DNA from: Candidatus Uhrbacteria bacterium
GTDB lineage: Bacteria > Patescibacteriota > Patescibacteriia > UBA9934 > GWF2-40-263
NCBI GenBank assembly: GCA_016188475.1
Contig: JACPHT010000008.1
Coordinates: forward strand, 34,489-98,488
Length of the DNA: 64,000 bases
Direction: 5' to 3'
Shown: positions 1 through 64,000 of the stretch, in pieces
Numbering within the stretch: position 1 is the first letter of the stretch
Layout: each line of letters begins with the position of its first letter
Translations under genes and position numbers: made by a program
Notes under the pieces: model-generated
The model's database searches: none
What the model saw: only the letters and a program-made list of their open reading frames with translations
Told to the model about the DNA's origin: nothing

Positions 1-145
1 CGGCTGGAAATATCCGTCCAGCTTTCACTTTCTCGATATTCAACTTGCACAGCATACGCGCCTGCTGTTTTTGGATCTTCTGTGTGAACACGAATCGAGG
101 AGTGGTGTCCGTCAGTGATCGAAAACGTCACCCAAATGGTTTGCT

Positions 146-1279
146 TCATGTTTTCGGCGCCCCAATATCAGCGACGTTTACAACAGCTTGGATGCCGCTG
201 TTACGATCATTGAGCAGATTCGCGCTCTTCAATCGTTGTTCGATCACGAGTCGAGGTGACTCTGCATCCCCACCAGGGTAACGCGCAATAATGCGCGCGC
301 CAATCGCGAGTGCCATTGGTTTGCCGATTGAAACGTCTTCTGCAGAACGAAGTGTGCGACGCGGAGAAGGTCCACCCTGATCCCATGCCTGTTCGGTCGC
401 AAGAGTACGAATCTCGTTTGCGACTTGCACTATGTGAATCGCTTCAGTCTCGCTGATCTTTGTCTTACCAACAAGCCATGGAATTTCCCATTCCGGAGGC
501 GGATATGTGAACTCGTATTCTTCAACTCGATCGCCCATTGCAGAATCAAGCGACTGATTTCCGATGTATCCCGGTCCTACCGGATTGTCAGTCAGAATGA
601 AAATGAATCCTTTCAGACCGTCAATCACGATTGTTCCATCGGTTGTTGTGAACGAGTACTGACCGGTATGATCGAACAATGGATGGAACGGCCCCATGCT
701 GTGACCCATGCGCGAAAACTCATCCAAGCACACAATTGCTTTTGGCCACTGTTTGCTTGAGCGATGTTGTTCGATGAACAACATGAGGTCGCTAGGAACC
801 CACTTTGTCGAACCGTTTTCCGCTGACTCGGCCCCGAACAGATCCTTTGGTTTGAAAATTCCTGTTCCATCAACTTTGATGAACGGCACATCGCCGAGCA
901 CTTTCGCAAGAATCTGTGCGAACGTTGTTTTGCCAGAGCCTTTTGGACCGACAAGTCGAATGCTTCGACCAAAATGAATGTCAGCTTCGATAAGCACGAG
1001 AGTTTCCGGACGAATCCAGAAATCCGCGCCAAGACCTTTGCCATCAATCGAGATGATTTGCCGTTCAAGATGAACAACAACATGAGTTGGACAACGTGCA
1101 GGACCTTTCACTTCAATAAGGCTTGCCGCGAAACGCGCGTTTGCGCAGATTCGATCTGCGAACGATTCAAGATTTCTCACTTCGACTTTTCCCGCGCTCT
1201 TACCGCTTGCGAGAGTTGGTGTGACTGTTCCGTCTTGATCTACGAAAACGACTTCGTATTCTGTCCCGATTGTTGTCAT
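146..1279 (-). CDS. AAA+ ATPase, MoxR/AAA_5 (McrB/CbbQ-like) family with ~110-aa N-terminal extension
   Basis: Walker A LVGPKGSGKTT and Walker B IVCLDEF. C-terminal AAA-lid-like region. GC-rich codon usage unlike host genes. Same strand as and downstream of the retron-type RT. Confidence 0.6.
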   Translation of the reverse strand: MTTIGTEYEVVFVDQDGTVTPTLASGKSAGKVEVRNLESFADRICANARFAASLIEVKGPARCPTHVVVHLERQIISIDGKGLGADFWIRPETLVLIEADIHFGRSIRLVGPKGSGKTTFAQILAKVLGDVPFIKVDGTGIFKPKDLFGAESAENGSTKWVPSDLMLFIEQHRSSKQWPKAIVCLDEFSRMGHSMGPFHPLFDHTGQYSFTTTDGTIVIDGLKGFIFILTDNPVGPGYIGNQSLDSAMGDRVEEYEFTYPPPEWEIPWLVGKTKISETEAIHIVQVANEIRTLATEQAWDQGGPSPRRTLRSAEDVSIGKPMALAIGARIIARYPGGDAESPRLVIEQRLKSANLLNDRNSGIQAVVNVADIGAPKT

Positions 1280-1337
1280 GTTTCTGCCTTTCTAAACAGA
1301 TTTGAATGAACATCTCCTCACATCAAAATATTACACA

Positions 1338-1419
1338 TTGTCATTGCGAGCGACCAACGAGAGCGAAGCAATCTCTTCAAAAAAGAGATCTCTTCGTCGT
1401 CCGACTCCTCGCAATGACA
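1338..1419. repeat. Hairpin element with 12-bp inverted arms ttgtcattgcgag / ctcgcaatgaca and an internal gagatctct palindrome. A related copy lies at 25226-25294.
   Basis: Seen directly. The second copy has arms ttgtcatctcga / tcgagatgacaa and an internal gagagatctctc. Confidence 0.6.
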
Positions 1420-1581
1420 CAAGTAAAACCCTGGTGTAAAAAGCGGTGCCGACTCATAACGAATAGGCACCGCAGTAAAGATCAGCGCAATGGAAGGCGG
1501 CCACGATTACGGTCTCTGACGTAATCGTGGTTGACCCCGGAGCCAAGGGATCCGGGGTCAAAAGCGCGGGAGTATCCCACG

Positions 1582-2002
1582 CTCCCAACTCTCAAGTGCG
1601 TGTTGCACGCGCTCTTGACGAGTCAAGAACCATGGAAGGACGCACGGCTTTGAGGACAGGTCTTGCGAAGCGTCCGCAAAGTCGGCGCGCTGGGACGTAC
1701 ACGAAGTGGCCGTCCCAGTGCGAGTCCGAATGTGCGTCTGTCTTCAAACTCTCAAGCGCGTGTAACACGCGCTCTGATTAGAGTTTGTCTCCTACTCTTT
1801 CGAGTAGGATTAGGTTCAAGTTCAGCACAGAAACAGCACAATGGATAGCGGCCGAGTGACGCTGGACGCGAGTCCTCGAGTGGACAGTGTCACACGGTTG
1901 GACAATGGCGCCATAGCGAAGCGGTGCGCCAGCAGTCCAAAGCGAGAGAAAATCCCTCGTTCCAAACTCTCAAACGCGTGTTGCACGCGTTCTTGACGAG
2001 TC
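1582..2002. repeat. Three direct copies of a 43-bp unit, each itself an imperfect palindrome, at 1582-1624, 1742-1784 and 1960-2002.
   Basis: Unit: caaactctcaa-gcgcgtgt(t/a)(g/a)cacgcg-(c/t)tcttgac/tgagtc. Copies 1 and 3 differ at 2-3 positions. Spacers are ~117 and ~175 bp. Confidence 0.85.
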
Positions 2003-2010
2003 TTGATTGA

Positions 2011-3270
2011 TTATTCCGTTTCCTTAACGAACGAATACGCATGACCTTGACTTATGTCACGAGTTCCAATTCGGAACTGTGTTTTTGCTTTGATGTACAA
2101 CTCGCGGATCGAGCTCGGAAGCTTCTGGTCGTACACCATACTAACGAATCCAACTATCCCGACTAGCAAGCGATGTTCGCGCGTTGTCAAAGGCCACTCG
2201 CGAGCATAAAACTTGTCTGGTGAAAGGTTCGAGTCAAGACTGATTCCTCTTTTCCTGAATGCTACGACATCCTTTTCCATCTGTGCTTTAACAGCCTTGA
2301 GAGCTTCTTCATCACCAGATTGACGCTTGTCTGCAACCTCCAAGAGATTGTGCAGAATCGCGCGGAACTTATTCAACCGCGGTCGCGGAATCGTCAGCCG
2401 GCCGTCCTGATTCGGGATGATTCCCGTAACTTCAGGATACTTCGTTGTCCGTTCTTCGTCACCTTCAGCGCCATCACCAAAGTAAGAAACCTTCGTGCCC
2501 TGAATGGTCCAACCATCAGACCTCACAGCCTGACGAATTTTCTGACGAAGCTTTTTTGGTATCACTTCATCGCTTGAAGAGATTGTGAGATCGTCAACAA
2601 ACCGAGTGTACTTGTAAACTACTCCTTCAGTCGCAGAAGCTGATCGAAGAAGTTGCGAGATGTTTCGATCGACTTGTCCCAGCAGAACATTGAGCACTGC
2701 TGGAGAAGTTGGAAATCCCTGCGGAAGAACATCGTCAACGATGAGCAGATCAACGAAAGTCTCTGCCAGTCGTTTTCCATCCTGTTCTGGAAGACCAGTC
2801 ACAACAGTGATGTAACCAGTGAACGTTGGTCCGAAAATCGCGGAACATCGCTTGCGATTCACTGTCGGAAACGCGTCCTTGAGATCAAGAAGATAAAACG
2901 CTTTCCCGCCCACATGCGCGCGAGCGTTTGTCACGATACTCGTTCCAGGATGTGCCCCATGAACAGCCAAGTGAACCGGAATCCCTTGAATGAACTGCGT
3001 CAAAAGCGCGCGAAGAACTTTCTTGAGCGGATCTGACGGAGCGTGAATCGTCCTGTGTCCCTTTTTCTTGGGAATCTTGTGAATCGTCCACGCATTGCCA
3101 GATGCCCACAAAGCTGTTGTGGCTCTCCATTCTGCTGGATCGATTTTTAGGATTTGACACAAGACTTCTTCAAGTCGTGCGTCAAGAAGAAAAGAAATTG
3201 GTAACCTGCTTTGTTCTGCCATTGTCTCCCCCGTCTGTTTCAGACAGTTGAAGTAATTCCAACGAACCAA
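2011..3270 (-). CDS. Reverse transcriptase, retron-type. Likely true start is the M of MAEQSRLP at about 3222.
   Basis: Motif 1-2 KKGHRTIHAPSDPLKKV. NAxxH box (TNARAH) before YLLDLKDAFPTV. Motif 4 LPQGFPTSP. Motif 5 YTRFVDDLTIS (YxDD). VTG motif (YPEVTGIIP) about 65 aa after YxDD. Block-by-block similarity to my recollection of Ec86 RT. GC-rich. Confidence 0.8.
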   Translation of the reverse strand: MVRWNYFNCLKQTGETMAEQSRLPISFLLDARLEEVLCQILKIDPAEWRATTALWASGNAWTIHKIPKKKGHRTIHAPSDPLKKVLRALLTQFIQGIPVHLAVHGAHPGTSIVTNARAHVGGKAFYLLDLKDAFPTVNRKRCSAIFGPTFTGYITVVTGLPEQDGKRLAETFVDLLIVDDVLPQGFPTSPAVLNVLLGQVDRNISQLLRSASATEGVVYKYTRFVDDLTISSSDEVIPKKLRQKIRQAVRSDGWTIQGTKVSYFGDGAEGDEERTTKYPEVTGIIPNQDGRLTIPRPRLNKFRAILHNLLEVADKRQSGDEEALKAVKAQMEKDVVAFRKRGISLDSNLSPDKFYAREWPLTTREHRLLVGIVGFVSMVYDQKLPSSIRELYIKAKTQFRIGTRDISQGHAYSFVKETE

Positions 3271-3293
3271 AAGAAGGCCCGATGGACCTTCTT
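3271..3293. terminator. Hairpin aagaagg-cccgatgga-ccttctt between RT start and NMNAT stop; possible bidirectional terminator.
   Basis: Perfect 7-bp inverted repeat seen in sequence. The T-run is weak. Confidence 0.3.
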
Positions 3294-3317
3294 ATTTACT
3301 GGAAAACTGAAATATAG

Positions 3318-3797
3318 TCAAGTTCTCATGGCTAAAATATAGCGATAAACCTCTTCTGGCACTTTTTCTTCCCAATCTCCGTCTTTTTTGATTAAAGCAC
3401 GAATATCAGTTGATGAAAAACCAGGAACCTCTTTTATCCATTGAACTTCGACTTTTCCTTCAAAACATTTCTTTGTCCACTCATTTCCAGTCCAAATTTT
3501 ATCAACTCGTCCAACGCGTTCTAAAACATGTTCTGTCCATTTTGCGTCATCTTCATGATCAGGAAGTTCAACAAACTCAACATCAAACATTGGAATTATA
3601 TCTTCGGCTTGAAGCGCGCGTTGAATCATTTCTTTGCGATCAGAAGCAGTGAACGGATTTTCCTCTGAACCACTTTTTTCAGAACTTCCAATTCCAATCA
3701 AAATTTTACCGCAAACTTTTGTCATTCCTTTTATTACCATAAGATGACCGTTGTGAAACGGTTGGAATCGTCCGATGAAAAGACAAGTTGGTTTCAT
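3318..3797 (-). CDS. nadM: Nicotinamide-nucleotide adenylyltransferase, archaeal NadM-type. The ORF track extends to 3902.
   Basis: Motif FIGRFQPFHNGH (HxGH cytidylyltransferase). Size ~160 aa. AT-rich like the host. Confidence 0.7.
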   Translation of the reverse strand: MKPTCLFIGRFQPFHNGHLMVIKGMTKVCGKILIGIGSSEKSGSEENPFTASDRKEMIQRALQAEDIIPMFDVEFVELPDHEDDAKWTEHVLERVGRVDKIWTGNEWTKKCFEGKVEVQWIKEVPGFSSTDIRALIKKDGDWEEKVPEEVYRYILAMRT

Positions 3798-3817
3798 ATG
3801 GAAAAAGTATAGCACAG

Positions 3818-3893
3818 AGTCATGGAGTCTTGGAGTCAAGTCAGTCAATATAGTAGACCAGATTGACTTCATTGACTCATTTGACTTCAAATT
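3818..3893. repeat. Tandem array of TTGACT(C/T)(A/C)-type octamers upstream of nadM. Related arrays lie at 10748-10795, 18256-18368, 39231-39254 and 39656-39735.
   Basis: Seen directly. The 19-mer tcattgactcatttgactt is shared between 3870-3888 and 18329-18347. Confidence 0.6.
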
Positions 3894-3936
3894 ACTTGCC
3901 ACGATAACTATTTTTGATTACAATTCTCGACATCGA

Positions 3937-4010
3937 TCCCGGGTCGTCTAATGGCAGGACATGGGCCTTTGAAGCCCAGTATCGTGGTTCGAATCCACGC
4001 CTGGGAACCA
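3937..4010 (+). tRNA. tRNA-Gln (anticodon TTG)
   Basis: Cloverleaf folded by eye. Acceptor tcccggg/cctggga. Anticodon stem tgggc/gccca with loop ctttgaa. T-loop ttcgaat. 3' CCA encoded. Confidence 0.8.
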
Positions 4011-4069
4011 TAAAACCTCTAGAATTGGATGCATTACGAAGCGAAAGTGACGCAACAATTCTGGAGGTT

Positions 4070-4984
4070 TTATACTTTCAAGTACTTCCTCATTGCCAAT
4101 CCTGTCGAAAACAAAGTCAACAAAACCAAACCAACAAACTCCAGACCAAAAATCATCAAACCGTTTTGTTCAAAATAATTCACAAGACCGATTGACTCGC
4201 CACCAATAAAAAATCCGAACTTCGGTTCAAATATCGCGATCAACGGATACACAATCAATAGAATTACAAAAATCGAAATCAGACTTAACAAAATCATCTC
4301 AAGAAAAAACGGTGCACGTACAAAACGGTCAGAAGCGCCGACGAGTTTCATGATTCCAATTTCTTCCCTGTGGATAAAGATGCTCATGCGAACGGTATTA
4401 AACACGATCAAAATTGCAATCAGCAAAAATATCACACTTAACGCAACTCCAAATGTGCGAACGCGATCGGTTGTGTTTTTGATTCTTGTCACAACATCCG
4501 AATAATTTGAAAAATCTTTTTGGCGAATAGAATCACTGAATTTCGGATTTTCAAGCGCTTTCAAAATAAAATCAAAATCTGAAACATTCTGTGCTTTAAC
4601 AATCAAAGATGGTCCAAAAGGATTGCCACCTATTTCTTCAAGTGAAGCAACTATTGCCTCGTCTTGTTTATGGATCAAAATGAATCTATCCAACGATTCT
4701 TGCGCGCTGACAGTTTGAACGTCTTTAACTTGTGAGAGTGATCTTAAATAATCGACAGCATTATCAATGGTTGTTTGCGGAGCTGACCCGTGAAAATAAA
4801 CGGAAATTTCTACACGATCTTCAATAGTTTGAATTGCTTGATTGGTTACAAAATTCAAAATGATCAAAATGTTTACAGTGAGAAGCGTCATCACAAGCAT
4901 CGTGATTGTGATAACTGATAACCAAAAATTTCTCCAAAAATTTTGAAAAGCAAATTTTGTGACTCGATAAGTTGATATAAACAT
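4070..4984 (-). CDS. ftsX: Cell division permease FtsX-like
   Basis: N-terminal cytoplasmic segment, TM, large extracellular loop and C-terminal 3 TM. Adjacent to ftsE. Confidence 0.7.
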   Translation of the reverse strand: MFISTYRVTKFAFQNFWRNFWLSVITITMLVMTLLTVNILIILNFVTNQAIQTIEDRVEISVYFHGSAPQTTIDNAVDYLRSLSQVKDVQTVSAQESLDRFILIHKQDEAIVASLEEIGGNPFGPSLIVKAQNVSDFDFILKALENPKFSDSIRQKDFSNYSDVVTRIKNTTDRVRTFGVALSVIFLLIAILIVFNTVRMSIFIHREEIGIMKLVGASDRFVRAPFFLEMILLSLISIFVILLIVYPLIAIFEPKFGFFIGGESIGLVNYFEQNGLMIFGLEFVGLVLLTLFSTGLAMRKYLKV

Positions 4985-4986
4985 AA

Positions 4987-5667
4987 TTATAACTTGTAGC
5001 GACCTTCTTCAACATCTGAAGAAATTTTTCCATCTTCCAAAGTAATAACTCTACGTCGTAAACGATTCACCATGTCACGATCGTGTGTAACAAGTACAAC
5101 AGTCGTTCCGAACTCATTTATCTTCGCGAGTAAATCCATTATCTCGCGCGCGTTAAGTGTGTCGAGATTTCCAGTCGGTTCATCAGCGACCAAAACTTTT
5201 GGTTGATGAACAAGCGAACGAGCAATTGCAACTCGTTGTTGTTCTCCTCCTGAAAGCTGATTTGGATAGCGGCCGTGTTTATCGTGAAGATTAACGATGT
5301 TAAGAACAAGCGGGACGACTTCGCGAATACGGTGAGGCGGTGCGCCAGCAACTTGAAGCGCAAACGCAACATTTTCATACACAGTTTTTCTTTGAAGCAA
5401 TTTATAATCCTGAAACACGACTCCGATCTGGCGTCGAAGCATCGGAACTTCGTGATTTTTTATATTTGTGATATCCCAACCGCCGATTTCAATTTTCCCA
5501 CGCGTTGGACGTTCTTCAGCAAACAAAAGTTTGGCAAGCGTCGACTTGCCTGTTCCGCTTTGTCCGACAATAGAAACGAATTCACCTGGTTTGATGTTCA
5601 AACTCACGCTTTCAATTCCAACAATGTTCGGCGGATATATTTTTGAAACGTTTTTGAAAAGAATCAT
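4987..5667 (-). CDS. ftsE: Cell division ATP-binding protein FtsE (ABC ATPase)
   Basis: Walker A GQSGTGKST, ABC signature LSGGEQQR, Walker B VLVADEPT. Confidence 0.85.
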   Translation of the reverse strand: MILFKNVSKIYPPNIVGIESVSLNIKPGEFVSIVGQSGTGKSTLAKLLFAEERPTRGKIEIGGWDITNIKNHEVPMLRRQIGVVFQDYKLLQRKTVYENVAFALQVAGAPPHRIREVVPLVLNIVNLHDKHGRYPNQLSGGEQQRVAIARSLVHQPKVLVADEPTGNLDTLNAREIMDLLAKINEFGTTVVLVTHDRDMVNRLRRRVITLEDGKISSDVEEGRYKL

Positions 5668-5761
5668 GATAGAAATTTAAGAAGTTGAAGAAGGTATATC
5701 AATATGATACTCTGCGTCACGATCTTGAACAAGTGATGAAATGAGACTGTTGAAAAACTCT

Positions 5762-5842
5762 AATTATTGCCTGAGCATCGTCGAAGGCAGTAAATATTAT
5801 TTTGCACATTATTCCCTTCGACAGGCTCAGGGAATATAATTT
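5762..5842. repeat. Palindromic interspersed repeat (ATTGCCTGAGCnnGTCGAAGGCAG ... CCCTTCGACAGGCTCAGGGAATA). The same family occurs at 25092-25171, 36751-36800 and 63625-63711.
   Basis: Arms cctgagcatcgtcgaagg / ccttcgacaggctcagg form a ~17-bp stem. Copies aligned by eye. Confidence 0.75.
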
Positions 5843-5882
5843 AGCTTACGAACATAGTATATCAATGGTCAATAAACGAATC

Positions 5883-5956
5883 GCGGGATTAGTACAGTGG
5901 TAGTATGCTAGCTTCCCAAGCTAGAGACGCGGGTCCAATTCCCGTATCCCGCTCCA
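5883..5956 (+). tRNA. tRNA-Gly (anticodon CCC)
   Basis: Acceptor gcgggat/atcccgc perfect. Anticodon loop ttcccaa. CCA encoded. Confidence 0.8.
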
Positions 5957-5966
5957 AAAAAATTTT

Positions 5967-6042
5967 GCCGAAGTAGCTCAGTTGGTAGAGCAATACTTTC
6001 GTAAAGTAAAGGTCGCGGGTTCGATTCCCGCCTTCGGCTCCA
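5967..6042 (+). tRNA. tRNA-Thr (anticodon CGT)
   Basis: Acceptor gccgaag/cttcggc. D-arm gctcagttggtagagc. Anticodon loop ttcgtaa. T-loop ttcgatt. CCA encoded. Confidence 0.8.
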
Positions 6043-6078
6043 AAAAAAACACTCACTTTACGTGAGTGTTTTTTTATT
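6043..6078. terminator. Bidirectional intrinsic terminator: aaaaaaaac-actcac-tttacg-tgagtg-ttttttt.
   Basis: 6-bp stem (8 with the flanking a/t base pairs), flanked by A-run and T-run, between the tRNA cluster and the stop of the 6074 minus-strand gene. Confidence 0.7.
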
Positions 6079-6985
6079 TCACGAAATATCTCACTTTCGC
6101 GTTTGATAAATACTCCGAGACCAAATTCTCAAGTGTTATTTTTGGAATCATCACAGTCATCAAGTGAATTTGTGAATCTTCAGCGGCTTCAATTCGATCT
6201 GTAATTGTTGCAATTACATAATTTTGCTCAAGTTCAATAATTTCTGACAAAACTCCAACCGGTAAATCTTTCACAACTTTCCATTCTTCAGGAAGGTCAG
6301 CAACATTTTGATATCCAAGATCATTTTCAAAAGACGTTGCGGATACTGTAAGAAAATCCTCACCAGCTTTCAAACGGCCATAAACCTGCTCAACTTCTTC
6401 ACGCACCGGCGCTTGTAATGTTTCGTCTTTAGAAACAAAATCGCTCATCTGTAAAGCAAGCACGATTGATTCAACAATTCTTTTTTTGAAATCAGTTTTA
6501 CTCCAACCAAATGTTTCAGAAAGTTCTTTTGTAAAATCGTCTTCACTGGACTGTCCAGCAACAACATCTTGATAATACTTCTCAACCGAAGCCTGATCCA
6601 ATTTCACTCCATACCGCGATGCGAGTTTGCGAATTACCGTTTTATTGACCAAAGCCTCTAAAATCGTTTGTTGTAAAACATCATTGGACGGAGGTTCAGT
6701 GGTTCCAGAATTTTTAAGATATTGCGCCAGCGCTTCACGCTCAAGAATATAAGTTCTCATCGTAATTATAGATCCGTCAACCATTACTGCTGGAAATGGA
6801 ATAATAAACGAAACTGTTTTTACAAAAGGATTCGTTGTTGGCAGACGATAAACAAGCACTGATAAAATAACTAATAGACCAAGCAAAGAAAACAAAACAA
6901 AAAAAGGCCTGAGCGATTTTGTGTCTTTGAGTGAAATGGACGAAATTTGCTCCGAAGGTTCAGCTTCTGATTTTTCAATTTTCAT
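6074..6985 (-). CDS. Membrane-anchored hypothetical protein, possibly a SurA/PpiD-N-like chaperone domain
   Basis: One N-terminal TM. Extracytoplasmic helical domain. Weak resemblance only. Confidence 0.3.
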   Translation of the reverse strand: MKIEKSEAEPSEQISSISLKDTKSLRPFFVLFSLLGLLVILSVLVYRLPTTNPFVKTVSFIIPFPAVMVDGSIITMRTYILEREALAQYLKNSGTTEPPSNDVLQQTILEALVNKTVIRKLASRYGVKLDQASVEKYYQDVVAGQSSEDDFTKELSETFGWSKTDFKKRIVESIVLALQMSDFVSKDETLQAPVREEVEQVYGRLKAGEDFLTVSATSFENDLGYQNVADLPEEWKVVKDLPVGVLSEIIELEQNYVIATITDRIEAAEDSQIHLMTVMIPKITLENLVSEYLSNAKVRYFVK

Positions 6986-7445
6986 ATTTACTTATTGAAT
7001 CAAATGTTTTTTTATCAAAGAAGTAATACCACCATTTTGTTGAATTCGCAATTCGCGTTAATTCAGATTGATCATCAAGAACCAAATTCAACGGATCATT
7101 CTCTTCCTCCCCCACTCGCCCCTTATCTCCCTCTCCCCCTTCTTGTATCACCACAACTTCCTCTCCTGGCTTCTTCATTCCCAATTTCAAACGAGCTTCG
7201 CGTTCAATAAACGACTCTGTTTGAATTGCTGTTTGAAGTTCGCTAAGCGCAATGTTACGCGCGGCAAGTGTGTCAGCTTGAGATTGTAATTTATTTATTT
7301 CAGACTGTATCTCGCGAGAACGAAAAAATTCCCTTCCAAAAGTTAATCCAAGAAAAACGATTATCACAACATTAACGACAACTAAAAAGCGCCATCGAAT
7401 CAGTCTTGAAATAAATGATTGTCTATATGACGTCATTTGTAGCAA
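6975..7445 (-). CDS. Septum formation initiator FtsB/DivIC-like
   Basis: N-terminal TM, coiled coil, then ARLKLGMKKPGEEVVVI, which resembles the FtsB signature. Confidence 0.55.
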   Translation of the reverse strand: MLQMTSYRQSFISRLIRWRFLVVVNVVIIVFLGLTFGREFFRSREIQSEINKLQSQADTLAARNIALSELQTAIQTESFIEREARLKLGMKKPGEEVVVIQEGGEGDKGRVGEEENDPLNLVLDDQSELTRIANSTKWWYYFFDKKTFDSISKYEN

Positions 7446-7935
7446 CTGCGTTATGTTCTTCTCTAAGATCGTTGATTAAATTATGAACTCGCGATGGACG
7501 AAATACGCGAGCAAACTCGATGTCCGCACTTGACCCGTTCAACAAAAGTCGAATAGTTCCATAGCGAAAAACCGTTGCGAAAAAACCTTTCACTCGGTAG
7601 CTCGCTTCGTCTATTTGACGATATGTCGCTTCTGTAACAACACGATCAAAAAAACCGCGGCGATCAATATCAACGATTCTCTTATCTGTGATAATGAGTT
7701 GGGTTCCGGACCAACGTGTATACTCGCGCAAAAATAAAACCATTCCTGAAATTAGTAACCCGAAAAAAACAATCACGCCGCCAACACCTTCGCGAAATAA
7801 TGGAAACAGAAAAAAGAACGGCACAAGAATCCAAAAAATAAACAAAAGAAAACGCGGCAAGCTCGGAACAAGAGATGTCCGAACTGTTTCGAGAATTTCT
7901 TCGTGAGGTTTTAATTCAAACGCGCGAGATTTCAT
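7423..7935 (-). CDS. Membrane protein with bacterial PH (YdbT-like) domain. The ORF track extends to 8058.
   Basis: Two TM followed by LIITDKRIVDIDRRGFF...TIRL, a bPH_2-like pattern. Confidence 0.45.
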   Translation of the reverse strand: MKSRAFELKPHEEILETVRTSLVPSLPRFLLFIFWILVPFFFLFPLFREGVGGVIVFFGLLISGMVLFLREYTRWSGTQLIITDKRIVDIDRRGFFDRVVTEATYRQIDEASYRVKGFFATVFRYGTIRLLLNGSSADIEFARVFRPSRVHNLINDLREEHNAVATNDVI

Positions 7936-7990
7936 AGTAGAACAAGGACGGAAAGGTCTGAAAAGTCGTAAAAGTCGGAAAGGACTAAAA

Positions 7991-9298
7991 TTACAGACTA
8001 TGCAATGCTTTGCGAGCGGCAACCCGGTCATCCCATGGAATTTTTTTTCCTCCAGCAACGGCCATAACAGGCTCGTTTCCTTTTCCTGTTAACAAAACCA
8101 AATCTCCTGGTTGCGCGACTGCGATCGCTTTGTTTATAGCTTCCTCTCGATCAAGGATGCGAAATAAATTTATATTTTCTTGTTTTCCAACTTTAACTGC
8201 GGCATCTGCAATGTTGTTTATTATTTCCATTGGATCATCATCATAAGGATCCTCATTTGTAACAATCATGATATCGGCATTTGTAGCTGACATTTGTCCC
8301 AAAATTGCTCTTCGCGCAACATCTCGCCCACCGCCAGTCGAACCAAGAACATGGATAAAACGATTATAGCCAATAAGCTTCAAAGCCTCATAGCTCGCTG
8401 AAAGAGAGGCTGGTTCAGGCGCGTAATCAACAATTACAGAAAACGGTTGACCTTCATCAATAACTTCCAAACGTCCTGGAATTGGTTCAAGGCGCTCGAC
8501 AGCATCTTGAATCTGTTCAAGTGAAAGACCAAGCACTCGACATGTTGTTATTGCCGCGAGAACATTTTCAAAATAGAATCGTCCGATTGGTTTGAAATAA
8601 AATTTCAAACCGTGAATTTCAAACTTCGTTCCCGTTTTTTCAAACAGAACATGTTCAGCCCAAATAGTTCTCACTGGTTTTTTCTCACCTATCAGACCTT
8701 TCTGACCTTTCAGACCTTCTTCTTCATATCCAAATCCCCAAGACTCTCCTGATTGGAAAGATAAAAAATATTCCGCGTGCTCGTCCATGAGATTTACAAC
8801 CTTCGCGCGTTCAACATTTTCAAACAATTTTCCTTTTGCTTGTTTGTATGCCTCAAAACCTCCATGCGATTCAAGATGTTCTGGAGTTAAATTTGTAAAT
8901 ACAGCAACGTCATATCTAATTCCAACATGACGATATTGAGCGATACCTTGTGAAGAAGTCTCAATAACAGCATATCGACATCCGGCTTTTACCATCTGCC
9001 GCAACATTTTTTGAGTTTGAAAACGCCCAAGCATTGTCATTTTTTTGTCATTGACCCATTCGCGCTCCGCTATCTTAAATCCAACTGTCGTGGTCCATCC
9101 AACACGCTCTCCCAAGTGCTCCAAAATCCGACCAATAAATTGAACTGTCGTTGATTTTCCATTTGTTCCAGTTACACCAATTACAGTCAGTTGCTTTGAT
9201 GGATGCCTATAAATAAAAGTTGAGATGTGCGCAAACACAAAATGATAAGCACTGATCAGTGGTTTTGGAACGAATCTGCGAACAACTGATTTGATCAT
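7991..9298 (-). CDS. Mur ligase family protein (MurE/MurF/MurT-like, no N-terminal Rossmann domain)
   Basis: P-loop VIGVTGTNGKSTT. Mur ligase central and C-terminal domains. Lies downstream of murD. Confidence 0.6.
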   Translation of the reverse strand: MIKSVVRRFVPKPLISAYHFVFAHISTFIYRHPSKQLTVIGVTGTNGKSTTVQFIGRILEHLGERVGWTTTVGFKIAEREWVNDKKMTMLGRFQTQKMLRQMVKAGCRYAVIETSSQGIAQYRHVGIRYDVAVFTNLTPEHLESHGGFEAYKQAKGKLFENVERAKVVNLMDEHAEYFLSFQSGESWGFGYEEEGLKGQKGLIGEKKPVRTIWAEHVLFEKTGTKFEIHGLKFYFKPIGRFYFENVLAAITTCRVLGLSLEQIQDAVERLEPIPGRLEVIDEGQPFSVIVDYAPEPASLSASYEALKLIGYNRFIHVLGSTGGGRDVARRAILGQMSATNADIMIVTNEDPYDDDPMEIINNIADAAVKVGKQENINLFRILDREEAINKAIAVAQPGDLVLLTGKGNEPVMAVAGGKKIPWDDRVAARKALHSL

Positions 9299-10761
9299 AC
9301 AGTTTTTAGAGCCTCCACCACTGCGTTAAACTGATCACCGCGATCAAACTCGTTTTTGAAAATACCAAAACTCGCGGTCCCTGGTGAAAGCAAAATCACG
9401 TCTCCAAGTTTTGCTTCACTACGAGCAGAATCAATCGCTGATTGCATCGAGTTTACTCTTGTCATTGGAATTCCTTCTCCGATTGTTTGTGCGAATTGCT
9501 CAAGCGCTGTTCCTTCAAACAGCACGACTTGTTTACATTGCTCACGAATTTCTTTTGCAAGATCGCTCATCGCCAACCCTTTTGACGAGCCACCCGCGAT
9601 CAAAATTATATTTCCACCATTTCCAAAACGCTTAAGCGCCGCGATGGTTCCGTCAGGTGAAGTCGCAGTTGTGTCATTGACAAACATCACTCCTTCAATT
9701 TCAGCGATTATTTGTTGACGTCCTGGAAGTCCTGCAAAAGTTTTCAAAGTTTGATGAATGTTTTCGTCTGTCACACCAGAAAAATGCGCGACCAAAGAAG
9801 CACTAAGCGCGTTCATCATATTATGATCTCCCAAAATTTTAATATCGTGCACGTGCGCGAACTCGACTTGCTGTCCGTTTAATTTTCGAATCAAAGAATC
9901 GCCTTCACGAAACACGCCTGTCTTTTCAGAAACCAACGGCTTTGATGAAAACCAATAAACGCGTTTTGATGAAACACGAGACGCAATTCCGTCCATAAGT
10001 TCCTGATCGGCATTCAGAATAGCGATTTGATCTGGTTTCTGTTCTTTGAAAATAAGTTCCTTTGCTGAAAGATAATGTTCGAAAGAATCGTAACGGTCCA
10101 AATGATCTTGATACGCATTTGTCAAAAGCGCGATCTGCGGACCAATTCCAAGCCCTTCAATACTTTCCAAAAGCCATGATGATAATTCAAGCACGATTGG
10201 AACCGGCGCTTTTTCCTCAAGCAACCAATCAAGATCTTCAAGTGGTGAACGAGTTATGTTTCCTGCAACAACTGTTTTTGGATGAATTGTTTTTAACATT
10301 TCACCCAAGAGAGCGGTTGTTGTGGATTTTCCTCTTGTACCTGTCACACTAAAAATTGGAAACGGACAATATCTAAAAAATAAAGATATGTCGCTTTCAA
10401 CATGAATGTTGTTTTCTTTAGCAAGTTGAACAAACTTTGACTCGCGAGCAACACCCGGATTTTGAACAACCAAATCAACATTTGTGAAATCATCTTCGTG
10501 ATGTTCTCCCAAAACAAAAATCGGAGAATAAATTGAACGATCTTTGTATTCTTTTTTGTATTGACTATACCACTTTGTAATTTCTTCAACAGACTCTTTG
10601 AGTTCAGCTTCAGTTTTAAGATCCGTAATCACAATTTGAGCGCCGTGACGCATGAGCCACTTCGCGGCGCCGACTCCGCTTCCTTGTTTGAATCGACCTA
10701 AACCCATCACCGTTACCATGGCATCTTGAAAATTGTAGATTGAGGACAAGTCAAGGGACAT
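9295..10761 (-). CDS. murD: UDP-N-acetylmuramoylalanine--D-glutamate ligase
   Basis: N-terminal Rossmann VTVMGLGRFKQGSGVG. P-loop SVTGTRGKSTTT. Mur ligase C-terminal domain. Confidence 0.8.
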   Translation of the reverse strand: MSLDLSSIYNFQDAMVTVMGLGRFKQGSGVGAAKWLMRHGAQIVITDLKTEAELKESVEEITKWYSQYKKEYKDRSIYSPIFVLGEHHEDDFTNVDLVVQNPGVARESKFVQLAKENNIHVESDISLFFRYCPFPIFSVTGTRGKSTTTALLGEMLKTIHPKTVVAGNITRSPLEDLDWLLEEKAPVPIVLELSSWLLESIEGLGIGPQIALLTNAYQDHLDRYDSFEHYLSAKELIFKEQKPDQIAILNADQELMDGIASRVSSKRVYWFSSKPLVSEKTGVFREGDSLIRKLNGQQVEFAHVHDIKILGDHNMMNALSASLVAHFSGVTDENIHQTLKTFAGLPGRQQIIAEIEGVMFVNDTTATSPDGTIAALKRFGNGGNIILIAGGSSKGLAMSDLAKEIREQCKQVVLFEGTALEQFAQTIGEGIPMTRVNSMQSAIDSARSEAKLGDVILLSPGTASFGIFKNEFDRGDQFNAVVEALKTV

Positions 10762-10806
10762 AGAAAAAAGTCAAATGAGTCAATGGAGTCAAAGGAGACC
10801 TGACGT

Positions 10807-11469
10807 CTATTTATTTCTCCCAAACAACTTTGCGAGCCTTACTGTCAGCATCGCAATTCCGACCTGCCAAAACATACTTATATATTGTACCACAGCGAGC
10901 GGTATTGGGACTTTTTTATATTTTCGACGAAAAGTCAGGCCATGCATCACGACCGATCCAAAGCGCCACTTATGTAACTTACAAAAATAGTTCAACGCGC
11001 TTTCAACCATAAATCCATGTATAAATTCAGGAGGGACACTTTCAAAAACTCGGCGATTCATTGCGCGCTCGCCAGAAATAAGCGGAAGGTGCCGAGAAAT
11101 TGCTGTCCAAAAAATTCCACGATCACGGATCCCAACATTCATCATAAGCCCACCATTTATTACTGGAACCAAAAGCGTTTCAACGTGTTCCTCTGTAAGT
11201 CCAACAAGATCAGCGTCAAAAAAAGCAATAATTGGTGAGTTAGTTTGCGCAACAGCATACATCATAGCTCCTCCTTTTCCGGTTCGTTGTATTTTCAAAA
11301 CTTTTGCACCAGCTTTTTCAGCGACTTCTTTTGTGTTGTCTGTCGATCCATCAGAAATAACAAAAACCTCATCAACAAGTGGCGAAGCAACAAGCGGACG
11401 AATTACATTTTCGATAGTTTGTTCCTCGTTAAAGGCTGGAATGATTGCAGTAACACATGGACGATTCAT
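10807..11469 (-). CDS. Family 2 glycosyltransferase
   Basis: VTAIIPAFNEE...DGSTDNT...FFDADLV, DxD-type GT-A motifs. Confidence 0.7.
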   Translation of the reverse strand: MNRPCVTAIIPAFNEEQTIENVIRPLVASPLVDEVFVISDGSTDNTKEVAEKAGAKVLKIQRTGKGGAMMYAVAQTNSPIIAFFDADLVGLTEEHVETLLVPVINGGLMMNVGIRDRGIFWTAISRHLPLISGERAMNRRVFESVPPEFIHGFMVESALNYFCKLHKWRFGSVVMHGLTFRRKYKKVPIPLAVVQYISMFWQVGIAMLTVRLAKLFGRNK

Positions 11470-11480
11470 ATAGAGTAAGC

Positions 11481-12110
11481 CTACAAACGCTCGTTTTGAA
11501 CTTGACCTTGAAGGGTCTCCCCTTCCTGAAAAAGAATTATCGCTTCTTCATCTCCAGAAAACGTAAGATTCTGCAAAGCGTGAAGTGTTCGAGTGAAATA
11601 TGTCAAACACAATCGTTGCTCTTTTTTCGCAATTTGTCCTAAAACAGAATCACGCTGTGAAAATTCAGATCGCACGCACGCAAGTTTGATTGGAATCATT
11701 TTCACATTCACCAAAGCTCTAAATGCGTCTTCGCGATAAACTTTATCATGTTTATAAAAATAACGCGCATAATGAGCAACATGTTTTGCCCAAAGATAAA
11801 CACGCTCATAAAGCGGATCACGAAAAGTGTGAGCGCGCAAAACTTCTTTCAAAGATTCTTTGGCAAATGTTTTTATTTCTCGATCTGACGAATCTAAACT
11901 AAGAAGATGTTCTGGGCCAATTCTCAATGCCAAATCAGCTTCAAATTCAGCTTCAGTTTCAAGTTGTTCCTGAAGCACGCGTCCTTCCATTTTTAAAATC
12001 GGTCCACGAATTGATGGCGCGTGTTGTTTATATATTTCGTCAAGATCTTCCTCAAGAAGATCAATTTCATTTCTCTCAAACATCCACGGATTTGTTGATG
12101 GAAAAATCAT
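11481..12110 (-). CDS. Hypothetical protein. Its first ~27 codons are duplicated as a remnant at 14717-14797.
   Basis: No recognisable motif. N-terminus MIFPSTNPWMFERNEIDLLEEDLDEIY compares with the remnant MTFPSGNPRMLDRNEINLLEKENDGIY*. Confidence 0.5.
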   Translation of the reverse strand: MIFPSTNPWMFERNEIDLLEEDLDEIYKQHAPSIRGPILKMEGRVLQEQLETEAEFEADLALRIGPEHLLSLDSSDREIKTFAKESLKEVLRAHTFRDPLYERVYLWAKHVAHYARYFYKHDKVYREDAFRALVNVKMIPIKLACVRSEFSQRDSVLGQIAKKEQRLCLTYFTRTLHALQNLTFSGDEEAIILFQEGETLQGQVQNERL

Positions 12111-12215
12111 AAAGTTTTAATGTTTTTAATCTTACCATAAATCCATTATTACGATTGAAATAAATGATTTGAAGGTATATATTCAAGTTGTGGATAACTA
12201 ATTAAAGTTGCAAAT

Positions 12216-14654
12216 ATGCGTAAAAAAAATACCAATGGGTTTGCACATATTGGCTCGAATACGATCTGCAAGAATTTTTTACAACATTCAAAAGACGCGG
12301 TATTCATAGTCAACAAAAAAAATAAAGTCGAATACGCGAGTCCGTCTTGCAAAAAAATCTTTGGGTATTCCGCGAAAGAATTTATTAACGTACCGTGTTT
12401 GACAGAAAAAAAAATTCTTCATCCTTCGTGTAAAATACGTTTTGAAAAATTTTGGAAGGAATACGCGAAAAATAAAACTTTTCCTGTTAAAACTTCGGAA
12501 TGGAGATGGGTAAAAAAAGATGGAAAAGAAATATACACTAAAAATAGTTTTGTAAATTTATCAGAACACGGAAAAAGTGTTGGATTTTTAACAATCGCAC
12601 AAGACATAACTAAAGAAAAAGATAATGTTAAATTAACAGAACAACTTTCTTCTCTTCTAGATTCAATCAGAAAAATAGATCAACTAATTGTAAAAGAAAA
12701 AAATGAAGATATACTTCTGCAAAAAGCATGTGAAATTTTACGAGAAACAAGAGGATATAATTTTGTTTGGATCGGAATCGTCAATGAATATGAAAGAACT
12801 ATTACTCCTGTAGCTAGTTCTGGCCCTAAAATACTTCGTTCAAAACTCAAAAAATTTATTTGGACAAAACAAATGGAATCTTATTGCCATATTGTTCAAG
12901 TAATAAAGAATCGAAAAACCATATCATTAAATAAACTCACCTCTCCTTTTTTAGACATCAATAAATTATGCTCGTGGCATAAAGGTATAATTCAATATGG
13001 CGATATATCCACGATTTTCGTTCCATTAATTAGAGCTAAATTGGTATCAGCGATTATTGTATTAAGTTCTCCCGAGCCTAAAATTTTTAATCTTCATGAA
13101 ATAAAATTGATAAAAGAGCTGGCTAATAACATAGCGTTTGCTCTTCAGTCAATTAAAATAGAAAAAACAGCAAAAGAAAATGAAACGCTTTACACAGCAC
13201 TAGTTGAGCTTTCGCCGGACATTGTGGCAGTGCACAGTCAAGGAAAAATTGTGTTGGTAAACAAAGCCGCTGTAAAATCATTCGGCGCGAAAAACAAAAA
13301 AGAATTGATTGGCAAGCCTGTGATAAATTTTGTACATCCAGAAAGTCGGGCCGATGTCATAAAAAGAATTAAAAAAATGACGACGAAACACAGACAAGCT
13401 CCTCCGATTGAAGAAAGATTCCTTCGCCTTAATGGCACACCGTTTGATGTTGAGACATCGGCTGTACCAATAAAATATAAAGGGAAACCAGCGATTCAAG
13501 TTGTTGCGCATGATATTGGCGCGCGTAAAAAATCTGCGATTGCTTTGGCTCAGGAATCTTCGCTGGCGCAAAACATAATTGATCTGAATCCATACGCTGT
13601 TGCTCTTGGAAGATCAGACGGATATATCTTTAGAATCAACAAAGCATTCGTGCAACTTTTCGGTTCAACTCCGCCGCCAGATTACAACATATTCAAAGAT
13701 CCAATGTTGCTAAAATCCGACTATAAAAAATTATTCAAAAAAATGTTTGAGGGTGAGATAGTCGAGTTTCCAAAAATTTGGTACAACGCTCATAGACTAA
13801 ACCCGCGATTGCCTGACAAAGAAATTTGTATTCGCTCTGTATTTTTTCCAATCAAAGGAGTCAATAAAAAAGTTGAGTATGTGGTAGGAATGCACGAAAA
13901 CATCACGCAAGCGGCGCAAATAGACAAAGCAAAAAGCGAGTTTGTATCCCTGGCTTCGCATCAGCTTAAGACACCGTTGACTGGAATTAAATGGTTCACT
14001 GAACTATTGATGGATCACACAGAACAACAATTAACAAAGAGACAGTCTGAACTCGCAAAAGAAATTTCCATAGCCAATCAACGCATGATAACTCTTGTTA
14101 ATGCGCTGTTGAATGTTTCAAGGATTGAAATGGGGACAATGAAAATAGAGCCAAAAAAAATCAACGCGGAAGAACTAGCAAACGAGTGTGTAAGATTACT
14201 GATGCCTAGAGTCAAAAAAAATAATCAATATCTGACGAAAAATTTTCACCTGACACAAAAATTCGTCATCAACGATCGCAACTTATTGGCGATGATCATT
14301 CAAAATATTTTAGCAAACGCGATTCAATACACAAAATCAAACGGGCAAATTAAGTTTAGCCTTGAGAACAAACAGGATAATCTTTTGCTAACTATAAGCG
14401 ATACTGGAATAGGAATTCCACTCAGCGCTCAAGAAAAAATTTTCACAAAACTTTATAGGGCCGACAACGCGAAAATCTTTTCACCTAACGGAAACGGACT
14501 TGGGTTATATATCGTGAAGTCTGTGCTTGATTACATGAACGGAAAAATTTGGTTTACCTCAACAGTTGGAAAAGGAACAACGTTTTATGTAAGTATCCCA
14601 ATGAAAGGAATCACGAGAAAAAAAGGAACAAAAAATTTGATAATGAATGAATAA
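12216..14654 (+). CDS. PAS-domain sensor histidine kinase (812 aa), AT-richer than neighbours, opposite strand to flanking genes
   Basis: H-box SLASHQLKTPLTGI. N, G1 and G2 boxes (DTGIGIP, GNGLGLYIVK, GKGTTF). Several PAS-like blocks. Confidence 0.8.
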   Translation: MRKKNTNGFAHIGSNTICKNFLQHSKDAVFIVNKKNKVEYASPSCKKIFGYSAKEFINVPCLTEKKILHPSCKIRFEKFWKEYAKNKTFPVKTSEWRWVKKDGKEIYTKNSFVNLSEHGKSVGFLTIAQDITKEKDNVKLTEQLSSLLDSIRKIDQLIVKEKNEDILLQKACEILRETRGYNFVWIGIVNEYERTITPVASSGPKILRSKLKKFIWTKQMESYCHIVQVIKNRKTISLNKLTSPFLDINKLCSWHKGIIQYGDISTIFVPLIRAKLVSAIIVLSSPEPKIFNLHEIKLIKELANNIAFALQSIKIEKTAKENETLYTALVELSPDIVAVHSQGKIVLVNKAAVKSFGAKNKKELIGKPVINFVHPESRADVIKRIKKMTTKHRQAPPIEERFLRLNGTPFDVETSAVPIKYKGKPAIQVVAHDIGARKKSAIALAQESSLAQNIIDLNPYAVALGRSDGYIFRINKAFVQLFGSTPPPDYNIFKDPMLLKSDYKKLFKKMFEGEIVEFPKIWYNAHRLNPRLPDKEICIRSVFFPIKGVNKKVEYVVGMHENITQAAQIDKAKSEFVSLASHQLKTPLTGIKWFTELLMDHTEQQLTKRQSELAKEISIANQRMITLVNALLNVSRIEMGTMKIEPKKINAEELANECVRLLMPRVKKNNQYLTKNFHLTQKFVINDRNLLAMIIQNILANAIQYTKSNGQIKFSLENKQDNLLLTISDTGIGIPLSAQEKIFTKLYRADNAKIFSPNGNGLGLYIVKSVLDYMNGKIWFTSTVGKGTTFYVSIPMKGITRKKGTKNLIMNE

Positions 14655-14762
14655 AATCTGTTTTCCTTACGCATCTTTTTTTGTTTAATACATTGCTCTG
14701 TTTGTTCGTGCTGTTAATAGATTCCATCGTTCTCTTTTTCAAGAAGATTAATTTCATTTCTA

Positions 14763-15347
14763 TCAAGCATCCGCGGATTTCCTGATGGAAAGGTCATATA
14801 GCATTTCATCCAAACGTTTTAGATTACCTTTTGCCTGATCAAATTTTGTGCGCAAATATCCTGTAGCGTCCAAGTCGAGCATAAATTCAATTATCATCTC
14901 AACGGTATCCCGTGCGTGAACAACGCGATCTGTTTTTCCATGCGTTATGTTTCGCATTGTATAGCGCACGATCTCTCCGGTTGTGTCTGAAAGTCCTGAA
15001 AGATACACAAGAGGTTCCATCGCTCGTTTGTGAATAACACCAATTTTTCCAGTTGAAAAATACTGTTCAAACAAAAGCGCTTCCGCGTATTCTTCAAGAG
15101 CGGCTCTATACGAACCCTCAAAACGCAGACCTTCTACGCGCTTAAATAAGCTCTCGCTTTTCGCGAACAATGCGTCAGCTTCTTTCAACAACGCTTTTGA
15201 AGCATCTTGATCATCTCGATGGAGCGCAAATATCGCACGTTTACTTAGACTCAATGCTTCATTTGAAAAAGCGATAACTTCGCGACGCAACTGCTCTCGA
15301 GCAAGATGTGCGGATCGAATTGTTGTAAAAATTGATGGACGTTTCAT
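14763..15347 (-). CDS. Hypothetical protein
   Basis: ORF only; no motif recognised. Confidence 0.4.
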   Translation of the reverse strand: MKRPSIFTTIRSAHLAREQLRREVIAFSNEALSLSKRAIFALHRDDQDASKALLKEADALFAKSESLFKRVEGLRFEGSYRAALEEYAEALLFEQYFSTGKIGVIHKRAMEPLVYLSGLSDTTGEIVRYTMRNITHGKTDRVVHARDTVEMIIEFMLDLDATGYLRTKFDQAKGNLKRLDEMLYDLSIRKSADA

Positions 15348-15490
15348 ATCTTAAATTATGTTGTCTTTAACGGACATATCATAAGCGACAAGAGTTAATT
15401 GAGCAAACGTGAAAAATTACATTCTTGGCATTTTCTTGCCAAACAATAAAATTCCTGATATATTTTCGTCGCTTATTTTAAATGGATAAT

Positions 15491-15653
15491 GCGCTGGTAG
15501 CTCAGCGGTAGAGCAAGAGCCTTTTAAGCTCGTGGCCGTGGGTTCGATGCGCGAGCGAGCGAGGGGAGAGACCAAGCCAAATGCTTGGACTATCCCGAGC
15601 GAACGAACGCAATATGGCCGAGCCGTTTTAGGCGAGAGCCATATCCCCACCCA
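15491..15653 (+). pseudogene. Disrupted tRNA-Lys copy. Positions 1-58 (15491-15548) are followed by a ~95-bp GC-rich insertion, then an 11-nt T-arm/acceptor fragment atccccaccca (15643-15653). The 3' acceptor strand is missing.
   Basis: Positions 1-58 are identical to the intact tRNA-Lys 137 bp downstream. Seen directly. Confidence 0.6.
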
Positions 15654-15684
15654 TGTTGGGGATCGTCAGTACAACTTAACTTAT

Positions 15685-15759
15685 GCGCTGGTAGCTCAGC
15701 GGTAGAGCAAGAGCCTTTTAAGCTCGTGGCCGTGGGTTCGATCCCCACCCAGCGCACCA
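15685..15759 (+). tRNA. tRNA-Lys (anticodon TTT)
   Basis: Acceptor gcgctgg/ccagcgc perfect. Anticodon loop cttttaa. T-loop ttcgatc. CCA encoded. Followed by a terminator hairpin aaaacactcaa-cttg-tttgagtgtttt. Confidence 0.85.
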
Positions 15760-15965
15760 AGATAAAACACTCAACTTGTTTGAGTGTTTTATCTTTTATA
15801 GCGCAATCTATTCTTCCTCAATTGACAACACCTCTGTCACATGATACCTTTTTACATCACATTCTCTTCAGTGATTTGGTCGGAAAAATAATTTCCTACT
15901 AAATCGTTGCCGAGATGGTAACCGCTTTGGGATTGTCCCAAGTGCTCCTGTGATAGGAGGTTCTC

Positions 15966-16511
15966 ATGTTCGGAAAAGTTAGGTCAGAGCGTTCGTTCTC
16001 GCTCTGTCTCGCAGAAGAACTTCTGCGAGCAGAACTCAGGAAACACTTCGGCGACGAAGTCAAGATCTTTCAGATGAACATGGTGGCGACAAAACCAATC
16101 AAGCAATTTCCACAACCAGTGACGTTGACCGACCTTGAAATAAACCAGTCTTGGTCTAAGCACTGGGAGCGATACATAACAATGGTCGGACGTTTCGGTC
16201 CTGTTGGACGACTCTATCCTGACAATCCACCAGAGGATTTACGCGGTCGTATATTCCTAATCGAAGCCAAATGCAGACTGTTCTCTATTGAGTCAGGCTG
16301 TGTCATGTGGAGACCGCACTTCATGCGATATACCATCACAACAGATGAAGGTTTCAATCACGCTCAAGTCGTTCGGCTCTATGAAGACGGGAGAGTTTAC
16401 GGAGGAAGGCTGACAATGCTTGTTCCTGATAACCCGTGTCATGTCATGGTGGCGAGCCAAGGTCCTCGTGGATACGTTCCTGACGACTGGACGCCTCGTA
16501 TCAAGAACTAA
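15966..16511 (+). CDS. Hypothetical protein (181 aa), GC-rich islet next to tRNA-Lys
   Basis: SD-like ggagg 8 nt upstream. GC-rich codon usage. No motif recognised. Confidence 0.5.
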   Translation: MFGKVRSERSFSLCLAEELLRAELRKHFGDEVKIFQMNMVATKPIKQFPQPVTLTDLEINQSWSKHWERYITMVGRFGPVGRLYPDNPPEDLRGRIFLIEAKCRLFSIESGCVMWRPHFMRYTITTDEGFNHAQVVRLYEDGRVYGGRLTMLVPDNPCHVMVASQGPRGYVPDDWTPRIKN

Positions 16512-16615
16512 TCTGGGTCTTGCAAATTCATGCAAGACTCTTTTTTATTATCAACTCTTGCCATGCTTTTGTTTGCCTTGTATCATGCCATTACTAACAA
16601 AATAATTTTATTTCT

Positions 16616-16750
16616 ATGGACGGAACAGGAATTTGCACAGCCTGTGGAGTAAGCACGGGCGATGACGAAAAGGAAACATGTCCGGATTGTGAAGAAGCGG
16701 CTCCTGCAGAAGGAACTGACGAAGGGCCAACACTAGAACCAGAAGAATAA
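16616..16750 (+). CDS. Small acidic Cys-rich peptide (44 aa, CxxC...CxxC), not in the ORF track
   Basis: ATG at 16616. MDGTGICTACGVSTGDDEKETCPDCEEAAPAEGTDEGPTLEPEE*. Immediately followed by a strong terminator. Confidence 0.3.
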   Translation: MDGTGICTACGVSTGDDEKETCPDCEEAAPAEGTDEGPTLEPEE

Positions 16751-16756
16751 AAAAAT

Positions 16757-16790
16757 ATGCCCAACTCTGGGCGTATTTTTTTATTGAAAC
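16757..16790. terminator. Intrinsic terminator tatgccca-actc-tgggcgta + T7, bidirectional with the DoxX gene
   Basis: 8-bp stem with T-run, seen directly. Confidence 0.65.
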
Positions 16791-17164
16791 CAATCTTTTC
16801 CTTGCTTTGGCCAACCAACAAGAACCAGCAAAGCAAGCGGAGCTCCCCAATTCGCGAATCGTTCAATAAAATCCCAACCAGATTCTCCAACGATCGGACG
16901 AATAAGCGCTGTCCAAAATCCCCAAAACGCCATCCACAAAAGCGCTAGACGAACCGGTCGAAGTAAAATCACAACAGCAAGCACGATGTCTAAAACTCCA
17001 ATCAATATCAATAACTGCGTTGCAAGAGTGACGTCTGAAATTCCAAACGTTGAAAACCATCCGATCCAAGCCGGCTTTCCAGAAACTGCGAGCGCGCCGT
17101 GCCCGATAAATTCTCCGGCAACAGCGATTCGCAAAATCCACTCAATTTTTTTGTGGGAAGACAT
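16781..17164 (-). CDS. DoxX-family membrane protein
   Basis: Four TM. W/G-rich pattern typical of DoxX/DoxD. Confidence 0.5.
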   Translation of the reverse strand: MSSHKKIEWILRIAVAGEFIGHGALAVSGKPAWIGWFSTFGISDVTLATQLLILIGVLDIVLAVVILLRPVRLALLWMAFWGFWTALIRPIVGESGWDFIERFANWGAPLALLVLVGWPKQGKDWFQ

Positions 17165-17233
17165 AAATATAATGTTCTAAAATTTATTCCTTCGACAGGA
17201 GATAAATTTTTCTAATTTCTTAATTTAAATAAA

Positions 17234-18250
17234 TTAAATATTTACTATCAAATCAATTATATCACCCGCGACATCCGTGCGTAAAACAGAACTAATTCGC
17301 GAAGAGTATTGTTCACGAGCTTGCGGATCATCTAACAATAGACGAATCTCGCTTAACAAAATTTCAGAGGTTGTATTTTCCTGATCTAAAATACGCGCGG
17401 AATCTCTCAACGCTTTCGCATTATCTTCTTGGAGAGAATTCGGCAGTGGAATTAAAATCGCTGGTTTACGCAAAGCGGAAAGTTCCGCTATCGTTCCCAT
17501 TCCAGCCCGCGCGACAATAAGATCAGCAACAGCATACGCGTCTGCCATTTCTTTTCCAAGCGATTCAACAACAACATAACCTGAAACAGATGTAAGTTCA
17601 CCGCGTTTCCTAAAACCAGTTATATGTAAAACATTAGCCTTTTGACAAAGTTGCGGAGCAATTTCAAAAATTTGTTCATTCAACCATTCTGCACCTGTGC
17701 CTCCTCCAAAAACCAAAACCGTTGGTTTATTTTTATCCAAATGAAAATATGCAATGGCTTTTTCTTTTGAACCATGCGACAAAGTATCGCGAACCGGAAC
17801 ACCAAATTGATCCCATGCAGAAATTACTTTCGAAACAAAAGGCGAAACTATTTTTGTTGACAAAAGAATTTTAACATCTGTTTGAAGCGTGATTGATTTA
17901 ACGCGAACCACCCAAGCCGCGAGTATCACTGGCACTTGCGTAAATCCACCAGCGCCAATCACGACATTTGGTCTTTCATTTGTAATCACTTTTACACTTG
18001 TAATCAAAGCTCGCAAAAACTGAATCGGAAGAAACAATAGTTCAATCGAAACATATCGCGGAAATCGCGCAACAGGAATTTGAAAAAAACGAATCGCATA
18101 TTCTTCTTCAACAAGTTTTCGCTCGGGACCACTTTGCGTTCCAATCCATACAAATTCAACACTCGCATCGCGTTTTCGCCATGCTTCAACAATCGCCAAA
18201 AGTGGTGTGACTGATCCAAGTGTTCCGCCGCCCGTGAGAAGAATAAGCAT
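17234..18250 (-). CDS. murG: Undecaprenyldiphospho-muramoylpentapeptide beta-N-acetylglucosaminyltransferase
   Basis: N-terminal LLTGGGTLGSVTPLLAI. GT28 architecture. Lies in the dcw cluster after ftsW. Confidence 0.8.
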   Translation of the reverse strand: MLILLTGGGTLGSVTPLLAIVEAWRKRDASVEFVWIGTQSGPERKLVEEEYAIRFFQIPVARFPRYVSIELLFLPIQFLRALITSVKVITNERPNVVIGAGGFTQVPVILAAWVVRVKSITLQTDVKILLSTKIVSPFVSKVISAWDQFGVPVRDTLSHGSKEKAIAYFHLDKNKPTVLVFGGGTGAEWLNEQIFEIAPQLCQKANVLHITGFRKRGELTSVSGYVVVESLGKEMADAYAVADLIVARAGMGTIAELSALRKPAILIPLPNSLQEDNAKALRDSARILDQENTTSEILLSEIRLLLDDPQAREQYSSRISSVLRTDVAGDIIDLIVNI

Positions 18251-18255
18251 AAAAT

Positions 18256-18368
18256 TATCAAGTCAATATAGTCGATTTGAAGTCAATTTAGTTGAGTTTC
18301 TTGACTCCTTGACTCCTTGACTTCATTGACTCATTTGACTTTATTGAATCACTTGACTTCATTGACTA
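18256..18368. repeat. TTGACT octamer array between ftsW stop and murG start. The minus strand reads GAGTCAAGGAGTCAAGGAGTCAAG, including AAGGAG.
   Basis: Seen directly. Confidence 0.6.
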
Positions 18369-19475
18369 TCCCCTACTATTCCTACTTATATTCAACACAA
18401 CTCCTATCGCGGCCATAGAAATAGCCAAAGATGTTCCTCCGTAACTTATAAACGGCAACGGCACGCCAGTCATTGGCATAAGCGCAACCATTGAACCGAT
18501 ATTCACAAATGCTTGAAGCGTAACCCACGAAGCAACACCAACCACAAAATATTTCGAAAACTTATCAGGCGCGTGCGATGCAATATGCAGTAAACGCCAA
18601 AATAAAACAAGAAACAACAAGACAACCAAAAGCGAAACAACGAAGCCGAGTTCCTCTCCAATAATCGCAAAAATTGAATCAGCCGAAACCTCAGGAAGAT
18701 ATTGAAATTTTTGTCGCGAGTGTCCGTAGCCTAGTCCAAAAAACCCGCCTGAACCGATCGCGAGCAAAGCTTGGTTAATGTGATATCCGATTCCCTGCGG
18801 GTCAAGTTCTGGATTCAAAAATGTTGTAAAACGAGCCGCTCGATATGGAGCGGCTTTAATCATGATTGCCAAACCAGCTATTCCTGCAGATATCAAACCA
18901 GCAACATAAACAACCGGAGCGCCTGCAATAAAATAAACAACCAATGCCATTGCCGTGATAACAGCCAAAGTTCCAACATCGGGTTGCAAAAGCATAAGTA
19001 TCATGATAGTTCCGAGTACTCCGATGAATGGCAAAAAACCAGAATGCATATCACGCACACCGCGTTCGTCTCGCTGTCCAAGCCAAGCGGCCAAGTAAAA
19101 CAAAAAAGTTAGTTTGACGATCTCTGACGGCTGAACTGAAAAATATCCTCCAACTGAAATCCAACTGTGAGCAGTCCCTATCCCAGCGGAAATTCCTGGA
19201 ATAAAAACAAGAACAAGTAAAATGATAGATAAAATTAAAAGATTCCACGCGTGCTTTTGCCAAAAAGTATAATTAATTCTTGCGAAAAAAACCATTGCGG
19301 CAATTCCCGGAATCAAACCGAAAATAATTTGATGTTTTATAAAATAATAACTGTCACCGAATTGTTCGTAACCGCTTGGCGCTGACGCTGATAACAACAT
19401 TATCAAACCGAAAATAATGATCGCTAAAACGATTCCAAAAAGAACGTAATCAATTGAGCCAGTGGAAGATCGCAT
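18366..19475 (-). CDS. ftsW: SEDS family peptidoglycan polymerase FtsW/RodA
   Basis: About 10 TM with conserved periplasmic loop. Position in the dcw cluster. Confidence 0.8.
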   Translation of the reverse strand: MRSSTGSIDYVLFGIVLAIIIFGLIMLLSASAPSGYEQFGDSYYFIKHQIIFGLIPGIAAMVFFARINYTFWQKHAWNLLILSIILLVLVFIPGISAGIGTAHSWISVGGYFSVQPSEIVKLTFLFYLAAWLGQRDERGVRDMHSGFLPFIGVLGTIMILMLLQPDVGTLAVITAMALVVYFIAGAPVVYVAGLISAGIAGLAIMIKAAPYRAARFTTFLNPELDPQGIGYHINQALLAIGSGGFFGLGYGHSRQKFQYLPEVSADSIFAIIGEELGFVVSLLVVLLFLVLFWRLLHIASHAPDKFSKYFVVGVASWVTLQAFVNIGSMVALMPMTGVPLPFISYGGTSLAISMAAIGVVLNISRNSRG

Positions 19476-19478
19476 GGT

Positions 19479-20534
19479 TTATAATAGTGCGTCCAAAAGT
19501 GCGAGTGAAACTCCAATCGCCGCAGTAACCATTGAAACAACCCAAAGACGCATGACAATTTGAGGTTCAGGCCAACCAACAGCTTCAAGATGATGATGGA
19601 ACGGCGAGGATTGAAATAGTTTTTTCTTGAAGATTTTTCTCCAACTGACTTGAATCAAAACCGACAATGATTCAATCAAAAAAACAAATCCAATAACAGG
19701 AAGAAGAAGAGCGGCGTTTGTGAGCATTGCGACAATTCCAAGTGTAACTCCAAGCGACATTGCTCCAGTGTCACCCATGAAAAATTTTGCTGGATGAATA
19801 TTGAACCACAAAAATGCGAGCAGAGCGCCAAGAATCACTCCACAAAAAACAGCAAGATCATATTTGCCTTGAGCAAAAGCAATAATTGCAAATGCGCCAA
19901 ATGACATAAGAAGTGTTCCGCCTGCCAGACCATCAAGTCCATCTGTCTCATTAACTGAAAAAGACGTTGCTACAATTACAAAAATAAAAAATGGAATATA
20001 CCAAAGTCCGATGTTAAAATCTCCGAAAAACGGAATGTGCAACAAATCCCAATCAAGTTTGTAACTAAACCACCATGCGCCAATCACGGCAATCGCAGTA
20101 TAGATAAACAACCGATGTCTCATTCGCAAACCACCGCCTTTGGGACCAATTCCTCGAGCATTGAAATAGTCATCGACAAAACCAACAATCGCTGAGGCTA
20201 CAAGCGCGCCAAGTGGTAGAAGAGTCTGAGAACGTGACAAAAAGTTTAGTCGAGCAAACATTGAATCAACAGGTAGATATGGAACTATGGCTGACAAAAA
20301 TACGGCGAGAAACAAAACCGTCACCCAAATTAGTATTCCACCCATTGTAGGTGTTCCCTGTTTTTTCGCATGAAGTTTTGCAAACACAGGAGCATCTGCA
20401 ACAGGACGAATTGCTTTTGCGACTTTCCATTTGTTTAGAACGCGTGTTAACACTGGTGCCCAAATAAATGCAACAACGAACGCAAGAGATGACAGAAGTA
20501 AAACACGAACGATTTCAAAGGATTCGAGGGGCAT
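19479..20534 (-). CDS. mraY: Phospho-N-acetylmuramoyl-pentapeptide transferase
   Basis: Motifs DDxxD-like (VDDYFNARG), MGDTGAMSLG and HHHLE. Confidence 0.85.
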   Translation of the reverse strand: MPLESFEIVRVLLLSSLAFVVAFIWAPVLTRVLNKWKVAKAIRPVADAPVFAKLHAKKQGTPTMGGILIWVTVLFLAVFLSAIVPYLPVDSMFARLNFLSRSQTLLPLGALVASAIVGFVDDYFNARGIGPKGGGLRMRHRLFIYTAIAVIGAWWFSYKLDWDLLHIPFFGDFNIGLWYIPFFIFVIVATSFSVNETDGLDGLAGGTLLMSFGAFAIIAFAQGKYDLAVFCGVILGALLAFLWFNIHPAKFFMGDTGAMSLGVTLGIVAMLTNAALLLPVIGFVFLIESLSVLIQVSWRKIFKKKLFQSSPFHHHLEAVGWPEPQIVMRLWVVSMVTAAIGVSLALLDALL

Positions 20535-20545
20535 ATAGTTTCACT

Positions 20546-20944
20546 TCATATGTTAAGTAAGATAATGAGAAGCATTGCGATCAAAAAAATCAACTCAAGT
20601 ACAACAGTGCTAACTGAAAAAAAACGCGTGAGTAGTTTTTCACGAGACGCAAAGTGAACTTGAATCGAGACGTTGATAATCAAAAAAAGAAAACCCAAAA
20701 CCGGTAAAACAAAAATCGCGTACCACGGACCAAACCTGTCAACACCAAAATAAACGTTATAATGAAGAGGAATGAAAGGTTTTGAGAAAGCGATCGGAAC
20801 AATTCTCCAAATCGGCAAAACAAGTGTAAACGCAAATAACAAAATCGACATCAATGACGTCCATCTAAAAAAAGAATTTTGTTTTAGAAGTTCGCAAAAC
20901 GATTTCAAAAATTGTTTTGCGCGAATAAATGTTCTAGACTTCAC
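20546..20944 (-). CDS. Small membrane protein (4 TM), hypothetical
   Basis: Hydrophobic profile only. Confidence 0.4.
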   Translation of the reverse strand: MKSRTFIRAKQFLKSFCELLKQNSFFRWTSLMSILLFAFTLVLPIWRIVPIAFSKPFIPLHYNVYFGVDRFGPWYAIFVLPVLGFLFLIINVSIQVHFASREKLLTRFFSVSTVVLELIFLIAMLLIILLNI

Positions 20945-20956
20945 ATCATGTTTGGT

Positions 20957-21190
20957 TTATTCAACAACGACTTTTTTAACTTCCGATATCGCTTCTTTTA
21001 ATGTTGATTCAATTCCTGTTTTAAGAGTTATTTGCAACATCGGACAATCAACACACGCGCCTTGCATACGAACATGGACAACTCCGGTTTCGTGATCAAA
21101 CTTCATAAATTCGATTCCACCACCATCTGACCGTAAAGCTGGACGAATCTGCCGCAACACTTCTTCAATTTGTTGTTCGATTGAAACCAT
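20957..21190 (-). CDS. NifU/Nfu-like Fe-S scaffold domain protein
   Basis: GGGIEF...GACVDCPM, the NifU C-terminal CxxC motif. Confidence 0.65.
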   Translation of the reverse strand: MVSIEQQIEEVLRQIRPALRSDGGGIEFMKFDHETGVVHVRMQGACVDCPMLQITLKTGIESTLKEAISEVKKVVVE

Positions 21191-21238
21191 AAATTGATTC
21201 TAACAAAAAAACACCTTTCTGAAAAGGTGTTTTTTAAT

Positions 21239-21517
21239 TTACTTTTGTTTAACATTCGCGAACGTTCGCTTTTTCAATGCTCCTCGAAAATCTTGCGCTT
21301 GTTTTTTTGTAAATGAAACAATACCGGAAACTGCGGCATAAAGTGTGTCATCCTTTCCCTTGCTAACATTTGTTCCTGGATGAATTTTTGTGCCTCGTTG
21401 TCGAACAATAATTTGACCGGCCAAAGCTGGTTCACCATCGGCGATTTTTACGCCAAGACGTTGTCCTTGTGAATCGCGGCCAAGATCGGTAGATCCGCCG
21501 GCTTTTTTGTGTGCCAT
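21239..21517 (-). CDS. rpmA: 50S ribosomal protein bL27
   Basis: [24 protein letters not shown]...[10 protein letters not shown]. Confidence 0.9.
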
Positions 21518-21635
21518 ATGATTATAAACAAGAAGTTAGAAGAAAGAAGTCGAAGAAGTTGGAGAGGCTGAAGAAGTTAATTCCTTAGATGGCAAAAAGG
21601 TACATGTATTGAGAAAAATAGTCAAGAGAATTAAA

Positions 21636-21860
21636 GTGCGCCGGCCAAGTAGTTTTGGTCGGCGCATAGAAGAGGGAACAAGAGGCGCACGGGGAGTCGC
21701 CTCTCAAGGACAACCGGCCGTCCGAAGGAATAACGGCCGACTTCCTTCAAAGTCCGATTCCACAGACAAGGGAGGGATAACTCCGCATCTGTGGAATCGG
21801 TGGAAAGGAGTGCGCACCCGAACACGGTCCGATCGTCCGGGCGTGTCGCATAAACAACAT
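21636..21860. ncRNA. GC-rich structured element of unknown identity. Includes a 12-bp perfect stem ccgattccacag/ctgtggaatcgg with a 22-nt loop and several 6-7-bp stems.
   Basis: Seen directly. Weak, non-diagnostic resemblance to RNase P CR-I (AAAGUCCG) and CR-II (GGUGGAAAGGAGUGCGCACC), with spacing far too short for a canonical RNase P RNA. The ORFs here are implausible. Confidence 0.3.
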
Positions 21861-21948
21861 CTCAAATAAATATAGATCCTGTCAAGTTTTTGATATAAAT
21901 AAATAAATTAAAACACCGGCCAAAGATATGGCCGGCACGTTGAACCTC

Positions 21949-22440
21949 TTAGGGGCAACCTACTGCCTGACGGCCCTCATAGGAGAGAGCCTTGCAATCA
22001 ATCTGCTGTGAGTGTCCGCTTTGAGCGGACGTGGAAGAATTAGGTTGTGAAATTTGCACAGGCGTTCTTCCGCTATGCTGTGCTTGAGCGGCTACGGAGG
22101 CGTGGCTCGCATCGAACCTTGGAAACCACATCAGGATCAAAAGAACCAGTGCCGCTCCAGTTATGGCCCACGGTTGCCAACCGTGCGCGAACCGACGAAA
22201 CGCCATTGTGACTGCCATTACAATTCCGAATGTCGCGAAGATCCCGGTGAGCGCGCCATGGTCGGCGCCGAAGTGCCCTTTGATCGGACCATTGATCATG
22301 GTCCAACAGAGCGAAATGACGAACAGCACGCTGATCACCTTCCAGTGAATTCTCCATCCGCTTCGGAAGATCCAGTGTCCAAGAGCGAACAGACCAACCG
22401 ACGCAAACGCAAGCACAACTGTATCCAGTACCGCGTTCAT
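21949..22440 (-). CDS. GC-rich 4-TM membrane protein, hypothetical
   Basis: Hydrophobic profile. GC-rich unlike neighbours. Confidence 0.45.
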   Translation of the reverse strand: MNAVLDTVVLAFASVGLFALGHWIFRSGWRIHWKVISVLFVISLCWTMINGPIKGHFGADHGALTGIFATFGIVMAVTMAFRRFAHGWQPWAITGAALVLLILMWFPRFDASHASVAAQAQHSGRTPVQISQPNSSTSAQSGHSQQIDCKALSYEGRQAVGCP

Positions 22441-22586
22441 GCGAATTCTCCTTAGCCAATGGTCGGCCTGTAATTTGTTGAATATCTAACTACCCGTCAA
22501 TAATCTACCACAAAAACGCGGTTTTGTCAACCGTCACTTAGTGACGCGGTTCTCAAAACTAACGGCTAATGGCTAGCGGCTAATAG

Positions 22587-24236
22587 CTATTTCCTCATCG
22601 CCGCCTTCACAAATCCAACAAACAATGGGTGTGGATTCATCGGGCGTGATTGAAACTCCGGGTGAAACTGGACACCAACAAAAAATGGATGATTTTTGAG
22701 CTCAATTATTTCTACCAAATCTTGATCTGGATTCACACCAGAAACAACCAACCCTGCCTTTTGTAATCTTGCGCGATACTCATTATTAAACTCATAACGA
22801 TGACGATGTCGTTCTTCAATCAACGCATTGCCATAAGCTTTCCGAGCAACAGTTCCTGCCGCAAGTTTGCATTCATACGCTCCCAGTCTCAAAGTCCCTC
22901 CATAACTTTTATCTTTCACAAGCTCTTCTTGTCCTGGTAGAAGATGAATCACTGGATGTTGAGTTTTCTCATTTATTTCTGTTGTGTTCGCGTCTTTGAG
23001 CTTTGCAACATTTCGCGCGAACTCAATCACAGCGCACTGCATTCCATAACACAAACCAAGATATGGAATCTTTTTCTCACGACAATATCTTATCGCGCTT
23101 ATTTTCCCTTCAACTCCTCTTGAACCGAATCCGCCAGGAATCACAATTCCATCCATTTGCGAAAGTTCTTTTAATTTTGACGGAGACTTCTCGTATTCTT
23201 CCGAATTCAGCCACACGAGTTTTGGTTTTTTTCCTTGCGCCCATGACGCGTGTTTGATCGCTTCGATCACTGAAAGATAAGCGTCCGATAAAGTAAAGTC
23301 TCCAGTGCTGAAATACTTTCCAACAACTCCGATCTTTACCTCACTTTTTGCGTTTTCAATCCTTCCAACCATTTGTTTCCATTTGCTCAATCCTGTTTTT
23401 TGACGAGGCTCCACGCCAAACGACCACAAAATTTTCTCACCAAATTTTTGCTCTTCAAACAAAAGTGGAACTTTGTAAATTGAATCAACATCGGGCGAAC
23501 CAATCACATGATCAGCGTGCACATTGCTAAACATCGCCAATTTTTCAATTCGCGGTTTATCAATATGAAGAGCTGAACGAGCAACAACAAAATCCGGTGT
23601 AAGCCCGGCTCCCATCATCATACGCACTGCTTGTTGTGTTGGTTTTGTTTTCATTTCACCGACTGCGGCTGGAACAGGCATGTAACTTACCAAAATACTT
23701 CGAACTTGGTCAGGATATTTCATGCGCATCAAACGCGCGGCTTCCAAAAACAAGATGTTCTCGTATTCGCCCACTGTTCCGCCAACTTCAATCAAAACAA
23801 AATCAGCTTCCGCGTGGTGTGCGGCGCGTTCAATACGATCAATCACTTCATTTGGAACATGAGGCACAACTTGGACTGTTTTTCCTTCATATTCTAAATT
23901 TCGTTCGCGCTGAATCACTGACTGATACACTCGCCCTGTTGTCATGTAATTCACAGAAAGAATGTTGGCATCCAAAAAACGTTCGTAGTTTCCGATGTCT
24001 TGATCAGTCTCATCTCCATCAACTGTTACAAAAACTTCACCATGCTCAACAGGATTCATTGTTCCAGCGTCAACGTTGATGTATGGATCAATTTTAATAG
24101 CCGTCACTTTGAAACCTTTGCTTATAAGCACGCGTCCAAGCGCGGCCGTAACTGTCCCCTTCCCAACGCCGGACATAACACCGCCAACAACAAAGATATA
24201 TTTGTGTGACATAATAAAAAGTAAAAACGGAGACAA
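22587..24236 (-). CDS. pyrG: CTP synthase (likely start MSHKYIF at 24209)
   Basis: N-terminal FVVGGVMSGVGKG. C-terminal glutamine amidotransferase with GLCYGMQ and HPEF. Confidence 0.9.
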   Translation of the reverse strand: MSPFLLFIMSHKYIFVVGGVMSGVGKGTVTAALGRVLISKGFKVTAIKIDPYINVDAGTMNPVEHGEVFVTVDGDETDQDIGNYERFLDANILSVNYMTTGRVYQSVIQRERNLEYEGKTVQVVPHVPNEVIDRIERAAHHAEADFVLIEVGGTVGEYENILFLEAARLMRMKYPDQVRSILVSYMPVPAAVGEMKTKPTQQAVRMMMGAGLTPDFVVARSALHIDKPRIEKLAMFSNVHADHVIGSPDVDSIYKVPLLFEEQKFGEKILWSFGVEPRQKTGLSKWKQMVGRIENAKSEVKIGVVGKYFSTGDFTLSDAYLSVIEAIKHASWAQGKKPKLVWLNSEEYEKSPSKLKELSQMDGIVIPGGFGSRGVEGKISAIRYCREKKIPYLGLCYGMQCAVIEFARNVAKLKDANTTEINEKTQHPVIHLLPGQEELVKDKSYGGTLRLGAYECKLAAGTVARKAYGNALIEERHRHRYEFNNEYRARLQKAGLVVSGVNPDQDLVEIIELKNHPFFVGVQFHPEFQSRPMNPHPLFVGFVKAAMRK

Positions 24237-24247
24237 TGCTCTGTTAT

Positions 24248-24694
24248 TTATTTTCCTTCGACAATGAGTTTTATTTCAGCCTCAAAACCGTGAAGCAAAA
24301 CAACTTTTACCATAACTTCCCCGGGCTCTTTTATTGGATGATCAATTTTAATCATTGACTTATCAATTTGTTTAAAACCTTCCTTTTTTAATGCGCTCGC
24401 GATTTGTTGATCTGTCACAGCTCCATAAAACGTTCCTCGCTCATTAACCTTTTGTTCAAAGATCAATTCATATCCATCCAACTGTTGAGCGAGTTCGCCA
24501 TAAAAAGAAAGCTCTTTGTTGGCTTCTTTTTTCTTTGCCTCTTCTCGCTCTTTCATTTTTTTAAGCGCTTCAGCGGTTGCGGCAATCGCAAGATTTTGTG
24601 GAAAAAGAAAATTGCGAGCGTGTCCGTCTAACACCTCAATAACAGCACCTTCTTTTCCAACAGTTTTTACATCAGTAAGTAGGATAACTTTCAT
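24248..24694 (-). CDS. rplI: 50S ribosomal protein bL9
   Basis: [21 protein letters not shown]... Confidence 0.85.
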
Positions 24695-24748
24695 ACGGAA
24701 AAAGTATATCATAAAACGGCTGGTGAAGCCGTTTTATGTGTCAAGTAT

Positions 24749-24961
24749 TTACGCTTTGCACTTATTGCACTTTTTGCTGAAGAGCAGGACAAGCGCGGAC
24801 AGACCGACTAGGATGTAGACCAATCGAACTAGCCATCCCCATGAGCCGAATATGACTTCGACCAAATTCCAGTCGAAAAGCCCGACCAGTCCCCAGTTAA
24901 TGCCACCAACCCAAAGTAGCCACCAAGCAACGCAATGCACGCCGCATTTTCCGCTAGACAT
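24749..24961 (-). CDS. DUF378-like small membrane protein
   Basis: Two TM with a W/G-rich pattern. Confidence 0.4.
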   Translation of the reverse strand: MSSGKCGVHCVAWWLLWVGGINWGLVGLFDWNLVEVIFGSWGWLVRLVYILVGLSALVLLFSKKCNKCKA

Positions 24962-25091
24962 AAAAGTATTAATTAGATATTTAGAATTATTGATATTATT
25001 TTATCATTTTTGAAAATAAACAGCGAAACATTATCCACAACATCTGGATTTGTGATATTCTAAATTCTGTTGAGACCTATGCAAAACTCCC

Positions 25092-25171
25092 AATTATTGC
25101 CTGAGCCTGTCGAAGGCAGTAGATCAATTAGCCAAATTTTACCCATTCGACAAGCTCAGGGAATAAAATTT
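25092..25171. repeat. Complete palindromic copy of the ATTGCCTGAGC...GTCGAAGGC family
   Basis: Arms cctgagcctgtcgaagg / cattcgacaagctcagg. Confidence 0.75.
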
Positions 25172-25225
25172 GGCATTTAATTCGAGTTTTGCAGATGTCT
25201 CTGTTCAAACATTTCCGACCTTTTA

Positions 25226-25294
25226 TTGTCATCTCGAGCGAAGTCGAGAGATCTCTCCACTCCCCCGCATATTTGGGAAAAGGTTCTGGGTCGG
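25226..25294. repeat. TGTCAT-arm hairpin, related to 1338-1419
   Basis: Arms ttgtcatctcga / tcgagatgacaa. Internal perfect palindrome gagagatctctc. Confidence 0.6.
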
Positions 25295-25337
25295 TCGAGA
25301 TGACAAATCTTAACTTCTAACTTCTTGCTTCTACTCT

Positions 25338-26300
25338 ATGATGTCTGACGCAATCAAAAATTTTCCAAAACAATTTTCTTACAAACCGGTTATCGAGCTG
25401 ACAAAACGGCTTAAAAAATTTAGTCACTACTATGTGATCGGTATGGGTGGATCTCATCTTGCGGCTGATCTTGCTTTGATTTGGAATCCAAAACTTCCAC
25501 TGACTATTGTTTCAGATTATGGACTGCCATCGCGAGTTACAAAAAAAGATTTGGTTATCGCGAGCTCTTATTCTGGAAATACAGAAGAAATAATTGACGG
25601 TCTCAAAATTGCGTTAAAGAAAAAAATACCGGTTGTTGTGATCGCTATTGGTGGAAAACTCATCGCACTCTCAAAAAAACACAATCTCCCATATATCCAA
25701 CTTCCAAACACAGGGATCCAACCACGTTGTGCTCTTGGATTTAGTTTGCGCGCGCTCTTGAAAATAGTTCGAGACGAACGCGGATTGCGAGAAAGTGCAA
25801 AACTTACAAAAACACTTGTCGCAACCAAATACGAAAAAGCCGGCCAAACACTCGCATCAAAACTTACTGGAAAAGTTCCTGTCATATATTCATCACAAAA
25901 CAACCTCGCGATCGCGTATAATTGGAAAATCAAACTCAACGAAACTGGAAAAATTCCTGCTTTTTATAATGTACTGCCGGAACTCAACCACAATGAAATG
26001 AATGGATTTGATGTTCAACCAACAACCAAACAACTTTGCGATAAATTTCATTTTATATTTTTGAAAGATAAAAAAGATCATGCGCGCGTGCAAAAACGCA
26101 TGTCTATTCTTGAACAACTCTATCGACAGCGCGGTTTACCAGTAGAAATCGTTGAACTCCGAGGCAAAACAGCTTTTGAAAAAATGTTCTCTTCGCTTGT
26201 TTTGGCTGATTGGACAGCGGTTTATCTAGCAAAACACTATGGTTTGGAATCTGAACAAGTGCCAATGGTGGAAAAATTCAAGAAATTGATGAATTCATAA
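25338..26300 (+). CDS. Bifunctional phosphoglucose/phosphomannose isomerase (SIS domain, archaeal-type)
   Basis: VIGMGGSHLAADL. SIS fold. Size 320 aa. Confidence 0.65.
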   Translation: MMSDAIKNFPKQFSYKPVIELTKRLKKFSHYYVIGMGGSHLAADLALIWNPKLPLTIVSDYGLPSRVTKKDLVIASSYSGNTEEIIDGLKIALKKKIPVVVIAIGGKLIALSKKHNLPYIQLPNTGIQPRCALGFSLRALLKIVRDERGLRESAKLTKTLVATKYEKAGQTLASKLTGKVPVIYSSQNNLAIAYNWKIKLNETGKIPAFYNVLPELNHNEMNGFDVQPTTKQLCDKFHFIFLKDKKDHARVQKRMSILEQLYRQRGLPVEIVELRGKTAFEKMFSSLVLADWTAVYLAKHYGLESEQVPMVEKFKKLMNS

Positions 26301-26305
26301 AGGGG

Positions 26306-26334
26306 TTGACAAAAAAATCACCTATTGGTAATTT
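26306..26334 (+). promoter_or_regulatory. Sigma70-type promoter TTGACA-N17-TAATTT for the 26419 gene
   Basis: Consensus -35 hexamer with exact 17-nt spacing to the -10 box. SD aaaggaagg before ATG 26419. Confidence 0.55.
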
Positions 26335-26418
26335 CGGGTCGCAAGTCCGGAAATGCCGGACAAGTTTCTCAATTCCAGATCCCCATAGCGAGAGCGAGAG
26401 GGGGAAAGGAAGGTTCAC

Positions 26419-27300
26419 ATGGCTCTGGTGAAGGAAGCGGAGGTCAAGAAAATCTTGACCGCATACAACGGTTCTGTGGACGAAGGATCGCAACTCAACG
26501 TCGACGAGGTCTGTGCGAAGTTGGCCAAGGCAGGCGGAGGTCTCTCGGCGGCGGCTAAGGAGATGTCCTACGAGGATATCGAAGGTGCCGGGATTCCGAA
26601 GGCGGTTGCGCGCGCGATCAGCAAGGTCTGGCGCGGCGACGGCGAGAAGCCGGCAAAGCTCGGGCCGGAAGTCCAGATCGGCGGAGTCGAAGGAACGTTC
26701 GAGGCCCTGGCATTCGCCATGGGCAACATAGGTGCTTTCGGCGACAAGCCGCTCCTCAAGGTCTACGAACCTCTCGGTCGCGACGACGTCACTGGCGAGC
26801 TTCGCAAGCGCTCAGGTGACAAACCGTTCATCGCGTTCAGTGACAAGCAGACGCTGACGGTCGATGTGGAAGCATCGTATGGGAACCTCCAGCTACTCAA
26901 GCAGGGCGTCGAAATCGGCACAAACACAGTGATCAACGGGAAGCTGACAGAGCTCTTCAGGGCTGGAGAGCTTCCTGATCTCGCACTTCCGATCTGCCCG
27001 GTTCACGGGTGCCATCTCATCGGGGATGGTGAGTTCTGCAAGGAATGCAACTTCAGTTGGTCCGGAGTTTCGACCGAGGTTCGCGAGCTTGCGTGGTGTC
27101 ACGTCCAGAACGTGCTCGCGGAAGTTCCTGGCTCGCAGGACGCGAGACTCAAGCAGATCCTCGCCGCTCTCAGCGACGCAAAGGACCAGTACTGGTCCTC
27201 GGCAACGCTCGAGCTCGAGAAACTCAAGGCAACTGGCCAGCCCATCGTGCTGGTCAAGCCGGTCAAGCGTCCCGGACGCTCGACTCCGTCCCGCCGCTAG
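26419..27300 (+). CDS. Hypothetical protein with HhH-like motif (DIEGAGIPKAVARAIS) and C4 zinc ribbon (CPVHGC...CKEC)
   Basis: Motifs seen by eye. GC-rich. First gene of the island. Confidence 0.5.
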   Translation: MALVKEAEVKKILTAYNGSVDEGSQLNVDEVCAKLAKAGGGLSAAAKEMSYEDIEGAGIPKAVARAISKVWRGDGEKPAKLGPEVQIGGVEGTFEALAFAMGNIGAFGDKPLLKVYEPLGRDDVTGELRKRSGDKPFIAFSDKQTLTVDVEASYGNLQLLKQGVEIGTNTVINGKLTELFRAGELPDLALPICPVHGCHLIGDGEFCKECNFSWSGVSTEVRELAWCHVQNVLAEVPGSQDARLKQILAALSDAKDQYWSSATLELEKLKATGQPIVLVKPVKRPGRSTPSRR

Positions 27301-27320
27301 TACGGCAAACTTCTTCACTT

Positions 27321-27350
27321 CCGTGATCCATCTGGGTCACGGATTTTTTG
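27321..27350 (+). terminator. Intrinsic terminator ccgtgatcc-atctgg-gtcacgg + T6
   Basis: Stem plus T-run directly after the 26419 gene stop. Confidence 0.6.
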
Positions 27351-27362
27351 TACACAAAACTC

Positions 27363-27391
27363 TTGACACATTTACGAAAATCACGTAAAAA
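27363..27391 (+). promoter_or_regulatory. Sigma70-type promoter TTGACA-N17-TAAAAA
   Basis: Same architecture as the promoters at 26306, 31006 and 33998. Confidence 0.55.
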
Positions 27392-27452
27392 ACCTTGTCC
27401 TGCGCCTTCTAATCCTGAAGGATGCTGGAAGTACAATAAAAGTGAGGAAAAC

Positions 27453-28619
27453 ATGTCTCTCTCAAGCCTTAAGTCAGAGATCATCTTCCCCTACTTTCAA
27501 TCAGTTGGGGACCTAGATCCAAATTCCGCGACCGATCGTGTTGCGACGGAAATTCTCAAATCCGGGGCCGGTGTCAAAGCAGTTGCCGCGTCAATCCAAG
27601 CTGAAGACCTTATTGGAACAGAGCTTCCGCTTGCAATCAGAAAAGCGCTAGCAATTCGCATCAGAGAAGACGCAATCGCGACAGTCGAAGTTACAACAGG
27701 CGACACGCGAAAGAATCTTCGTCCGGGATCGTTCGATGATGTGATCGGCCACGCAGACTTCAAACGTCTCATGTCAAACGCGATCACTGCCGCGCGCAAG
27801 CAAGGCGTTCCTCTTCGCCATATTCTCTTGAACGGTCCGCGCGGACTTGGCAAAACCACTCTCGCTCTTGTGATCGCAAACGAGCTAAAAGCAAAAGCGC
27901 GTTTGCTCGTTGGATCGCAATTACGAACACCGGTCGACATCACGAACGAGGTTCTGCGATGGGAAAAAGGGTCGGTCGTTTTCATTGACGAGATCCACGG
28001 CATGAGCCGTGCCGCTCAAGAAACGCTTTACAGCGTGATGGAAGACGGCCGCTTGCCAATTACCGAAAAAAGAAAAGGACACCAGACAAAGACGAGCGTT
28101 CCAGCGCCATCAATCACGATCATTGGCGCGACAACAAATCCGTCCAAGTTGCTGGAGCCTTTCCGAAATCGGTTCGGGTCAAAGTATGAACTCGGTTTCT
28201 ACTCGAACGACGAGATGAAAAAGATCGGACAACGATCAGCATCCATTCTCGGTCTGACGATCGAACCATCGGCTGTTCAAAAGCTTGTTGCGCACTGTCG
28301 CGACAATCCACGCACTCTCAACGAGTTCCTGCTCCAACTGAACGATCTGTCCATTGCTCAATCGTTATTGTCCGTCACAGTCGAACACGTTTCAGACCTT
28401 TTGAAACTCAACGGCTATGATGAACAGGGTTTGCGTCCTGAAGAACGTCGCTATGTGGAAGCGCTCAAAACGATCGGTGGAAGTGGCAGTCTCAAAACCA
28501 TAGCCGAGACGCTTGACATGGAAGTTTCAGAAGTCGAAGGAACGATCGAGCGATGGTTGGTGCGTAAAGGAATGATTCGCCGGACTCCAAAAGGCCGGCA
28601 GATCATAGAAAGGAGCTGA
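27453..28619 (+). CDS. RuvB-family AAA+ ATPase paralog with ~50-aa N-terminal extension
   Basis: Collinear with RuvB over its whole length: LRP...IGH...LLNGPRGLGKTTLALVIANEL, FIDEIHGMS, LYSVMEDG, IGATTNPS, PFRNRFG, C-terminal winged helix RTPKGRQI. SD gagga before ATG 27453. Confidence 0.7.
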   Translation: MSLSSLKSEIIFPYFQSVGDLDPNSATDRVATEILKSGAGVKAVAASIQAEDLIGTELPLAIRKALAIRIREDAIATVEVTTGDTRKNLRPGSFDDVIGHADFKRLMSNAITAARKQGVPLRHILLNGPRGLGKTTLALVIANELKAKARLLVGSQLRTPVDITNEVLRWEKGSVVFIDEIHGMSRAAQETLYSVMEDGRLPITEKRKGHQTKTSVPAPSITIIGATTNPSKLLEPFRNRFGSKYELGFYSNDEMKKIGQRSASILGLTIEPSAVQKLVAHCRDNPRTLNEFLLQLNDLSIAQSLLSVTVEHVSDLLKLNGYDEQGLRPEERRYVEALKTIGGSGSLKTIAETLDMEVSEVEGTIERWLVRKGMIRRTPKGRQIIERS

Positions 28620-28622
28620 GAA

Positions 28623-29765
28623 ATGGACTTTCCTGTTATTGTTCTAAAAACTGGAAAAGAGTCAATCCCGGACGGCCCTGCCGTAATCATAATCGCGAAA
28701 AACGGCAAGTTTCTCTTGAAGCGACTTGGAATAGTCGAGGCCGCGGTTCCGTACACAGACCAGATTTCAGGACTTGCCGAATACGAGACTTGGGCAGAGC
28801 TCAATGTTGAGAAAATTCCGTTCGAGATCTTCATCCAGGTCTTTCACTTCATGCGAACGATCTACAACAACAAGAAGACGGAATGCAATGTGATTCTGTT
28901 CTATCATCAAAAGGAAAAACAGTGGGCTGTTGTGGTTCCACCACAGATTGTCTCGCACAGCAGTGTGCACTATCAGGATGGTATCGCGGGAGCGAAAGAC
29001 GGATGGATCAAAGTTGGAACACTCCACAGTCACTGCGACTTTTCAGCAGGACATAGCGGTGGCGATCACAGAGACGAAGAGCACTTCGACGGAATCCACA
29101 TCACGCTCGGTCACGTTGACAAAGACGAACCCACATTGAGTGTAAGTCTTGTCGTCAACGGCATGCGGTTCATGAAAACTCCGCAAGAATACATTGCTGG
29201 AGTCAAACGTGTTGAAGAAAAAGAAATGGTCCAGGAATACGAAACAAAGTGGGTTGATGGCGATGATACCGCTGACGAAAGTCACGCAGAGCAAGAAGAG
29301 TCTTTGGTGACTAGCATGTGCACATTAGTGACTAGATTTCTACCGAAGTTCGGTGGTGGGGAGATCGGCGGTACTAGTAACACATATGTCAAACCCAGTT
29401 GGCCTACCAAGGTCTACAAGTACAGACCCCAAAAGCGAATCGAAGTTCCAACCAAAATGGTGGAACGCACAGTCTCCAGACTTGTGTTCGACTTTCCTGA
29501 AGGAAAAAAGGTGGAGGATTATGAATTTCCGCAGGAATGGTTGGACAATGTGAAGACATCGTACGAGTTGCACAAGATGGAACATCCTGTTCGTCCAAGA
29601 CGGAGAAGAAAATTCCGTGATGCGGGCGTTTCAAAAAGTAACGACCATCAACAAGAGTCAATAAACAATGAGGAAGAAGAAACAGCTTACACATGTATGA
29701 CCGACGATGAACTTGCGGAGATAATCTCAAGGCATCAACGTGGATGCCAAGAAGGAGAAGAATGA
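28623..29765 (+). CDS. JAB/MPN (JAMM) metallopeptidase-domain protein
   Basis: Exact JAMM motif HSHCDFSAGHSGGD (HxHx7Sx2D) at 29025-29066, with an upstream Glu. SD ggag before the ATG. Only a 3-nt gap after the RuvB-like stop. Confidence 0.7.
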   Translation: MDFPVIVLKTGKESIPDGPAVIIIAKNGKFLLKRLGIVEAAVPYTDQISGLAEYETWAELNVEKIPFEIFIQVFHFMRTIYNNKKTECNVILFYHQKEKQWAVVVPPQIVSHSSVHYQDGIAGAKDGWIKVGTLHSHCDFSAGHSGGDHRDEEHFDGIHITLGHVDKDEPTLSVSLVVNGMRFMKTPQEYIAGVKRVEEKEMVQEYETKWVDGDDTADESHAEQEESLVTSMCTLVTRFLPKFGGGEIGGTSNTYVKPSWPTKVYKYRPQKRIEVPTKMVERTVSRLVFDFPEGKKVEDYEFPQEWLDNVKTSYELHKMEHPVRPRRRRKFRDAGVSKSNDHQQESINNEEEETAYTCMTDDELAEIISRHQRGCQEGEE

Positions 29766-29766
29766 G

Positions 29767-30534
29767 ATGAAGGAACTGAACATCGTGGTAGTCGGAATAG
29801 GAGGTGTTGGAAGCGCTCTTGTTCCAAAGCTCTGTCGCTATTGTCAGCACATCAAGCCCCAGGTTCCTGTCAGTCTGGTTCTGATCGACGGAGACTTGTA
29901 CGAACAGAACAACGCGAATCGACAGTCGTTTCATCGGTTCGGAAACAAAGCAGAGGTTACGGTTGAAGCTCTCGCGCCTCAATTCGACCGAATTCAACTC
30001 TCGGCAATAGCCGAGTTCCTCAAACCCGACAACATTGACTTCATCATCGCTGAAGGCTCGATCGTTTTCCTGTGCGTTGACAACAACACATCAAGAAAGA
30101 TGGTCGATGATTTCACACACAAGTTCAAGAACATTGTCGTCATCTGCGGCGGAAACGACATGACTGACGGAAACGTACAGATCTACATCCGTCGCAAAGG
30201 CAAGGACATAACAGCATCACTCGCTGACATTCATCCAGAAATCGCTTCGCCACAAGGCAAGGCTCCGTATCAAATGAACTGCGAAGAGCTAGCGATGGCA
30301 TCATCTCCACAGCTTTTCTTCGCCAACGATTTGGTCAGCGCTCTGATGTGTCTGGTCTTCTACCAGATAATCGAAGTCAAGGACTTTCTTGACAAACCTA
30401 GGTTCGGTGAGCTTTACTTTGACATGCTACTAGGTCGCGTTGAATCTGTTGTTCGAAATCCTGTTGTCAAAGTGGCACAGGTTGATCGAAAAAAGTGTAA
30501 GGGCAAGTCCAAGCCAGCAAAGAAAGGAAGGTAG
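29767..30534 (+). CDS. E1-like ubiquitin-activating enzyme of the minimal ThiF/MoeB type. The track's alternative GTG start is 29740.
   Basis: Rossmann VVVGIGGVGS. DGDLYEQNNANRQ (DxDxxExxNxNRQ) at 29887-29925. CVDNNTSR. Catalytic-Cys loop NCEELAMASSPQ. SD ggagaag. Start is 1 nt after the JAB stop. Confidence 0.7.
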   Translation: MKELNIVVVGIGGVGSALVPKLCRYCQHIKPQVPVSLVLIDGDLYEQNNANRQSFHRFGNKAEVTVEALAPQFDRIQLSAIAEFLKPDNIDFIIAEGSIVFLCVDNNTSRKMVDDFTHKFKNIVVICGGNDMTDGNVQIYIRRKGKDITASLADIHPEIASPQGKAPYQMNCEELAMASSPQLFFANDLVSALMCLVFYQIIEVKDFLDKPRFGELYFDMLLGRVESVVRNPVVKVAQVDRKKCKGKSKPAKKGR

Positions 30535-30536
30535 TG

Positions 30537-30953
30537 ATGGCAAGGAGATACTCGGAGCAGGAACTTCTCGGCAAGACCAAGTTGAGTCTGCGAGAGGTCT
30601 GCAATGAAATCGGGCTCGAGTTCAACAATAGCATGAGCATCGACGAACTGGTCAAGGCAATCATGAAGCGTCAAGGTGGTGCGCAGAACGCAGCGCCTGC
30701 AGAAGACGACGGAGACACAACGGACAACGAAAACGAAGGCGGTTCTGTAACTGTGACCTGTGGCGCTTCGAGCCAGGTCCTGGAAGTCGCTGGCAAGTCT
30801 ATCGCGTACGTTCGCAGGGAATACGCGTCCGTTTTCAACATCGGTCGCGAAAGCAAGGCAATGCTCAACGGAGCCGAGGAGAACGACGAAAGTCACATTC
30901 TCGAAGACGGGGACAACCTCGAGTTCGTCAAGAAGAGCGGAGACAAAGCATAA
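30537..30953 (+). CDS. Rho_N-like helix-hairpin domain fused to a ThiS/MoaD-like beta-grasp ubiquitin-like domain, ending ...LEDGDNLEFVKKSG-DKA
   Basis: N-terminus SEQELLGKTKLSLREVCNEIGLEF...SIDELVKAIMKRQ, a Rho_N pattern. C-terminus has the beta-grasp DGD...EFV...SG pattern with a 3-residue tail. Its ATG sits 2 nt after the E1 stop TAG (the alternative GTG start at 30534 overlaps it). Confidence 0.55.
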   Translation: MARRYSEQELLGKTKLSLREVCNEIGLEFNNSMSIDELVKAIMKRQGGAQNAAPAEDDGDTTDNENEGGSVTVTCGASSQVLEVAGKSIAYVRREYASVFNIGRESKAMLNGAEENDESHILEDGDNLEFVKKSGDKA

Positions 30954-30976
30954 ACTAGTCTTCCGCTGGTAACTTA

Positions 30977-31005
30977 CCCACGACAAACTGTCGTGGGATT
31001 TTTTA
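30977..31005 (+). terminator. Intrinsic terminator cccacgaca-aac-tgtcgtggg + T-run
   Basis: 9-bp perfect stem with T-run, seen directly. Confidence 0.7.
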
Positions 31006-31034
31006 TTGACAAAAAATTACTTTTGATGTAAAAA
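31006..31034 (+). promoter_or_regulatory. Sigma70-type promoter TTGACA-N17-TAAAAA
   Basis: Same module as the other island promoters. Confidence 0.55.
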
Positions 31035-31081
31035 ATCTCGTCTGCCAAGAATGGCAGTGCTCATTACAATGAGGTTACAAC

Positions 31082-33790
31082 ATGAGTATTTGGGAAGAAA
31101 CCGCAATCCATCTCACTCCAGACGGCCTTGCCGAACTTCGCACTGACCGTGTGAAATCAACACCAAAAGGAACTCCACTCAGACTTAAAGTGGCACGCCG
31201 AAGTTTTGCGATAACAGACTTGCTCGGCAAACAGAGCGAACAGGAAATCAATCACCGCTTTTGTCGTTTCGTATACACAAAAGGAAATGTTACATGGTAC
31301 GTGGTCGAAGAGCCTCCGTGCATACGAACGGTAACATGGTCATTCTTAAATGAAGATTGGAAAAAAATCCAAGATCGAGGATTGATCCGCAAGTTGGGCC
31401 TGGATCCAAAAACAGATTCAAAGCGAACACGATTTCAATTCGCGTTCCCGTACACGATTTTTCTTCTGCCAATCTCGCCATATGATGGCGGGGTTTCACT
31501 CGGGTTGGGACAGATAGCGCTCCGCGCAGAACCACTACGCAGTCTTCAGGACGACCTATTCTGGGCTCCGTTTTCAAACCAAAGAAGTACAAACGGCGAT
31601 ATGTGTCTTGGAGATAAGAGACCAAGCAAAGCTAAGGCTCCGTGCGAGCTGATTGATCAGCTTATCGCTCACTGGTGGCTAAGCAATTTCAATGATCACT
31701 GGGTCGAGCGATACATAACGTATCAGGAACGAATCCCTGAAATGGCAACGCCATGGGAATGGGAATACTACAGCAAAAGGCGCCCATCATGGGTTCTTGA
31801 AGCTGATTGGATTCGAATGGGAATGACAGTCGAAGAAAAACTCGTCGTTGGCAAAAGTAATAAAACCACTATATTCGCGGATCTTGCGAGAATAGCCAAG
31901 TCTGCTCCAGAAGTGATTCCTGGATCTGACTGGAAAAAAACTAAAAAAGACGAAGCTCGCGCAACAAAAGCGACACTTATGCCTTACGGACAGACAGTTC
32001 AGGTTGGTGACGAGTTTTACTGTACAAACTCTGTGTTAGATTTCCAAGCTGGCAAAACATACAATGTAAATAATATAGAAAACTGCTCATGCGGCGATCC
32101 AGGACACACAGCCTTGTACTTTCAAGGTGGTGGATGTTTGAAGGCCTGTGATGTTCATCATTACTTTCAACGCGCTGACAAATTTCCAACACAACTGTTT
32201 CAGATTGGGTCGCATCAGATCTGGACCGGAACAAAATTCGTCCTCGTGAACAATGATGACATTACTGGAATTCGCACTGGCGCATACATGATCTCGGCGT
32301 TGATGGTAGACCAAGAAGGTGATGTCAAAATCAGAGTCTCTGGACTTTCTGGCTGGATTTACATAACGCACGAACAAACTCTCTTGCCATCTATCAGACT
32401 GTTCATTCCTGAACTCAAGGACAACACGTTTACATACGGCGAGTCCACATTGAAAGTCGGGACAACTGTCAATGTGGTAAACGGCGCAACGAAGATCCAA
32501 AATAAACTGTTACGTGTTGAATCAATAACTCAAGAGGATCAGTCATACTTCGTGACATTCGAAGGACGACAGGAACGATTTTCTCTCTTTTCGAGCGGAA
32601 CCCTTCAGATGAATTGGGAGACGACCGTTTACGAATTCTCTGAACAGCGCGTCGGATTCGGAAAAAAAATTCTTGATTTGACCACTCACACACATATTCT
32701 TGTAAGAGTGGCTGAACAACCGCTTCGCAACGGGACAATATACGAAGCACTTCACTTCGTTCATCCTGAAGGCAAGCACCCACTTGACGTTGACCTTTTA
32801 ATCGCAAACGGAAACGAAACAATTCCGGTTGTTCGCGATTCAAAATGGGTCTTCCCTGAAGCATACACTCCTGTCACGGTCATCTACCAAGATGACGCGT
32901 TGACACTTAAGTCAGGCGAAGTCTTGGTTTGCCAAATAACCGATGTTCCAGGAATCAAAAAAAACGAAGAGGTGACCATACTGTGCTTTATGGAGTCATC
33001 AATTGAAAATCGAAGGCTGATCATAGTCCTGACTGATGGACGAACGATTTGCCTTACGCAAGATACATTGAAGTACTTTGTCCGTAAGGCAAAACCAACA
33101 TGGACCGTGGAAGAGGTAAGACGACTTCCTGAAATATGGTTTAACACAAGCAAAGCGTTTGAGAAACCTCAATCGCTTAACACACTTCCAAAACCGCTCG
33201 TCAGAGCAATCTTGAAGAGAAAAAGCCTAAAGGGCTTTGGTCAGTTTGTTTCTAAGGACTTCAACGGCAACGCTCTTCATATCGGAGACATTGTGTGTAT
33301 TCGCTATATTGCGTTTTTCCAAGGAAACGGTGGTATAGAATCGCAGTACAGTAATAAGTACGCGCTGGTTGTTCATTCATATCTGAATCCAGCACAAAGA
33401 TACTATTACTCATACCTCTTCCTTGGAGTTCAAACTGCTGAAGGAAGAGTTAACATCAGAAGCGACTCTGCTGAATTTGAGAAAGTGGATCCTGAATACC
33501 AAGGTCAAGAAGCCAGAAGACAAATGGCTATCAACATAAACGATTATCTTCAAGTGTGCACCTTCGATGATAGTTTCACTACTATGATCGAAGAAGGGTC
33601 GCTTGTCAGGATTCGTCATGATGTAAATCCAAAGTACGGCCGCGGAAACGTGCAAGCAAACGAAGTCGGAAGAGTTCGTCGACTTATTGAAAACGAGGAG
33701 GTCGTTGTTGACTTCCCCGCAGAAACTGAATGGATCGGACTGATCAACGAGATTGAAATCTGTCCATTTGAGCCTAGCCAACATGTTTAG
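31082..33790 (+). CDS. Large hypothetical protein A (902 aa), paralog of 34082-36682
   Basis: Many conserved blocks with paralog B (PPCIRTV..W, TRFxxAFPYTIF, WEWE, LLPSI..IP.LKDNTFT.G, TILCF). No known motif recognised. Confidence 0.6.
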   Translation: MSIWEETAIHLTPDGLAELRTDRVKSTPKGTPLRLKVARRSFAITDLLGKQSEQEINHRFCRFVYTKGNVTWYVVEEPPCIRTVTWSFLNEDWKKIQDRGLIRKLGLDPKTDSKRTRFQFAFPYTIFLLPISPYDGGVSLGLGQIALRAEPLRSLQDDLFWAPFSNQRSTNGDMCLGDKRPSKAKAPCELIDQLIAHWWLSNFNDHWVERYITYQERIPEMATPWEWEYYSKRRPSWVLEADWIRMGMTVEEKLVVGKSNKTTIFADLARIAKSAPEVIPGSDWKKTKKDEARATKATLMPYGQTVQVGDEFYCTNSVLDFQAGKTYNVNNIENCSCGDPGHTALYFQGGGCLKACDVHHYFQRADKFPTQLFQIGSHQIWTGTKFVLVNNDDITGIRTGAYMISALMVDQEGDVKIRVSGLSGWIYITHEQTLLPSIRLFIPELKDNTFTYGESTLKVGTTVNVVNGATKIQNKLLRVESITQEDQSYFVTFEGRQERFSLFSSGTLQMNWETTVYEFSEQRVGFGKKILDLTTHTHILVRVAEQPLRNGTIYEALHFVHPEGKHPLDVDLLIANGNETIPVVRDSKWVFPEAYTPVTVIYQDDALTLKSGEVLVCQITDVPGIKKNEEVTILCFMESSIENRRLIIVLTDGRTICLTQDTLKYFVRKAKPTWTVEEVRRLPEIWFNTSKAFEKPQSLNTLPKPLVRAILKRKSLKGFGQFVSKDFNGNALHIGDIVCIRYIAFFQGNGGIESQYSNKYALVVHSYLNPAQRYYYSYLFLGVQTAEGRVNIRSDSAEFEKVDPEYQGQEARRQMAININDYLQVCTFDDSFTTMIEEGSLVRIRHDVNPKYGRGNVQANEVGRVRRLIENEEVVVDFPAETEWIGLINEIEICPFEPSQHV

Positions 33791-33817
33791 CTAAGACCGC
33801 AATGTCAGCCCAAATTC

Positions 33818-33958
33818 ATGATGGGCAAAGCGCAACACGGCGAGCATGGTGTCTTCAAAGAACTTCTCAATGACGGCGTGGTTGTCGTGGACTTTCCAAA
33901 CCATCAAGGGTGGTTTGGAGACATAAACGACATCCAACCAGCCGGTACAACGAAATAG
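33818..33958 (+). CDS. Small ORF (46 aa), MMGKAQHGEHGVFKELLNDGVVVVDFPNHQGWFGDINDIQPAGTTK
   Basis: Resembles the C-terminal block of protein A (GRVRRLIENEEVVVDFPAETEWIGLINEIEI). No clear SD. Confidence 0.3.
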   Translation: MMGKAQHGEHGVFKELLNDGVVVVDFPNHQGWFGDINDIQPAGTTK

Positions 33959-33972
33959 GTCATGTTCTCTGT

Positions 33973-33996
33973 CCTGCCTAAAAGGCAGGATTTTTT
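33973..33996 (+). terminator. Intrinsic terminator cctgcc-taaaa-ggcagg + T-run
   Basis: Seen directly. Confidence 0.65.
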
Positions 33997-33997
33997 C

Positions 33998-34026
33998 TTG
34001 ACAAAAAAACAAAAAAGCGGTAAAAG
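33998..34026 (+). promoter_or_regulatory. Sigma70-type promoter TTGACA-N17-TAAAAG
   Basis: Same module. SD aggaaag before ATG 34082. Confidence 0.55.
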
Positions 34027-34081
34027 AATAGGCCGCATTTTGCGGTCGCCCTTTACAAAAACCTTTCAAAGGAAAGTGAAA

Positions 34082-36682
34082 ATGGCTGGAAAACTTATCG
34101 TCTTGAGTGACAAGGAAACCGCAACGCTCACAGATGACAGTGGAAGTTCAACTGTTCCGCTGTCTGCAATAGCCACAAGCGATTCAAAAGGTACTCTTCT
34201 TCCAACCGATTGTCGGATTCACATTACCAACGGTCTGGCAAGTGTGTTTGTTATCGAACAACAGCCATGCGTTCGTGATGTGAACTGGAACACAAGTAAA
34301 GATGAATGGAAAAATCTCATCTCTCGCGGAGCAAAATCATTCGCGCAAGTGAAAGGAAACGAAACAAAAACACGGTTCCGTCTCGCCTTTCCATACACAA
34401 TTTTCATTGTTCGAATGGAAGGAATATGTGTTACGAGCATACGCGTTTTCTTCCGTAGCCACACGATCTCAACACCGACTGATTATCTTCAGCAAGCAGG
34501 GCTTCTAAAAGACGACACTCTGGTTGTTGAAGATCAAAAACAGATTCTTCATCATGGCATGACACAAGCCAGTACTGTTAACGTGGCTGTTGAATACTTC
34601 TGGCATCAAACACTCGGAACAGGTGAACTGATCGGAACTGTTCATCCAGACGTTCCTGAAGTGTCAAGTGTTTGGGAATGGGAATCGGCTTCGCGCAAGC
34701 ATCAAGACTGGATTCTCAAAGCACAGTGGGAAAAAACCGATCTCAACTTGAAAACCGCATCGCAAGCAATGTTGCAGTTACCTGATGCGAAAGATGGTGA
34801 AGACCAGACTTTCGCCACAGTCGCCGCGCGAATCCGTCATAGTGTGCCAAACAAGAAAACGCGCGACCACGAATTGATCGAGAGTCCATGTGTTTCCATA
34901 ATGCTTGGAACAACTCGTTTACGACAAGGCGATACGATCGTTTCTAGCAAACGCCAGTTCGGATGCAAAAAAGACAAGCAATACCTTGTGCTTGGATTCT
35001 ACGAACGAACAAGCAAAGGCGTTGTGCACGCAAGACTTGATGGAGTTGCCAATCCTGTTCCGATTGGAACTTCCAAAGGCTTGGTTGATTTCAAGCTCTT
35101 ACAACCTGAACGAGAAGTCGTGAGTGAGATAACGTACAATGGAGTCGTGTTCAAAACAGGAACAAAATTCTGTGTCTCATCAGGCGAAGACATAGGTTTG
35201 TTAGCAACAGACATTGAATACATAATAAAGAAACTCGAGGTTGATTCTGAGGGAGATGCCAGAGTCAAGATTGCTGACTTAAATACTTGGTTCTATATCA
35301 CATACGATGGCGGAAAACTTCTGCCGTCAATATATCAAAACATTCCGAGTCTCAAAGACAATACTTTCACTTTCGGCAAGCAGAAAATGAGTGTTGGGAC
35401 GTTTGTGGAAATCACTGGAAGCGCGGCAAAAGTTCAAGACACTCTTCTCCGAGTTGCTTCGATCGCTCAAGAGCGCGAAGCATACATTGCCACGTTTGAA
35501 GGACATGAAGAAAAAATCACCATTTACAAAAATGGTGAGCGTCAAATCGATTGGAACACAGTAACATACGAATTCTCGGACAAGCGAGTTGTGCTTGGCA
35601 ACAAAGTTCTGGATCTGACTGATTGCGAATCTATGCTTATAACAATATCAGAAGATTCTCAAGAAGTCGGAAAAATGCACAAAGTGAAAGGCCTTGTTCA
35701 TCCAACAGATGGACACAGGTTTGATGTGAACCTCGTTGTTGACGATAAGCAGATCCCAGTGATCAAACATTCAAACTGGGTCTTCAGAATCAAGCACGAA
35801 CAAGTATCTGACAGATATGATGATGGAGCTTTGACTCTGCAATCAGGTGAAGTCCTCATATGCGTGGATACAATCACTGGTCTGACCAAGGACGAGGAGC
35901 TGACTATTCTGTGTTTTGGCAAAAACAAAACAACCAAAGATCTCACTGACATCATTTTCTCTGATGGACGAGCGATAAACATGACTCAAGCGTCTCTCAA
36001 GCTATTCTCTCGCAAAGATGGGAAGCCGTGGAGTGAGAAAAAAATTGCAAAACTCCCGCAAGGTTCTCCTCCAACGACTCGAGTGCAACAAGGTGAACGC
36101 TGTAGAGTAACGACTAATAACATCAACGGTGAAATCGGAACTGTAACTGACAAATCGTACGACGATAGGTTTGTAAAATTCGACAATCCTCAACCAAACG
36201 GTCGTGGACCGACAATTACAGAAGGCTGGTTTCTGTATAAATACCTTGAACGTCTTGATAAGTCCAAAGTCACATGGTGTTTCTCCAAAAATGCTAGAGT
36301 TGAAAAACGAAGCGATGGGACTTTAATCCAACTTCCAACAGAGCTGATAATAGAGCTCACAACCATTCAACGAATACCCACAAAACTGACGGATTTGTTT
36401 GGGAACTCTTTGTCTGTTGGCGACATCGTCGTGCCAATTTATCAAGGATTCACTAAAGAATGTCCTAGACGAGTAATCGGAATTCCGATGCTAGTCGTTC
36501 ACTACAGTTCAAGCGGTTCTCCATTCTTGTTTCTCTGGGCTGGATCTACACACAAACCTGGAGTGTTAAGCCGCGACTGTCGTGATTTCAATACAATAAC
36601 AATAGCCTTCAAAGATCGTCTTAACGAACTCTACGTCAACCCGCCGAAAGATTGTGAAAAAATCACTTTCATCGAAGCCTAA
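34082..36682 (+). CDS. Large hypothetical protein B (~866 aa from ATG 34082). The track start 33962 lies upstream of the promoter and is rejected.
   Basis: Paralog of A. Confidence 0.6.
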   Translation: MAGKLIVLSDKETATLTDDSGSSTVPLSAIATSDSKGTLLPTDCRIHITNGLASVFVIEQQPCVRDVNWNTSKDEWKNLISRGAKSFAQVKGNETKTRFRLAFPYTIFIVRMEGICVTSIRVFFRSHTISTPTDYLQQAGLLKDDTLVVEDQKQILHHGMTQASTVNVAVEYFWHQTLGTGELIGTVHPDVPEVSSVWEWESASRKHQDWILKAQWEKTDLNLKTASQAMLQLPDAKDGEDQTFATVAARIRHSVPNKKTRDHELIESPCVSIMLGTTRLRQGDTIVSSKRQFGCKKDKQYLVLGFYERTSKGVVHARLDGVANPVPIGTSKGLVDFKLLQPEREVVSEITYNGVVFKTGTKFCVSSGEDIGLLATDIEYIIKKLEVDSEGDARVKIADLNTWFYITYDGGKLLPSIYQNIPSLKDNTFTFGKQKMSVGTFVEITGSAAKVQDTLLRVASIAQEREAYIATFEGHEEKITIYKNGERQIDWNTVTYEFSDKRVVLGNKVLDLTDCESMLITISEDSQEVGKMHKVKGLVHPTDGHRFDVNLVVDDKQIPVIKHSNWVFRIKHEQVSDRYDDGALTLQSGEVLICVDTITGLTKDEELTILCFGKNKTTKDLTDIIFSDGRAINMTQASLKLFSRKDGKPWSEKKIAKLPQGSPPTTRVQQGERCRVTTNNINGEIGTVTDKSYDDRFVKFDNPQPNGRGPTITEGWFLYKYLERLDKSKVTWCFSKNARVEKRSDGTLIQLPTELIIELTTIQRIPTKLTDLFGNSLSVGDIVVPIYQGFTKECPRRVIGIPMLVVHYSSSGSPFLFLWAGSTHKPGVLSRDCRDFNTITIAFKDRLNELYVNPPKDCEKITFIEA

Positions 36683-36694
36683 CCATTCTTTCTT

Positions 36695-36730
36695 ATCGCC
36701 GTCGTGCACCAGCACCGGCGATTTTTTATT
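36695..36730 (+). terminator. Intrinsic terminator atcgccg-...-cggcgat + T6
   Basis: Seen directly. End of the island. Confidence 0.65.
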
Positions 36731-36750
36731 TCTAACTATAGAAGGATGTG

Positions 36751-36800
36751 AAGATTATTGCCTGAGCCTGTCGAAGGCTGTAACTCGTCTTCGCTCGAAA
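36751..36800. repeat. Half copy of the ATTGCCTGAGCCTGTCGAAGGC repeat family plus a tcttcgctcgaaatt motif, abutting the island's 3' end
   Basis: Seen directly. Confidence 0.7.
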
Positions 36801-36838
36801 TTACAGAAGTAGAGCAAGTCGAGAGACCTCCTTATCTT

Positions 36839-39028
36839 CTATATCTTCATCTTTTTTAGTCTGAGCGAATTCAACACAACTGAAATTGACGAAAACGCCA
36901 TCGCGGCTGAAGCGATAACTGGATTTAATAATCCAAGCGCGGCAAGTGGAATACCAATCACGTTATAAATAAACGCCCAAAATAAATTTTGTTTGATTGT
37001 TCTGTTTGTGCGACGCGAAATTTCGATTGCTTGAATAACTTTTTCTGGTCCGCCGCCAACAAGAACAATTTGTCCTGCTTCAATCGCAATATCCGTTCCA
37101 CTTCCAACCGCGATTCCAAGATCAGCTTGAGTGAGCGCTGGCGCATCATTGATTCCATCTCCAACAAAAGCGACTTTCTGTCCTTTGTTTTGCGCGTCTT
37201 TCACAATCTCGAGTTTTTGATCAGGAAACACTTGCGATCGAACATCTTCAATTCCAAGTTGTCGCGCGATCGCTTCGGCTGTTTGTTTTTGATCGCCGGT
37301 AATCATCACAACACCGATTCCTTTTTGTTTAAGTCTTTCAATCGTTTCTTTCGCGTTTGGTTTCACAGCATCAGCAATTCCAATCACGCCAATCGCCTGC
37401 AAGTCTCGTGCAACAATTACAACTGTCTTCCCTTCTTCGGAAAGTTTTGAAATTGTTTGATGTAAAATCGGTGATACGACGACACCAAGCTCATCCATCC
37501 ACCTTGATTGACCAACGCGAATCATTGTTTCACCAACACGAGCTTCTATTCCTTTTCCTGTTACAGAACGAAAATCTTTCACCGTTTCAATGGAAATTTT
37601 TTCATCGTTCGCTTTCATAACAACCGCGTGCGCAAGCGGATGTTCAGAAAGCGATTCAACCCCTGCCGCAACACGCAAAACCTCTTGCTCATTTTGACCT
37701 TCTATCGCAACAAGATCCGTAACAACTGGTTTCCCAATTGTGAGCGTTCCTGTTTTATCAAACATGACGACATTTAGTGTTCGACCACGCTCAAGAGCTT
37801 CCCCACTTTTAATCAGAATTCCCATTTGAGCTCCGCGACCGGTTCCAACCAAAATCGCGGTCGGAGTAGCAAGACCAAGCGCACACGGACACGCGATCAC
37901 GAGCACTGCCACAGCCGCGATAAGCGACATCGCAATACCACCGGTTACAAAGAACCAAATTATGAAAGTTAAAATCGCTATTCCAATCACTGCCTGAACA
38001 AACACCGCTGACACACGATCAACAAGTTTTTGAATTGGAGCTTTTTTCTGCTGTGCCTCTTTCACAAGCCTGACAATCTGCGCGAGAACCGTGTCACTGC
38101 TTTCTTTTTCAACCTCAACTGTCAAAGCGCCTTGTTGATTCAGTGTCGCGCCGTAAACAAGATCGCCTACTTTTTTTGAAACAGGCAAACTCTCGCCTGT
38201 TAGCATTGATTCATCAACTGACGAAGCGCCGTCTTTAATTGTTCCATCAATAGGAATCTTCTCGCCAGGCTTCACAAGAACAATATCGCCTTTTTTGAGC
38301 GACTCAATCGGAACGTCTTCTGTACTTCCATCCAACGATCGCTTATGCGCAAATTTTGCCCCAAGTTCGAGCAATTTTTGAATCGCGGCGCTTGCCTGAC
38401 CTTTACTTCTGGCTTCCAAATATCGTCCAATCAAAATAAAGGCAGTTATGATCGCAGCGGTTTCAAAATACTTTGGCTGATTTACCGCAAATGCCCACCA
38501 ACTCAATGCGAGAGCGGCGAGCGTTCCAAGCGAAATGAGAGAATCCATGCTAGCGGTTTTGCGCAACATTTGTTGAAAAGCCGCCTTGTGAAAAACCATT
38601 CCGGTTCCAAGAACAACATAAGTTCCGCCGATTGCTTCAATCCAATTTGAAATCTGTTCGCCGAAAATTTCAGGTCCAAATTTCAAACGCGCTGTTGCGA
38701 TTATCAAAACCGGTAACGCAACAACACTCGCTACAATAGCTCGAGTCAATACTTCTTTTTCTGATCCATGCGCGTGCTGTTCATGCTGTTCACCATGTTC
38801 TTCATGTTCCATGTGTTGTTCCATTTGTCGAACACGGTAACCTTCTTTTTGCACGATTTGATGAAGCGCGTGTTCTTGCACTTTCTCTGGATCAAACTCA
38901 ATTGTTGCTTCAGCAAGCGCATAATTCACATTCGCGCTTTGCACGCCTTCTGTTTTTTTGAACGCGGCTTCGATTCGAATCGCGCACGACGCGCAGTGCA
39001 TTCCGTCAATGTTGAATGTTGATTTCAT
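36839..39028 (-). CDS. copA: Copper-translocating P-type ATPase. The ORF track gives 39040 with a TTG start.
   Basis: N-terminal [15 protein letters not shown]. His-rich segment. [18 protein letters not shown]. Confidence 0.9.
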
Positions 39029-39047
39029 AAAAATAGTCAATGAAGTC

Positions 39048-39230
39048 TATGGACACCACATTACGAAACCGCACTTAGAAGGATGAAAAATGAGTAAGAT
39101 ACGAAGTTTTGGAGCGTGGAAAAATTTGAGCCGTATCCATAGATACGGTGAGAAATTTTCCACGCGAAAAACAAGCAGATTACCATTTTTCATTCTTTAT
39201 GGAGTGCGGAGTCATAATGTGATGTCCATA
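39048..39230. repeat. ~185-bp element with ~45-bp imperfect terminal inverted repeats (tatggacaccacattacgaaaccgcacttagaaggatgaaaaatg / inverted) around a conserved structured core at 39103-39174
   Basis: Core shared with 46352-46425, with compensatory changes in two stems. Confidence 0.7.
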
Positions 39231-39279
39231 AGTAGTCAATGGAGTCAAGTAAGTAAAATGGGTAAATGAGGAAAACAAA

Positions 39280-39648
39280 TTATTTATACTTTGATAATTC
39301 AATCAGATGAGCGTTGATACCAGCCAGCAATCCGTTATATCTATAAGTCAGACGTTCCAATTCTTCAGAAGATAAATAATTTAATCTTGATGAAGTAAAT
39401 AAAAGGGATACCACTTCATGGATTGATCCTCGCGCGATTATATAGAAACGGATGAATTCCTTAATCCCACCCCTTCCCATACCCTCCGCGATATTTTATG
39501 GAACAGATACTGCTGCACGACGTATTTGTGAAGTTAATCCATATATTTCTTCTTTTGGAAAAGAAGAAGTTATATTGTACACCTCTTCAACCAAACTCTG
39601 TGCCTCATTCCAAGTTCGTAATTCATGAAACGATCTTATTTTTTCCAT
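39280..39648 (-). pseudogene. Four-helix-bundle protein (23S rRNA IVS protein family) with an in-frame TAA (39496-39498) where the family has a conserved Ser (AAVS(I/V)P-S-NIAEG)
   Basis: Translation MEKIRSFHELRTWNEAQSLVEEVYNITSSFPKEEIYGLTSQIRRAAVSVP*NIAEGMGRGGIKEFIRFYIIARGSIHEV... stays in the same frame across the stop. Confidence 0.5.
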
Positions 39649-39655
39649 ATTCGAT

Positions 39656-39735
39656 TCAACGACTCCAACCTTATTGACTCCATCGACTCAATTGACTTAA
39701 TTGACTATATTGACTCCATCGACTCAATTGACTTT
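39656..39735. repeat. TTGACT octamer array
   Basis: ttgactccatcgactcaattgacttaattgactatattgactccatcgactcaattgact. Confidence 0.6.
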
Positions 39736-39741
39736 TTCCCA

Positions 39742-41088
39742 TTAACTTCTCGGCACGACAATCAGCGTCCCACGTACCATGCCCATTGAACAACTGAACA
39801 CAAATCTTCCTGTTTTTGTCGGTGTAAACTTTACAGTGTTAAGCCCTGCATGCAAAGACGCACGAACACCAAAATCTCGCTGAACAAGCGAGCTTGCGCA
39901 ACCCATTGACTTTGAACCGTAAATCTCCCAATCAACTGGCACGCCTTCCTCAACAGTAAGTATGCTTGGTTCGTATGTAATATCTGGCGTAACTTCCATC
40001 TGAATAACTTGACGACCATTTTTCAAAACAATTTGATTTTTCGGAGAATCAGCAAGCAAATGTCTTGGGTGCGAAGTCCATCCCAAAAGCGTTGCGCCGT
40101 TTTGCAAATTACTGATTCCAAGTACAACAACTATTGCTCCGGCAACACGCGTGATACGCGACAAAGTAATACCTTTTGTTTTTGATGTGACATATCCAAC
40201 ACTTAACAATACAGGCGCAGTGCCGAGCGCGAACATTGTCATCACGATCGCGGAACGAATCGGATCACCAAGCGAAAGCGCATACAACTGCATTGACTGT
40301 GTAAAACCGCAAGGCAAGAAAAACGTGAGTGCTCCGAGTGCAAATGGAACAATGGGACCGCGCGAATCTTGAAGATCATGAATTTTATGCGCGATCCATT
40401 TTGGCAGCGTGAGAGAAATTGTTTTTGGCATGATCCCAAGCAGATGTAAACCAAGACTAACCATCACAATCGCGATCAAAAAAACAAATAATCCGTTTAA
40501 CGTTGATGAAAACTGCAAAACGGAACCGATCCAACCGACTATCACGCCAAAAAAAGCAAAACCTGCAACACGACCTAGATTAAAAAGCGCGTGCGGTCGA
40601 AAACGATCAACAACGGAATTGTTCGCTTCTTTTTGTGCTGATGAAACTGAAACCGCAGTCAAAAGCCCGATAACAACTGCTGTACAAGACGAAACAGAAG
40701 CAACAAGCCCGATCGCAAAAATCGCGATGAGTCCTCCTCCAAATTCAACATTTGGCGAAAAAGTAAACAAACCAAATCGCTTAAAAATGAGATAAACAGC
40801 CAAAAGCAAAATCAGTGCTCCTCCGATGTGTTTCCAATCGCGAGTTTGTGGATGAACATTTTCTGTGTTGAATTTAGAAACAGTATATCCATGCGAAAGC
40901 AAACGCTCTTTCAGAGATTGTTCAAGTTCAGATTGGTTGACGGACGAATCAACTGACAGGGTAAGCTCTTTTCTTGAATGTGAAGCCTGCGCGTCCTGCA
41001 CTCCTTTCAAAGTTTTAGCTTCACGTTCAATAATAATTTCACAACTTTCACAGTTCGTTCCATTAAGACGATATGAACATTTTTGCAT
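39742..41088 (-). CDS. Metal-handling membrane protein: N-terminal HMA-like CxxC domain, DsbD/CcdA-like TM core, C-terminal cupredoxin-like domain
   Basis: NGTNCESCEII. About 8 TM. C-terminal beta-rich domain with Cys/Met. Confidence 0.45.
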   Translation of the reverse strand: MQKCSYRLNGTNCESCEIIIEREAKTLKGVQDAQASHSRKELTLSVDSSVNQSELEQSLKERLLSHGYTVSKFNTENVHPQTRDWKHIGGALILLLAVYLIFKRFGLFTFSPNVEFGGGLIAIFAIGLVASVSSCTAVVIGLLTAVSVSSAQKEANNSVVDRFRPHALFNLGRVAGFAFFGVIVGWIGSVLQFSSTLNGLFVFLIAIVMVSLGLHLLGIMPKTISLTLPKWIAHKIHDLQDSRGPIVPFALGALTFFLPCGFTQSMQLYALSLGDPIRSAIVMTMFALGTAPVLLSVGYVTSKTKGITLSRITRVAGAIVVVLGISNLQNGATLLGWTSHPRHLLADSPKNQIVLKNGRQVIQMEVTPDITYEPSILTVEEGVPVDWEIYGSKSMGCASSLVQRDFGVRASLHAGLNTVKFTPTKTGRFVFSCSMGMVRGTLIVVPRS

Positions 41089-41144
41089 ATTGCGTTAAAA
41101 CAAAAAATCTGCTATGGTCATACCATCTTAATGCTTTTAAGACT

Positions 41145-41525
41145 ATGACGCAAACGGCTCGCATAACAGCTTACACTGTCCTCATATCCATTTCCGTGGC
41201 TTTGTTTGGAAATGGAATGATAATTCATGAGGCAAAAGCAAGCGCGATGGATCATTCAAGCGCGATGAACACGTCGTCAAACACACTGTGTCAAGCTACA
41301 AGTTGTGTTCAAAAACATTTCACTTGCGAAAATCATTGCGTTTCCTTACCGATAATTCCAGAACAACAAACAGCAACAATCTCAACTCAAATAAATTTTC
41401 AACAGGCGGATATTTCATCAGCACCAACTATTTTAATTCGAGGTCCGACAAAAAATAAACCGCAACAAATTTTAAAAACATCTTCCGCGATTTCACAAAT
41501 TAGAACAGTGATCAAACGTGAATAA
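41145..41525 (+). CDS. Secreted/membrane hypothetical protein
   Basis: Signal/TM only. Confidence 0.35.
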   Translation: MTQTARITAYTVLISISVALFGNGMIIHEAKASAMDHSSAMNTSSNTLCQATSCVQKHFTCENHCVSLPIIPEQQTATISTQINFQQADISSAPTILIRGPTKNKPQQILKTSSAISQIRTVIKRE

Positions 41526-42096
41526 ATGCGAAATGCCAACCGATAAAACGACTGTGTTTCGTATTTTTAATTTGATCACTATGAAAAATAATCAAACAGG
41601 AACGATTGTTCTTGGAATCGCGGCTGGAGCGCTTGTCTTTCTTGGTCTGAAAGCTGTCACATCACAACCTGAACAAGCACAAGACAACACACCAAAAGGC
41701 GTTGGAACAATTGAATTCTCAGAAACCAATTGGGAGTTGGGAGAAATTCCAATGTCAAAAGGCGTAAACACAAAAGAAATAAAAATCAAAAATCCGACAG
41801 AATTTCCAGTGCAAATCACTGGCATGCAAACTTCCTGTATGTGCACAAGCGCTCAAATTGTCCATGCAAACGGAAAGAAAAGCGCGGTTAAAGGAATGGT
41901 TGGGCATGGCGGCGGAACAGCAACAATGCTTGAAACGATCAATGCTGGCGAAGAAGTAACTCTGCTTGTGAATTTCGATCCAAACGCTCATGGGCCAGAC
42001 GCAACAGGCCCTATCACGCGAGATGTATCAATCACAACAAACAATCCTGAAAAATCAGATTGGGATTTAACGTTCGGCGGTATTGTTATTAAATAA
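41518..42096 (+). CDS. DUF1573-like secreted protein
   Basis: SCMCTSA block and Ig-like pattern. Paralog at 43954. Confidence 0.45.
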   Translation: MNKCEMPTDKTTVFRIFNLITMKNNQTGTIVLGIAAGALVFLGLKAVTSQPEQAQDNTPKGVGTIEFSETNWELGEIPMSKGVNTKEIKIKNPTEFPVQITGMQTSCMCTSAQIVHANGKKSAVKGMVGHGGGTATMLETINAGEEVTLLVNFDPNAHGPDATGPITRDVSITTNNPEKSDWDLTFGGIVIK

Positions 42097-42110
42097 CACT
42101 TCACAAAAAT

Positions 42111-42359
42111 ATGGACACTCCTGAAACACAAAAAACATTTACGATTCGAATTCCGAAATTGAAAATTCCATCTCTTCAGTCTTGGACACTTATTCTATTG
42201 ATCATTGTTGGGCTTTTGCAAACAACTCAATTGTTAGCGCTCGATCAAAAACTCACAAAATCTTCATCAAACACTGCTTCTGCAGCTTCTTCTGCCTCTC
42301 CAACTTCTTCCTCTTCCTCCACAACTTCTTCCCTGCCTGGAATGGTTGGCGGATGTTAA
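42111..42359 (+). CDS. Small Ser-rich membrane protein, hypothetical
   Basis: ORF only. Confidence 0.3.
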   Translation: MDTPETQKTFTIRIPKLKIPSLQSWTLILLIIVGLLQTTQLLALDQKLTKSSSNTASAASSASPTSSSSSTTSSLPGMVGGC

Positions 42360-42368
42360 TCAAAATCT

Positions 42369-43181
42369 ATGGAACTCTCAAAAAATCAAACATACGGCGG
42401 CTATGTTCTGTTGTTTTTGATTTTGGCAACAGGATCACTTATCGCATTTAACATGCTGATGACTCTGTCCTCGCGCGATTCAAATGCAAAAGAACTGGCA
42501 CGTTCTGCGGAAATCGAAATTACTTCCATAGCGGCTGTCGGATGCGATTCGTGCGTTGACATCAACGCGATCATTGATGCTGTAAAAAAACAACCTGTTC
42601 AAGTCAATAAAGAGGAACAATTCACAATGGATTCCGAGGAAGGAAAAAAGTTGGTTGAAACTTATCAAATAACTCGCGCACCAGCTTTACTCATAAAAGG
42701 TGAGATAGAAAAAGAAAATGTTCGAGAATTTTTCGGAACATACGGACGAAAATCAGAAGACGGAACACTTATTATTGAACCAAAACAGCCGATCTATTTT
42801 GATCTTGCCGAAAACAAAATCGTCGGTGAGATTTCACTTACAACTATTTCTGATTCAGAATGCTCTGAGTGTTACGATCCGGCGATTCATCAATCAATCC
42901 TAAAAAATAATTTCGGTGTTACAATTACTAAAACGGAAGCGCTAGACGCGAATTCCGGTCAAGGAAAAACTTATGTGCAACGCTATGCAATCAAAGAACT
43001 CCCAGCGTTCTTGCTGTCAGGAGATGTCACATCCTACGACGCACTCGTCAAAGTCTGGGAACAAGTCGGAACAATCGAACAAGACGGAACATTCGTCTTC
43101 CGCGGCAACGAAAAGCTTAGTGGATTGGTTTACAAAGATCTTTCGACCGGGAAAATAGTAAAACCTGAGACAACAGAATGA
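42369..43181 (+). CDS. Secreted protein with two thioredoxin-like CxxC modules (CDSC, CSEC)
   Basis: N-terminal TM. CxxC motifs. Confidence 0.45.
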   Translation: MELSKNQTYGGYVLLFLILATGSLIAFNMLMTLSSRDSNAKELARSAEIEITSIAAVGCDSCVDINAIIDAVKKQPVQVNKEEQFTMDSEEGKKLVETYQITRAPALLIKGEIEKENVREFFGTYGRKSEDGTLIIEPKQPIYFDLAENKIVGEISLTTISDSECSECYDPAIHQSILKNNFGVTITKTEALDANSGQGKTYVQRYAIKELPAFLLSGDVTSYDALVKVWEQVGTIEQDGTFVFRGNEKLSGLVYKDLSTGKIVKPETTE

Positions 43182-43182
43182 T

Positions 43183-43899
43183 ATGACAAATAAATTATTT
43201 TCTAAATCAGTATTTTTTGGCGTTCTGACTGTTATATTCTTAGTGAATCAGATTATTCTGATAAGTGTCAGCAACGCCATGGGTACTGGTATTCTCCGAA
43301 GTAAATTGATGACATATGTTGGAGTGAGAGAAGCATCGGCAATGGAAATCATGATGCCAATTCTAAACCAAGACGGAAAGACAACTCACTTACAAATGAT
43401 GCCTACAATAACTGAAGTCCTTGGCGAAACAGGTTCAAGCGACACTGTTGCGGACGCTATGCGCGTCATGATTGCAAAAGGAACTCCGTTTTACGCTCCG
43501 GAAGGTGTCAGTTTTGACGATCCGATAGCATCACTTGAAACTTGGGGAGGGTATGCTGAAACAACTCTCACTGACGCGCAAATGGAACGTTACAATCGTA
43601 TTATCGGTGCGTTCACATGCAACTTCTGTTGTGGAGAAGCAACGTCGGTCACAAGAAACGGACAGTGTGGATGCGCGCACGCGAACGCGGCTCGTGGATT
43701 CTTCAGATACATGATTCAAAACTACGGCGACACATATTCAGACGACCAATTGTTTGGCGAAGCATACCGATGGCAAGCGATATGGTATCCGTCAGGCGTT
43801 GTTGAAGATTATATGCTTGGAACAGGAAGAGGAAATGTGATTGGGCACAAAACTCACGGCGGAGCAGGCGAAGATGGAATGCATGGAATAAAAAACTAA
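43183..43899 (+). CDS. Secreted hypothetical Cys-rich protein (CNFCCGE...CGCAH)
   Basis: ORF with N-terminal TM. Confidence 0.35.
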   Translation: MTNKLFSKSVFFGVLTVIFLVNQIILISVSNAMGTGILRSKLMTYVGVREASAMEIMMPILNQDGKTTHLQMMPTITEVLGETGSSDTVADAMRVMIAKGTPFYAPEGVSFDDPIASLETWGGYAETTLTDAQMERYNRIIGAFTCNFCCGEATSVTRNGQCGCAHANAARGFFRYMIQNYGDTYSDDQLFGEAYRWQAIWYPSGVVEDYMLGTGRGNVIGHKTHGGAGEDGMHGIKN

Positions 43900-43953
43900 A
43901 AAACACTTAACTACCGATCGGTAGTTAAGTGTTTAGGTCTTCATTTTACTATT

Positions 43954-44355
43954 ATGATCAAGTTTCTGTTTCCTGCTGTAATTATTTTAATCGCAACCGG
44001 ACTCATTGTGTCCGCAACAAAAGAAAAAACTCCAAACGTCTCTGTTGATTCAACACATGTTGATTTTAGCGAAATCATCCAATCGCAAGGGCTTGTTTCA
44101 GCGATCGTCCGAGTCTCAAACACAGGCAAAGCACCGCTCAAAATCAATCGTCTTTCAACAAGTTGCGGATGTACAACTGCCAAAATGGATTTGTCCGATC
44201 TTGCCTCTGGTGAATCCCGCGAAATGACAATCACATTTGATCCAATGGTCCACCCTGACGAACTTGGTCCGATTGTTCGCGCTGTTTATCTTCAAACGTC
44301 AGACCAGGACGAACCAGAAATACAAATTGACGTCACAGGAGTCGTAAAAAAATAG
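43954..44355 (+). CDS. DUF1573-like secreted protein
   Basis: STSCGCTTAKMD block. Confidence 0.45.
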   Translation: MIKFLFPAVIILIATGLIVSATKEKTPNVSVDSTHVDFSEIIQSQGLVSAIVRVSNTGKAPLKINRLSTSCGCTTAKMDLSDLASGESREMTITFDPMVHPDELGPIVRAVYLQTSDQDEPEIQIDVTGVVKK

Positions 44356-44359
44356 CCTT

Positions 44360-45640
44360 ATGAAAATGACAAAACGTTATTTATCGTTGCTTGTGATTGG
44401 AACGCTTATTTGGTTTGGATCACATACAACACTCACACACGCATCTGAAGAAAACAACATTAAACTTTCGACAAGTTCCGTTAGAAGCGTCGCTTATAAC
44501 GGAACAAGCTCAGAGAATAACGTGGTGGTTTTCTTTAACGAAGCTTGTCAGGATTGCGCTGAACTCGTGAAAAAAACTTATCCTGAATTTTTCGCAGAGT
44601 ATGGATACACACTCGAACTTAAAGATTATATCAATGACAAAACAAATCGCACTGAATTGACACAAATGAACAAAGCTTGGGACGTGCCTTTCTCACTTCA
44701 AAGCCATATCGAAACATTTGTTAACGATCGGCTTCTGATCGGCGGGCATGTGCCGCTTCCAATGATAAAATTCTTGCTTGAAAATCCTGATTCGTACCAA
44801 AAACTTCTTGTGTATCAAGATGAAATGCACGGGGATGCGATGAATTATCAAGCGTGGAATTTCTCCGGCGATATAAAAACGTACAAGATCGATGAACCGA
44901 TCACAACTTATCTGGCAGAACAGCCAACAGTTTCCGAATCAACACAGATCAAAACTCCGCAAGGATTTTGGTCATTGTTTGCCGTTATAAGCACGTCCGC
45001 ATTTTTGGATGGACTCAATCCGTGCGCGTTTGCTGTGTTGTTATTCTTTATCGCGTTTTTGTTCACAATGAAAAAAACAAAACGCACTGTTTGGAAAATG
45101 GGCGGAGTCTATATTGCGGCAATTTATCTCGCTTACTTATTGATTGGAGTTGGACTGGCTCAAGCATTTCTTCTCACGGGTTCTCCACATTTGATGGCGC
45201 GTATCGGATCGTGGCTTGTAATCGCGCTTGGAGTAATTCAAGTGATAGGAATTATCTTTCCAACTTTCCCGATTCACCTTCGTATTCCGCTTGATACAAA
45301 AGCCACGCTTGAACACTGGATGTATCGCGCCACAATTCCAGCCGCGTTTATCGGAGGATTTCTTGTTGGGCTTTGCACGTTTCCATGCTCTGGAGGAATT
45401 TATGTTGCGATCATCGGAATGCTTTCAAGTCAGACCACTGCGTGGTCAGGATTTTTCTGGATGCTTTGGTATAACGTGATGTTTGTAGCACCACTCATAA
45501 TACTTTTGTTGATCGCGGCAAATCCTCGCATGACTGAACGCATGCAACTACTCGAACGCGCTGAATCAAAATATGTTAAACTCTTGATTGGAGTATTTAT
45601 GATTCTCCTTGGCGCCATCATTCTATTTTTCTTCACATAA
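44360..45640 (+). CDS. Thioredoxin-like domain (CQDC) fused to CcdA/DsbD-family transmembrane thiol-disulfide transporter
   Basis: FFNEACQDCAELV. Then LNPCAFAVLLFF, a CcdA-like Cys in TM. Confidence 0.55.
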   Translation: MKMTKRYLSLLVIGTLIWFGSHTTLTHASEENNIKLSTSSVRSVAYNGTSSENNVVVFFNEACQDCAELVKKTYPEFFAEYGYTLELKDYINDKTNRTELTQMNKAWDVPFSLQSHIETFVNDRLLIGGHVPLPMIKFLLENPDSYQKLLVYQDEMHGDAMNYQAWNFSGDIKTYKIDEPITTYLAEQPTVSESTQIKTPQGFWSLFAVISTSAFLDGLNPCAFAVLLFFIAFLFTMKKTKRTVWKMGGVYIAAIYLAYLLIGVGLAQAFLLTGSPHLMARIGSWLVIALGVIQVIGIIFPTFPIHLRIPLDTKATLEHWMYRATIPAAFIGGFLVGLCTFPCSGGIYVAIIGMLSSQTTAWSGFFWMLWYNVMFVAPLIILLLIAANPRMTERMQLLERAESKYVKLLIGVFMILLGAIILFFFT

Positions 45641-45674
45641 AATTAGTCTTAGGATGACTAATTTCAAATGCTAT

Positions 45675-45845
45675 CTGTAGTAGCAGTTGTGCCATGTTGG
45701 AGTGAGTCAAGGAGGAGTAAAGAAGCCAACTGCTTGGCTTCGTACCTCCGAGACGGGTTGAACGATGTCTGGCTGAAAGCCAGACCGGACAACACCTACG
45801 GCGAAGAGTCCGTTGGCACGGAAACATGGTACGACTGCTACTAAT
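45675..45845. repeat. ~170-nt element closed by a 20-bp terminal stem (agtagcagttgtgccatgtt / aacatggtacgactgctact), containing the gtctggc-tgaaa-gccagac hairpin. A short relative lies at 49912-49985.
   Basis: Shared 3' block CGGCGAAGAGTCCGTTGGCACGGARACATGGTAC. Confidence 0.65.
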
Positions 45846-45857
45846 AACCAATGACTT

Positions 45858-46298
45858 ATGATTTATCTTCCTCTAATTTTAATTCCAGCGATCTTCGTCC
45901 TCTTCACTTTTCTAAAACCAAAAGTTAAAGGTATTGAATTGTGTGGGGTCTGCGCCGCTGTTAGCATCACTTGGCTGATTCTTTTGATTTCTGTTTTTGT
46001 TCTAATCGTTCCAGTTTCACCACTCCTCATCGGAATTCTAATGGGAATGAGCGTGATCGGCGGACTTTCAAAAGCAGAACCGTGGCTCAAAAAACAAAAT
46101 GTACAACATATTCCGCTTATAAAAATTATCGTGATACTCGGCGGACTTTATACTGTTTTGTTCTTGATTGAACAGCAATGGCGTTTGCTGATAATCACAA
46201 TTATAATTTCGATTTTCGCACTCATTATAATTACGCTTCTCATGCAAAAAAGATCGCATAGACATTTGGAAGGACAGAAACATTTAGATTGTTGTTAA
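45858..46298 (+). CDS. Membrane protein (4 TM), hypothetical
   Basis: Hydrophobic profile. Confidence 0.4.
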   Translation: MIYLPLILIPAIFVLFTFLKPKVKGIELCGVCAAVSITWLILLISVFVLIVPVSPLLIGILMGMSVIGGLSKAEPWLKKQNVQHIPLIKIIVILGGLYTVLFLIEQQWRLLIITIIISIFALIIITLLMQKRSHRHLEGQKHLDCC

Positions 46299-46475
46299 AA
46301 TAGACCCCACAAAAAACAGGATTTAGAAATAAGACAAAATTGCGCAAGACGCAGTTTTGGAGCATTGAAAAACCACAGCGGTATCCGTAGATACCGTGAG
46401 GATTTTTCAAGGTGAAAAACAAGTCCTGCACGATTTTGGCTGTTTATCGAGTCCTGTTTTTTGTGGGGTCTATTT
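46297..46475. repeat. ~180-nt element with 24-bp perfect terminal inverted repeats AAATAGACCCCACAAAAAACAGGA / TCCTGTTTTTTGTGGGGTCTATTT, carrying the same structured core as 39103-39174
   Basis: Seen directly. Confidence 0.75.
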
Positions 46476-46514
46476 AAAAAGTCGCTTGGCATTGAAACCA
46501 AGCGACCAGAGACA

Positions 46515-46763
46515 CTACGGACGATGAGTTCGCGAATCGTTTGACGAATCAGGAAGCGATCTGCTCCAATTGAGCATTAAGGTCATCGTCCCGAGGACAA
46601 AAGGCAACAGAAACGGGATATGTTTTCCGGACTCTCCGTAAAACAAATACCAGATGTCATATCCCAGAAACACGAGCGTGAACAGAGCCAGAATCCTTAC
46701 AACGATTTTCATCGTTCCTCCTTTCCGAAAACCAATCTTACTACTATTTTGAGATTTTGTCAA
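46515..46763 (-). CDS. Small membrane protein, hypothetical
   Basis: ORF with 2 TM. Confidence 0.3.
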   Translation of the reverse strand: MTKSQNSSKIGFRKGGTMKIVVRILALFTLVFLGYDIWYLFYGESGKHIPFLLPFVLGTMTLMLNWSRSLPDSSNDSRTHRP

Positions 46764-47928
46764 TCACAAGCATAGCTGTTCCAAGCGCTGTTCCATCATA
46801 AATTTTCTGTTGTAAAACAGGGATATTTGAGATTTCCTTCTGAATATTAACCACCAATCCATCTCGCGAGATTCCACCATCAACCACCAATTCGATCGGA
46901 CGAGTTGGTAGTTTTTTTATTAACCGATCAACATCAAGAGCGAGCGAGCGAAGATAAATCCGAAGTTTGTTCGGACTAGAAAGTAAGCTCGTTACTTTCT
47001 CACCGCTTTTTTCAATTTTGCTTTCCAAAGCAAAACTGACTCCTTTTCGCGTTGGCACAAGAGTCGTAAAAAAATTCAGGTGTAATACAAATCGTTTTAT
47101 TGTCTGCACAACAAACACACCAGTGCCGTAAGTAACTTTTGTGACGTTTGCGCGCGAAACTGGCTGAGAACGAACAGCCGCGTAAGCGCTCGCTTGTTGA
47201 TCTCCACAAACAGCCAAAACAGGAATTGAAAATCCAAGAATATCTTTTTGTAAATTTCCAAAATTTGAGCGAGAAGAAAAAACTTTTGGCAAAATGTCTT
47301 TATGTATTTGAAAAAGCGCGAGCAATTCTTCACTCCATTTTCGTTTTCGAATATCAAACAACAAAGTTCGCGACGCGTTTGTTTCATCTGTGACATGAGG
47401 ATGATTTTCACATAAATTCCAAATCAACCACGAATCAATCGTACCAAACGCTAAATCCTCGCCAGAAACATTTTGTAAAATCCATCTAATTTTTGAAGCG
47501 GAAAAATATGCGTCAGACTTAAGACCGGTTCTCTCACGAATAAAACGTCCGTGAAACTTTTTTAATTTGGCACAAAACGCGCTGGTTCGATTGTCTTCCC
47601 AACCAATCACAGGATAAACTGGTTTCCCTGTTTTTCGATTCCAAACAACCGTCGCTTCTCGTTGATTTGTGATTCCGATTCCTAGAATTTTTTTTGGATC
47701 AACATGCGCATTTTTGACAGCTTTACGCAAAACTAAACGCGAGACTCGAAAAATCTCATTCGGGTCTTGTTCAACCCACCCTTTTTTCGGACGATTCTTG
47801 CTTATTTTTTTATACGACCTCGATTTGATTTGACATTTGTTGTCAAACACAAAAGCCTTGATGCCAGTTGTTCCAACATCAAGAACTAGAACGTAGAAGT
47901 TCTTCAAAGACCTTTTTTGGTTTTTCAT
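46744..47928 (-). CDS. FGGY-family carbohydrate kinase (glycerol kinase-like)
   Basis: N-terminal LVLDVGTTGIKAFVF. FGGY N-terminal and C-terminal domains. Confidence 0.6.
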   Translation of the reverse strand: MKNQKRSLKNFYVLVLDVGTTGIKAFVFDNKCQIKSRSYKKISKNRPKKGWVEQDPNEIFRVSRLVLRKAVKNAHVDPKKILGIGITNQREATVVWNRKTGKPVYPVIGWEDNRTSAFCAKLKKFHGRFIRERTGLKSDAYFSASKIRWILQNVSGEDLAFGTIDSWLIWNLCENHPHVTDETNASRTLLFDIRKRKWSEELLALFQIHKDILPKVFSSRSNFGNLQKDILGFSIPVLAVCGDQQASAYAAVRSQPVSRANVTKVTYGTGVFVVQTIKRFVLHLNFFTTLVPTRKGVSFALESKIEKSGEKVTSLLSSPNKLRIYLRSLALDVDRLIKKLPTRPIELVVDGGISRDGLVVNIQKEISNIPVLQQKIYDGTALGTAMLVIDKISK

Positions 47929-48772
47929 GGTTGTTTATAATTCGATCAAGTGAAAGAAGAAACAGTAAATGCTGTTTTGAATCACTGACAAGTTGCAAAA
48001 CAGGCGCGATCGAATGACAGCCTTCGCTCGTTTTAACACACTCACCAGCGATCGCGATCTCGCGTCCAGTTTCGCGATTTCGCGAATCAGGACTCATCGC
48101 TGTTGCAAGAAAATCCCCGTTACCTGCCGCTCCAGCAACAATTCGTTCATCTCCGCCAAGAAGTCGTGCGATGATATTCATCTCGTCCATGGCTTTTGCC
48201 GCAAGCCATCCTTTTCCATTCCATCCCCAACCAAGTCCTTCTGCGATTCCAAGCCCAACCGCATAGATATTTTTCAAAACAGAAGCAAGCGCGACTGTTC
48301 GAGTATCGCTCACACTTTCAAGTCGAACAGAACTTCCTTGAAACAGTGGCTGTAAATTTGAAAAAACAATTTGATCTTTTGCGCCAAGAACACCAACACC
48401 TGGAAGATCGGCTATCAATTCCTCTGCAAGTATCGGACCTCCCAAAACTCCAAAAGGCTGACCTTTTGACAAACATTCATCCAAAACAGCATCCATTGTT
48501 TTGAGTGTTTTTTCTTCCAAACCTTTTGCAAGAGAGATGATAATTGTTTTCTTGTTTATGAATTTCGAAATTTCTTTCGAGACTTCACGAACAACCCATG
48601 ATGGAACACAAAGAAAAACTATTTCAGTTCCGTTTAAGGACTCTTCAAGCGAGATAGGCTTTTCCATTTTGGATGTATCTTTATCCCAAACGCGAATTTC
48701 CGCACGATCACCAATAACGTGCATGAGTGCGCTTCCAATTTCGCCTATTCCAATGAATGTAACTTGAATCAT
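47879..48772 (-). CDS. gpsA: NAD(P)-dependent glycerol-3-phosphate dehydrogenase-like
   Basis: N-terminal Rossmann FIGIGEIGSA. Size ~300 aa. Confidence 0.55.
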   Translation of the reverse strand: MIQVTFIGIGEIGSALMHVIGDRAEIRVWDKDTSKMEKPISLEESLNGTEIVFLCVPSWVVREVSKEISKFINKKTIIISLAKGLEEKTLKTMDAVLDECLSKGQPFGVLGGPILAEELIADLPGVGVLGAKDQIVFSNLQPLFQGSSVRLESVSDTRTVALASVLKNIYAVGLGIAEGLGWGWNGKGWLAAKAMDEMNIIARLLGGDERIVAGAAGNGDFLATAMSPDSRNRETGREIAIAGECVKTSEGCHSIAPVLQLVSDSKQHLLFLLSLDRIINNHEKPKKVFEELLRSSS

Positions 48773-49875
48773 ATTCTTTTCCCCACTGCCTCTTTTATTG
48801 AATTAAATCCATCGCGACGCAAAAGTTCAACAAGCCCGCGATTGATTTGTCCGATAAGTTGCGGGCCTTGAAAAATCATTCCTGTTGCAAGTTGAACAAG
48901 CGATGCTCCGCGTAGTATCTTCTCATAAGCGTCTTCTGCTGAAAAGATGCCGCCTGTGCCAATTAGAATCAACCTGTCGCCAACTCGTTTATAAAGATAC
49001 TCGATAAGATCATTCGATTTATCAAAAACCGGCCGACCGCTTATTCCGCCTTTTTCAGACGGAACAACATCTGCAGAATTTATTTTTTGACTGTCGCGAC
49101 GCTTTGTCAGGTTGGACAAAATAAGCCCTTGTACTTGATGCATGAGAGCGACATCAACGAGTTTATCAATTTCTTCAAAAGAAAGATCAACCGGCATTTT
49201 CAAAAAGATCGGCTGACGCGCGTGAAGCAAATCTGTTGCGCACAAAAGTTGTTCAAGAAGTTCTGGTTTGGTGAAAGGTTCTCCGCCAAAAGCGTTTGGA
49301 CAACTGATGTTTAGAGTAATGTAATCCGCGATATCCAAAAATGCTTCCATTGCTTTAACATAATCAGCAATGCCGACTTGAACATCACACGTTTTTTGAC
49401 AATTTGTTTTTGCAACACTCACTCCAATCGGAATTCGAAACTTTTTGGTGAATAACCTTTCACGGATAACTTCGCAACCGTCATTTTTCAATCCAAAATA
49501 AACAATCAATGCTTCACTTTTTGGCAATCGCCATAAACGTGGTTTTGAATTTCCTTCGCACGGCTCTCCAGTTACTGATCCAATTTCTGCAAAACCAAAA
49601 CCAACATCCGGAAGAATATCAACTAACAATCCGTCTTTATCAAAACCAGCTGTTAGTCCAACTGGATTTGGAAAATCAGTTCCGCAAACAGTTTGACGCA
49701 AAGATGGATTTTCATAGCACCAAAGCAAACGTGCGATTTTTCTTGCCCACTTCCGCTTACCTATCCAATTTCCAGCAATCGTAATGCTGTCATGAACAGT
49801 CTCCGGATCAAACCTAAAAGCAATTGGTTTGAAAATATGACGATAAACGAAGGATTGAAAATCAGCAAAAAACAT
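48769..49875 (-). CDS. pyrD: Dihydroorotate dehydrogenase
   Basis: GLTAGFDKDG. TIM-barrel DHODH pattern. Confidence 0.75.
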   Translation of the reverse strand: MFFADFQSFVYRHIFKPIAFRFDPETVHDSITIAGNWIGKRKWARKIARLLWCYENPSLRQTVCGTDFPNPVGLTAGFDKDGLLVDILPDVGFGFAEIGSVTGEPCEGNSKPRLWRLPKSEALIVYFGLKNDGCEVIRERLFTKKFRIPIGVSVAKTNCQKTCDVQVGIADYVKAMEAFLDIADYITLNISCPNAFGGEPFTKPELLEQLLCATDLLHARQPIFLKMPVDLSFEEIDKLVDVALMHQVQGLILSNLTKRRDSQKINSADVVPSEKGGISGRPVFDKSNDLIEYLYKRVGDRLILIGTGGIFSAEDAYEKILRGASLVQLATGMIFQGPQLIGQINRGLVELLRRDGFNSIKEAVGKRI

Positions 49876-49911
49876 ACTAAAACATAATAATAGAAGATAT
49901 TAGAACATTGA

Positions 49912-49985
49912 GAGCGGTTTGTGCCATGTCGTAGTGAACAACGGCGAAGAGTCCGTTGGCACGGAGACATGGTACAAACCGCTCC
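49912..49985. repeat. Short hairpin member of the 45675 family (stem gagcggtttgtgccatgtc / gacatggtacaaaccgctc)
   Basis: Seen directly. Confidence 0.65.
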
Positions 49986-50002
49986 TGCAAGGAATCTACG
50001 AT

Positions 50003-50593
50003 CTAAACTGGCGTTTTATAACACACCAAGCATCTTGCCGCGTACTCTGCATCCCCTACAACATATTGTTCATCACCTGGAATCAAACGCTGTGAACGTG
50101 TCGCCACTCTTTCATTGCATGCAGTACAAAGCGCGTAAACTTGAACAATTTCATCAGCAAGCGCGAGCAATTCTGGCATTGAAGGAAACGGCCGTTCCTG
50201 AAAATCAAGATTGAGTCCTGCAACAATCACCTGTTTTCCAGAACGCACAAGTTTTAACACAACCGACGCTAATCCGTCTGAAAAAAAATGAGCCTCGTCG
50301 ATTCCGACGACGCGCACTGATTGAGTATGTTCCAAAATCTCTTCAGCATTTTTAATAATCATTGCTGGTAAAAACGAACCCTCACGCGAGCGAATCTCTT
50401 GGCCAGTTCGAGTATCGACGGCTGGTTTGAAAACACGAACTTCCAATTTAGCGATTTTCGCTATTGTCAACCGACGGATCAACTCCGCACTTTTGCCTGA
50501 AAACATTGGACCGGTAATAACGACGAGGCCTGGTGAGAACATAAAGTTAGAAGCAAGAGGTAAGAAAAAAGAAGAAAGAAGCTGAAGAAGCAA
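50003..50593 (-). CDS. tdk: Thymidine kinase
   Basis: P-loop GPMFSGKS. C-terminal Zn ribbon CxxC...CxxC. Confidence 0.85.
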   Translation of the reverse strand: MLLQLLSSFFLPLASNFMFSPGLVVITGPMFSGKSAELIRRLTIAKIAKLEVRVFKPAVDTRTGQEIRSREGSFLPAMIIKNAEEILEHTQSVRVVGIDEAHFFSDGLASVVLKLVRSGKQVIVAGLNLDFQERPFPSMPELLALADEIVQVYALCTACNERVATRSQRLIPGDEQYVVGDAEYAARCLVCYKTPV

Positions 50594-50608
50594 GAGAGGC
50601 TGGAGACA

Positions 50609-51793
50609 TTATAAACGATGCACTCGAAATATAAAACTTTTCAAATACCAAGCCTCTGGAAAATACACGGAAAGCGGATGATCAGCGGATTGTCGAATCA
50701 CAGCCAAAATATCCAACTGAATTCCGGCTTGAACTGAAGCTCGACGTAACATAAACGCCATATCTTCTTCTGACAAAAAGTTTGAACAACTTGATGTGAT
50801 GAAAATTCCTCCGTCTTCAACCAAACGCATTGCCGCTCGATTCAAAAAATGATACGCCTTCTTCCCTTCTTCAACATCTCTGTTTGATTTAATGAGAGCC
50901 GGCGGGTCCATAATAACCGTAGAATATCGAGCGTCTTGATGCGTATTCAAAAAATCAAACACGTCAAATTTTTCAGTTGTGAATTTCGTTTTTGAAATTT
51001 TGTTGAGCTTCGCATTCTCGTTGCACAAAACAAGCGCTTCTACGGAACCATCAACATTGTGAACAGAATCCGCGAGTCCTTTCAAAGCCGCAATCCCTGT
51101 TCCGCCAGAATATGAAAAAAGATTCAAAACCGAACCTCTTAGCGCGTGTTCAATCAACCATTTTCGCAAATCTTTTTGATCAAGAAAAAAACCAGTTTTT
51201 TGTCCTTCCAAAACATCAGCGACAAATGAAAGACTATTTTCTTTGAAAGAAACAGGGCCATCCAATTTTCCAAAATGAACTTTTGAAAACACCTCGAGCT
51301 TTTCTTCTTTTCGAACAGAAACATCGCTTCGTTCAACAATCACTTGAGGCGAAAAAACTGTTTTGATTGCTTCGATGATTTCATCACGCATCCGATCAAT
51401 TCCCATTGTCGCAATCTGAAACACAATCACGTCTTCGTATTTATCAATGATAAGCCCTGGGATTCCGTCTGACTCGCCAAACACAACTCGAAACGCCGTA
51501 GTGTCTTTTTGGATTATTATTTTTCGACGATCAAATGCTGATCTAATTTTTTGTTCAAACCATTTTTGATCAATTTTTGTTTCTTTGAATTCAAGAACAC
51601 GAACAGCGATCGAAGATGTTTTCGAATATGTCCCTGTTCCGATTATTTTTTCATTCCTATCAACAACATAAACCAAATCGCCGTGTTGAACATCGCCAGA
51701 AACTTTCTCGATCGCGCCTGAAAAAACCCATGGATGTCGAAACCCAACACTTGCTTCTTTGCCTGTTTTAAGTTGAATCGAATGATAGTTCAT
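50609..51793 (-). CDS. PUA-domain class I SAM-dependent rRNA methyltransferase (RlmI-like)
   Basis: Domain order and size. Confidence 0.6.
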   Translation of the reverse strand: MNYHSIQLKTGKEASVGFRHPWVFSGAIEKVSGDVQHGDLVYVVDRNEKIIGTGTYSKTSSIAVRVLEFKETKIDQKWFEQKIRSAFDRRKIIIQKDTTAFRVVFGESDGIPGLIIDKYEDVIVFQIATMGIDRMRDEIIEAIKTVFSPQVIVERSDVSVRKEEKLEVFSKVHFGKLDGPVSFKENSLSFVADVLEGQKTGFFLDQKDLRKWLIEHALRGSVLNLFSYSGGTGIAALKGLADSVHNVDGSVEALVLCNENAKLNKISKTKFTTEKFDVFDFLNTHQDARYSTVIMDPPALIKSNRDVEEGKKAYHFLNRAAMRLVEDGGIFITSSCSNFLSEEDMAFMLRRASVQAGIQLDILAVIRQSADHPLSVYFPEAWYLKSFIFRVHRL

Positions 51794-51827
51794 AATCTTA
51801 CCTTAGTCTATGCTATGATATTGGTAT

Positions 51828-52280
51828 ATGCAAATTCCACAAAACTTTTTATCTTACGAACACAAGACGCTTATTCTTGTCTGTGATAGTTCACACGCAA
51901 AATTCTATCAAGCTTACGAGCGAAACTTCGAACTTATTGAAGAAATTAAAAACGATCGCATGAAGTTGGAAGACACGGAGCGATACACAACTCAAACTGG
52001 TGGCGGAATTCTTTCAAAAGTCGAAGATGAGGATTTCAAAGAACGTGAAACAAAAATATTTTATAAAAAGCTTGCGGGAATTTTGTTTGACCGTTTTCAT
52101 GATGAAAAAAATTCAAAACTAATTCTTGTTGTTCCAGAAGGTGACAAAAATGTTCTTGTTGATTCGCTTCACGAAAAAGTTAAAAAGTCTCTCGTGCACG
52201 CGATCGGAAAACAACCGCCAAAAATTCCAGACGCTCAATTGATAAAATTTATAGATGAAGGACGAAAAAATCCTCAATGA
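51828..52280 (+). CDS. Host-attachment-protein-like (eRF1-like fold?) small protein
   Basis: TLILVCDSSHAKFYQ ... TTQTGGGILSK. Tentative. Confidence 0.3.
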   Translation: MQIPQNFLSYEHKTLILVCDSSHAKFYQAYERNFELIEEIKNDRMKLEDTERYTTQTGGGILSKVEDEDFKERETKIFYKKLAGILFDRFHDEKNSKLILVVPEGDKNVLVDSLHEKVKKSLVHAIGKQPPKIPDAQLIKFIDEGRKNPQ

Positions 52281-53833
52281 CAATCTGAAAGCGTCAATAT
52301 AGTCGCCATACCATTTGTGAAAAATGGATCACCTGAAAAATTACTTCCAAGAATCGGAGAGACGAATTGTATTGTTCGAACATTATCAACAACTCCTGCA
52401 TCCTGAAGATTGGAGCTAAGAAGTTCTCGTTCCGTATCAATATCAGGAGCTATACGATGTGTTATTCCCCACTTGATACCGATGTCTAAACTTGCTGTTC
52501 CTACGTAAATCTCACCTTGAGGAGTCGAATATCCTGTATCCCAAAACCTCGCATGATGACGTTCGCGCGCAGATTTTTCATTTGTTTCCTTTTCAAAACC
52601 AAAATCGTTTGGTTGTGAATTATAAAAAGATGGCGTTATCGGAGCGGTCGGATAACTCGCATTATTAAGCGCGGCGAGCGCGATTTCACCGATTGAATCT
52701 AGCGATGGACTGTCAGAGAGAAACCATCCTGCTTTTGAAAAACCATCAACAAGACAACCGTTAATAGGAGCGACGATAATAATATTTACCGGCTCCTGTG
52801 GTTCACCAAGCAGTGTTTCAGAATATTTTGGCAAATTATTTTCCGCAAACAACAACGAAACATCACCAGACAATAATTCACTGTGTGTTGCTCGTTCTGT
52901 TTGGATTGTGAAAACCGGAGCTCTGAAAAAAAAAATTATTACGACGACAATAATGCTCAAGATACTTGGAAGAACAAAAGAGATATGAAATTTTTTCCAT
53001 TCGATCGGAAAACGTTTTTCAGAAAGCAATTCAATCACAATGACAGCAAAAAGAACTCCAGCTAAACCAACAAGATTACCTGCGAGAACATCGCTTATAT
53101 AATGGACACCAAGATACACGCGACTAAAATCAACAAGACCAACAAAAACCGTAAAACATAAAACAATAATGAAACGGGTTTTCCAAGTTTCCAGCTTTCG
53201 CAAACAAAGATAGACAAGGAATCCATAAAACACAGCAACGGTGGTTGCGTGTCCGCTTGGAAAAGAAAAAGAATCTTCAACAATCGCGCGCAAGCTAGGT
53301 CGAGCGCGGTGGAAAAAAGTTTTTCCGATGTAAGTGACACTTTCGCTTAGCGCAATAGCCAACCAAATTCCCACCGCAAGCAATCTATGCCGCTTGTACC
53401 AAAACACGATGGAAAGAACTATTGTCGCAAAAATAATAACACTTGCTTCAGCAAAAAGAGTGGCTCCGTAAAAAAACGACAGCAGACTAATACTGCGAAA
53501 TGCATAAAGAAGATTGGCGACTCTGATGTCAGCGGCAATCAGAGGATCATTTGAAAGAAAGTCTTGTGTAATTCCTAACAAAACAAACACAACAATAAGG
53601 AACGCTAACACAAGAAGCGTTAAAGCAAGTCCTGTGAAACGATTGGTGGCAAGACGAGCCTTCAATCGCTTATATAAGACAGGGTATTTCTTCTCCATTT
53701 TTTCAAACGGAGAATATCCAAAAAAACCTTCTATGGTTTTACATAAACGATTTATTAAAGTCGGTTTTATTTTTTTCTTTTCCATATATCCGACAACTTC
53801 TTGATTTTTGAATTCATCAAGTTTATCAACCAA
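52274..53833 (-). CDS. PAP2-family membrane phosphatase with extracytoplasmic C-terminal domain
   Basis: KTFFHRARP, SFPSGHAT, SRVYLGVHYISD. Confidence 0.7.
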   Translation of the reverse strand: MVDKLDEFKNQEVVGYMEKKKIKPTLINRLCKTIEGFFGYSPFEKMEKKYPVLYKRLKARLATNRFTGLALTLLVLAFLIVVFVLLGITQDFLSNDPLIAADIRVANLLYAFRSISLLSFFYGATLFAEASVIIFATIVLSIVFWYKRHRLLAVGIWLAIALSESVTYIGKTFFHRARPSLRAIVEDSFSFPSGHATTVAVFYGFLVYLCLRKLETWKTRFIIVLCFTVFVGLVDFSRVYLGVHYISDVLAGNLVGLAGVLFAVIVIELLSEKRFPIEWKKFHISFVLPSILSIIVVVIIFFFRAPVFTIQTERATHSELLSGDVSLLFAENNLPKYSETLLGEPQEPVNIIIVAPINGCLVDGFSKAGWFLSDSPSLDSIGEIALAALNNASYPTAPITPSFYNSQPNDFGFEKETNEKSARERHHARFWDTGYSTPQGEIYVGTASLDIGIKWGITHRIAPDIDTERELLSSNLQDAGVVDNVRTIQFVSPILGSNFSGDPFFTNGMATILTLSDCH

Positions 53834-53851
53834 TTTTTTTCAGCATCAATT

Positions 53852-55024
53852 TTATCTATAAATTTTATAGCGAGTTTTTAACATCATCAAAAAAAACACA
53901 AAAAAACTAATGAACGAACCGATAGAAGCTACCTGAAATGCCAGCGATGGAGAAACCATTTCCCAGATTCTGCCGATACCGAATCCTCCTATTATAACAC
54001 TCAATCCGATCACTGTGTGAAAAATGGAATATGCTGTGCCGCGCAATTCAGGGGAAACAAAATCAGCAATAAGCGCTCGACCTGAACCTTCTGTAAGCGC
54101 GTAAAAAATTCCATAAAATGCGAACAATCCGATTACCGAAGTAATAGTTTGCGTATTTGTAAACAATAATTCGACAACTGAAAGAACAAGCCATCCAGCA
54201 GTTATGAATGGCAACTTTCCGTACTTGTCGCTTAAAATTCCAATAGGATAAGAACCGATCGCGTAAAGCAGAGTGAAGCCTGCAAATAAAAACGGAATCC
54301 ACGGTCGCAACAAACTTGTTTCCTGTGCACGAAGAAGAAAAAGAGAATCATTAACTTTTGTGAGCATTGCAATCGCTGATCCAAACGTAAAAATCCAGAA
54401 TGTTAAAGGAAGTTTTTTTGTTTGTGAACGGTCAACAACAATGGACGCGGATGACTCGCGGATACCAAACCATATAAGACAAAGTGCGATAACACCTGGA
54501 ATCGCAGACAAAGCAAAAATAATTCTGTATGTTCCCAAAGTCGGAGTTAAAGATAAAAGGATCACGCCGGCAAGCAATGGGCCAAGAACAGATCCGGCAG
54601 TGTCAACCAAACGATGGAATCCAAAAGCGCGGCCGTGAGATTTTTCTTGGGAGGAATCGGCGACAAGAGCATCGCGCGGTGCATCTTTCGTTCCCTTTCC
54701 AATTCCATCAATCGTTCGTAAAAATGCAACATGAGTAAATGAACCCGCGAACGCCAAAATTGGACGAGCAATAGAAGAAAGCGCATATCCAAAAAAAACA
54801 AAACGTTTACGATTTTGATAACGATCCGAAAAGATGCCAGATACGAATCTGAAAAAACTTGTTGTACCTTGCAACAAACCGTCTATAAGACCAATACCCG
54901 AAGTACTTACTCCAAGTAAAGTTAAATACGCTGGCAAAACAGGAGTTATCAAGTCTTGTCCGAATCCTGAAGCAAGTGCGACAAAACCGAGAATAATAAC
55001 ATTGCGTGGAATTTTTCTGGACAT
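53852..55024 (-). CDS. MFS transporter
   Basis: 12 TM. Cytoplasmic loop motif. Confidence 0.6.
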   Translation of the reverse strand: MSRKIPRNVIILGFVALASGFGQDLITPVLPAYLTLLGVSTSGIGLIDGLLQGTTSFFRFVSGIFSDRYQNRKRFVFFGYALSSIARPILAFAGSFTHVAFLRTIDGIGKGTKDAPRDALVADSSQEKSHGRAFGFHRLVDTAGSVLGPLLAGVILLSLTPTLGTYRIIFALSAIPGVIALCLIWFGIRESSASIVVDRSQTKKLPLTFWIFTFGSAIAMLTKVNDSLFLLRAQETSLLRPWIPFLFAGFTLLYAIGSYPIGILSDKYGKLPFITAGWLVLSVVELLFTNTQTITSVIGLFAFYGIFYALTEGSGRALIADFVSPELRGTAYSIFHTVIGLSVIIGGFGIGRIWEMVSPSLAFQVASIGSFISFFVFFLMMLKTRYKIYR

Positions 55025-55081
55025 AATGTGCTATAATAATTTCATTATAACACTTAACAATAAATCGGCCTCTAAAATTCT

Positions 55082-55207
55082 ATGATGGGATATTATTCAA
55101 GCATGATGGGTTTCGGTTCAGGTTTTGGTTCGCTCACGATCCTGCTCCTATGGATCGTACTTGTCCTTGTTATCGTTGCGCTTGTGAAATACATCAACAA
55201 GAAATGA
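55082..55207 (+). CDS. Small membrane protein (41 aa), not in the ORF track
   Basis: ATG. Gly-rich N-terminus followed by a TM. Perfect terminator hairpin aaaacaccagt-tcaa-ctggtgtttt follows. Confidence 0.3.
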   Translation: MMGYYSSMMGFGSGFGSLTILLLWIVLVLVIVALVKYINKK

Positions 55208-55256
55208 TCGTTGATTATATTCATATAAAAACACCAGTTCAACTGGTGTTTTTATA

Positions 55257-55330
55257 TGGCAGGGGCTAGAGGAATCGAACCTCTGACAGCGCTTTTGGAG
55301 AGCGATGTGATACCTCTTCACCAAGCCCCT
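55257..55330 (-). tRNA. tRNA-Trp (anticodon CCA)
   Basis: Minus strand: acceptor aggggct/agcccct, anticodon loop ctccaaa, T-loop ttcgatt, CCA encoded. Confidence 0.7.
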
Positions 55331-55538
55331 ATGAAATTACCGAAGAAATCGTACTCCGTTTACCAACTTTTTTCAAATGGAACAAACGTTATGAAACCGA
55401 ATTTAAGTCGCCGATGGTTTGACAATGTTGGTCATCTTGGAGCGAGAAATTTATGAAACGTAACCGTAGCTACGTTGAGTAAATTTCTTGGGAAAGATGG
55501 CCAATATTGGCAAATCCAGCAAGACTTGGAGTGCGGCT

Positions 55539-57071
55539 TCATAACGTTTGTTCCATAGGTTTGCCTTCTTCAAACCCAGACGAGGTTTGCACGCCAACAA
55601 CTACGTTTTGAAAAAACATTTCTAAATTTGAAACGCCAGAATAAGTGCACGCGCTTCGCAAACCAGCAGTGATTTCATCCAAAATATCTTCAGCACTTTC
55701 CTGTCCAGATTTCAAATACATTTTTGATTGACTCACACCTTCTTCAAAAAACGTTCGACGTGCGATTTCAAACGGATCCAATTGGCGACTTCGATCCAAC
55801 ACCGCGCGACTCGAAGCCATTCCAAATTGTTCCTTAAACAAATTTCCATCTGAATCGCGTTGAACATCGGCCGGGCTTTCAAATGTCCCAACAAACCAAG
55901 AGCCAAACATTGCGTGACTCGCGCCTGCCGCAAGCGCCAAAACAACGTCGCGGGGAGATCGAACACCTCCATCAGCCCAAACCTGTGCTCCGCGATTTCT
56001 AGCGATAGCTGACACTCGATGTACGGCAGAAAACTGAGGCCGGCCGACTCCTGTTGTCATGCGTGTTTTGCATGCGGCTCCAGGGCCAACTCCGACTTTC
56101 AAAATATTGGCGCCGGCTTCAATAAAATCATCAGCGGCAACGGCGGTTACGATATTTCCTGCGGCCAAAGGTTTGTCAGAACCCAAAATCGCGCGAGTCG
56201 TTCGAATCGCATCAAGCATTTGTTTTTGATGACCATGGGCCGTATCAAGAACAATCACATCAACTCCGATTTGAATCAACCGATCAACAGTATCTGCAAC
56301 GCGATCGCGAACACGCACAGCAACACACGTCATCAGTTCACTTTTTGTGTTCAAGGCAGGCTGATACATTGTCGCGCGAACTGCTCCTTTTCGCGTCATC
56401 ACCCCAGCAAGTGTGCCATCTGGATGAATTACAGGAACGATGGATAATCGACGCTCCGTAAGAAAATGAAAAATTTCTTTTGGTAACATCGTGCTTGAGA
56501 CGCTGATCAGTTGACGAGTCATTACGTCTCCAAGACGTGAATACCGATCGCGACGGTACGAATCCTTTTCAGTAAAAATTCCAACCGGACGATTGTTGTC
56601 GTCAGTAATAACAACAGCTTCATGCGAACGTTTGTGAATCAAGTTGAGCGCTGTTTGAACAGACTGATCTTCTTTCAATACAACAGGCGTTTCATAAACA
56701 TGATGACACTGCTTCACATATCGAACAATATCCTCGATTCGCTCAAATGGAATGTCTTGAGGTAACACGACTAGGCCGCCGCGACGCGTAACTGTTTCGG
56801 CCATGCGTTTACCGGCAACTGCTGTCATGTTTGAAACAACTATTGGAATTTTCGTTCCAAGATTTCCAACAGGAGTCAAATCAACATCCATTCGAGATTG
56901 AATTTCAGAATACAATGGCATTAAAAAAACGTCGTTATAAGTGAGCTCTTTTTGTTCATCTTCAGGTCGCAAGAATCGCATAGAACTCCAGCTTACAACA
57001 AGAATAAAAAAAGCGCATCCTTGTTTGAATGCGCAGTTAGAACTACTGGACAATGAGATGATCCGACTCAA
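55539..57071 (-). CDS. guaB: IMP dehydrogenase family (start probably MRFLRPED; N-terminal extension doubtful)
   Basis: GVGPGAACKTR catalytic loop. CBS pair. TIM barrel. Confidence 0.75.
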   Translation of the reverse strand: MSRIISLSSSSNCAFKQGCAFFILVVSWSSMRFLRPEDEQKELTYNDVFLMPLYSEIQSRMDVDLTPVGNLGTKIPIVVSNMTAVAGKRMAETVTRRGGLVVLPQDIPFERIEDIVRYVKQCHHVYETPVVLKEDQSVQTALNLIHKRSHEAVVITDDNNRPVGIFTEKDSYRRDRYSRLGDVMTRQLISVSSTMLPKEIFHFLTERRLSIVPVIHPDGTLAGVMTRKGAVRATMYQPALNTKSELMTCVAVRVRDRVADTVDRLIQIGVDVIVLDTAHGHQKQMLDAIRTTRAILGSDKPLAAGNIVTAVAADDFIEAGANILKVGVGPGAACKTRMTTGVGRPQFSAVHRVSAIARNRGAQVWADGGVRSPRDVVLALAAGASHAMFGSWFVGTFESPADVQRDSDGNLFKEQFGMASSRAVLDRSRQLDPFEIARRTFFEEGVSQSKMYLKSGQESAEDILDEITAGLRSACTYSGVSNLEMFFQNVVVGVQTSSGFEEGKPMEQTL

Positions 57072-57687
57072 GGTCTGGATTATTATCCACAGCTGGAAGC
57101 TTTGCCTTCTTGGGTTTACAAACGTACTTCTGTTGCCAATGTTTTCCGTCTGGCATTAGATCCGCATCTGTTATTACGGCGTGACCGTCACGGAAAATCC
57201 ACAGTCGCAGTCCCGCGCTCACGAACTTAGCGATCGCTTCCTTATCTTTCGATTGAAGCTCTTTGAATTTCTGCATTGCCATTGCAGCGTCAGCTTCCGC
57301 ATCAGCCGCTTGTCGCATTGCGTGGTTCATCGCAACAACAGCTTCCTGCTTTTCAGCTTCAGCCTGCTTCTGCTTTTCTTTCGCTTGATCTCGTTCCTGC
57401 TTTGACTCTTCAACTTCAGCCTGAAGCATTTGCGAATCGAGAAGATTCTTTATCTCTTCGTCAGACAAACGACCGCCAAGAACCTGTTCGAGTGTTTGTT
57501 CAAGCTGTTCTGCCTTTGCAGTTTGCTCACTAGCTTGCTTTTGTTTCTGAACAAGCACGACAAGAAAGACAATTACTAGCAGAGCCATGAAAAGAAACAA
57601 AACCATCACTGTGATCAAAGCTCCGCCGACAATGTCAGATTGCGCGTCTCCGTGGCTCGCGGTTGTGACTGATTCAAGCTCGCTCAT
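57043..57687 (-). CDS. Single-TM protein with long Q/E/K/A coiled coil and ~60-aa C-terminal domain; partner of the MotA/ExbB-like protein
   Basis: GC-elevated. 4-nt overlap with the upstream gene. Confidence 0.45.
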   Translation of the reverse strand: MSELESVTTASHGDAQSDIVGGALITVMVLFLFMALLVIVFLVVLVQKQKQASEQTAKAEQLEQTLEQVLGGRLSDEEIKNLLDSQMLQAEVEESKQERDQAKEKQKQAEAEKQEAVVAMNHAMRQAADAEADAAMAMQKFKELQSKDKEAIAKFVSAGLRLWIFRDGHAVITDADLMPDGKHWQQKYVCKPKKAKLPAVDNNPDLESDHLIVQ

Positions 57688-58736
57688 GGCGCTCGCCTCA
57701 CTTCGTTTCTTGTCTTCCTTCCTCCGTCTTCAGACGAAACATGAGGAACGAGACGAACACCGCCTTCGACGTATTGCACGTCAAAGTGCATTGTCCCGAT
57801 CTGCGAAAAACGCTCAAGCGCCTCTCGCAAAAGTGGAGCGAGTTGCACATAGACGTCTTCAACGGTACCACTCGCGTGTCCGATATGCACGGCTGAATTT
57901 TCAAGCGTGTTATTCATTCGCGCGCTGAACTCCATCATCTGTCCAACAAGATGACGAAGGGGCTCATGAAGCTCGGAAATATTTGCGAACTTGAGAACGG
58001 TCGTAACAGTCGCCGGCAGAGCCAAGCGCGAAAGAATCTTGTCTTGGATCCAAGTCTCAATTGCAGTGATGCTAGCCATCTCTTTTCCCATTCGATGGTC
58101 AACCCACTGACCGATCCATGCTTTAGCTCCCCAACCGATCACGCTTGTGAAAAACGCGGTCGAGACAGTCCAAAGATTGATCTTGTGCAAATTCGCAGTT
58201 ACTGCCTTGATGAATTCACCACTGTTGGAATTGCCAAGGTCAGAGTCTGGAAATTGAAAGAGCACTGTCGCCTGCGCCATGAACGTGATAAGTCCGATCA
58301 GTGTTCCTATGATTCCTTCAAAACCGATCACATTGATGTGACTTGTTATGCTGGAATATCGCTCACATGTTGAACGACGAAGTGTTGCAAACTCTGCTTG
58401 AACGAACGCGAAGATAGCTGACTCGTCAGTCGCAAGAGCAATTTTTCGAAACAACGCCCTTGCTAGATTTATAATCGGCCCACGTTCTTGCCGTTCAATG
58501 TTGAGCTTGGGAACATTTTCCCTATCAACGACATTTGGCACTGTCACATCAGGAATCGTGTACTCAACAAGTTTTGGCATGCGAAAGAGAATGATCGCAA
58601 GCTTCGCGATCATGTACGCGAGGAAACTCCACGCAACAATGTTCAGTGTTGTGATGATGTCCCCGTCGGAGCGTTCATAAGTGATCGCGCCTGTCGCAAA
58701 TAGGATCAAAAGAGACCAGACTGTGATGGCCATCAT
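57684..58736 (-). CDS. MotA/TolQ/ExbB-family proton-channel-like protein with ~130-aa C-terminal tail
   Basis: 2+2 TM topology. GFEGIIGTLIGLITFMAQ signature region. Confidence 0.5.
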   Translation of the reverse strand: MMAITVWSLLILFATGAITYERSDGDIITTLNIVAWSFLAYMIAKLAIILFRMPKLVEYTIPDVTVPNVVDRENVPKLNIERQERGPIINLARALFRKIALATDESAIFAFVQAEFATLRRSTCERYSSITSHINVIGFEGIIGTLIGLITFMAQATVLFQFPDSDLGNSNSGEFIKAVTANLHKINLWTVSTAFFTSVIGWGAKAWIGQWVDHRMGKEMASITAIETWIQDKILSRLALPATVTTVLKFANISELHEPLRHLVGQMMEFSARMNNTLENSAVHIGHASGTVEDVYVQLAPLLREALERFSQIGTMHFDVQYVEGGVRLVPHVSSEDGGRKTRNEVRRAP

Positions 58737-58845
58737 TAGATTTCTCCTGACGCGATTTATGAATCGCGACCGAGCATATAATCACAATAAGTCGATTGTG
58801 TCAAACGAAAAACCACCCTTTTTACGGAGTGGTTTTTACGCGCAA

Positions 58846-59166
58846 TTAATTGCGCTCTTCGCGTGGGCGTGCAACGTTCACAACGATCTGACGACCGCCG
58901 AGTGTGCTGCCATCGAGTGCATCGACGGCCTTTTGCGCGTCCGCCTCATTGGCGAACTCGACAAAGCCGAAACCACGGCTGCGACCTGTAAACTTGTCAG
59001 TCATGACGCGAGCTGAAGTCACTTCCCCAAATTGGGAGAAGAGCTCCTGAAGCTGTGCATCATCGGTCGCCCATGGCAGGCTGCCCACAAATAGCTTGTT
59101 CTGCATAGAGTAGAAGCTGTTTGTGCTAAGAATTAACGAACCGCTCCTACCTTCTGGAGAGAACAT
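58846..59166 (-). CDS. RRM-domain RNA-binding protein
   Basis: RNP2 LFVGSL. RNP1 RGFGFVEF. Confidence 0.8.
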   Translation of the reverse strand: MFSPEGRSGSLILSTNSFYSMQNKLFVGSLPWATDDAQLQELFSQFGEVTSARVMTDKFTGRSRGFGFVEFANEADAQKAVDALDGSTLGGRQIVVNVARPREERN

Positions 59167-59333
59167 CTCACATGAAATTTAGGTTTGGTCGGCTACAGGA
59201 TAGCATGATATGAAGAGTTTGTCAATGGGATGTACAGTAACCCTTCAAGGGTGTGTACAGTTACCCTTATGAGGTGACAATATGTTAAGTCATGAGAACT
59301 GCGAATACAAAAACCGGCGCGTGGCCGGATTTG

Positions 59334-59489
59334 TTATTTTGTCTCTTTGTGCAGAATGTGCTTTCCACAACGGTTGCAGAACTTCTTGAGTTCGAGTCGT
59401 TCTTTGATTGTTTTCTTGTTCTTGTGGCTACGATAACCGATGGTTTTGCACTCTGTACACTCGAGCTTGATCATGTTGTCTTGGGACAT
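59334..59489 (-). CDS. rpmG: 50S ribosomal protein bL33
   Basis: IKLECTECK...RLELKKFCNRCGKHILHKE. Confidence 0.8.
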   Translation of the reverse strand: MSQDNMIKLECTECKTIGYRSHKNKKTIKERLELKKFCNRCGKHILHKETK

Positions 59490-59586
59490 ATTGGTTTGAT
59501 TTGATGTCGCAAGAATATAGAATATTAACAAATACGTCAAGCCCTTCACAGGAGCTTAGACCTTTGCTATTATTCTCGGCGTCAAC

Positions 59587-59662
59587 GCCGTCGTAGCTCA
59601 GCTGGTAGAGCACATCCATGGTAAGGATGGGGTCTCGGGTTCAATTCCCGACGACGGCTCCA
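59587..59662 (+). tRNA. tRNA-Thr (anticodon GGT)
   Basis: Acceptor gccgtcg/cgacggc perfect. Anticodon loop atggtaa. CCA encoded. Confidence 0.8.
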
Positions 59663-59740
59663 GAACACTTCATAAATACGAAGTGTTTTATTGTTGACAA
59701 ATGGCTAAAGCCAAAGTTTTATGTTACACTAACATTAATT

Positions 59741-60376
59741 ATGAGTTATCCAAAAGCAATTAAAAAATCAGAACAACAAAAAGTGATCAATCTATACAGT
59801 ATTAAACTTTGGAGTGCTAAAAAAATTGCAGAACATTTTGGCATAGGCCTTCAAACAGTATATAGATTTCTACGAGACAAAAAAGTCTCGAGACGAGGAC
59901 CAAGAGAAGCGTCCGAAGCTTTCTTTAAACACAAACCGGAATCATTCAAAATAAAACATAGATTGAATAAAAAAGAAGAGGAATTAAAAATTGCTGGAAT
60001 AATGCTTTATTGGGCGGAGGGTTCAAAAGGATATTCTGTGGTGGATTTTGTGAATAGTGATCCTTTCATGTGTCTCATTTTTATGAGATTTTTGCGTGAA
60101 GTGTGTGGAATTGACGAACGGAAACTAAGAGGGTATATTTACTGCCATCCAGGACAAGATTTGAAAAAAATAACTAACTTTTGGAGTGGAAGCTTAAAAA
60201 TTCCAGTTAAACGATTTTCAAAGCCTTATATTAGGAAACCTGTTGAAGGCAAAACGAACAAACGACCTGCTCGCATGCAATATGGTGTCGTTCATATTCG
60301 TTACGGAGACAAAAAGTTACTTAATCAAATTTTAGTTTGGATTCAGGAATACTTGAAATGTTTCGTGGGTCGGTAG
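59741..60376 (+). CDS. HTH + LAGLIDADG-like (single-motif) endonuclease-like protein; 3' end overlaps tRNA-Tyr by 10 nt
   Basis: HTH LWSAKKIAEHFGIGLQTVYRFL. LYWAEGSKG...FVNSDPFMCLIFMRFLREVCG parallels my recollection of I-CreI LAGFVDGDGS...FQVTQKTQRRWFLDKLVDEIG. Confidence 0.35.
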   Translation: MSYPKAIKKSEQQKVINLYSIKLWSAKKIAEHFGIGLQTVYRFLRDKKVSRRGPREASEAFFKHKPESFKIKHRLNKKEEELKIAGIMLYWAEGSKGYSVVDFVNSDPFMCLIFMRFLREVCGIDERKLRGYIYCHPGQDLKKITNFWSGSLKIPVKRFSKPYIRKPVEGKTNKRPARMQYGVVHIRYGDKKLLNQILVWIQEYLKCFVGR

Positions 60377-60452
60377 CGAAGCGGTTAAACGCACGACACT
60401 GTAAATGTCGCGGCTTATGCCTTCGTAGGTTCGAATCCTACCCGGCCCACCA
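60367..60452 (+). tRNA. tRNA-Tyr (anticodon GTA) with long variable arm
   Basis: Acceptor gggtcgg/ccggccc. Anticodon loop ctgtaaa. Variable arm cggcttatgccttcg. CCA encoded. Confidence 0.75.
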
Positions 60453-60580
60453 GTCGACGTCCAAAATAAGCGATAAATCGACTTATGCTGTGGTCGATAC
60501 CTCAACGTAGGATTTACCTACGTCTAGGCATCGTTCTCGCATCGCCCGATCTCTCATATCATTTTGAATGTCGACTATTC

Positions 60581-60656
60581 GCCACCTTAGCTCAGCTGGT
60601 AGAGCAACACTTTTGTAAAGTGAAGGTCGTCGGTTCGAATCCGACAGGTGGCTCCA
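60581..60656 (+). tRNA. tRNA-Thr (anticodon TGT)
   Basis: Acceptor gccacct/aggtggc. Anticodon loop tttgtaa. CCA encoded. Confidence 0.75.
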
Positions 60657-60671
60657 GAAATCAAAAACCCA

Positions 60672-61523
60672 TCATGAATAATGATGAGTTTTTGAATCCT
60701 CTTCAGTTTGAAGGGTGGTCGTTTTCGAAATATATTCCTCTTTTAACTTCAAAAATCTTTCTTCAAATTCCTGAATCTTTTGATTCTCTGGATTTACTCT
60801 CTTCAACAACTGAATACCGCTTCTGGCGTCTTTTAAGGAACCAGAGACCAAAGCCGACTCAATATACAAGTCCAGATACTTAGGATTTTTTGATCGTTTT
60901 CCAACAGCCTTTCGCAAAGACTCCAGAGCTTGTTTGTTGTTTCCAAGTTTTATTTCAAGCTCGGCCAAAGACACATGAACACTCGCATCATTCGGCGACA
61001 AACGTAGAGTAAACTTTAGAGTCTCTCTTGCTTGTTCATATTCCCCTTTTTTCAAATATAAATTTCCCAATCCTTCGTACGCATCAACACTTTTTGGATT
61101 GTGACTTATAATGTCAATATAAATTTTTTCAGCTGGAATATATTCTTCCTGTTTAACAAGAGCTTCAGCTTCTGTTGTAAGTTGTTTAATTGTCTCAAGA
61201 CTGTACGCGTGTTGTCCTTCTGTTGCGGCTCGATTTAATTTTTGATAGTACTGCTCGATTGCATATAATTTTTGAACAGCCCGCCTACCTGATTTAGAAG
61301 CGGATTTTACAATAGCAGAAATAATTTTAGCAATGACATGAATTTTTTCTTTTCCAACTCTCGATAATTTTTCCATTATTATTTTTTCTTTTAGCTCACG
61401 CGTTCGTTCTTCAGGAATCGAACTGACATCAATCACTCGTAACTGTTGAATTTTTTTTGCTAAAACAAAAACGATCACGATTAAACTTATAACTATGACA
61501 ATTGTTGGAACAATCCAAATCAT
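60672..61523 (-). CDS. Membrane-anchored TPR-repeat protein
   Basis: N-terminal TM. TPR-like repeats. Confidence 0.5.
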   Translation of the reverse strand: MIWIVPTIVIVISLIVIVFVLAKKIQQLRVIDVSSIPEERTRELKEKIIMEKLSRVGKEKIHVIAKIISAIVKSASKSGRRAVQKLYAIEQYYQKLNRAATEGQHAYSLETIKQLTTEAEALVKQEEYIPAEKIYIDIISHNPKSVDAYEGLGNLYLKKGEYEQARETLKFTLRLSPNDASVHVSLAELEIKLGNNKQALESLRKAVGKRSKNPKYLDLYIESALVSGSLKDARSGIQLLKRVNPENQKIQEFEERFLKLKEEYISKTTTLQTEEDSKTHHYS

Positions 61524-62326
61524 ACTTTTGTTTGTTGAGCGTCAAGCACTTCGCTTGCCGCGTCAATAATTTCTTTTAGTTGATTCAACTTCACACTTGC
61601 TCCGCCAACAAGTAAACCATCTATTGTTTGCTCTCTCAAAAATGAATACGCATTGTTTCCTTCAACACTCCCACCATAAAGAACTCGAATTTTATTTGCA
61701 TTCATGTTAGGCAGTACGTCAGATAAAATAGATCGAATAAATTCATTCATAGCGAGTATTTCAGCAACTTCAGGAATTTCACCTGTGCCAATTGCCCAAA
61801 CAGGCTCGTATGCAATCATTAAACGGTCATGACTTTTCAAATGAACTCCATCGAGCACATGAACAAGTTGCGTTCGCACACGTTCTCGTTGTGCGCCAGA
61901 CTTGCGTTCAACAGCTGTTTCTCCAACACACAAAATTACATCCAACTGATTTTCAAGCGCTTGAGCAACTTTATTTCGAATCATCTCATCAGTTTCACCC
62001 AAATATTCACGACGTTCCGAGTGACCAATAATTACATGACTTACTCCAAGTTCTGTTAGCATTCGTCCGCTTATCTCTCCAGTGTATGCTCCATGATCTT
62101 CCCAAAACAAATTTTGCGCACCAAGTTTAACAGAACTTCGCGCAACAACTTTGTGGACTTCGGACAAGGCAATAAACGAAGGACAAATAATAACTTCAGG
62201 CAATGTCCGACGTCCGCGCAAAGCCAAAAGCGTACCGCGCGCGAGCGCGACACTTTCTCTGACTCCTACATTCATTTTCCAATTCGCAATGATGACTTTC
62301 ATATTAAGAACAAAGCCGTTAGCCAT
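61520..62326 (-). CDS. tpiA: Triosephosphate isomerase
   Basis: IANWKMN...GAQN...IGHSERR...GGS. Confidence 0.85.
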   Translation of the reverse strand: MANGFVLNMKVIIANWKMNVGVRESVALARGTLLALRGRRTLPEVIICPSFIALSEVHKVVARSSVKLGAQNLFWEDHGAYTGEISGRMLTELGVSHVIIGHSERREYLGETDEMIRNKVAQALENQLDVILCVGETAVERKSGAQRERVRTQLVHVLDGVHLKSHDRLMIAYEPVWAIGTGEIPEVAEILAMNEFIRSILSDVLPNMNANKIRVLYGGSVEGNNAYSFLREQTIDGLLVGGASVKLNQLKEIIDAASEVLDAQQTKV

Positions 62327-63671
62327 TAGCCGTTAGTTTTGCTCTTCGGAGAAATTCCTCTCTATTCTTATACGGCCCAACAACCCCTATTCCCATTCTC
62401 GAAAAATTTATCACTTCTTTTGCAACACGTTTTATATCCGAAGCTGTTTGCGAATCGATCTGTTTCAAAAACGCGTGCGGAGATTTCATACGACGATGAA
62501 ACATTTGTTGTTTTGCATACCATTCAGCTTGATGAAATGAATCCTCCATCTGAATCGCAACCTGCCCATGCAAAAATGTTTTTGCATCTTTCAACTCTTC
62601 GTCTGTGATTCCAAATCGTGCGACTGAACGCAATTCATTCATGATTGTTTTCATTGCAAGCGGAAGACGTTTTTGATCAAGTCCTGCTCGCACAATAAAA
62701 TACCCAACATCTTCGTAAGCTTCCATGTCTGTGCCAACTCGGTACGCCAACCCTCGCCGTTCACGAACTTGAATGAATAATCTCGAACTCATATTTCCAC
62801 CAAGAACTATCGAAAGCAAGCTCAAGGCTGTATTGCGGTCATCATCAATTCCGTATGACGGAAAACCAATTGTAATCTGAATCTGTTCTGTTTTTTTTGT
62901 TTGTATGCGAACGTGCGGAGCTGACTTTGAGTCTTTGCGATCTAGAAACGGCTCAAACTTTGCTCGATGATCTTTCTCTGCTTTTTTTCTTCCAAAACAT
63001 TTTTCAATTATCGTTCGCGCGTGAGAATCTATATTTCCAGACACAACCAAAACCATGTTTGAAGGAGAATAATTCGATTTGTAATACTTATATATTTCTT
63101 CACGCGACATTTCTGTAATTGTTTTGTGTGTTCCAACAACATTTCTTCCAAGAACATGACCGTCAAAAAGCGCCTCCTCAATCAAATCCTCAACATGATG
63201 TATCGGATTTTCTCGATACAAGTTGATCTCTTCAATAATAACCCCTTTCTCACGATTGATTTCTTTTTCATCAAATTTCGAATTAAAAAGCATGTCTGAC
63301 AAAATATCAAGTGAAAGTGGAAGCGCTTTACGATCTGATTTTACATAATAACCAGTAACGCATTTTGAAGTGAACGCATTGAACTCTGCGCCAATCGAAT
63401 CAAGAGCACGTGTAATTTTTTGCGTGTTCTGACGACGTTGTGTTCCTTTGAACATTAGGTGTTCCACAAAATGCGTCACACCATTCATTGAAGACGACTC
63501 GTAACGTGCTCCGATTCTAACAAAAACAAGAGCGGTCACAGTGTCTGTGCCTTTGATTGGGTTTAACAAAACACGCAAACCATTTTTTAGAGTGATGTGA
63601 TGCATAAACTTCTCTGTCATTGTAAACCCTTCGACTCCGACCAAGCATTGCCTGAGCTTGTCGAAGGCCAT
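62319..63671 (-). CDS. M16 (pitrilysin) family zinc peptidase
   Basis: HFVEHLMFKGT (HxxEH). Confidence 0.75.
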   Translation of the reverse strand: MAFDKLRQCLVGVEGFTMTEKFMHHITLKNGLRVLLNPIKGTDTVTALVFVRIGARYESSSMNGVTHFVEHLMFKGTQRRQNTQKITRALDSIGAEFNAFTSKCVTGYYVKSDRKALPLSLDILSDMLFNSKFDEKEINREKGVIIEEINLYRENPIHHVEDLIEEALFDGHVLGRNVVGTHKTITEMSREEIYKYYKSNYSPSNMVLVVSGNIDSHARTIIEKCFGRKKAEKDHRAKFEPFLDRKDSKSAPHVRIQTKKTEQIQITIGFPSYGIDDDRNTALSLLSIVLGGNMSSRLFIQVRERRGLAYRVGTDMEAYEDVGYFIVRAGLDQKRLPLAMKTIMNELRSVARFGITDEELKDAKTFLHGQVAIQMEDSFHQAEWYAKQQMFHRRMKSPHAFLKQIDSQTASDIKRVAKEVINFSRMGIGVVGPYKNREEFLRRAKLTANG

Positions 63672-63711
63672 ACTTGGTCTTCGCTAAGGGAATAATTATT
63701 TCAAGCATCAT
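63625..63711. repeat. Rearranged copy of the ATTGCCTGAGC...GTCGAAGGC repeat family (ccttcgac...cattgcctgagcttgtcgaaggcc...tcttcgctaagggaataattattt)
   Basis: Seen directly. Confidence 0.6.
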
Positions 63712-64000
63712 TGTAATTCTTTTTCAAACCACTGTTCCAACTCGTCAATTTTTATTCGCACTTGTTTCATTGAATCACGATCGCGAATCGTAACAGCGTG
63801 ATCATTAAGCGAATCAAAATCAATCGTCACACAATATGGCGTTCCTATTTCATCTTGACGGCGATATCGTTTCCCGATTGATTGCGTTTCGTCATAATCA
63901 ACCGACCATCTTGCGCGCAACTTTTCAGCAATCGGTTCAGCAACAGCATTCAGTTCTGGCTTTTTGGAAAGAGGAAGAATTGCGATCTTGAACGGCGCAA
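63708..64000 (-). CDS. Glycine--tRNA ligase (class II, archaeal/eukaryal type), C-terminal anticodon-binding part; the gene continues beyond the window
   Basis: [25 protein letters not shown]...[19 protein letters not shown]. Confidence 0.6.

Follow-up and report, generated by a model that had tools for sequence, protein, structure and literature searches.

Two overlapping genes, here called A and B, in the 64,000-nucleotide stretch of Candidatus Uhrbacteria DNA analysed (the window) encode a membrane protein pair that probably forms an ion-driven complex of the MotAB/ExbBD/TolQR type, and we favour the reading that it serves as a chromosomal, lineage-specific housekeeping energiser of the cell envelope and not in defence. 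[quoted passage not shown] A conserved and constrained pair of this sort in a monoderm, non-flagellated, ultrasmall CPR lineage, with a B subunit that would join the axle to an extended arm and a new kind of head, would widen the known motor repertoire. Its presence also prompts the question of which processes beyond the membrane would require mechanical energy in a Patescibacterium. Since the A protein of the window is invisible to Pfam, NCBIfam, and PADLOC, such motors end up in annotations as hypothetical proteins. The immediate impact is moderate, as the family is small and belongs to one lineage.

Genes A and B are predicted to form a two-gene operon

Gene A (57684-58736; 350 aa) and gene B (57043-57687; 214 aa) lie on the minus strand beside a gene for an RRM protein (58846-59166, minus strand), and the ORF list reproduced the coordinates of the original prediction for all three. 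In the window sequence, the TGA stop codon of A and the ATG start codon of B share the tetranucleotide ATGA, an overlap through which B is predicted to be translationally coupled to A. The 4-nt overlap had been anticipated, although in loose wording, as it is the stop of A that overlaps the start of B and not the stop of the partner. A promoter-like site for the pair was read by eye at 58776..58804 (minus strand) and its hexamers were verified; the putative promoter comprises a -35 TTGACA (58804-58799), a 17-nt spacer with a TGn element, and a -10 TTATAT (58781-58776), and it is absent from the consensus scan list because the -10 hexamer does not have A at position 2. The Shine-Dalgarno sequence AGGAG (58744..58748, minus strand) lies 7 nt 5′ of the ATG of gene A. 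Downstream of B, an intrinsic terminator (57003..57034, minus strand) is predicted from an 8-bp GC-rich stem and the U7 run behind it, with a fold energy of -12.5 kcal/mol (z = -3.7). These signals indicate that A and B constitute a two-gene operon, equipped with a promoter-like site, a Shine-Dalgarno sequence, and a strong terminator of its own.

The RRM gene was expected to neighbour the pair and does so, but a separate promoter-like site was found for it, and a terminator hairpin of -16.1 kcal/mol lies between it and gene A, marking it as a predicted transcription unit separate from A-B. Its protein probably starts at 59106 (86 aa), matching the relatives. The elevated GC content ascribed to the locus is mild: A (0.484) and B (0.474) are above the mean of the 56 genes (0.426, sd 0.054), but they rank only 8th and 11th among them, and other blocks reach up to 0.60.

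Protein A is most likely a very divergent member of the MotA/TolQ/ExbB superfamily

The AlphaFold2 (AF2) model of A contains helices at residues 2-22, 27-51, 105-159, and 188-237, which fit the 2+2 transmembrane (TM) layout originally proposed, and the modelled protein comprises four TM helices together with a cytoplasmic loop rich in Pro and, at its C-terminal end, a cytoplasmic module of 140 aa. The AF2 model and the alignment place the TM1-TM2 hairpin at residues 3-51 (58584..58730, minus strand), with L31, W36, Y41, M42, and K45 as the conserved positions of TM2. In the Pro-rich loop, P54, P62, and P67 are kept in 28-29 of about 30 sequences, and the pair D104-E105 is also conserved. Residues 91-213 (58098..58466, minus strand), mapped through the family alignment, are the region equivalent to PF01618 (MotA_ExbB) and take in TM3 and its preceding helix, the outer loop, and TM4. 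The segment GFEGIIGTLIGLITFMAQ is present as the original prediction stated. By the family alignment, TM3 covers residues 136-159 (VIGFEGIIGTLIGLITFMAQATVL; 58260..58331, minus strand) and is strongly conserved at G141 (30/30 sequences), G144 (29/30), T145 (29/30), and G148 (28/30), while TM4 covers residues 188-210 (LWTVSTAFFTSVIGWGAKAWIGQ; 58107..58175, minus strand), with A194 in 30, T197 in 29, and G201 in 30 of 31 sequences, and S198 (as S/T) and K205 (as K/R) in all 31. The C-terminal module (residues 214-350; 57687..58097, minus strand), delimited from the alignment and from a low-pLDDT part of the AF2 model, consists of helices and a beta hairpin, F-x-V-x-Y-V-x-G-G, in which G325 and G326 are nearly invariant; no known family matched it in the Pfam search of window A.

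Window A had no match at E ≤ 1 in Pfam, NCBIfam, or PADLOC, and its link to PF01618 is by transitivity through family members and not direct. The A family is tied to window A along the entire protein, at profile E-values between 1e-16 and 1e-160, and PF01618 was matched at E ≤ 1 by 14 of its 31 members. Three of these exceeded the PF01618 gathering score of 22.9 bits, namely P0030 (30.6 bits), P0028 (28.9 bits), and P0032 (24.3 bits); all three are full-length homologues of window A (E = 6e-49, 4e-51, and 2e-42, respectively), and their Pfam matches map through the family alignment to residues 91-213 of window A. Foldseek matches of the AlphaFold model were almost all ExbB, TolQ, ZorA, PomA, or MotA, and the model shows the superfamily fold of an N-terminal TM element, a helical cytoplasmic domain, and a C-terminal pore-lining TM hairpin. 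In independent libraries, some A-family members also weakly match the ZorA, TolQ, PomA, MotP, and ExbB models, with no subfamily favoured.

Direct sequence comparison with characterised motors gave very weak signals. Against TolQ, ExbB, and MotA of E. coli, the A-family profile reached scores of just about 2 bits, and PDB sequence searches returned nothing better than MotA (E = 0.33) and PomA (E = 2.4). hhalign placed TM3 of A against TolQ residues 138-151 (PYIGLFGTVWGIMH), with T145 opposite T145 of TolQ, at a probability of 1.5% that is non-significant alone. In TolQ, T145 and T178 (T148 and T181 in ExbB) form a Thr ring around Asp23 of TolR (PMC12215075). Conservation of T145, T197, and S198 in A is consistent with such a polar ring, and G141, G144, T145, G148, and T197/S198 may correspond to the T145/T178 ring of TolQ, an assignment drawn for TM3 from the non-significant hhalign match and for TM4 from a by-eye alignment. 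Because the transitive Pfam matches, the fold searches, and the conserved pore residues agree, A is most likely a very divergent MotA/TolQ/ExbB superfamily member, as had been proposed.

The kink prolines of TolQ/ExbB (P138/P187) do not occur in A, where the family alignment has G138 (G in 16, A in 8, S in 4, and P in 1 of the members) and W207 at these positions. Such prolines are conserved in Tol/Exb/Mot proteins and lie outside the definition of the superfamily. Their absence, the very weak similarity of A to working motors, and the fact that the pair has no known output would fit an explanation without a motor, in which A is a degenerate MotA-like passive ion channel or scaffold and B a helical structural protein anchored in the membrane, comparable to DivIC/FtsB or TolA, with its Asp serving the structure. 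We regard this as improbable: the near-invariant residues (GxxGT, the last-TM T/S, and the partner Asp) are the ion-path liners of characterised motors (PMC12215075), and the strict, family-wide translational coupling of A and B argues for a complex of fixed stoichiometry.

Protein B carries an invariant Asp, a helical spacer, and a novel head domain

The single TM helix and small C-terminal domain expected for B are both present in its model, which contains one TM (residues 19-46; 57550..57633, minus strand), two helices (13-70 and 76-150), and, at 153-190, a beta domain of four strands. Comparison of homologues identified residues 13-18 (GDAQSD; 57634..57651, minus strand), in which D18 lies at the start of the TM; an Asp at this place was found in 17/17 B homologues, including the partners of A proteins that are only 23-30% identical to window A. 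D18, at the cytoplasmic start of the TM, is a putative proton-binding carboxylate like MotB D32, ExbD D25, and TolR D23. The N-termini of several B homologues are strongly basic (MRRHKRR, MRRERRRR, and MAHRRRR), favouring an N-in orientation; the N-terminus of window B is net negative, which makes the topology uncertain from this sequence alone, and we infer from the family an N-in/C-out arrangement.

The model and the homologues place an A/E/Q/K-rich, extracytoplasmic helical spacer at residues 47-158 (57214..57549, minus strand). This spacer had been described as a coiled coil, an interpretation that the sequence does not bear out, with heptad a/d occupancy over most of its length no better than in shuffles and residues 76-112 forming an E/K/Q-rich helix devoid of a hydrophobic seam. 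Spacer length ranges from 35 to 166 aa among the homologues, and this nearly five-fold variation sits uneasily with a target at a constant distance.

Homologues, model, and Foldseek together define a small beta domain at residues 159-214 (57046..57213, minus strand), 54-63 aa long among homologues, with the conserved pattern G-L-R-L-W ... I-T-D ... W-x-x-x-Y-x-C and a single invariant Cys190. Neither Foldseek nor the profile search of B homologues related this head to a known fold or family. OmpA and MotB_plug had no match among 9 B homologues, Foldseek found no similar domain, and ExbD and TonB_C were absent from the matches listed (top 25) for the B homologues; the view of B as a non-OmpA, non-TolR partner is thereby borne out.

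The pair is conserved and constrained within one lineage

The A family comprises 21 clusters among 1.84 billion representatives, and its named sources are all Uhrbacteria or Patescibacteria. The pair recurs among relatives, with A followed by B in every locus examined (about 12 distinct loci) and an overlap of 1-8 nt. One gene call, in locus L003, implied a longer overlap. Relative to an 86%-identical orthologue, A showed a dN/dS of 0.18 and B one of 0.06, while the value for IMPDH was 0.05. Both A and B are under purifying selection, and these values mark them as real genes. The genes flanking the pair are housekeeping genes that differ between lineages (RRM, IMPDH, GroES/EL, YidC, NusA, RF-1, Wzy_C, and FtsEX across the approximately 12 loci), and none is conserved as a partner beside A-B.

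A Zorya-like logic had been suggested for the pair, and our results speak against it. In Zorya, ZorA has a pentameric coiled-coil tail of about 70 nm and ZorB a peptidoglycan-binding domain (PMC11946911), features that are absent here: the tail of A is about 140 aa of short helices and a beta hairpin, and the head of B is a novel beta domain of about 56 aa. Among the window proteins, PADLOC gave no ZorA match and a ZorB match at E = 0.6 only. ZorA models were weakly matched by 2-3 distant A-family members (best E = 4.6e-5), at the same level as the generic MotA_ExbB matches of those members. No ZorC/D/E-like, nuclease, helicase, or other effector gene lies beside A-B in the window or the approximately 12 loci; a search for ZorC/D-like or other partners nearby had been proposed. 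Zorya was rejected as the identity of A-B on these grounds: no ZorA or ZorB match, no effectors, no long tail, and no ZorB-type domain. A broader version, in which a membrane-triggered anti-phage motor senses perturbation of the envelope and signals to effectors encoded elsewhere, could draw on those distant ZorA matches, ZorA among the structural matches of A, the extended C-terminal region of A, and the patchy, narrow distribution of its family. It seems very improbable, given the housekeeping neighbours and missing effectors, the short tail and the head without a peptidoglycan-binding domain, the low dN/dS of both genes, and the absence of family homologues from the phage and plasmid collections searched.

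In one lineage (L022/L023), FtsE-FtsX lies upstream of A-B. This arrangement, the MotA-type four-TM topology of A (not the three-TM ExbB/TolQ type), and the strong conservation of its cytoplasmic parts (P54, P62, P67; D104-E105; G325-G326) would suit a stator with a cytoplasmic output, in which the head of B is only a MotB-like wall anchor and the Pro-rich loop and C-terminal module of A do the work inside by driving a partner in the cytoplasm or the membrane. Such a partner could be, for example, a pilus, division, or surface-motility component. We consider such an output unlikely, because no conserved partner gene adjoins the pair, flagellar and pilus genes are absent from the scanned or annotated part of the window, the head of B resembles no known peptidoglycan-binding domain, and the C-terminal module of A is modelled with low confidence.

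A-B as a proposed envelope energiser of a monoderm cell

Patescibacteria are monoderm and have no outer membrane (PMC11665869), so the names of the sources, Uhrbacteria and Patescibacteria, uphold the earlier assumption about the host. No flagellar, pilus, Ton, or Tol genes were found among the window genes that were Pfam-scanned or carried precomputed Pfam annotation, a part of the ORFs within which the expected lack of flagellar and TonB genes holds. The host genome encodes peptidoglycan synthesis (Mur ligases, MraY, FtsW, and MurG) and FtsX; a wall therefore exists for B to reach.

In the housekeeping energiser that we favour, the flow of protons (or another cation) would be converted into rotation or force by a complex that is presumably A5B2 (5:2). 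A would form a pentameric ring in which TM3 and TM4 bring in the conserved polar residues T145 and T197/S198, and B would be the axle, with a transpore helix that alternately gains and loses a proton at the invariant Asp18. Outside the membrane, B would go on into the long helical spacer, which varies in length and leads to the small, novel, one-Cys beta domain; in the monoderm Uhrbacterium, this head would be anchored to some wall or surface-layer component or act upon it. One polypeptide would then do two jobs, that of the axle (TolR, ExbD, or MotB) and that of the reach-out arm (TolA or TonB). The pair may have a secretion-type or another envelope-energising role.

A bolder reading, which we hold to be possible but the less probable, is that A-B represents an unrecognised class of 5:2 motor in monoderm CPR bacteria whose axle is itself the force transducer, relaying energy across the wall. 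B would then be a spinning or pulling helical stalk with a Cys-bearing beta tip, delivering membrane energy to a surface structure, for instance an S-layer, an enzyme that remodels the wall, or the apparatus by which an epibiont attaches to its host. If true, a cell without an outer membrane would possess an energy relay like that of Tol/Ton.

Comparison with known 5:2 systems

A-B is neither a canonical Tol/Ton system nor Zorya. The best structural matches of A are TolQ-TolR(-TolA) and ExbB-ExbD(-TonB), with which the pair shares GxxGT and T/S pore motifs in A and an Asp-bearing TM in the partner, and the layout of B (a TM, a long helix that is charged or Ala-rich, and a small C-terminal domain) recalls domains I-III of TolA. 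In contrast to TolQ and ExbB, A has four TMs instead of three and no kink prolines; separate TolR/ExbD and TolA/TonB proteins are absent, and B lacks both an SHLS motif and any domain resembling TolR or TonB_C. Orthology to a canonical housekeeping Tol/ExbBD system was considered and rejected, since the usual partners are absent, and no Tol-Pal or Ton genes occur in any A-B flank examined. TolB, Pal, and TonB-dependent transporters are likewise absent, in a host that has no outer membrane (PMC11665869).

With MotAB/PomAB, the pair shares the four-TM topology, in which TM2 and TM3 are joined by a cytoplasmic loop, an Asp at the very start of the TM of B (as MotB D32), and adjacent, translationally coupled genes. 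The differences are a loop in A that is Pro-rich and unrelated in sequence, NCBIfam matches to PomA/MotP that are weak and confined to distant A-family members, the lack of an OmpA-like peptidoglycan-binding domain in B, and the lack of flagellar genes in the scanned or annotated part of the window. A flagellar stator was rejected as the identity of the pair, there being no OmpA/MotB_plug in the B homologues and no flagellar genes in that part of the window. MotB, ZorB, ExbD, and TolR each have a peptidoglycan-binding or TolR-like head. ZorAB is a MotA/ExbB superfamily system, the fold matches of A include ZorA, and ZorA also carries extra C-terminal cytoplasmic sequence; A-B differs in having no long coiled-coil tail on A, no ZorB-type domain on B, no ZorC/D, and a housekeeping context.

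GldLM/PorLM offers another likeness, a dimeric single-TM subunit with a long stalk that is proposed to rotate and deliver force (PMC9389320), but it is a gliding and type 9 secretion motor of diderm Bacteroidota in which GldL has two TMs and GldM multiple periplasmic domains, with no sequence or family relationship to A-B. As in the A5B2 motors, the single-TM partner with a conserved Asp is encoded adjacently, with B overlapping A and the Asp present in 17/17 homologues. TolQ-like pentamers with partners other than TolR, in which an Asp-containing transpore helix carries a different head, are known from the TPH-vWA systems (PMC12204202). Although these occur in Proteobacteria and Verrucomicrobia (diderms) and have a vWA head, while the present pair belongs to a monoderm CPR lineage and has a novel beta head of about 56 aa on a helical spacer, both combine a MotA/TolQ-like gene with a single Asp-helix partner bearing a non-canonical external domain, and neither has tolR/exbD.

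Protein A is most likely a divergent member of the MotA/ExbB/TolQ superfamily

Protein A (350 aa, window 57684-58736, minus strand) and its partner B (214 aa, 57043-57687, minus strand) are currently annotated as hypothetical proteins, and direct scans of A against Pfam, NCBIfam, and PADLOC gave no match. The A family is small, with 13 clusters at 90% identity among 5.8 billion proteins and 21 when 1.84 billion representatives were searched exhaustively with a profile. It was found in 7 of 185,579 species genomes, all of them Patescibacteria-type MAGs. Two of these seven (loci L011 and L013) carry the title "uncultured Gammaproteobacteria", yet their genes keep the synteny of the Uhrbacteria loci, and L013 lies on the same contig as L003, which shows the Uhrbacteria gene order RRM-A-B-IMPDH; both labels are probably wrong.

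We scanned 31 A-family members individually, and 14 of them matched PF01618 (MotA_ExbB) at E ≤ 1. Three distant members scored above the curated cut-off (22.9 bits): P0030 (30.6 bits), P0028 (28.9 bits), and P0032 (24.3 bits). When mapped onto A by way of the family alignment, the three matches span residues 91-213; this stretch runs from the pre-TM3 helix through TM3 and the outer loop to TM4 and corresponds to the segment of the canonical proteins modelled by PF01618. Weak matches in other libraries were spread over ZorA, TolQ, PomA, MotP, and ExbB with no subfamily favoured. Sequence searches of the PDB with three A-family profiles returned nothing significant: the top scores, E = 0.33 for MotA (8gqy) and E = 2.4 for PomA, were confined to the expected TM3 region. 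The A-family profile scored about 2 bits against E. coli TolQ, ExbB, and MotA (hmmsearch). The original prediction that A resembles MotA/TolQ/ExbB is thus supported by the threshold-passing matches of three distant relatives, direct comparisons with the E. coli proteins and PDB chains being not significant; we conclude that A truly belongs to this superfamily, as a very divergent member linked to it transitively and by structure.

In the AlphaFold model of A (pLDDT 69.5; good over residues 1-240), the TM1-TM2 hairpin is joined by an extended, Pro-rich loop to a long helix leading into TM3; a short outer helix comes next, then a TM4 that runs on into the cytoplasm, and lastly a poorly defined helical C-terminal module whose last element is a beta hairpin. 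Conservation in the family is concentrated at G141 (30/30), G144 (29/30), T145 (29/30), G148 (28/30), and F152 (29/30), and again at A194 (30/31), T197 (29/31), S198 (as S/T, 31/31), G201 (30/31), and K205 (as K/R, 31/31); kink prolines are not conserved. An hhalign comparison with a two-sequence TolQ+ExbB profile, in which only the GxxGT motif was aligned, set GFEGIIGTLIGL of A against PYIGLFGTVWGIM of TolQ and placed T145 opposite TolQ T145, at a probability of 1.5% that is not significant alone. In an alignment made by eye, S198 falls opposite TolQ T178. In TolQ/ExbB, the essential TolR/ExbD Asp is encircled by a polar ring made up of the threonines at the T145 and T178 positions (PMC12215075).

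Protein B combines an invariant transmembrane aspartate with a novel head

Homologues of B were gathered from searches and from the gene 3′ of each A (n = 17). All 17 share one plan: an N-terminal segment, an Asp motif, a single TM, a helical spacer, and a small C-terminal domain. The short N-terminus is strongly basic in several homologues (MRRHKRR, MRRERRRR, MAHRRRR). Within the motif [D/E]-x3-D-[I/A/L], the second Asp (D18 in the window) is present in 17 of 17 and occupies the first turn of the TM, a position and invariance from which we infer that D18 is the counterpart of MotB D32, ExbD D25, and TolR D23. An hhalign comparison of B with TolR+ExbD gave no informative alignment.

The spacer ranges from 35 to 166 aa among the homologues. 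The AF2 model of B has helices at residues 13-70 and 76-150, followed by four short strands. B had been described as a coiled-coil partner, a description of which the long helix rich in A/E/Q/K stands. The heptad test gave no support for a canonical coiled coil: residues 76-112 lack a convincing heptad seam, and the seam of 113-150 is Ala-based. We therefore describe the spacer as a long helix for which a coiled coil is not demonstrated.

The C-terminal domain (54 to 63 aa) contains a single Cys, C190 (window 57118-57120). Of 14 homologues, 13 allowed the head to be delimited, and each of these heads has exactly one Cys; in three homologues translated later, a Cys was likewise present in the head. 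This residue could join the subunits of a B dimer through a disulfide or attach B covalently to a target. Scans of B against Pfam, NCBIfam, and PADLOC yielded coiled-coil or TM noise only, with no Pfam family matching the head, and a Foldseek search of the PDB with the B model found nothing significant (best E = 0.42, single beta-propeller-blade-like fragments). The proposal that B lacks an OmpA- or TolR-type domain was supported and extends to ExbD and TonB_C, which the head does not resemble either.

A and B form a conserved, self-contained operon

The stop of A and the start of B overlap in an ATGA junction. A promoter-like site (TTGACA-17 nt-TTATAT, 58804-58776) and a Shine-Dalgarno sequence (AGGAG, 58748-58744), both on the minus strand, found by eye and verified, precede A and lie downstream of the hairpin (-16.1 kcal/mol) and U-run that come after the neighbouring RRM gene. 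B is followed by an intrinsic terminator (57034-57003, minus strand; -12.5 kcal/mol, z = -3.7), beyond which the IMPDH gene starts. Because promoter-like site, Shine-Dalgarno sequence, and terminator enclose the pair, A-B is a self-contained bicistronic operon.

The RRM gene (ORF 58846-59166, minus strand; RRM_1, E = 3.7e-27) probably has its true start at 59106, as called in relatives, which gives a protein of 86 aa. Its GC content of 0.539 is the fourth highest among the 56 genes tabulated. With its own promoter-like site (59225-59197, minus strand; consensus scan) as well as the hairpin and U-run, it is a transcription unit apart from A-B. We rejected a functional link between the RRM protein and the pair on account of these separate units and the absence of the RRM gene beside A-B in more distant lineages.

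Conservation of the pair in relatives, a check suggested in the original prediction, was found throughout: B directly follows A in every locus with A, with an overlap of 1 to 8 nt except in L003, where one gene call implies a longer one. The order RRM-A-B-IMPDH occurs in the window, L018, L008, L003/L004, and L005, with an additional ORF separating RRM from A in L008 and B from IMPDH in L005. Other arrangements are Wzy_C-GroES-GroEL-A-B-MamF-RF1 (L001/L002, where L001 also has NusA and YidC farther upstream), NusA-YidC-LPG synthase-unknown-Wzy_C-A-B-GroES-GroEL (L006 and L007), and FtsE/FtsX-A-B (L022/L023), while A-B stands alone or beside unrelated neighbours in L014, L020, and L024. Across these loci no third partner or effector gene recurs, only the pair itself being conserved. 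Relative to the 86%-identical L008 orthologue, dN/dS was 0.18 for A and 0.06 for B, with IMPDH at 0.05.

P0026 is a distant homologue; in its lineage, FtsE-FtsX lies about 700 bp upstream of A-B (L022 608-1516, L023 282-2186). Among envelope- or division-related neighbours, FtsE-FtsX is the only one that might be a hint at function, and it was not seen in other lineages.

The pair had been called GC-elevated. A (0.484) and B (0.474) do lie above the gene mean (0.426 ± 0.054), by a mild margin of about 1 sd. Horizontal transfer or a GC island was rejected given this small deviation, the synteny conserved in relatives, and the lack of A-B homologues in phage and plasmid collections.

Other features of the window

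A GC-rich block on the plus strand (26419-36682) may be a foreign or defence island. It begins with a gene lacking a Pfam match (26419-27300; GC 0.60, GC3 0.74), continues with a RuvB_N/AAA-like protein of 423 aa, a 380-aa protein without match, a ThiF/E1-like protein, and a 139-aa ORF, and ends with two ORFs of about 900 aa without Pfam match (31082-33790 and 33962-36682). The minus-strand region 146-3270, with an AAA_5 ATPase (146-1279) and, near it, a reverse transcriptase (RVT_1, 2011-3270), could represent a retroelement or an RT-based defence module; tRNA-Gln is located just downstream, at 3937. Between tRNA-Thr(ggt) and tRNA-Tyr (59587-60452, plus strand), a 252-aa ORF (59618-60376) of low GC (0.356) takes up the whole gap and overlaps at both ends. 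Its product has an HTH-like segment, after which comes LYWAEGSKG, and the ORF may be an insertion of homing-endonuclease-like type in the tRNA cluster. A 150-aa protein with Host_attach/baeRF_family12 domains (51828-52280, plus strand) adjoins a 519-aa PAP2 + LssY_C membrane protein (52274-53833, minus strand), and a distance of about 120 bp separates two tRNA-Lys(ttt) genes (15492-15759, plus strand).

A putative ion-driven complex in a monoderm envelope

The source names of identical and related proteins and contigs are Candidatus Uhrbacteria or Patescibacteria, and Patescibacteria are monoderm (PMC11665869). Among the genes of the window are those for Mur ligases, MraY, FtsW, MurG, and FtsX, and a peptidoglycan wall is therefore made. 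As originally stated for flagellar and TonB genes, none of the flagellar, Ton/Tol, or pilus genes was seen among the window genes scanned or with precomputed annotation.

The anatomy of A and B fits an A5B2-type ion-driven complex, a pentamer of A around a dimer of B, in which A would supply the ring bearing a Thr/Ser polar belt and B the axle with the protonatable Asp. Outside the membrane, B would extend as an arm of variable length whose small novel head takes the place of a wall-binding domain of the OmpA or TolR type, so that B may be viewed as a TolR/ExbD/MotB-like axle fused to a TolA/TonB-like reach-out arm. The output may be cytoplasmic, through the conserved Pro-rich loop and C-terminal module of A, with A turning and the head of B anchored to the wall; alternatively, B itself may bring force to a surface component.

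A defence energiser of Zorya-like logic had been proposed for the pair. This reading fails every Zorya-specific test, as the models, the tail, the peptidoglycan-binding domain, and the effector genes (PMC11946911) all speak against it, and the suggested ZorC/D-like or other partners nearby did not appear as a recurrent effector gene. With modest confidence we favour an envelope-directed housekeeping role for A-B, because the pair is chromosomal, syntenic, and strongly constrained, and a wall is present.

The literature searched contained no paper tying Uhrbacteria or CPR bacteria to MotA/ExbB-type motors. A precedent for A-B exists in diderms, where the TPH-vWA systems pair TolQ-like pentamers with a partner whose transpore helix carries an Asp and whose head is a vWA domain, TolR being absent (PMC12204202); for GldLM, the dimeric stalk has been proposed as the part that moves (PMC9389320). 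The motor core of A-B is of a recognisable, known kind; the partner architecture, the type of host envelope, and the absence of a known output are new.
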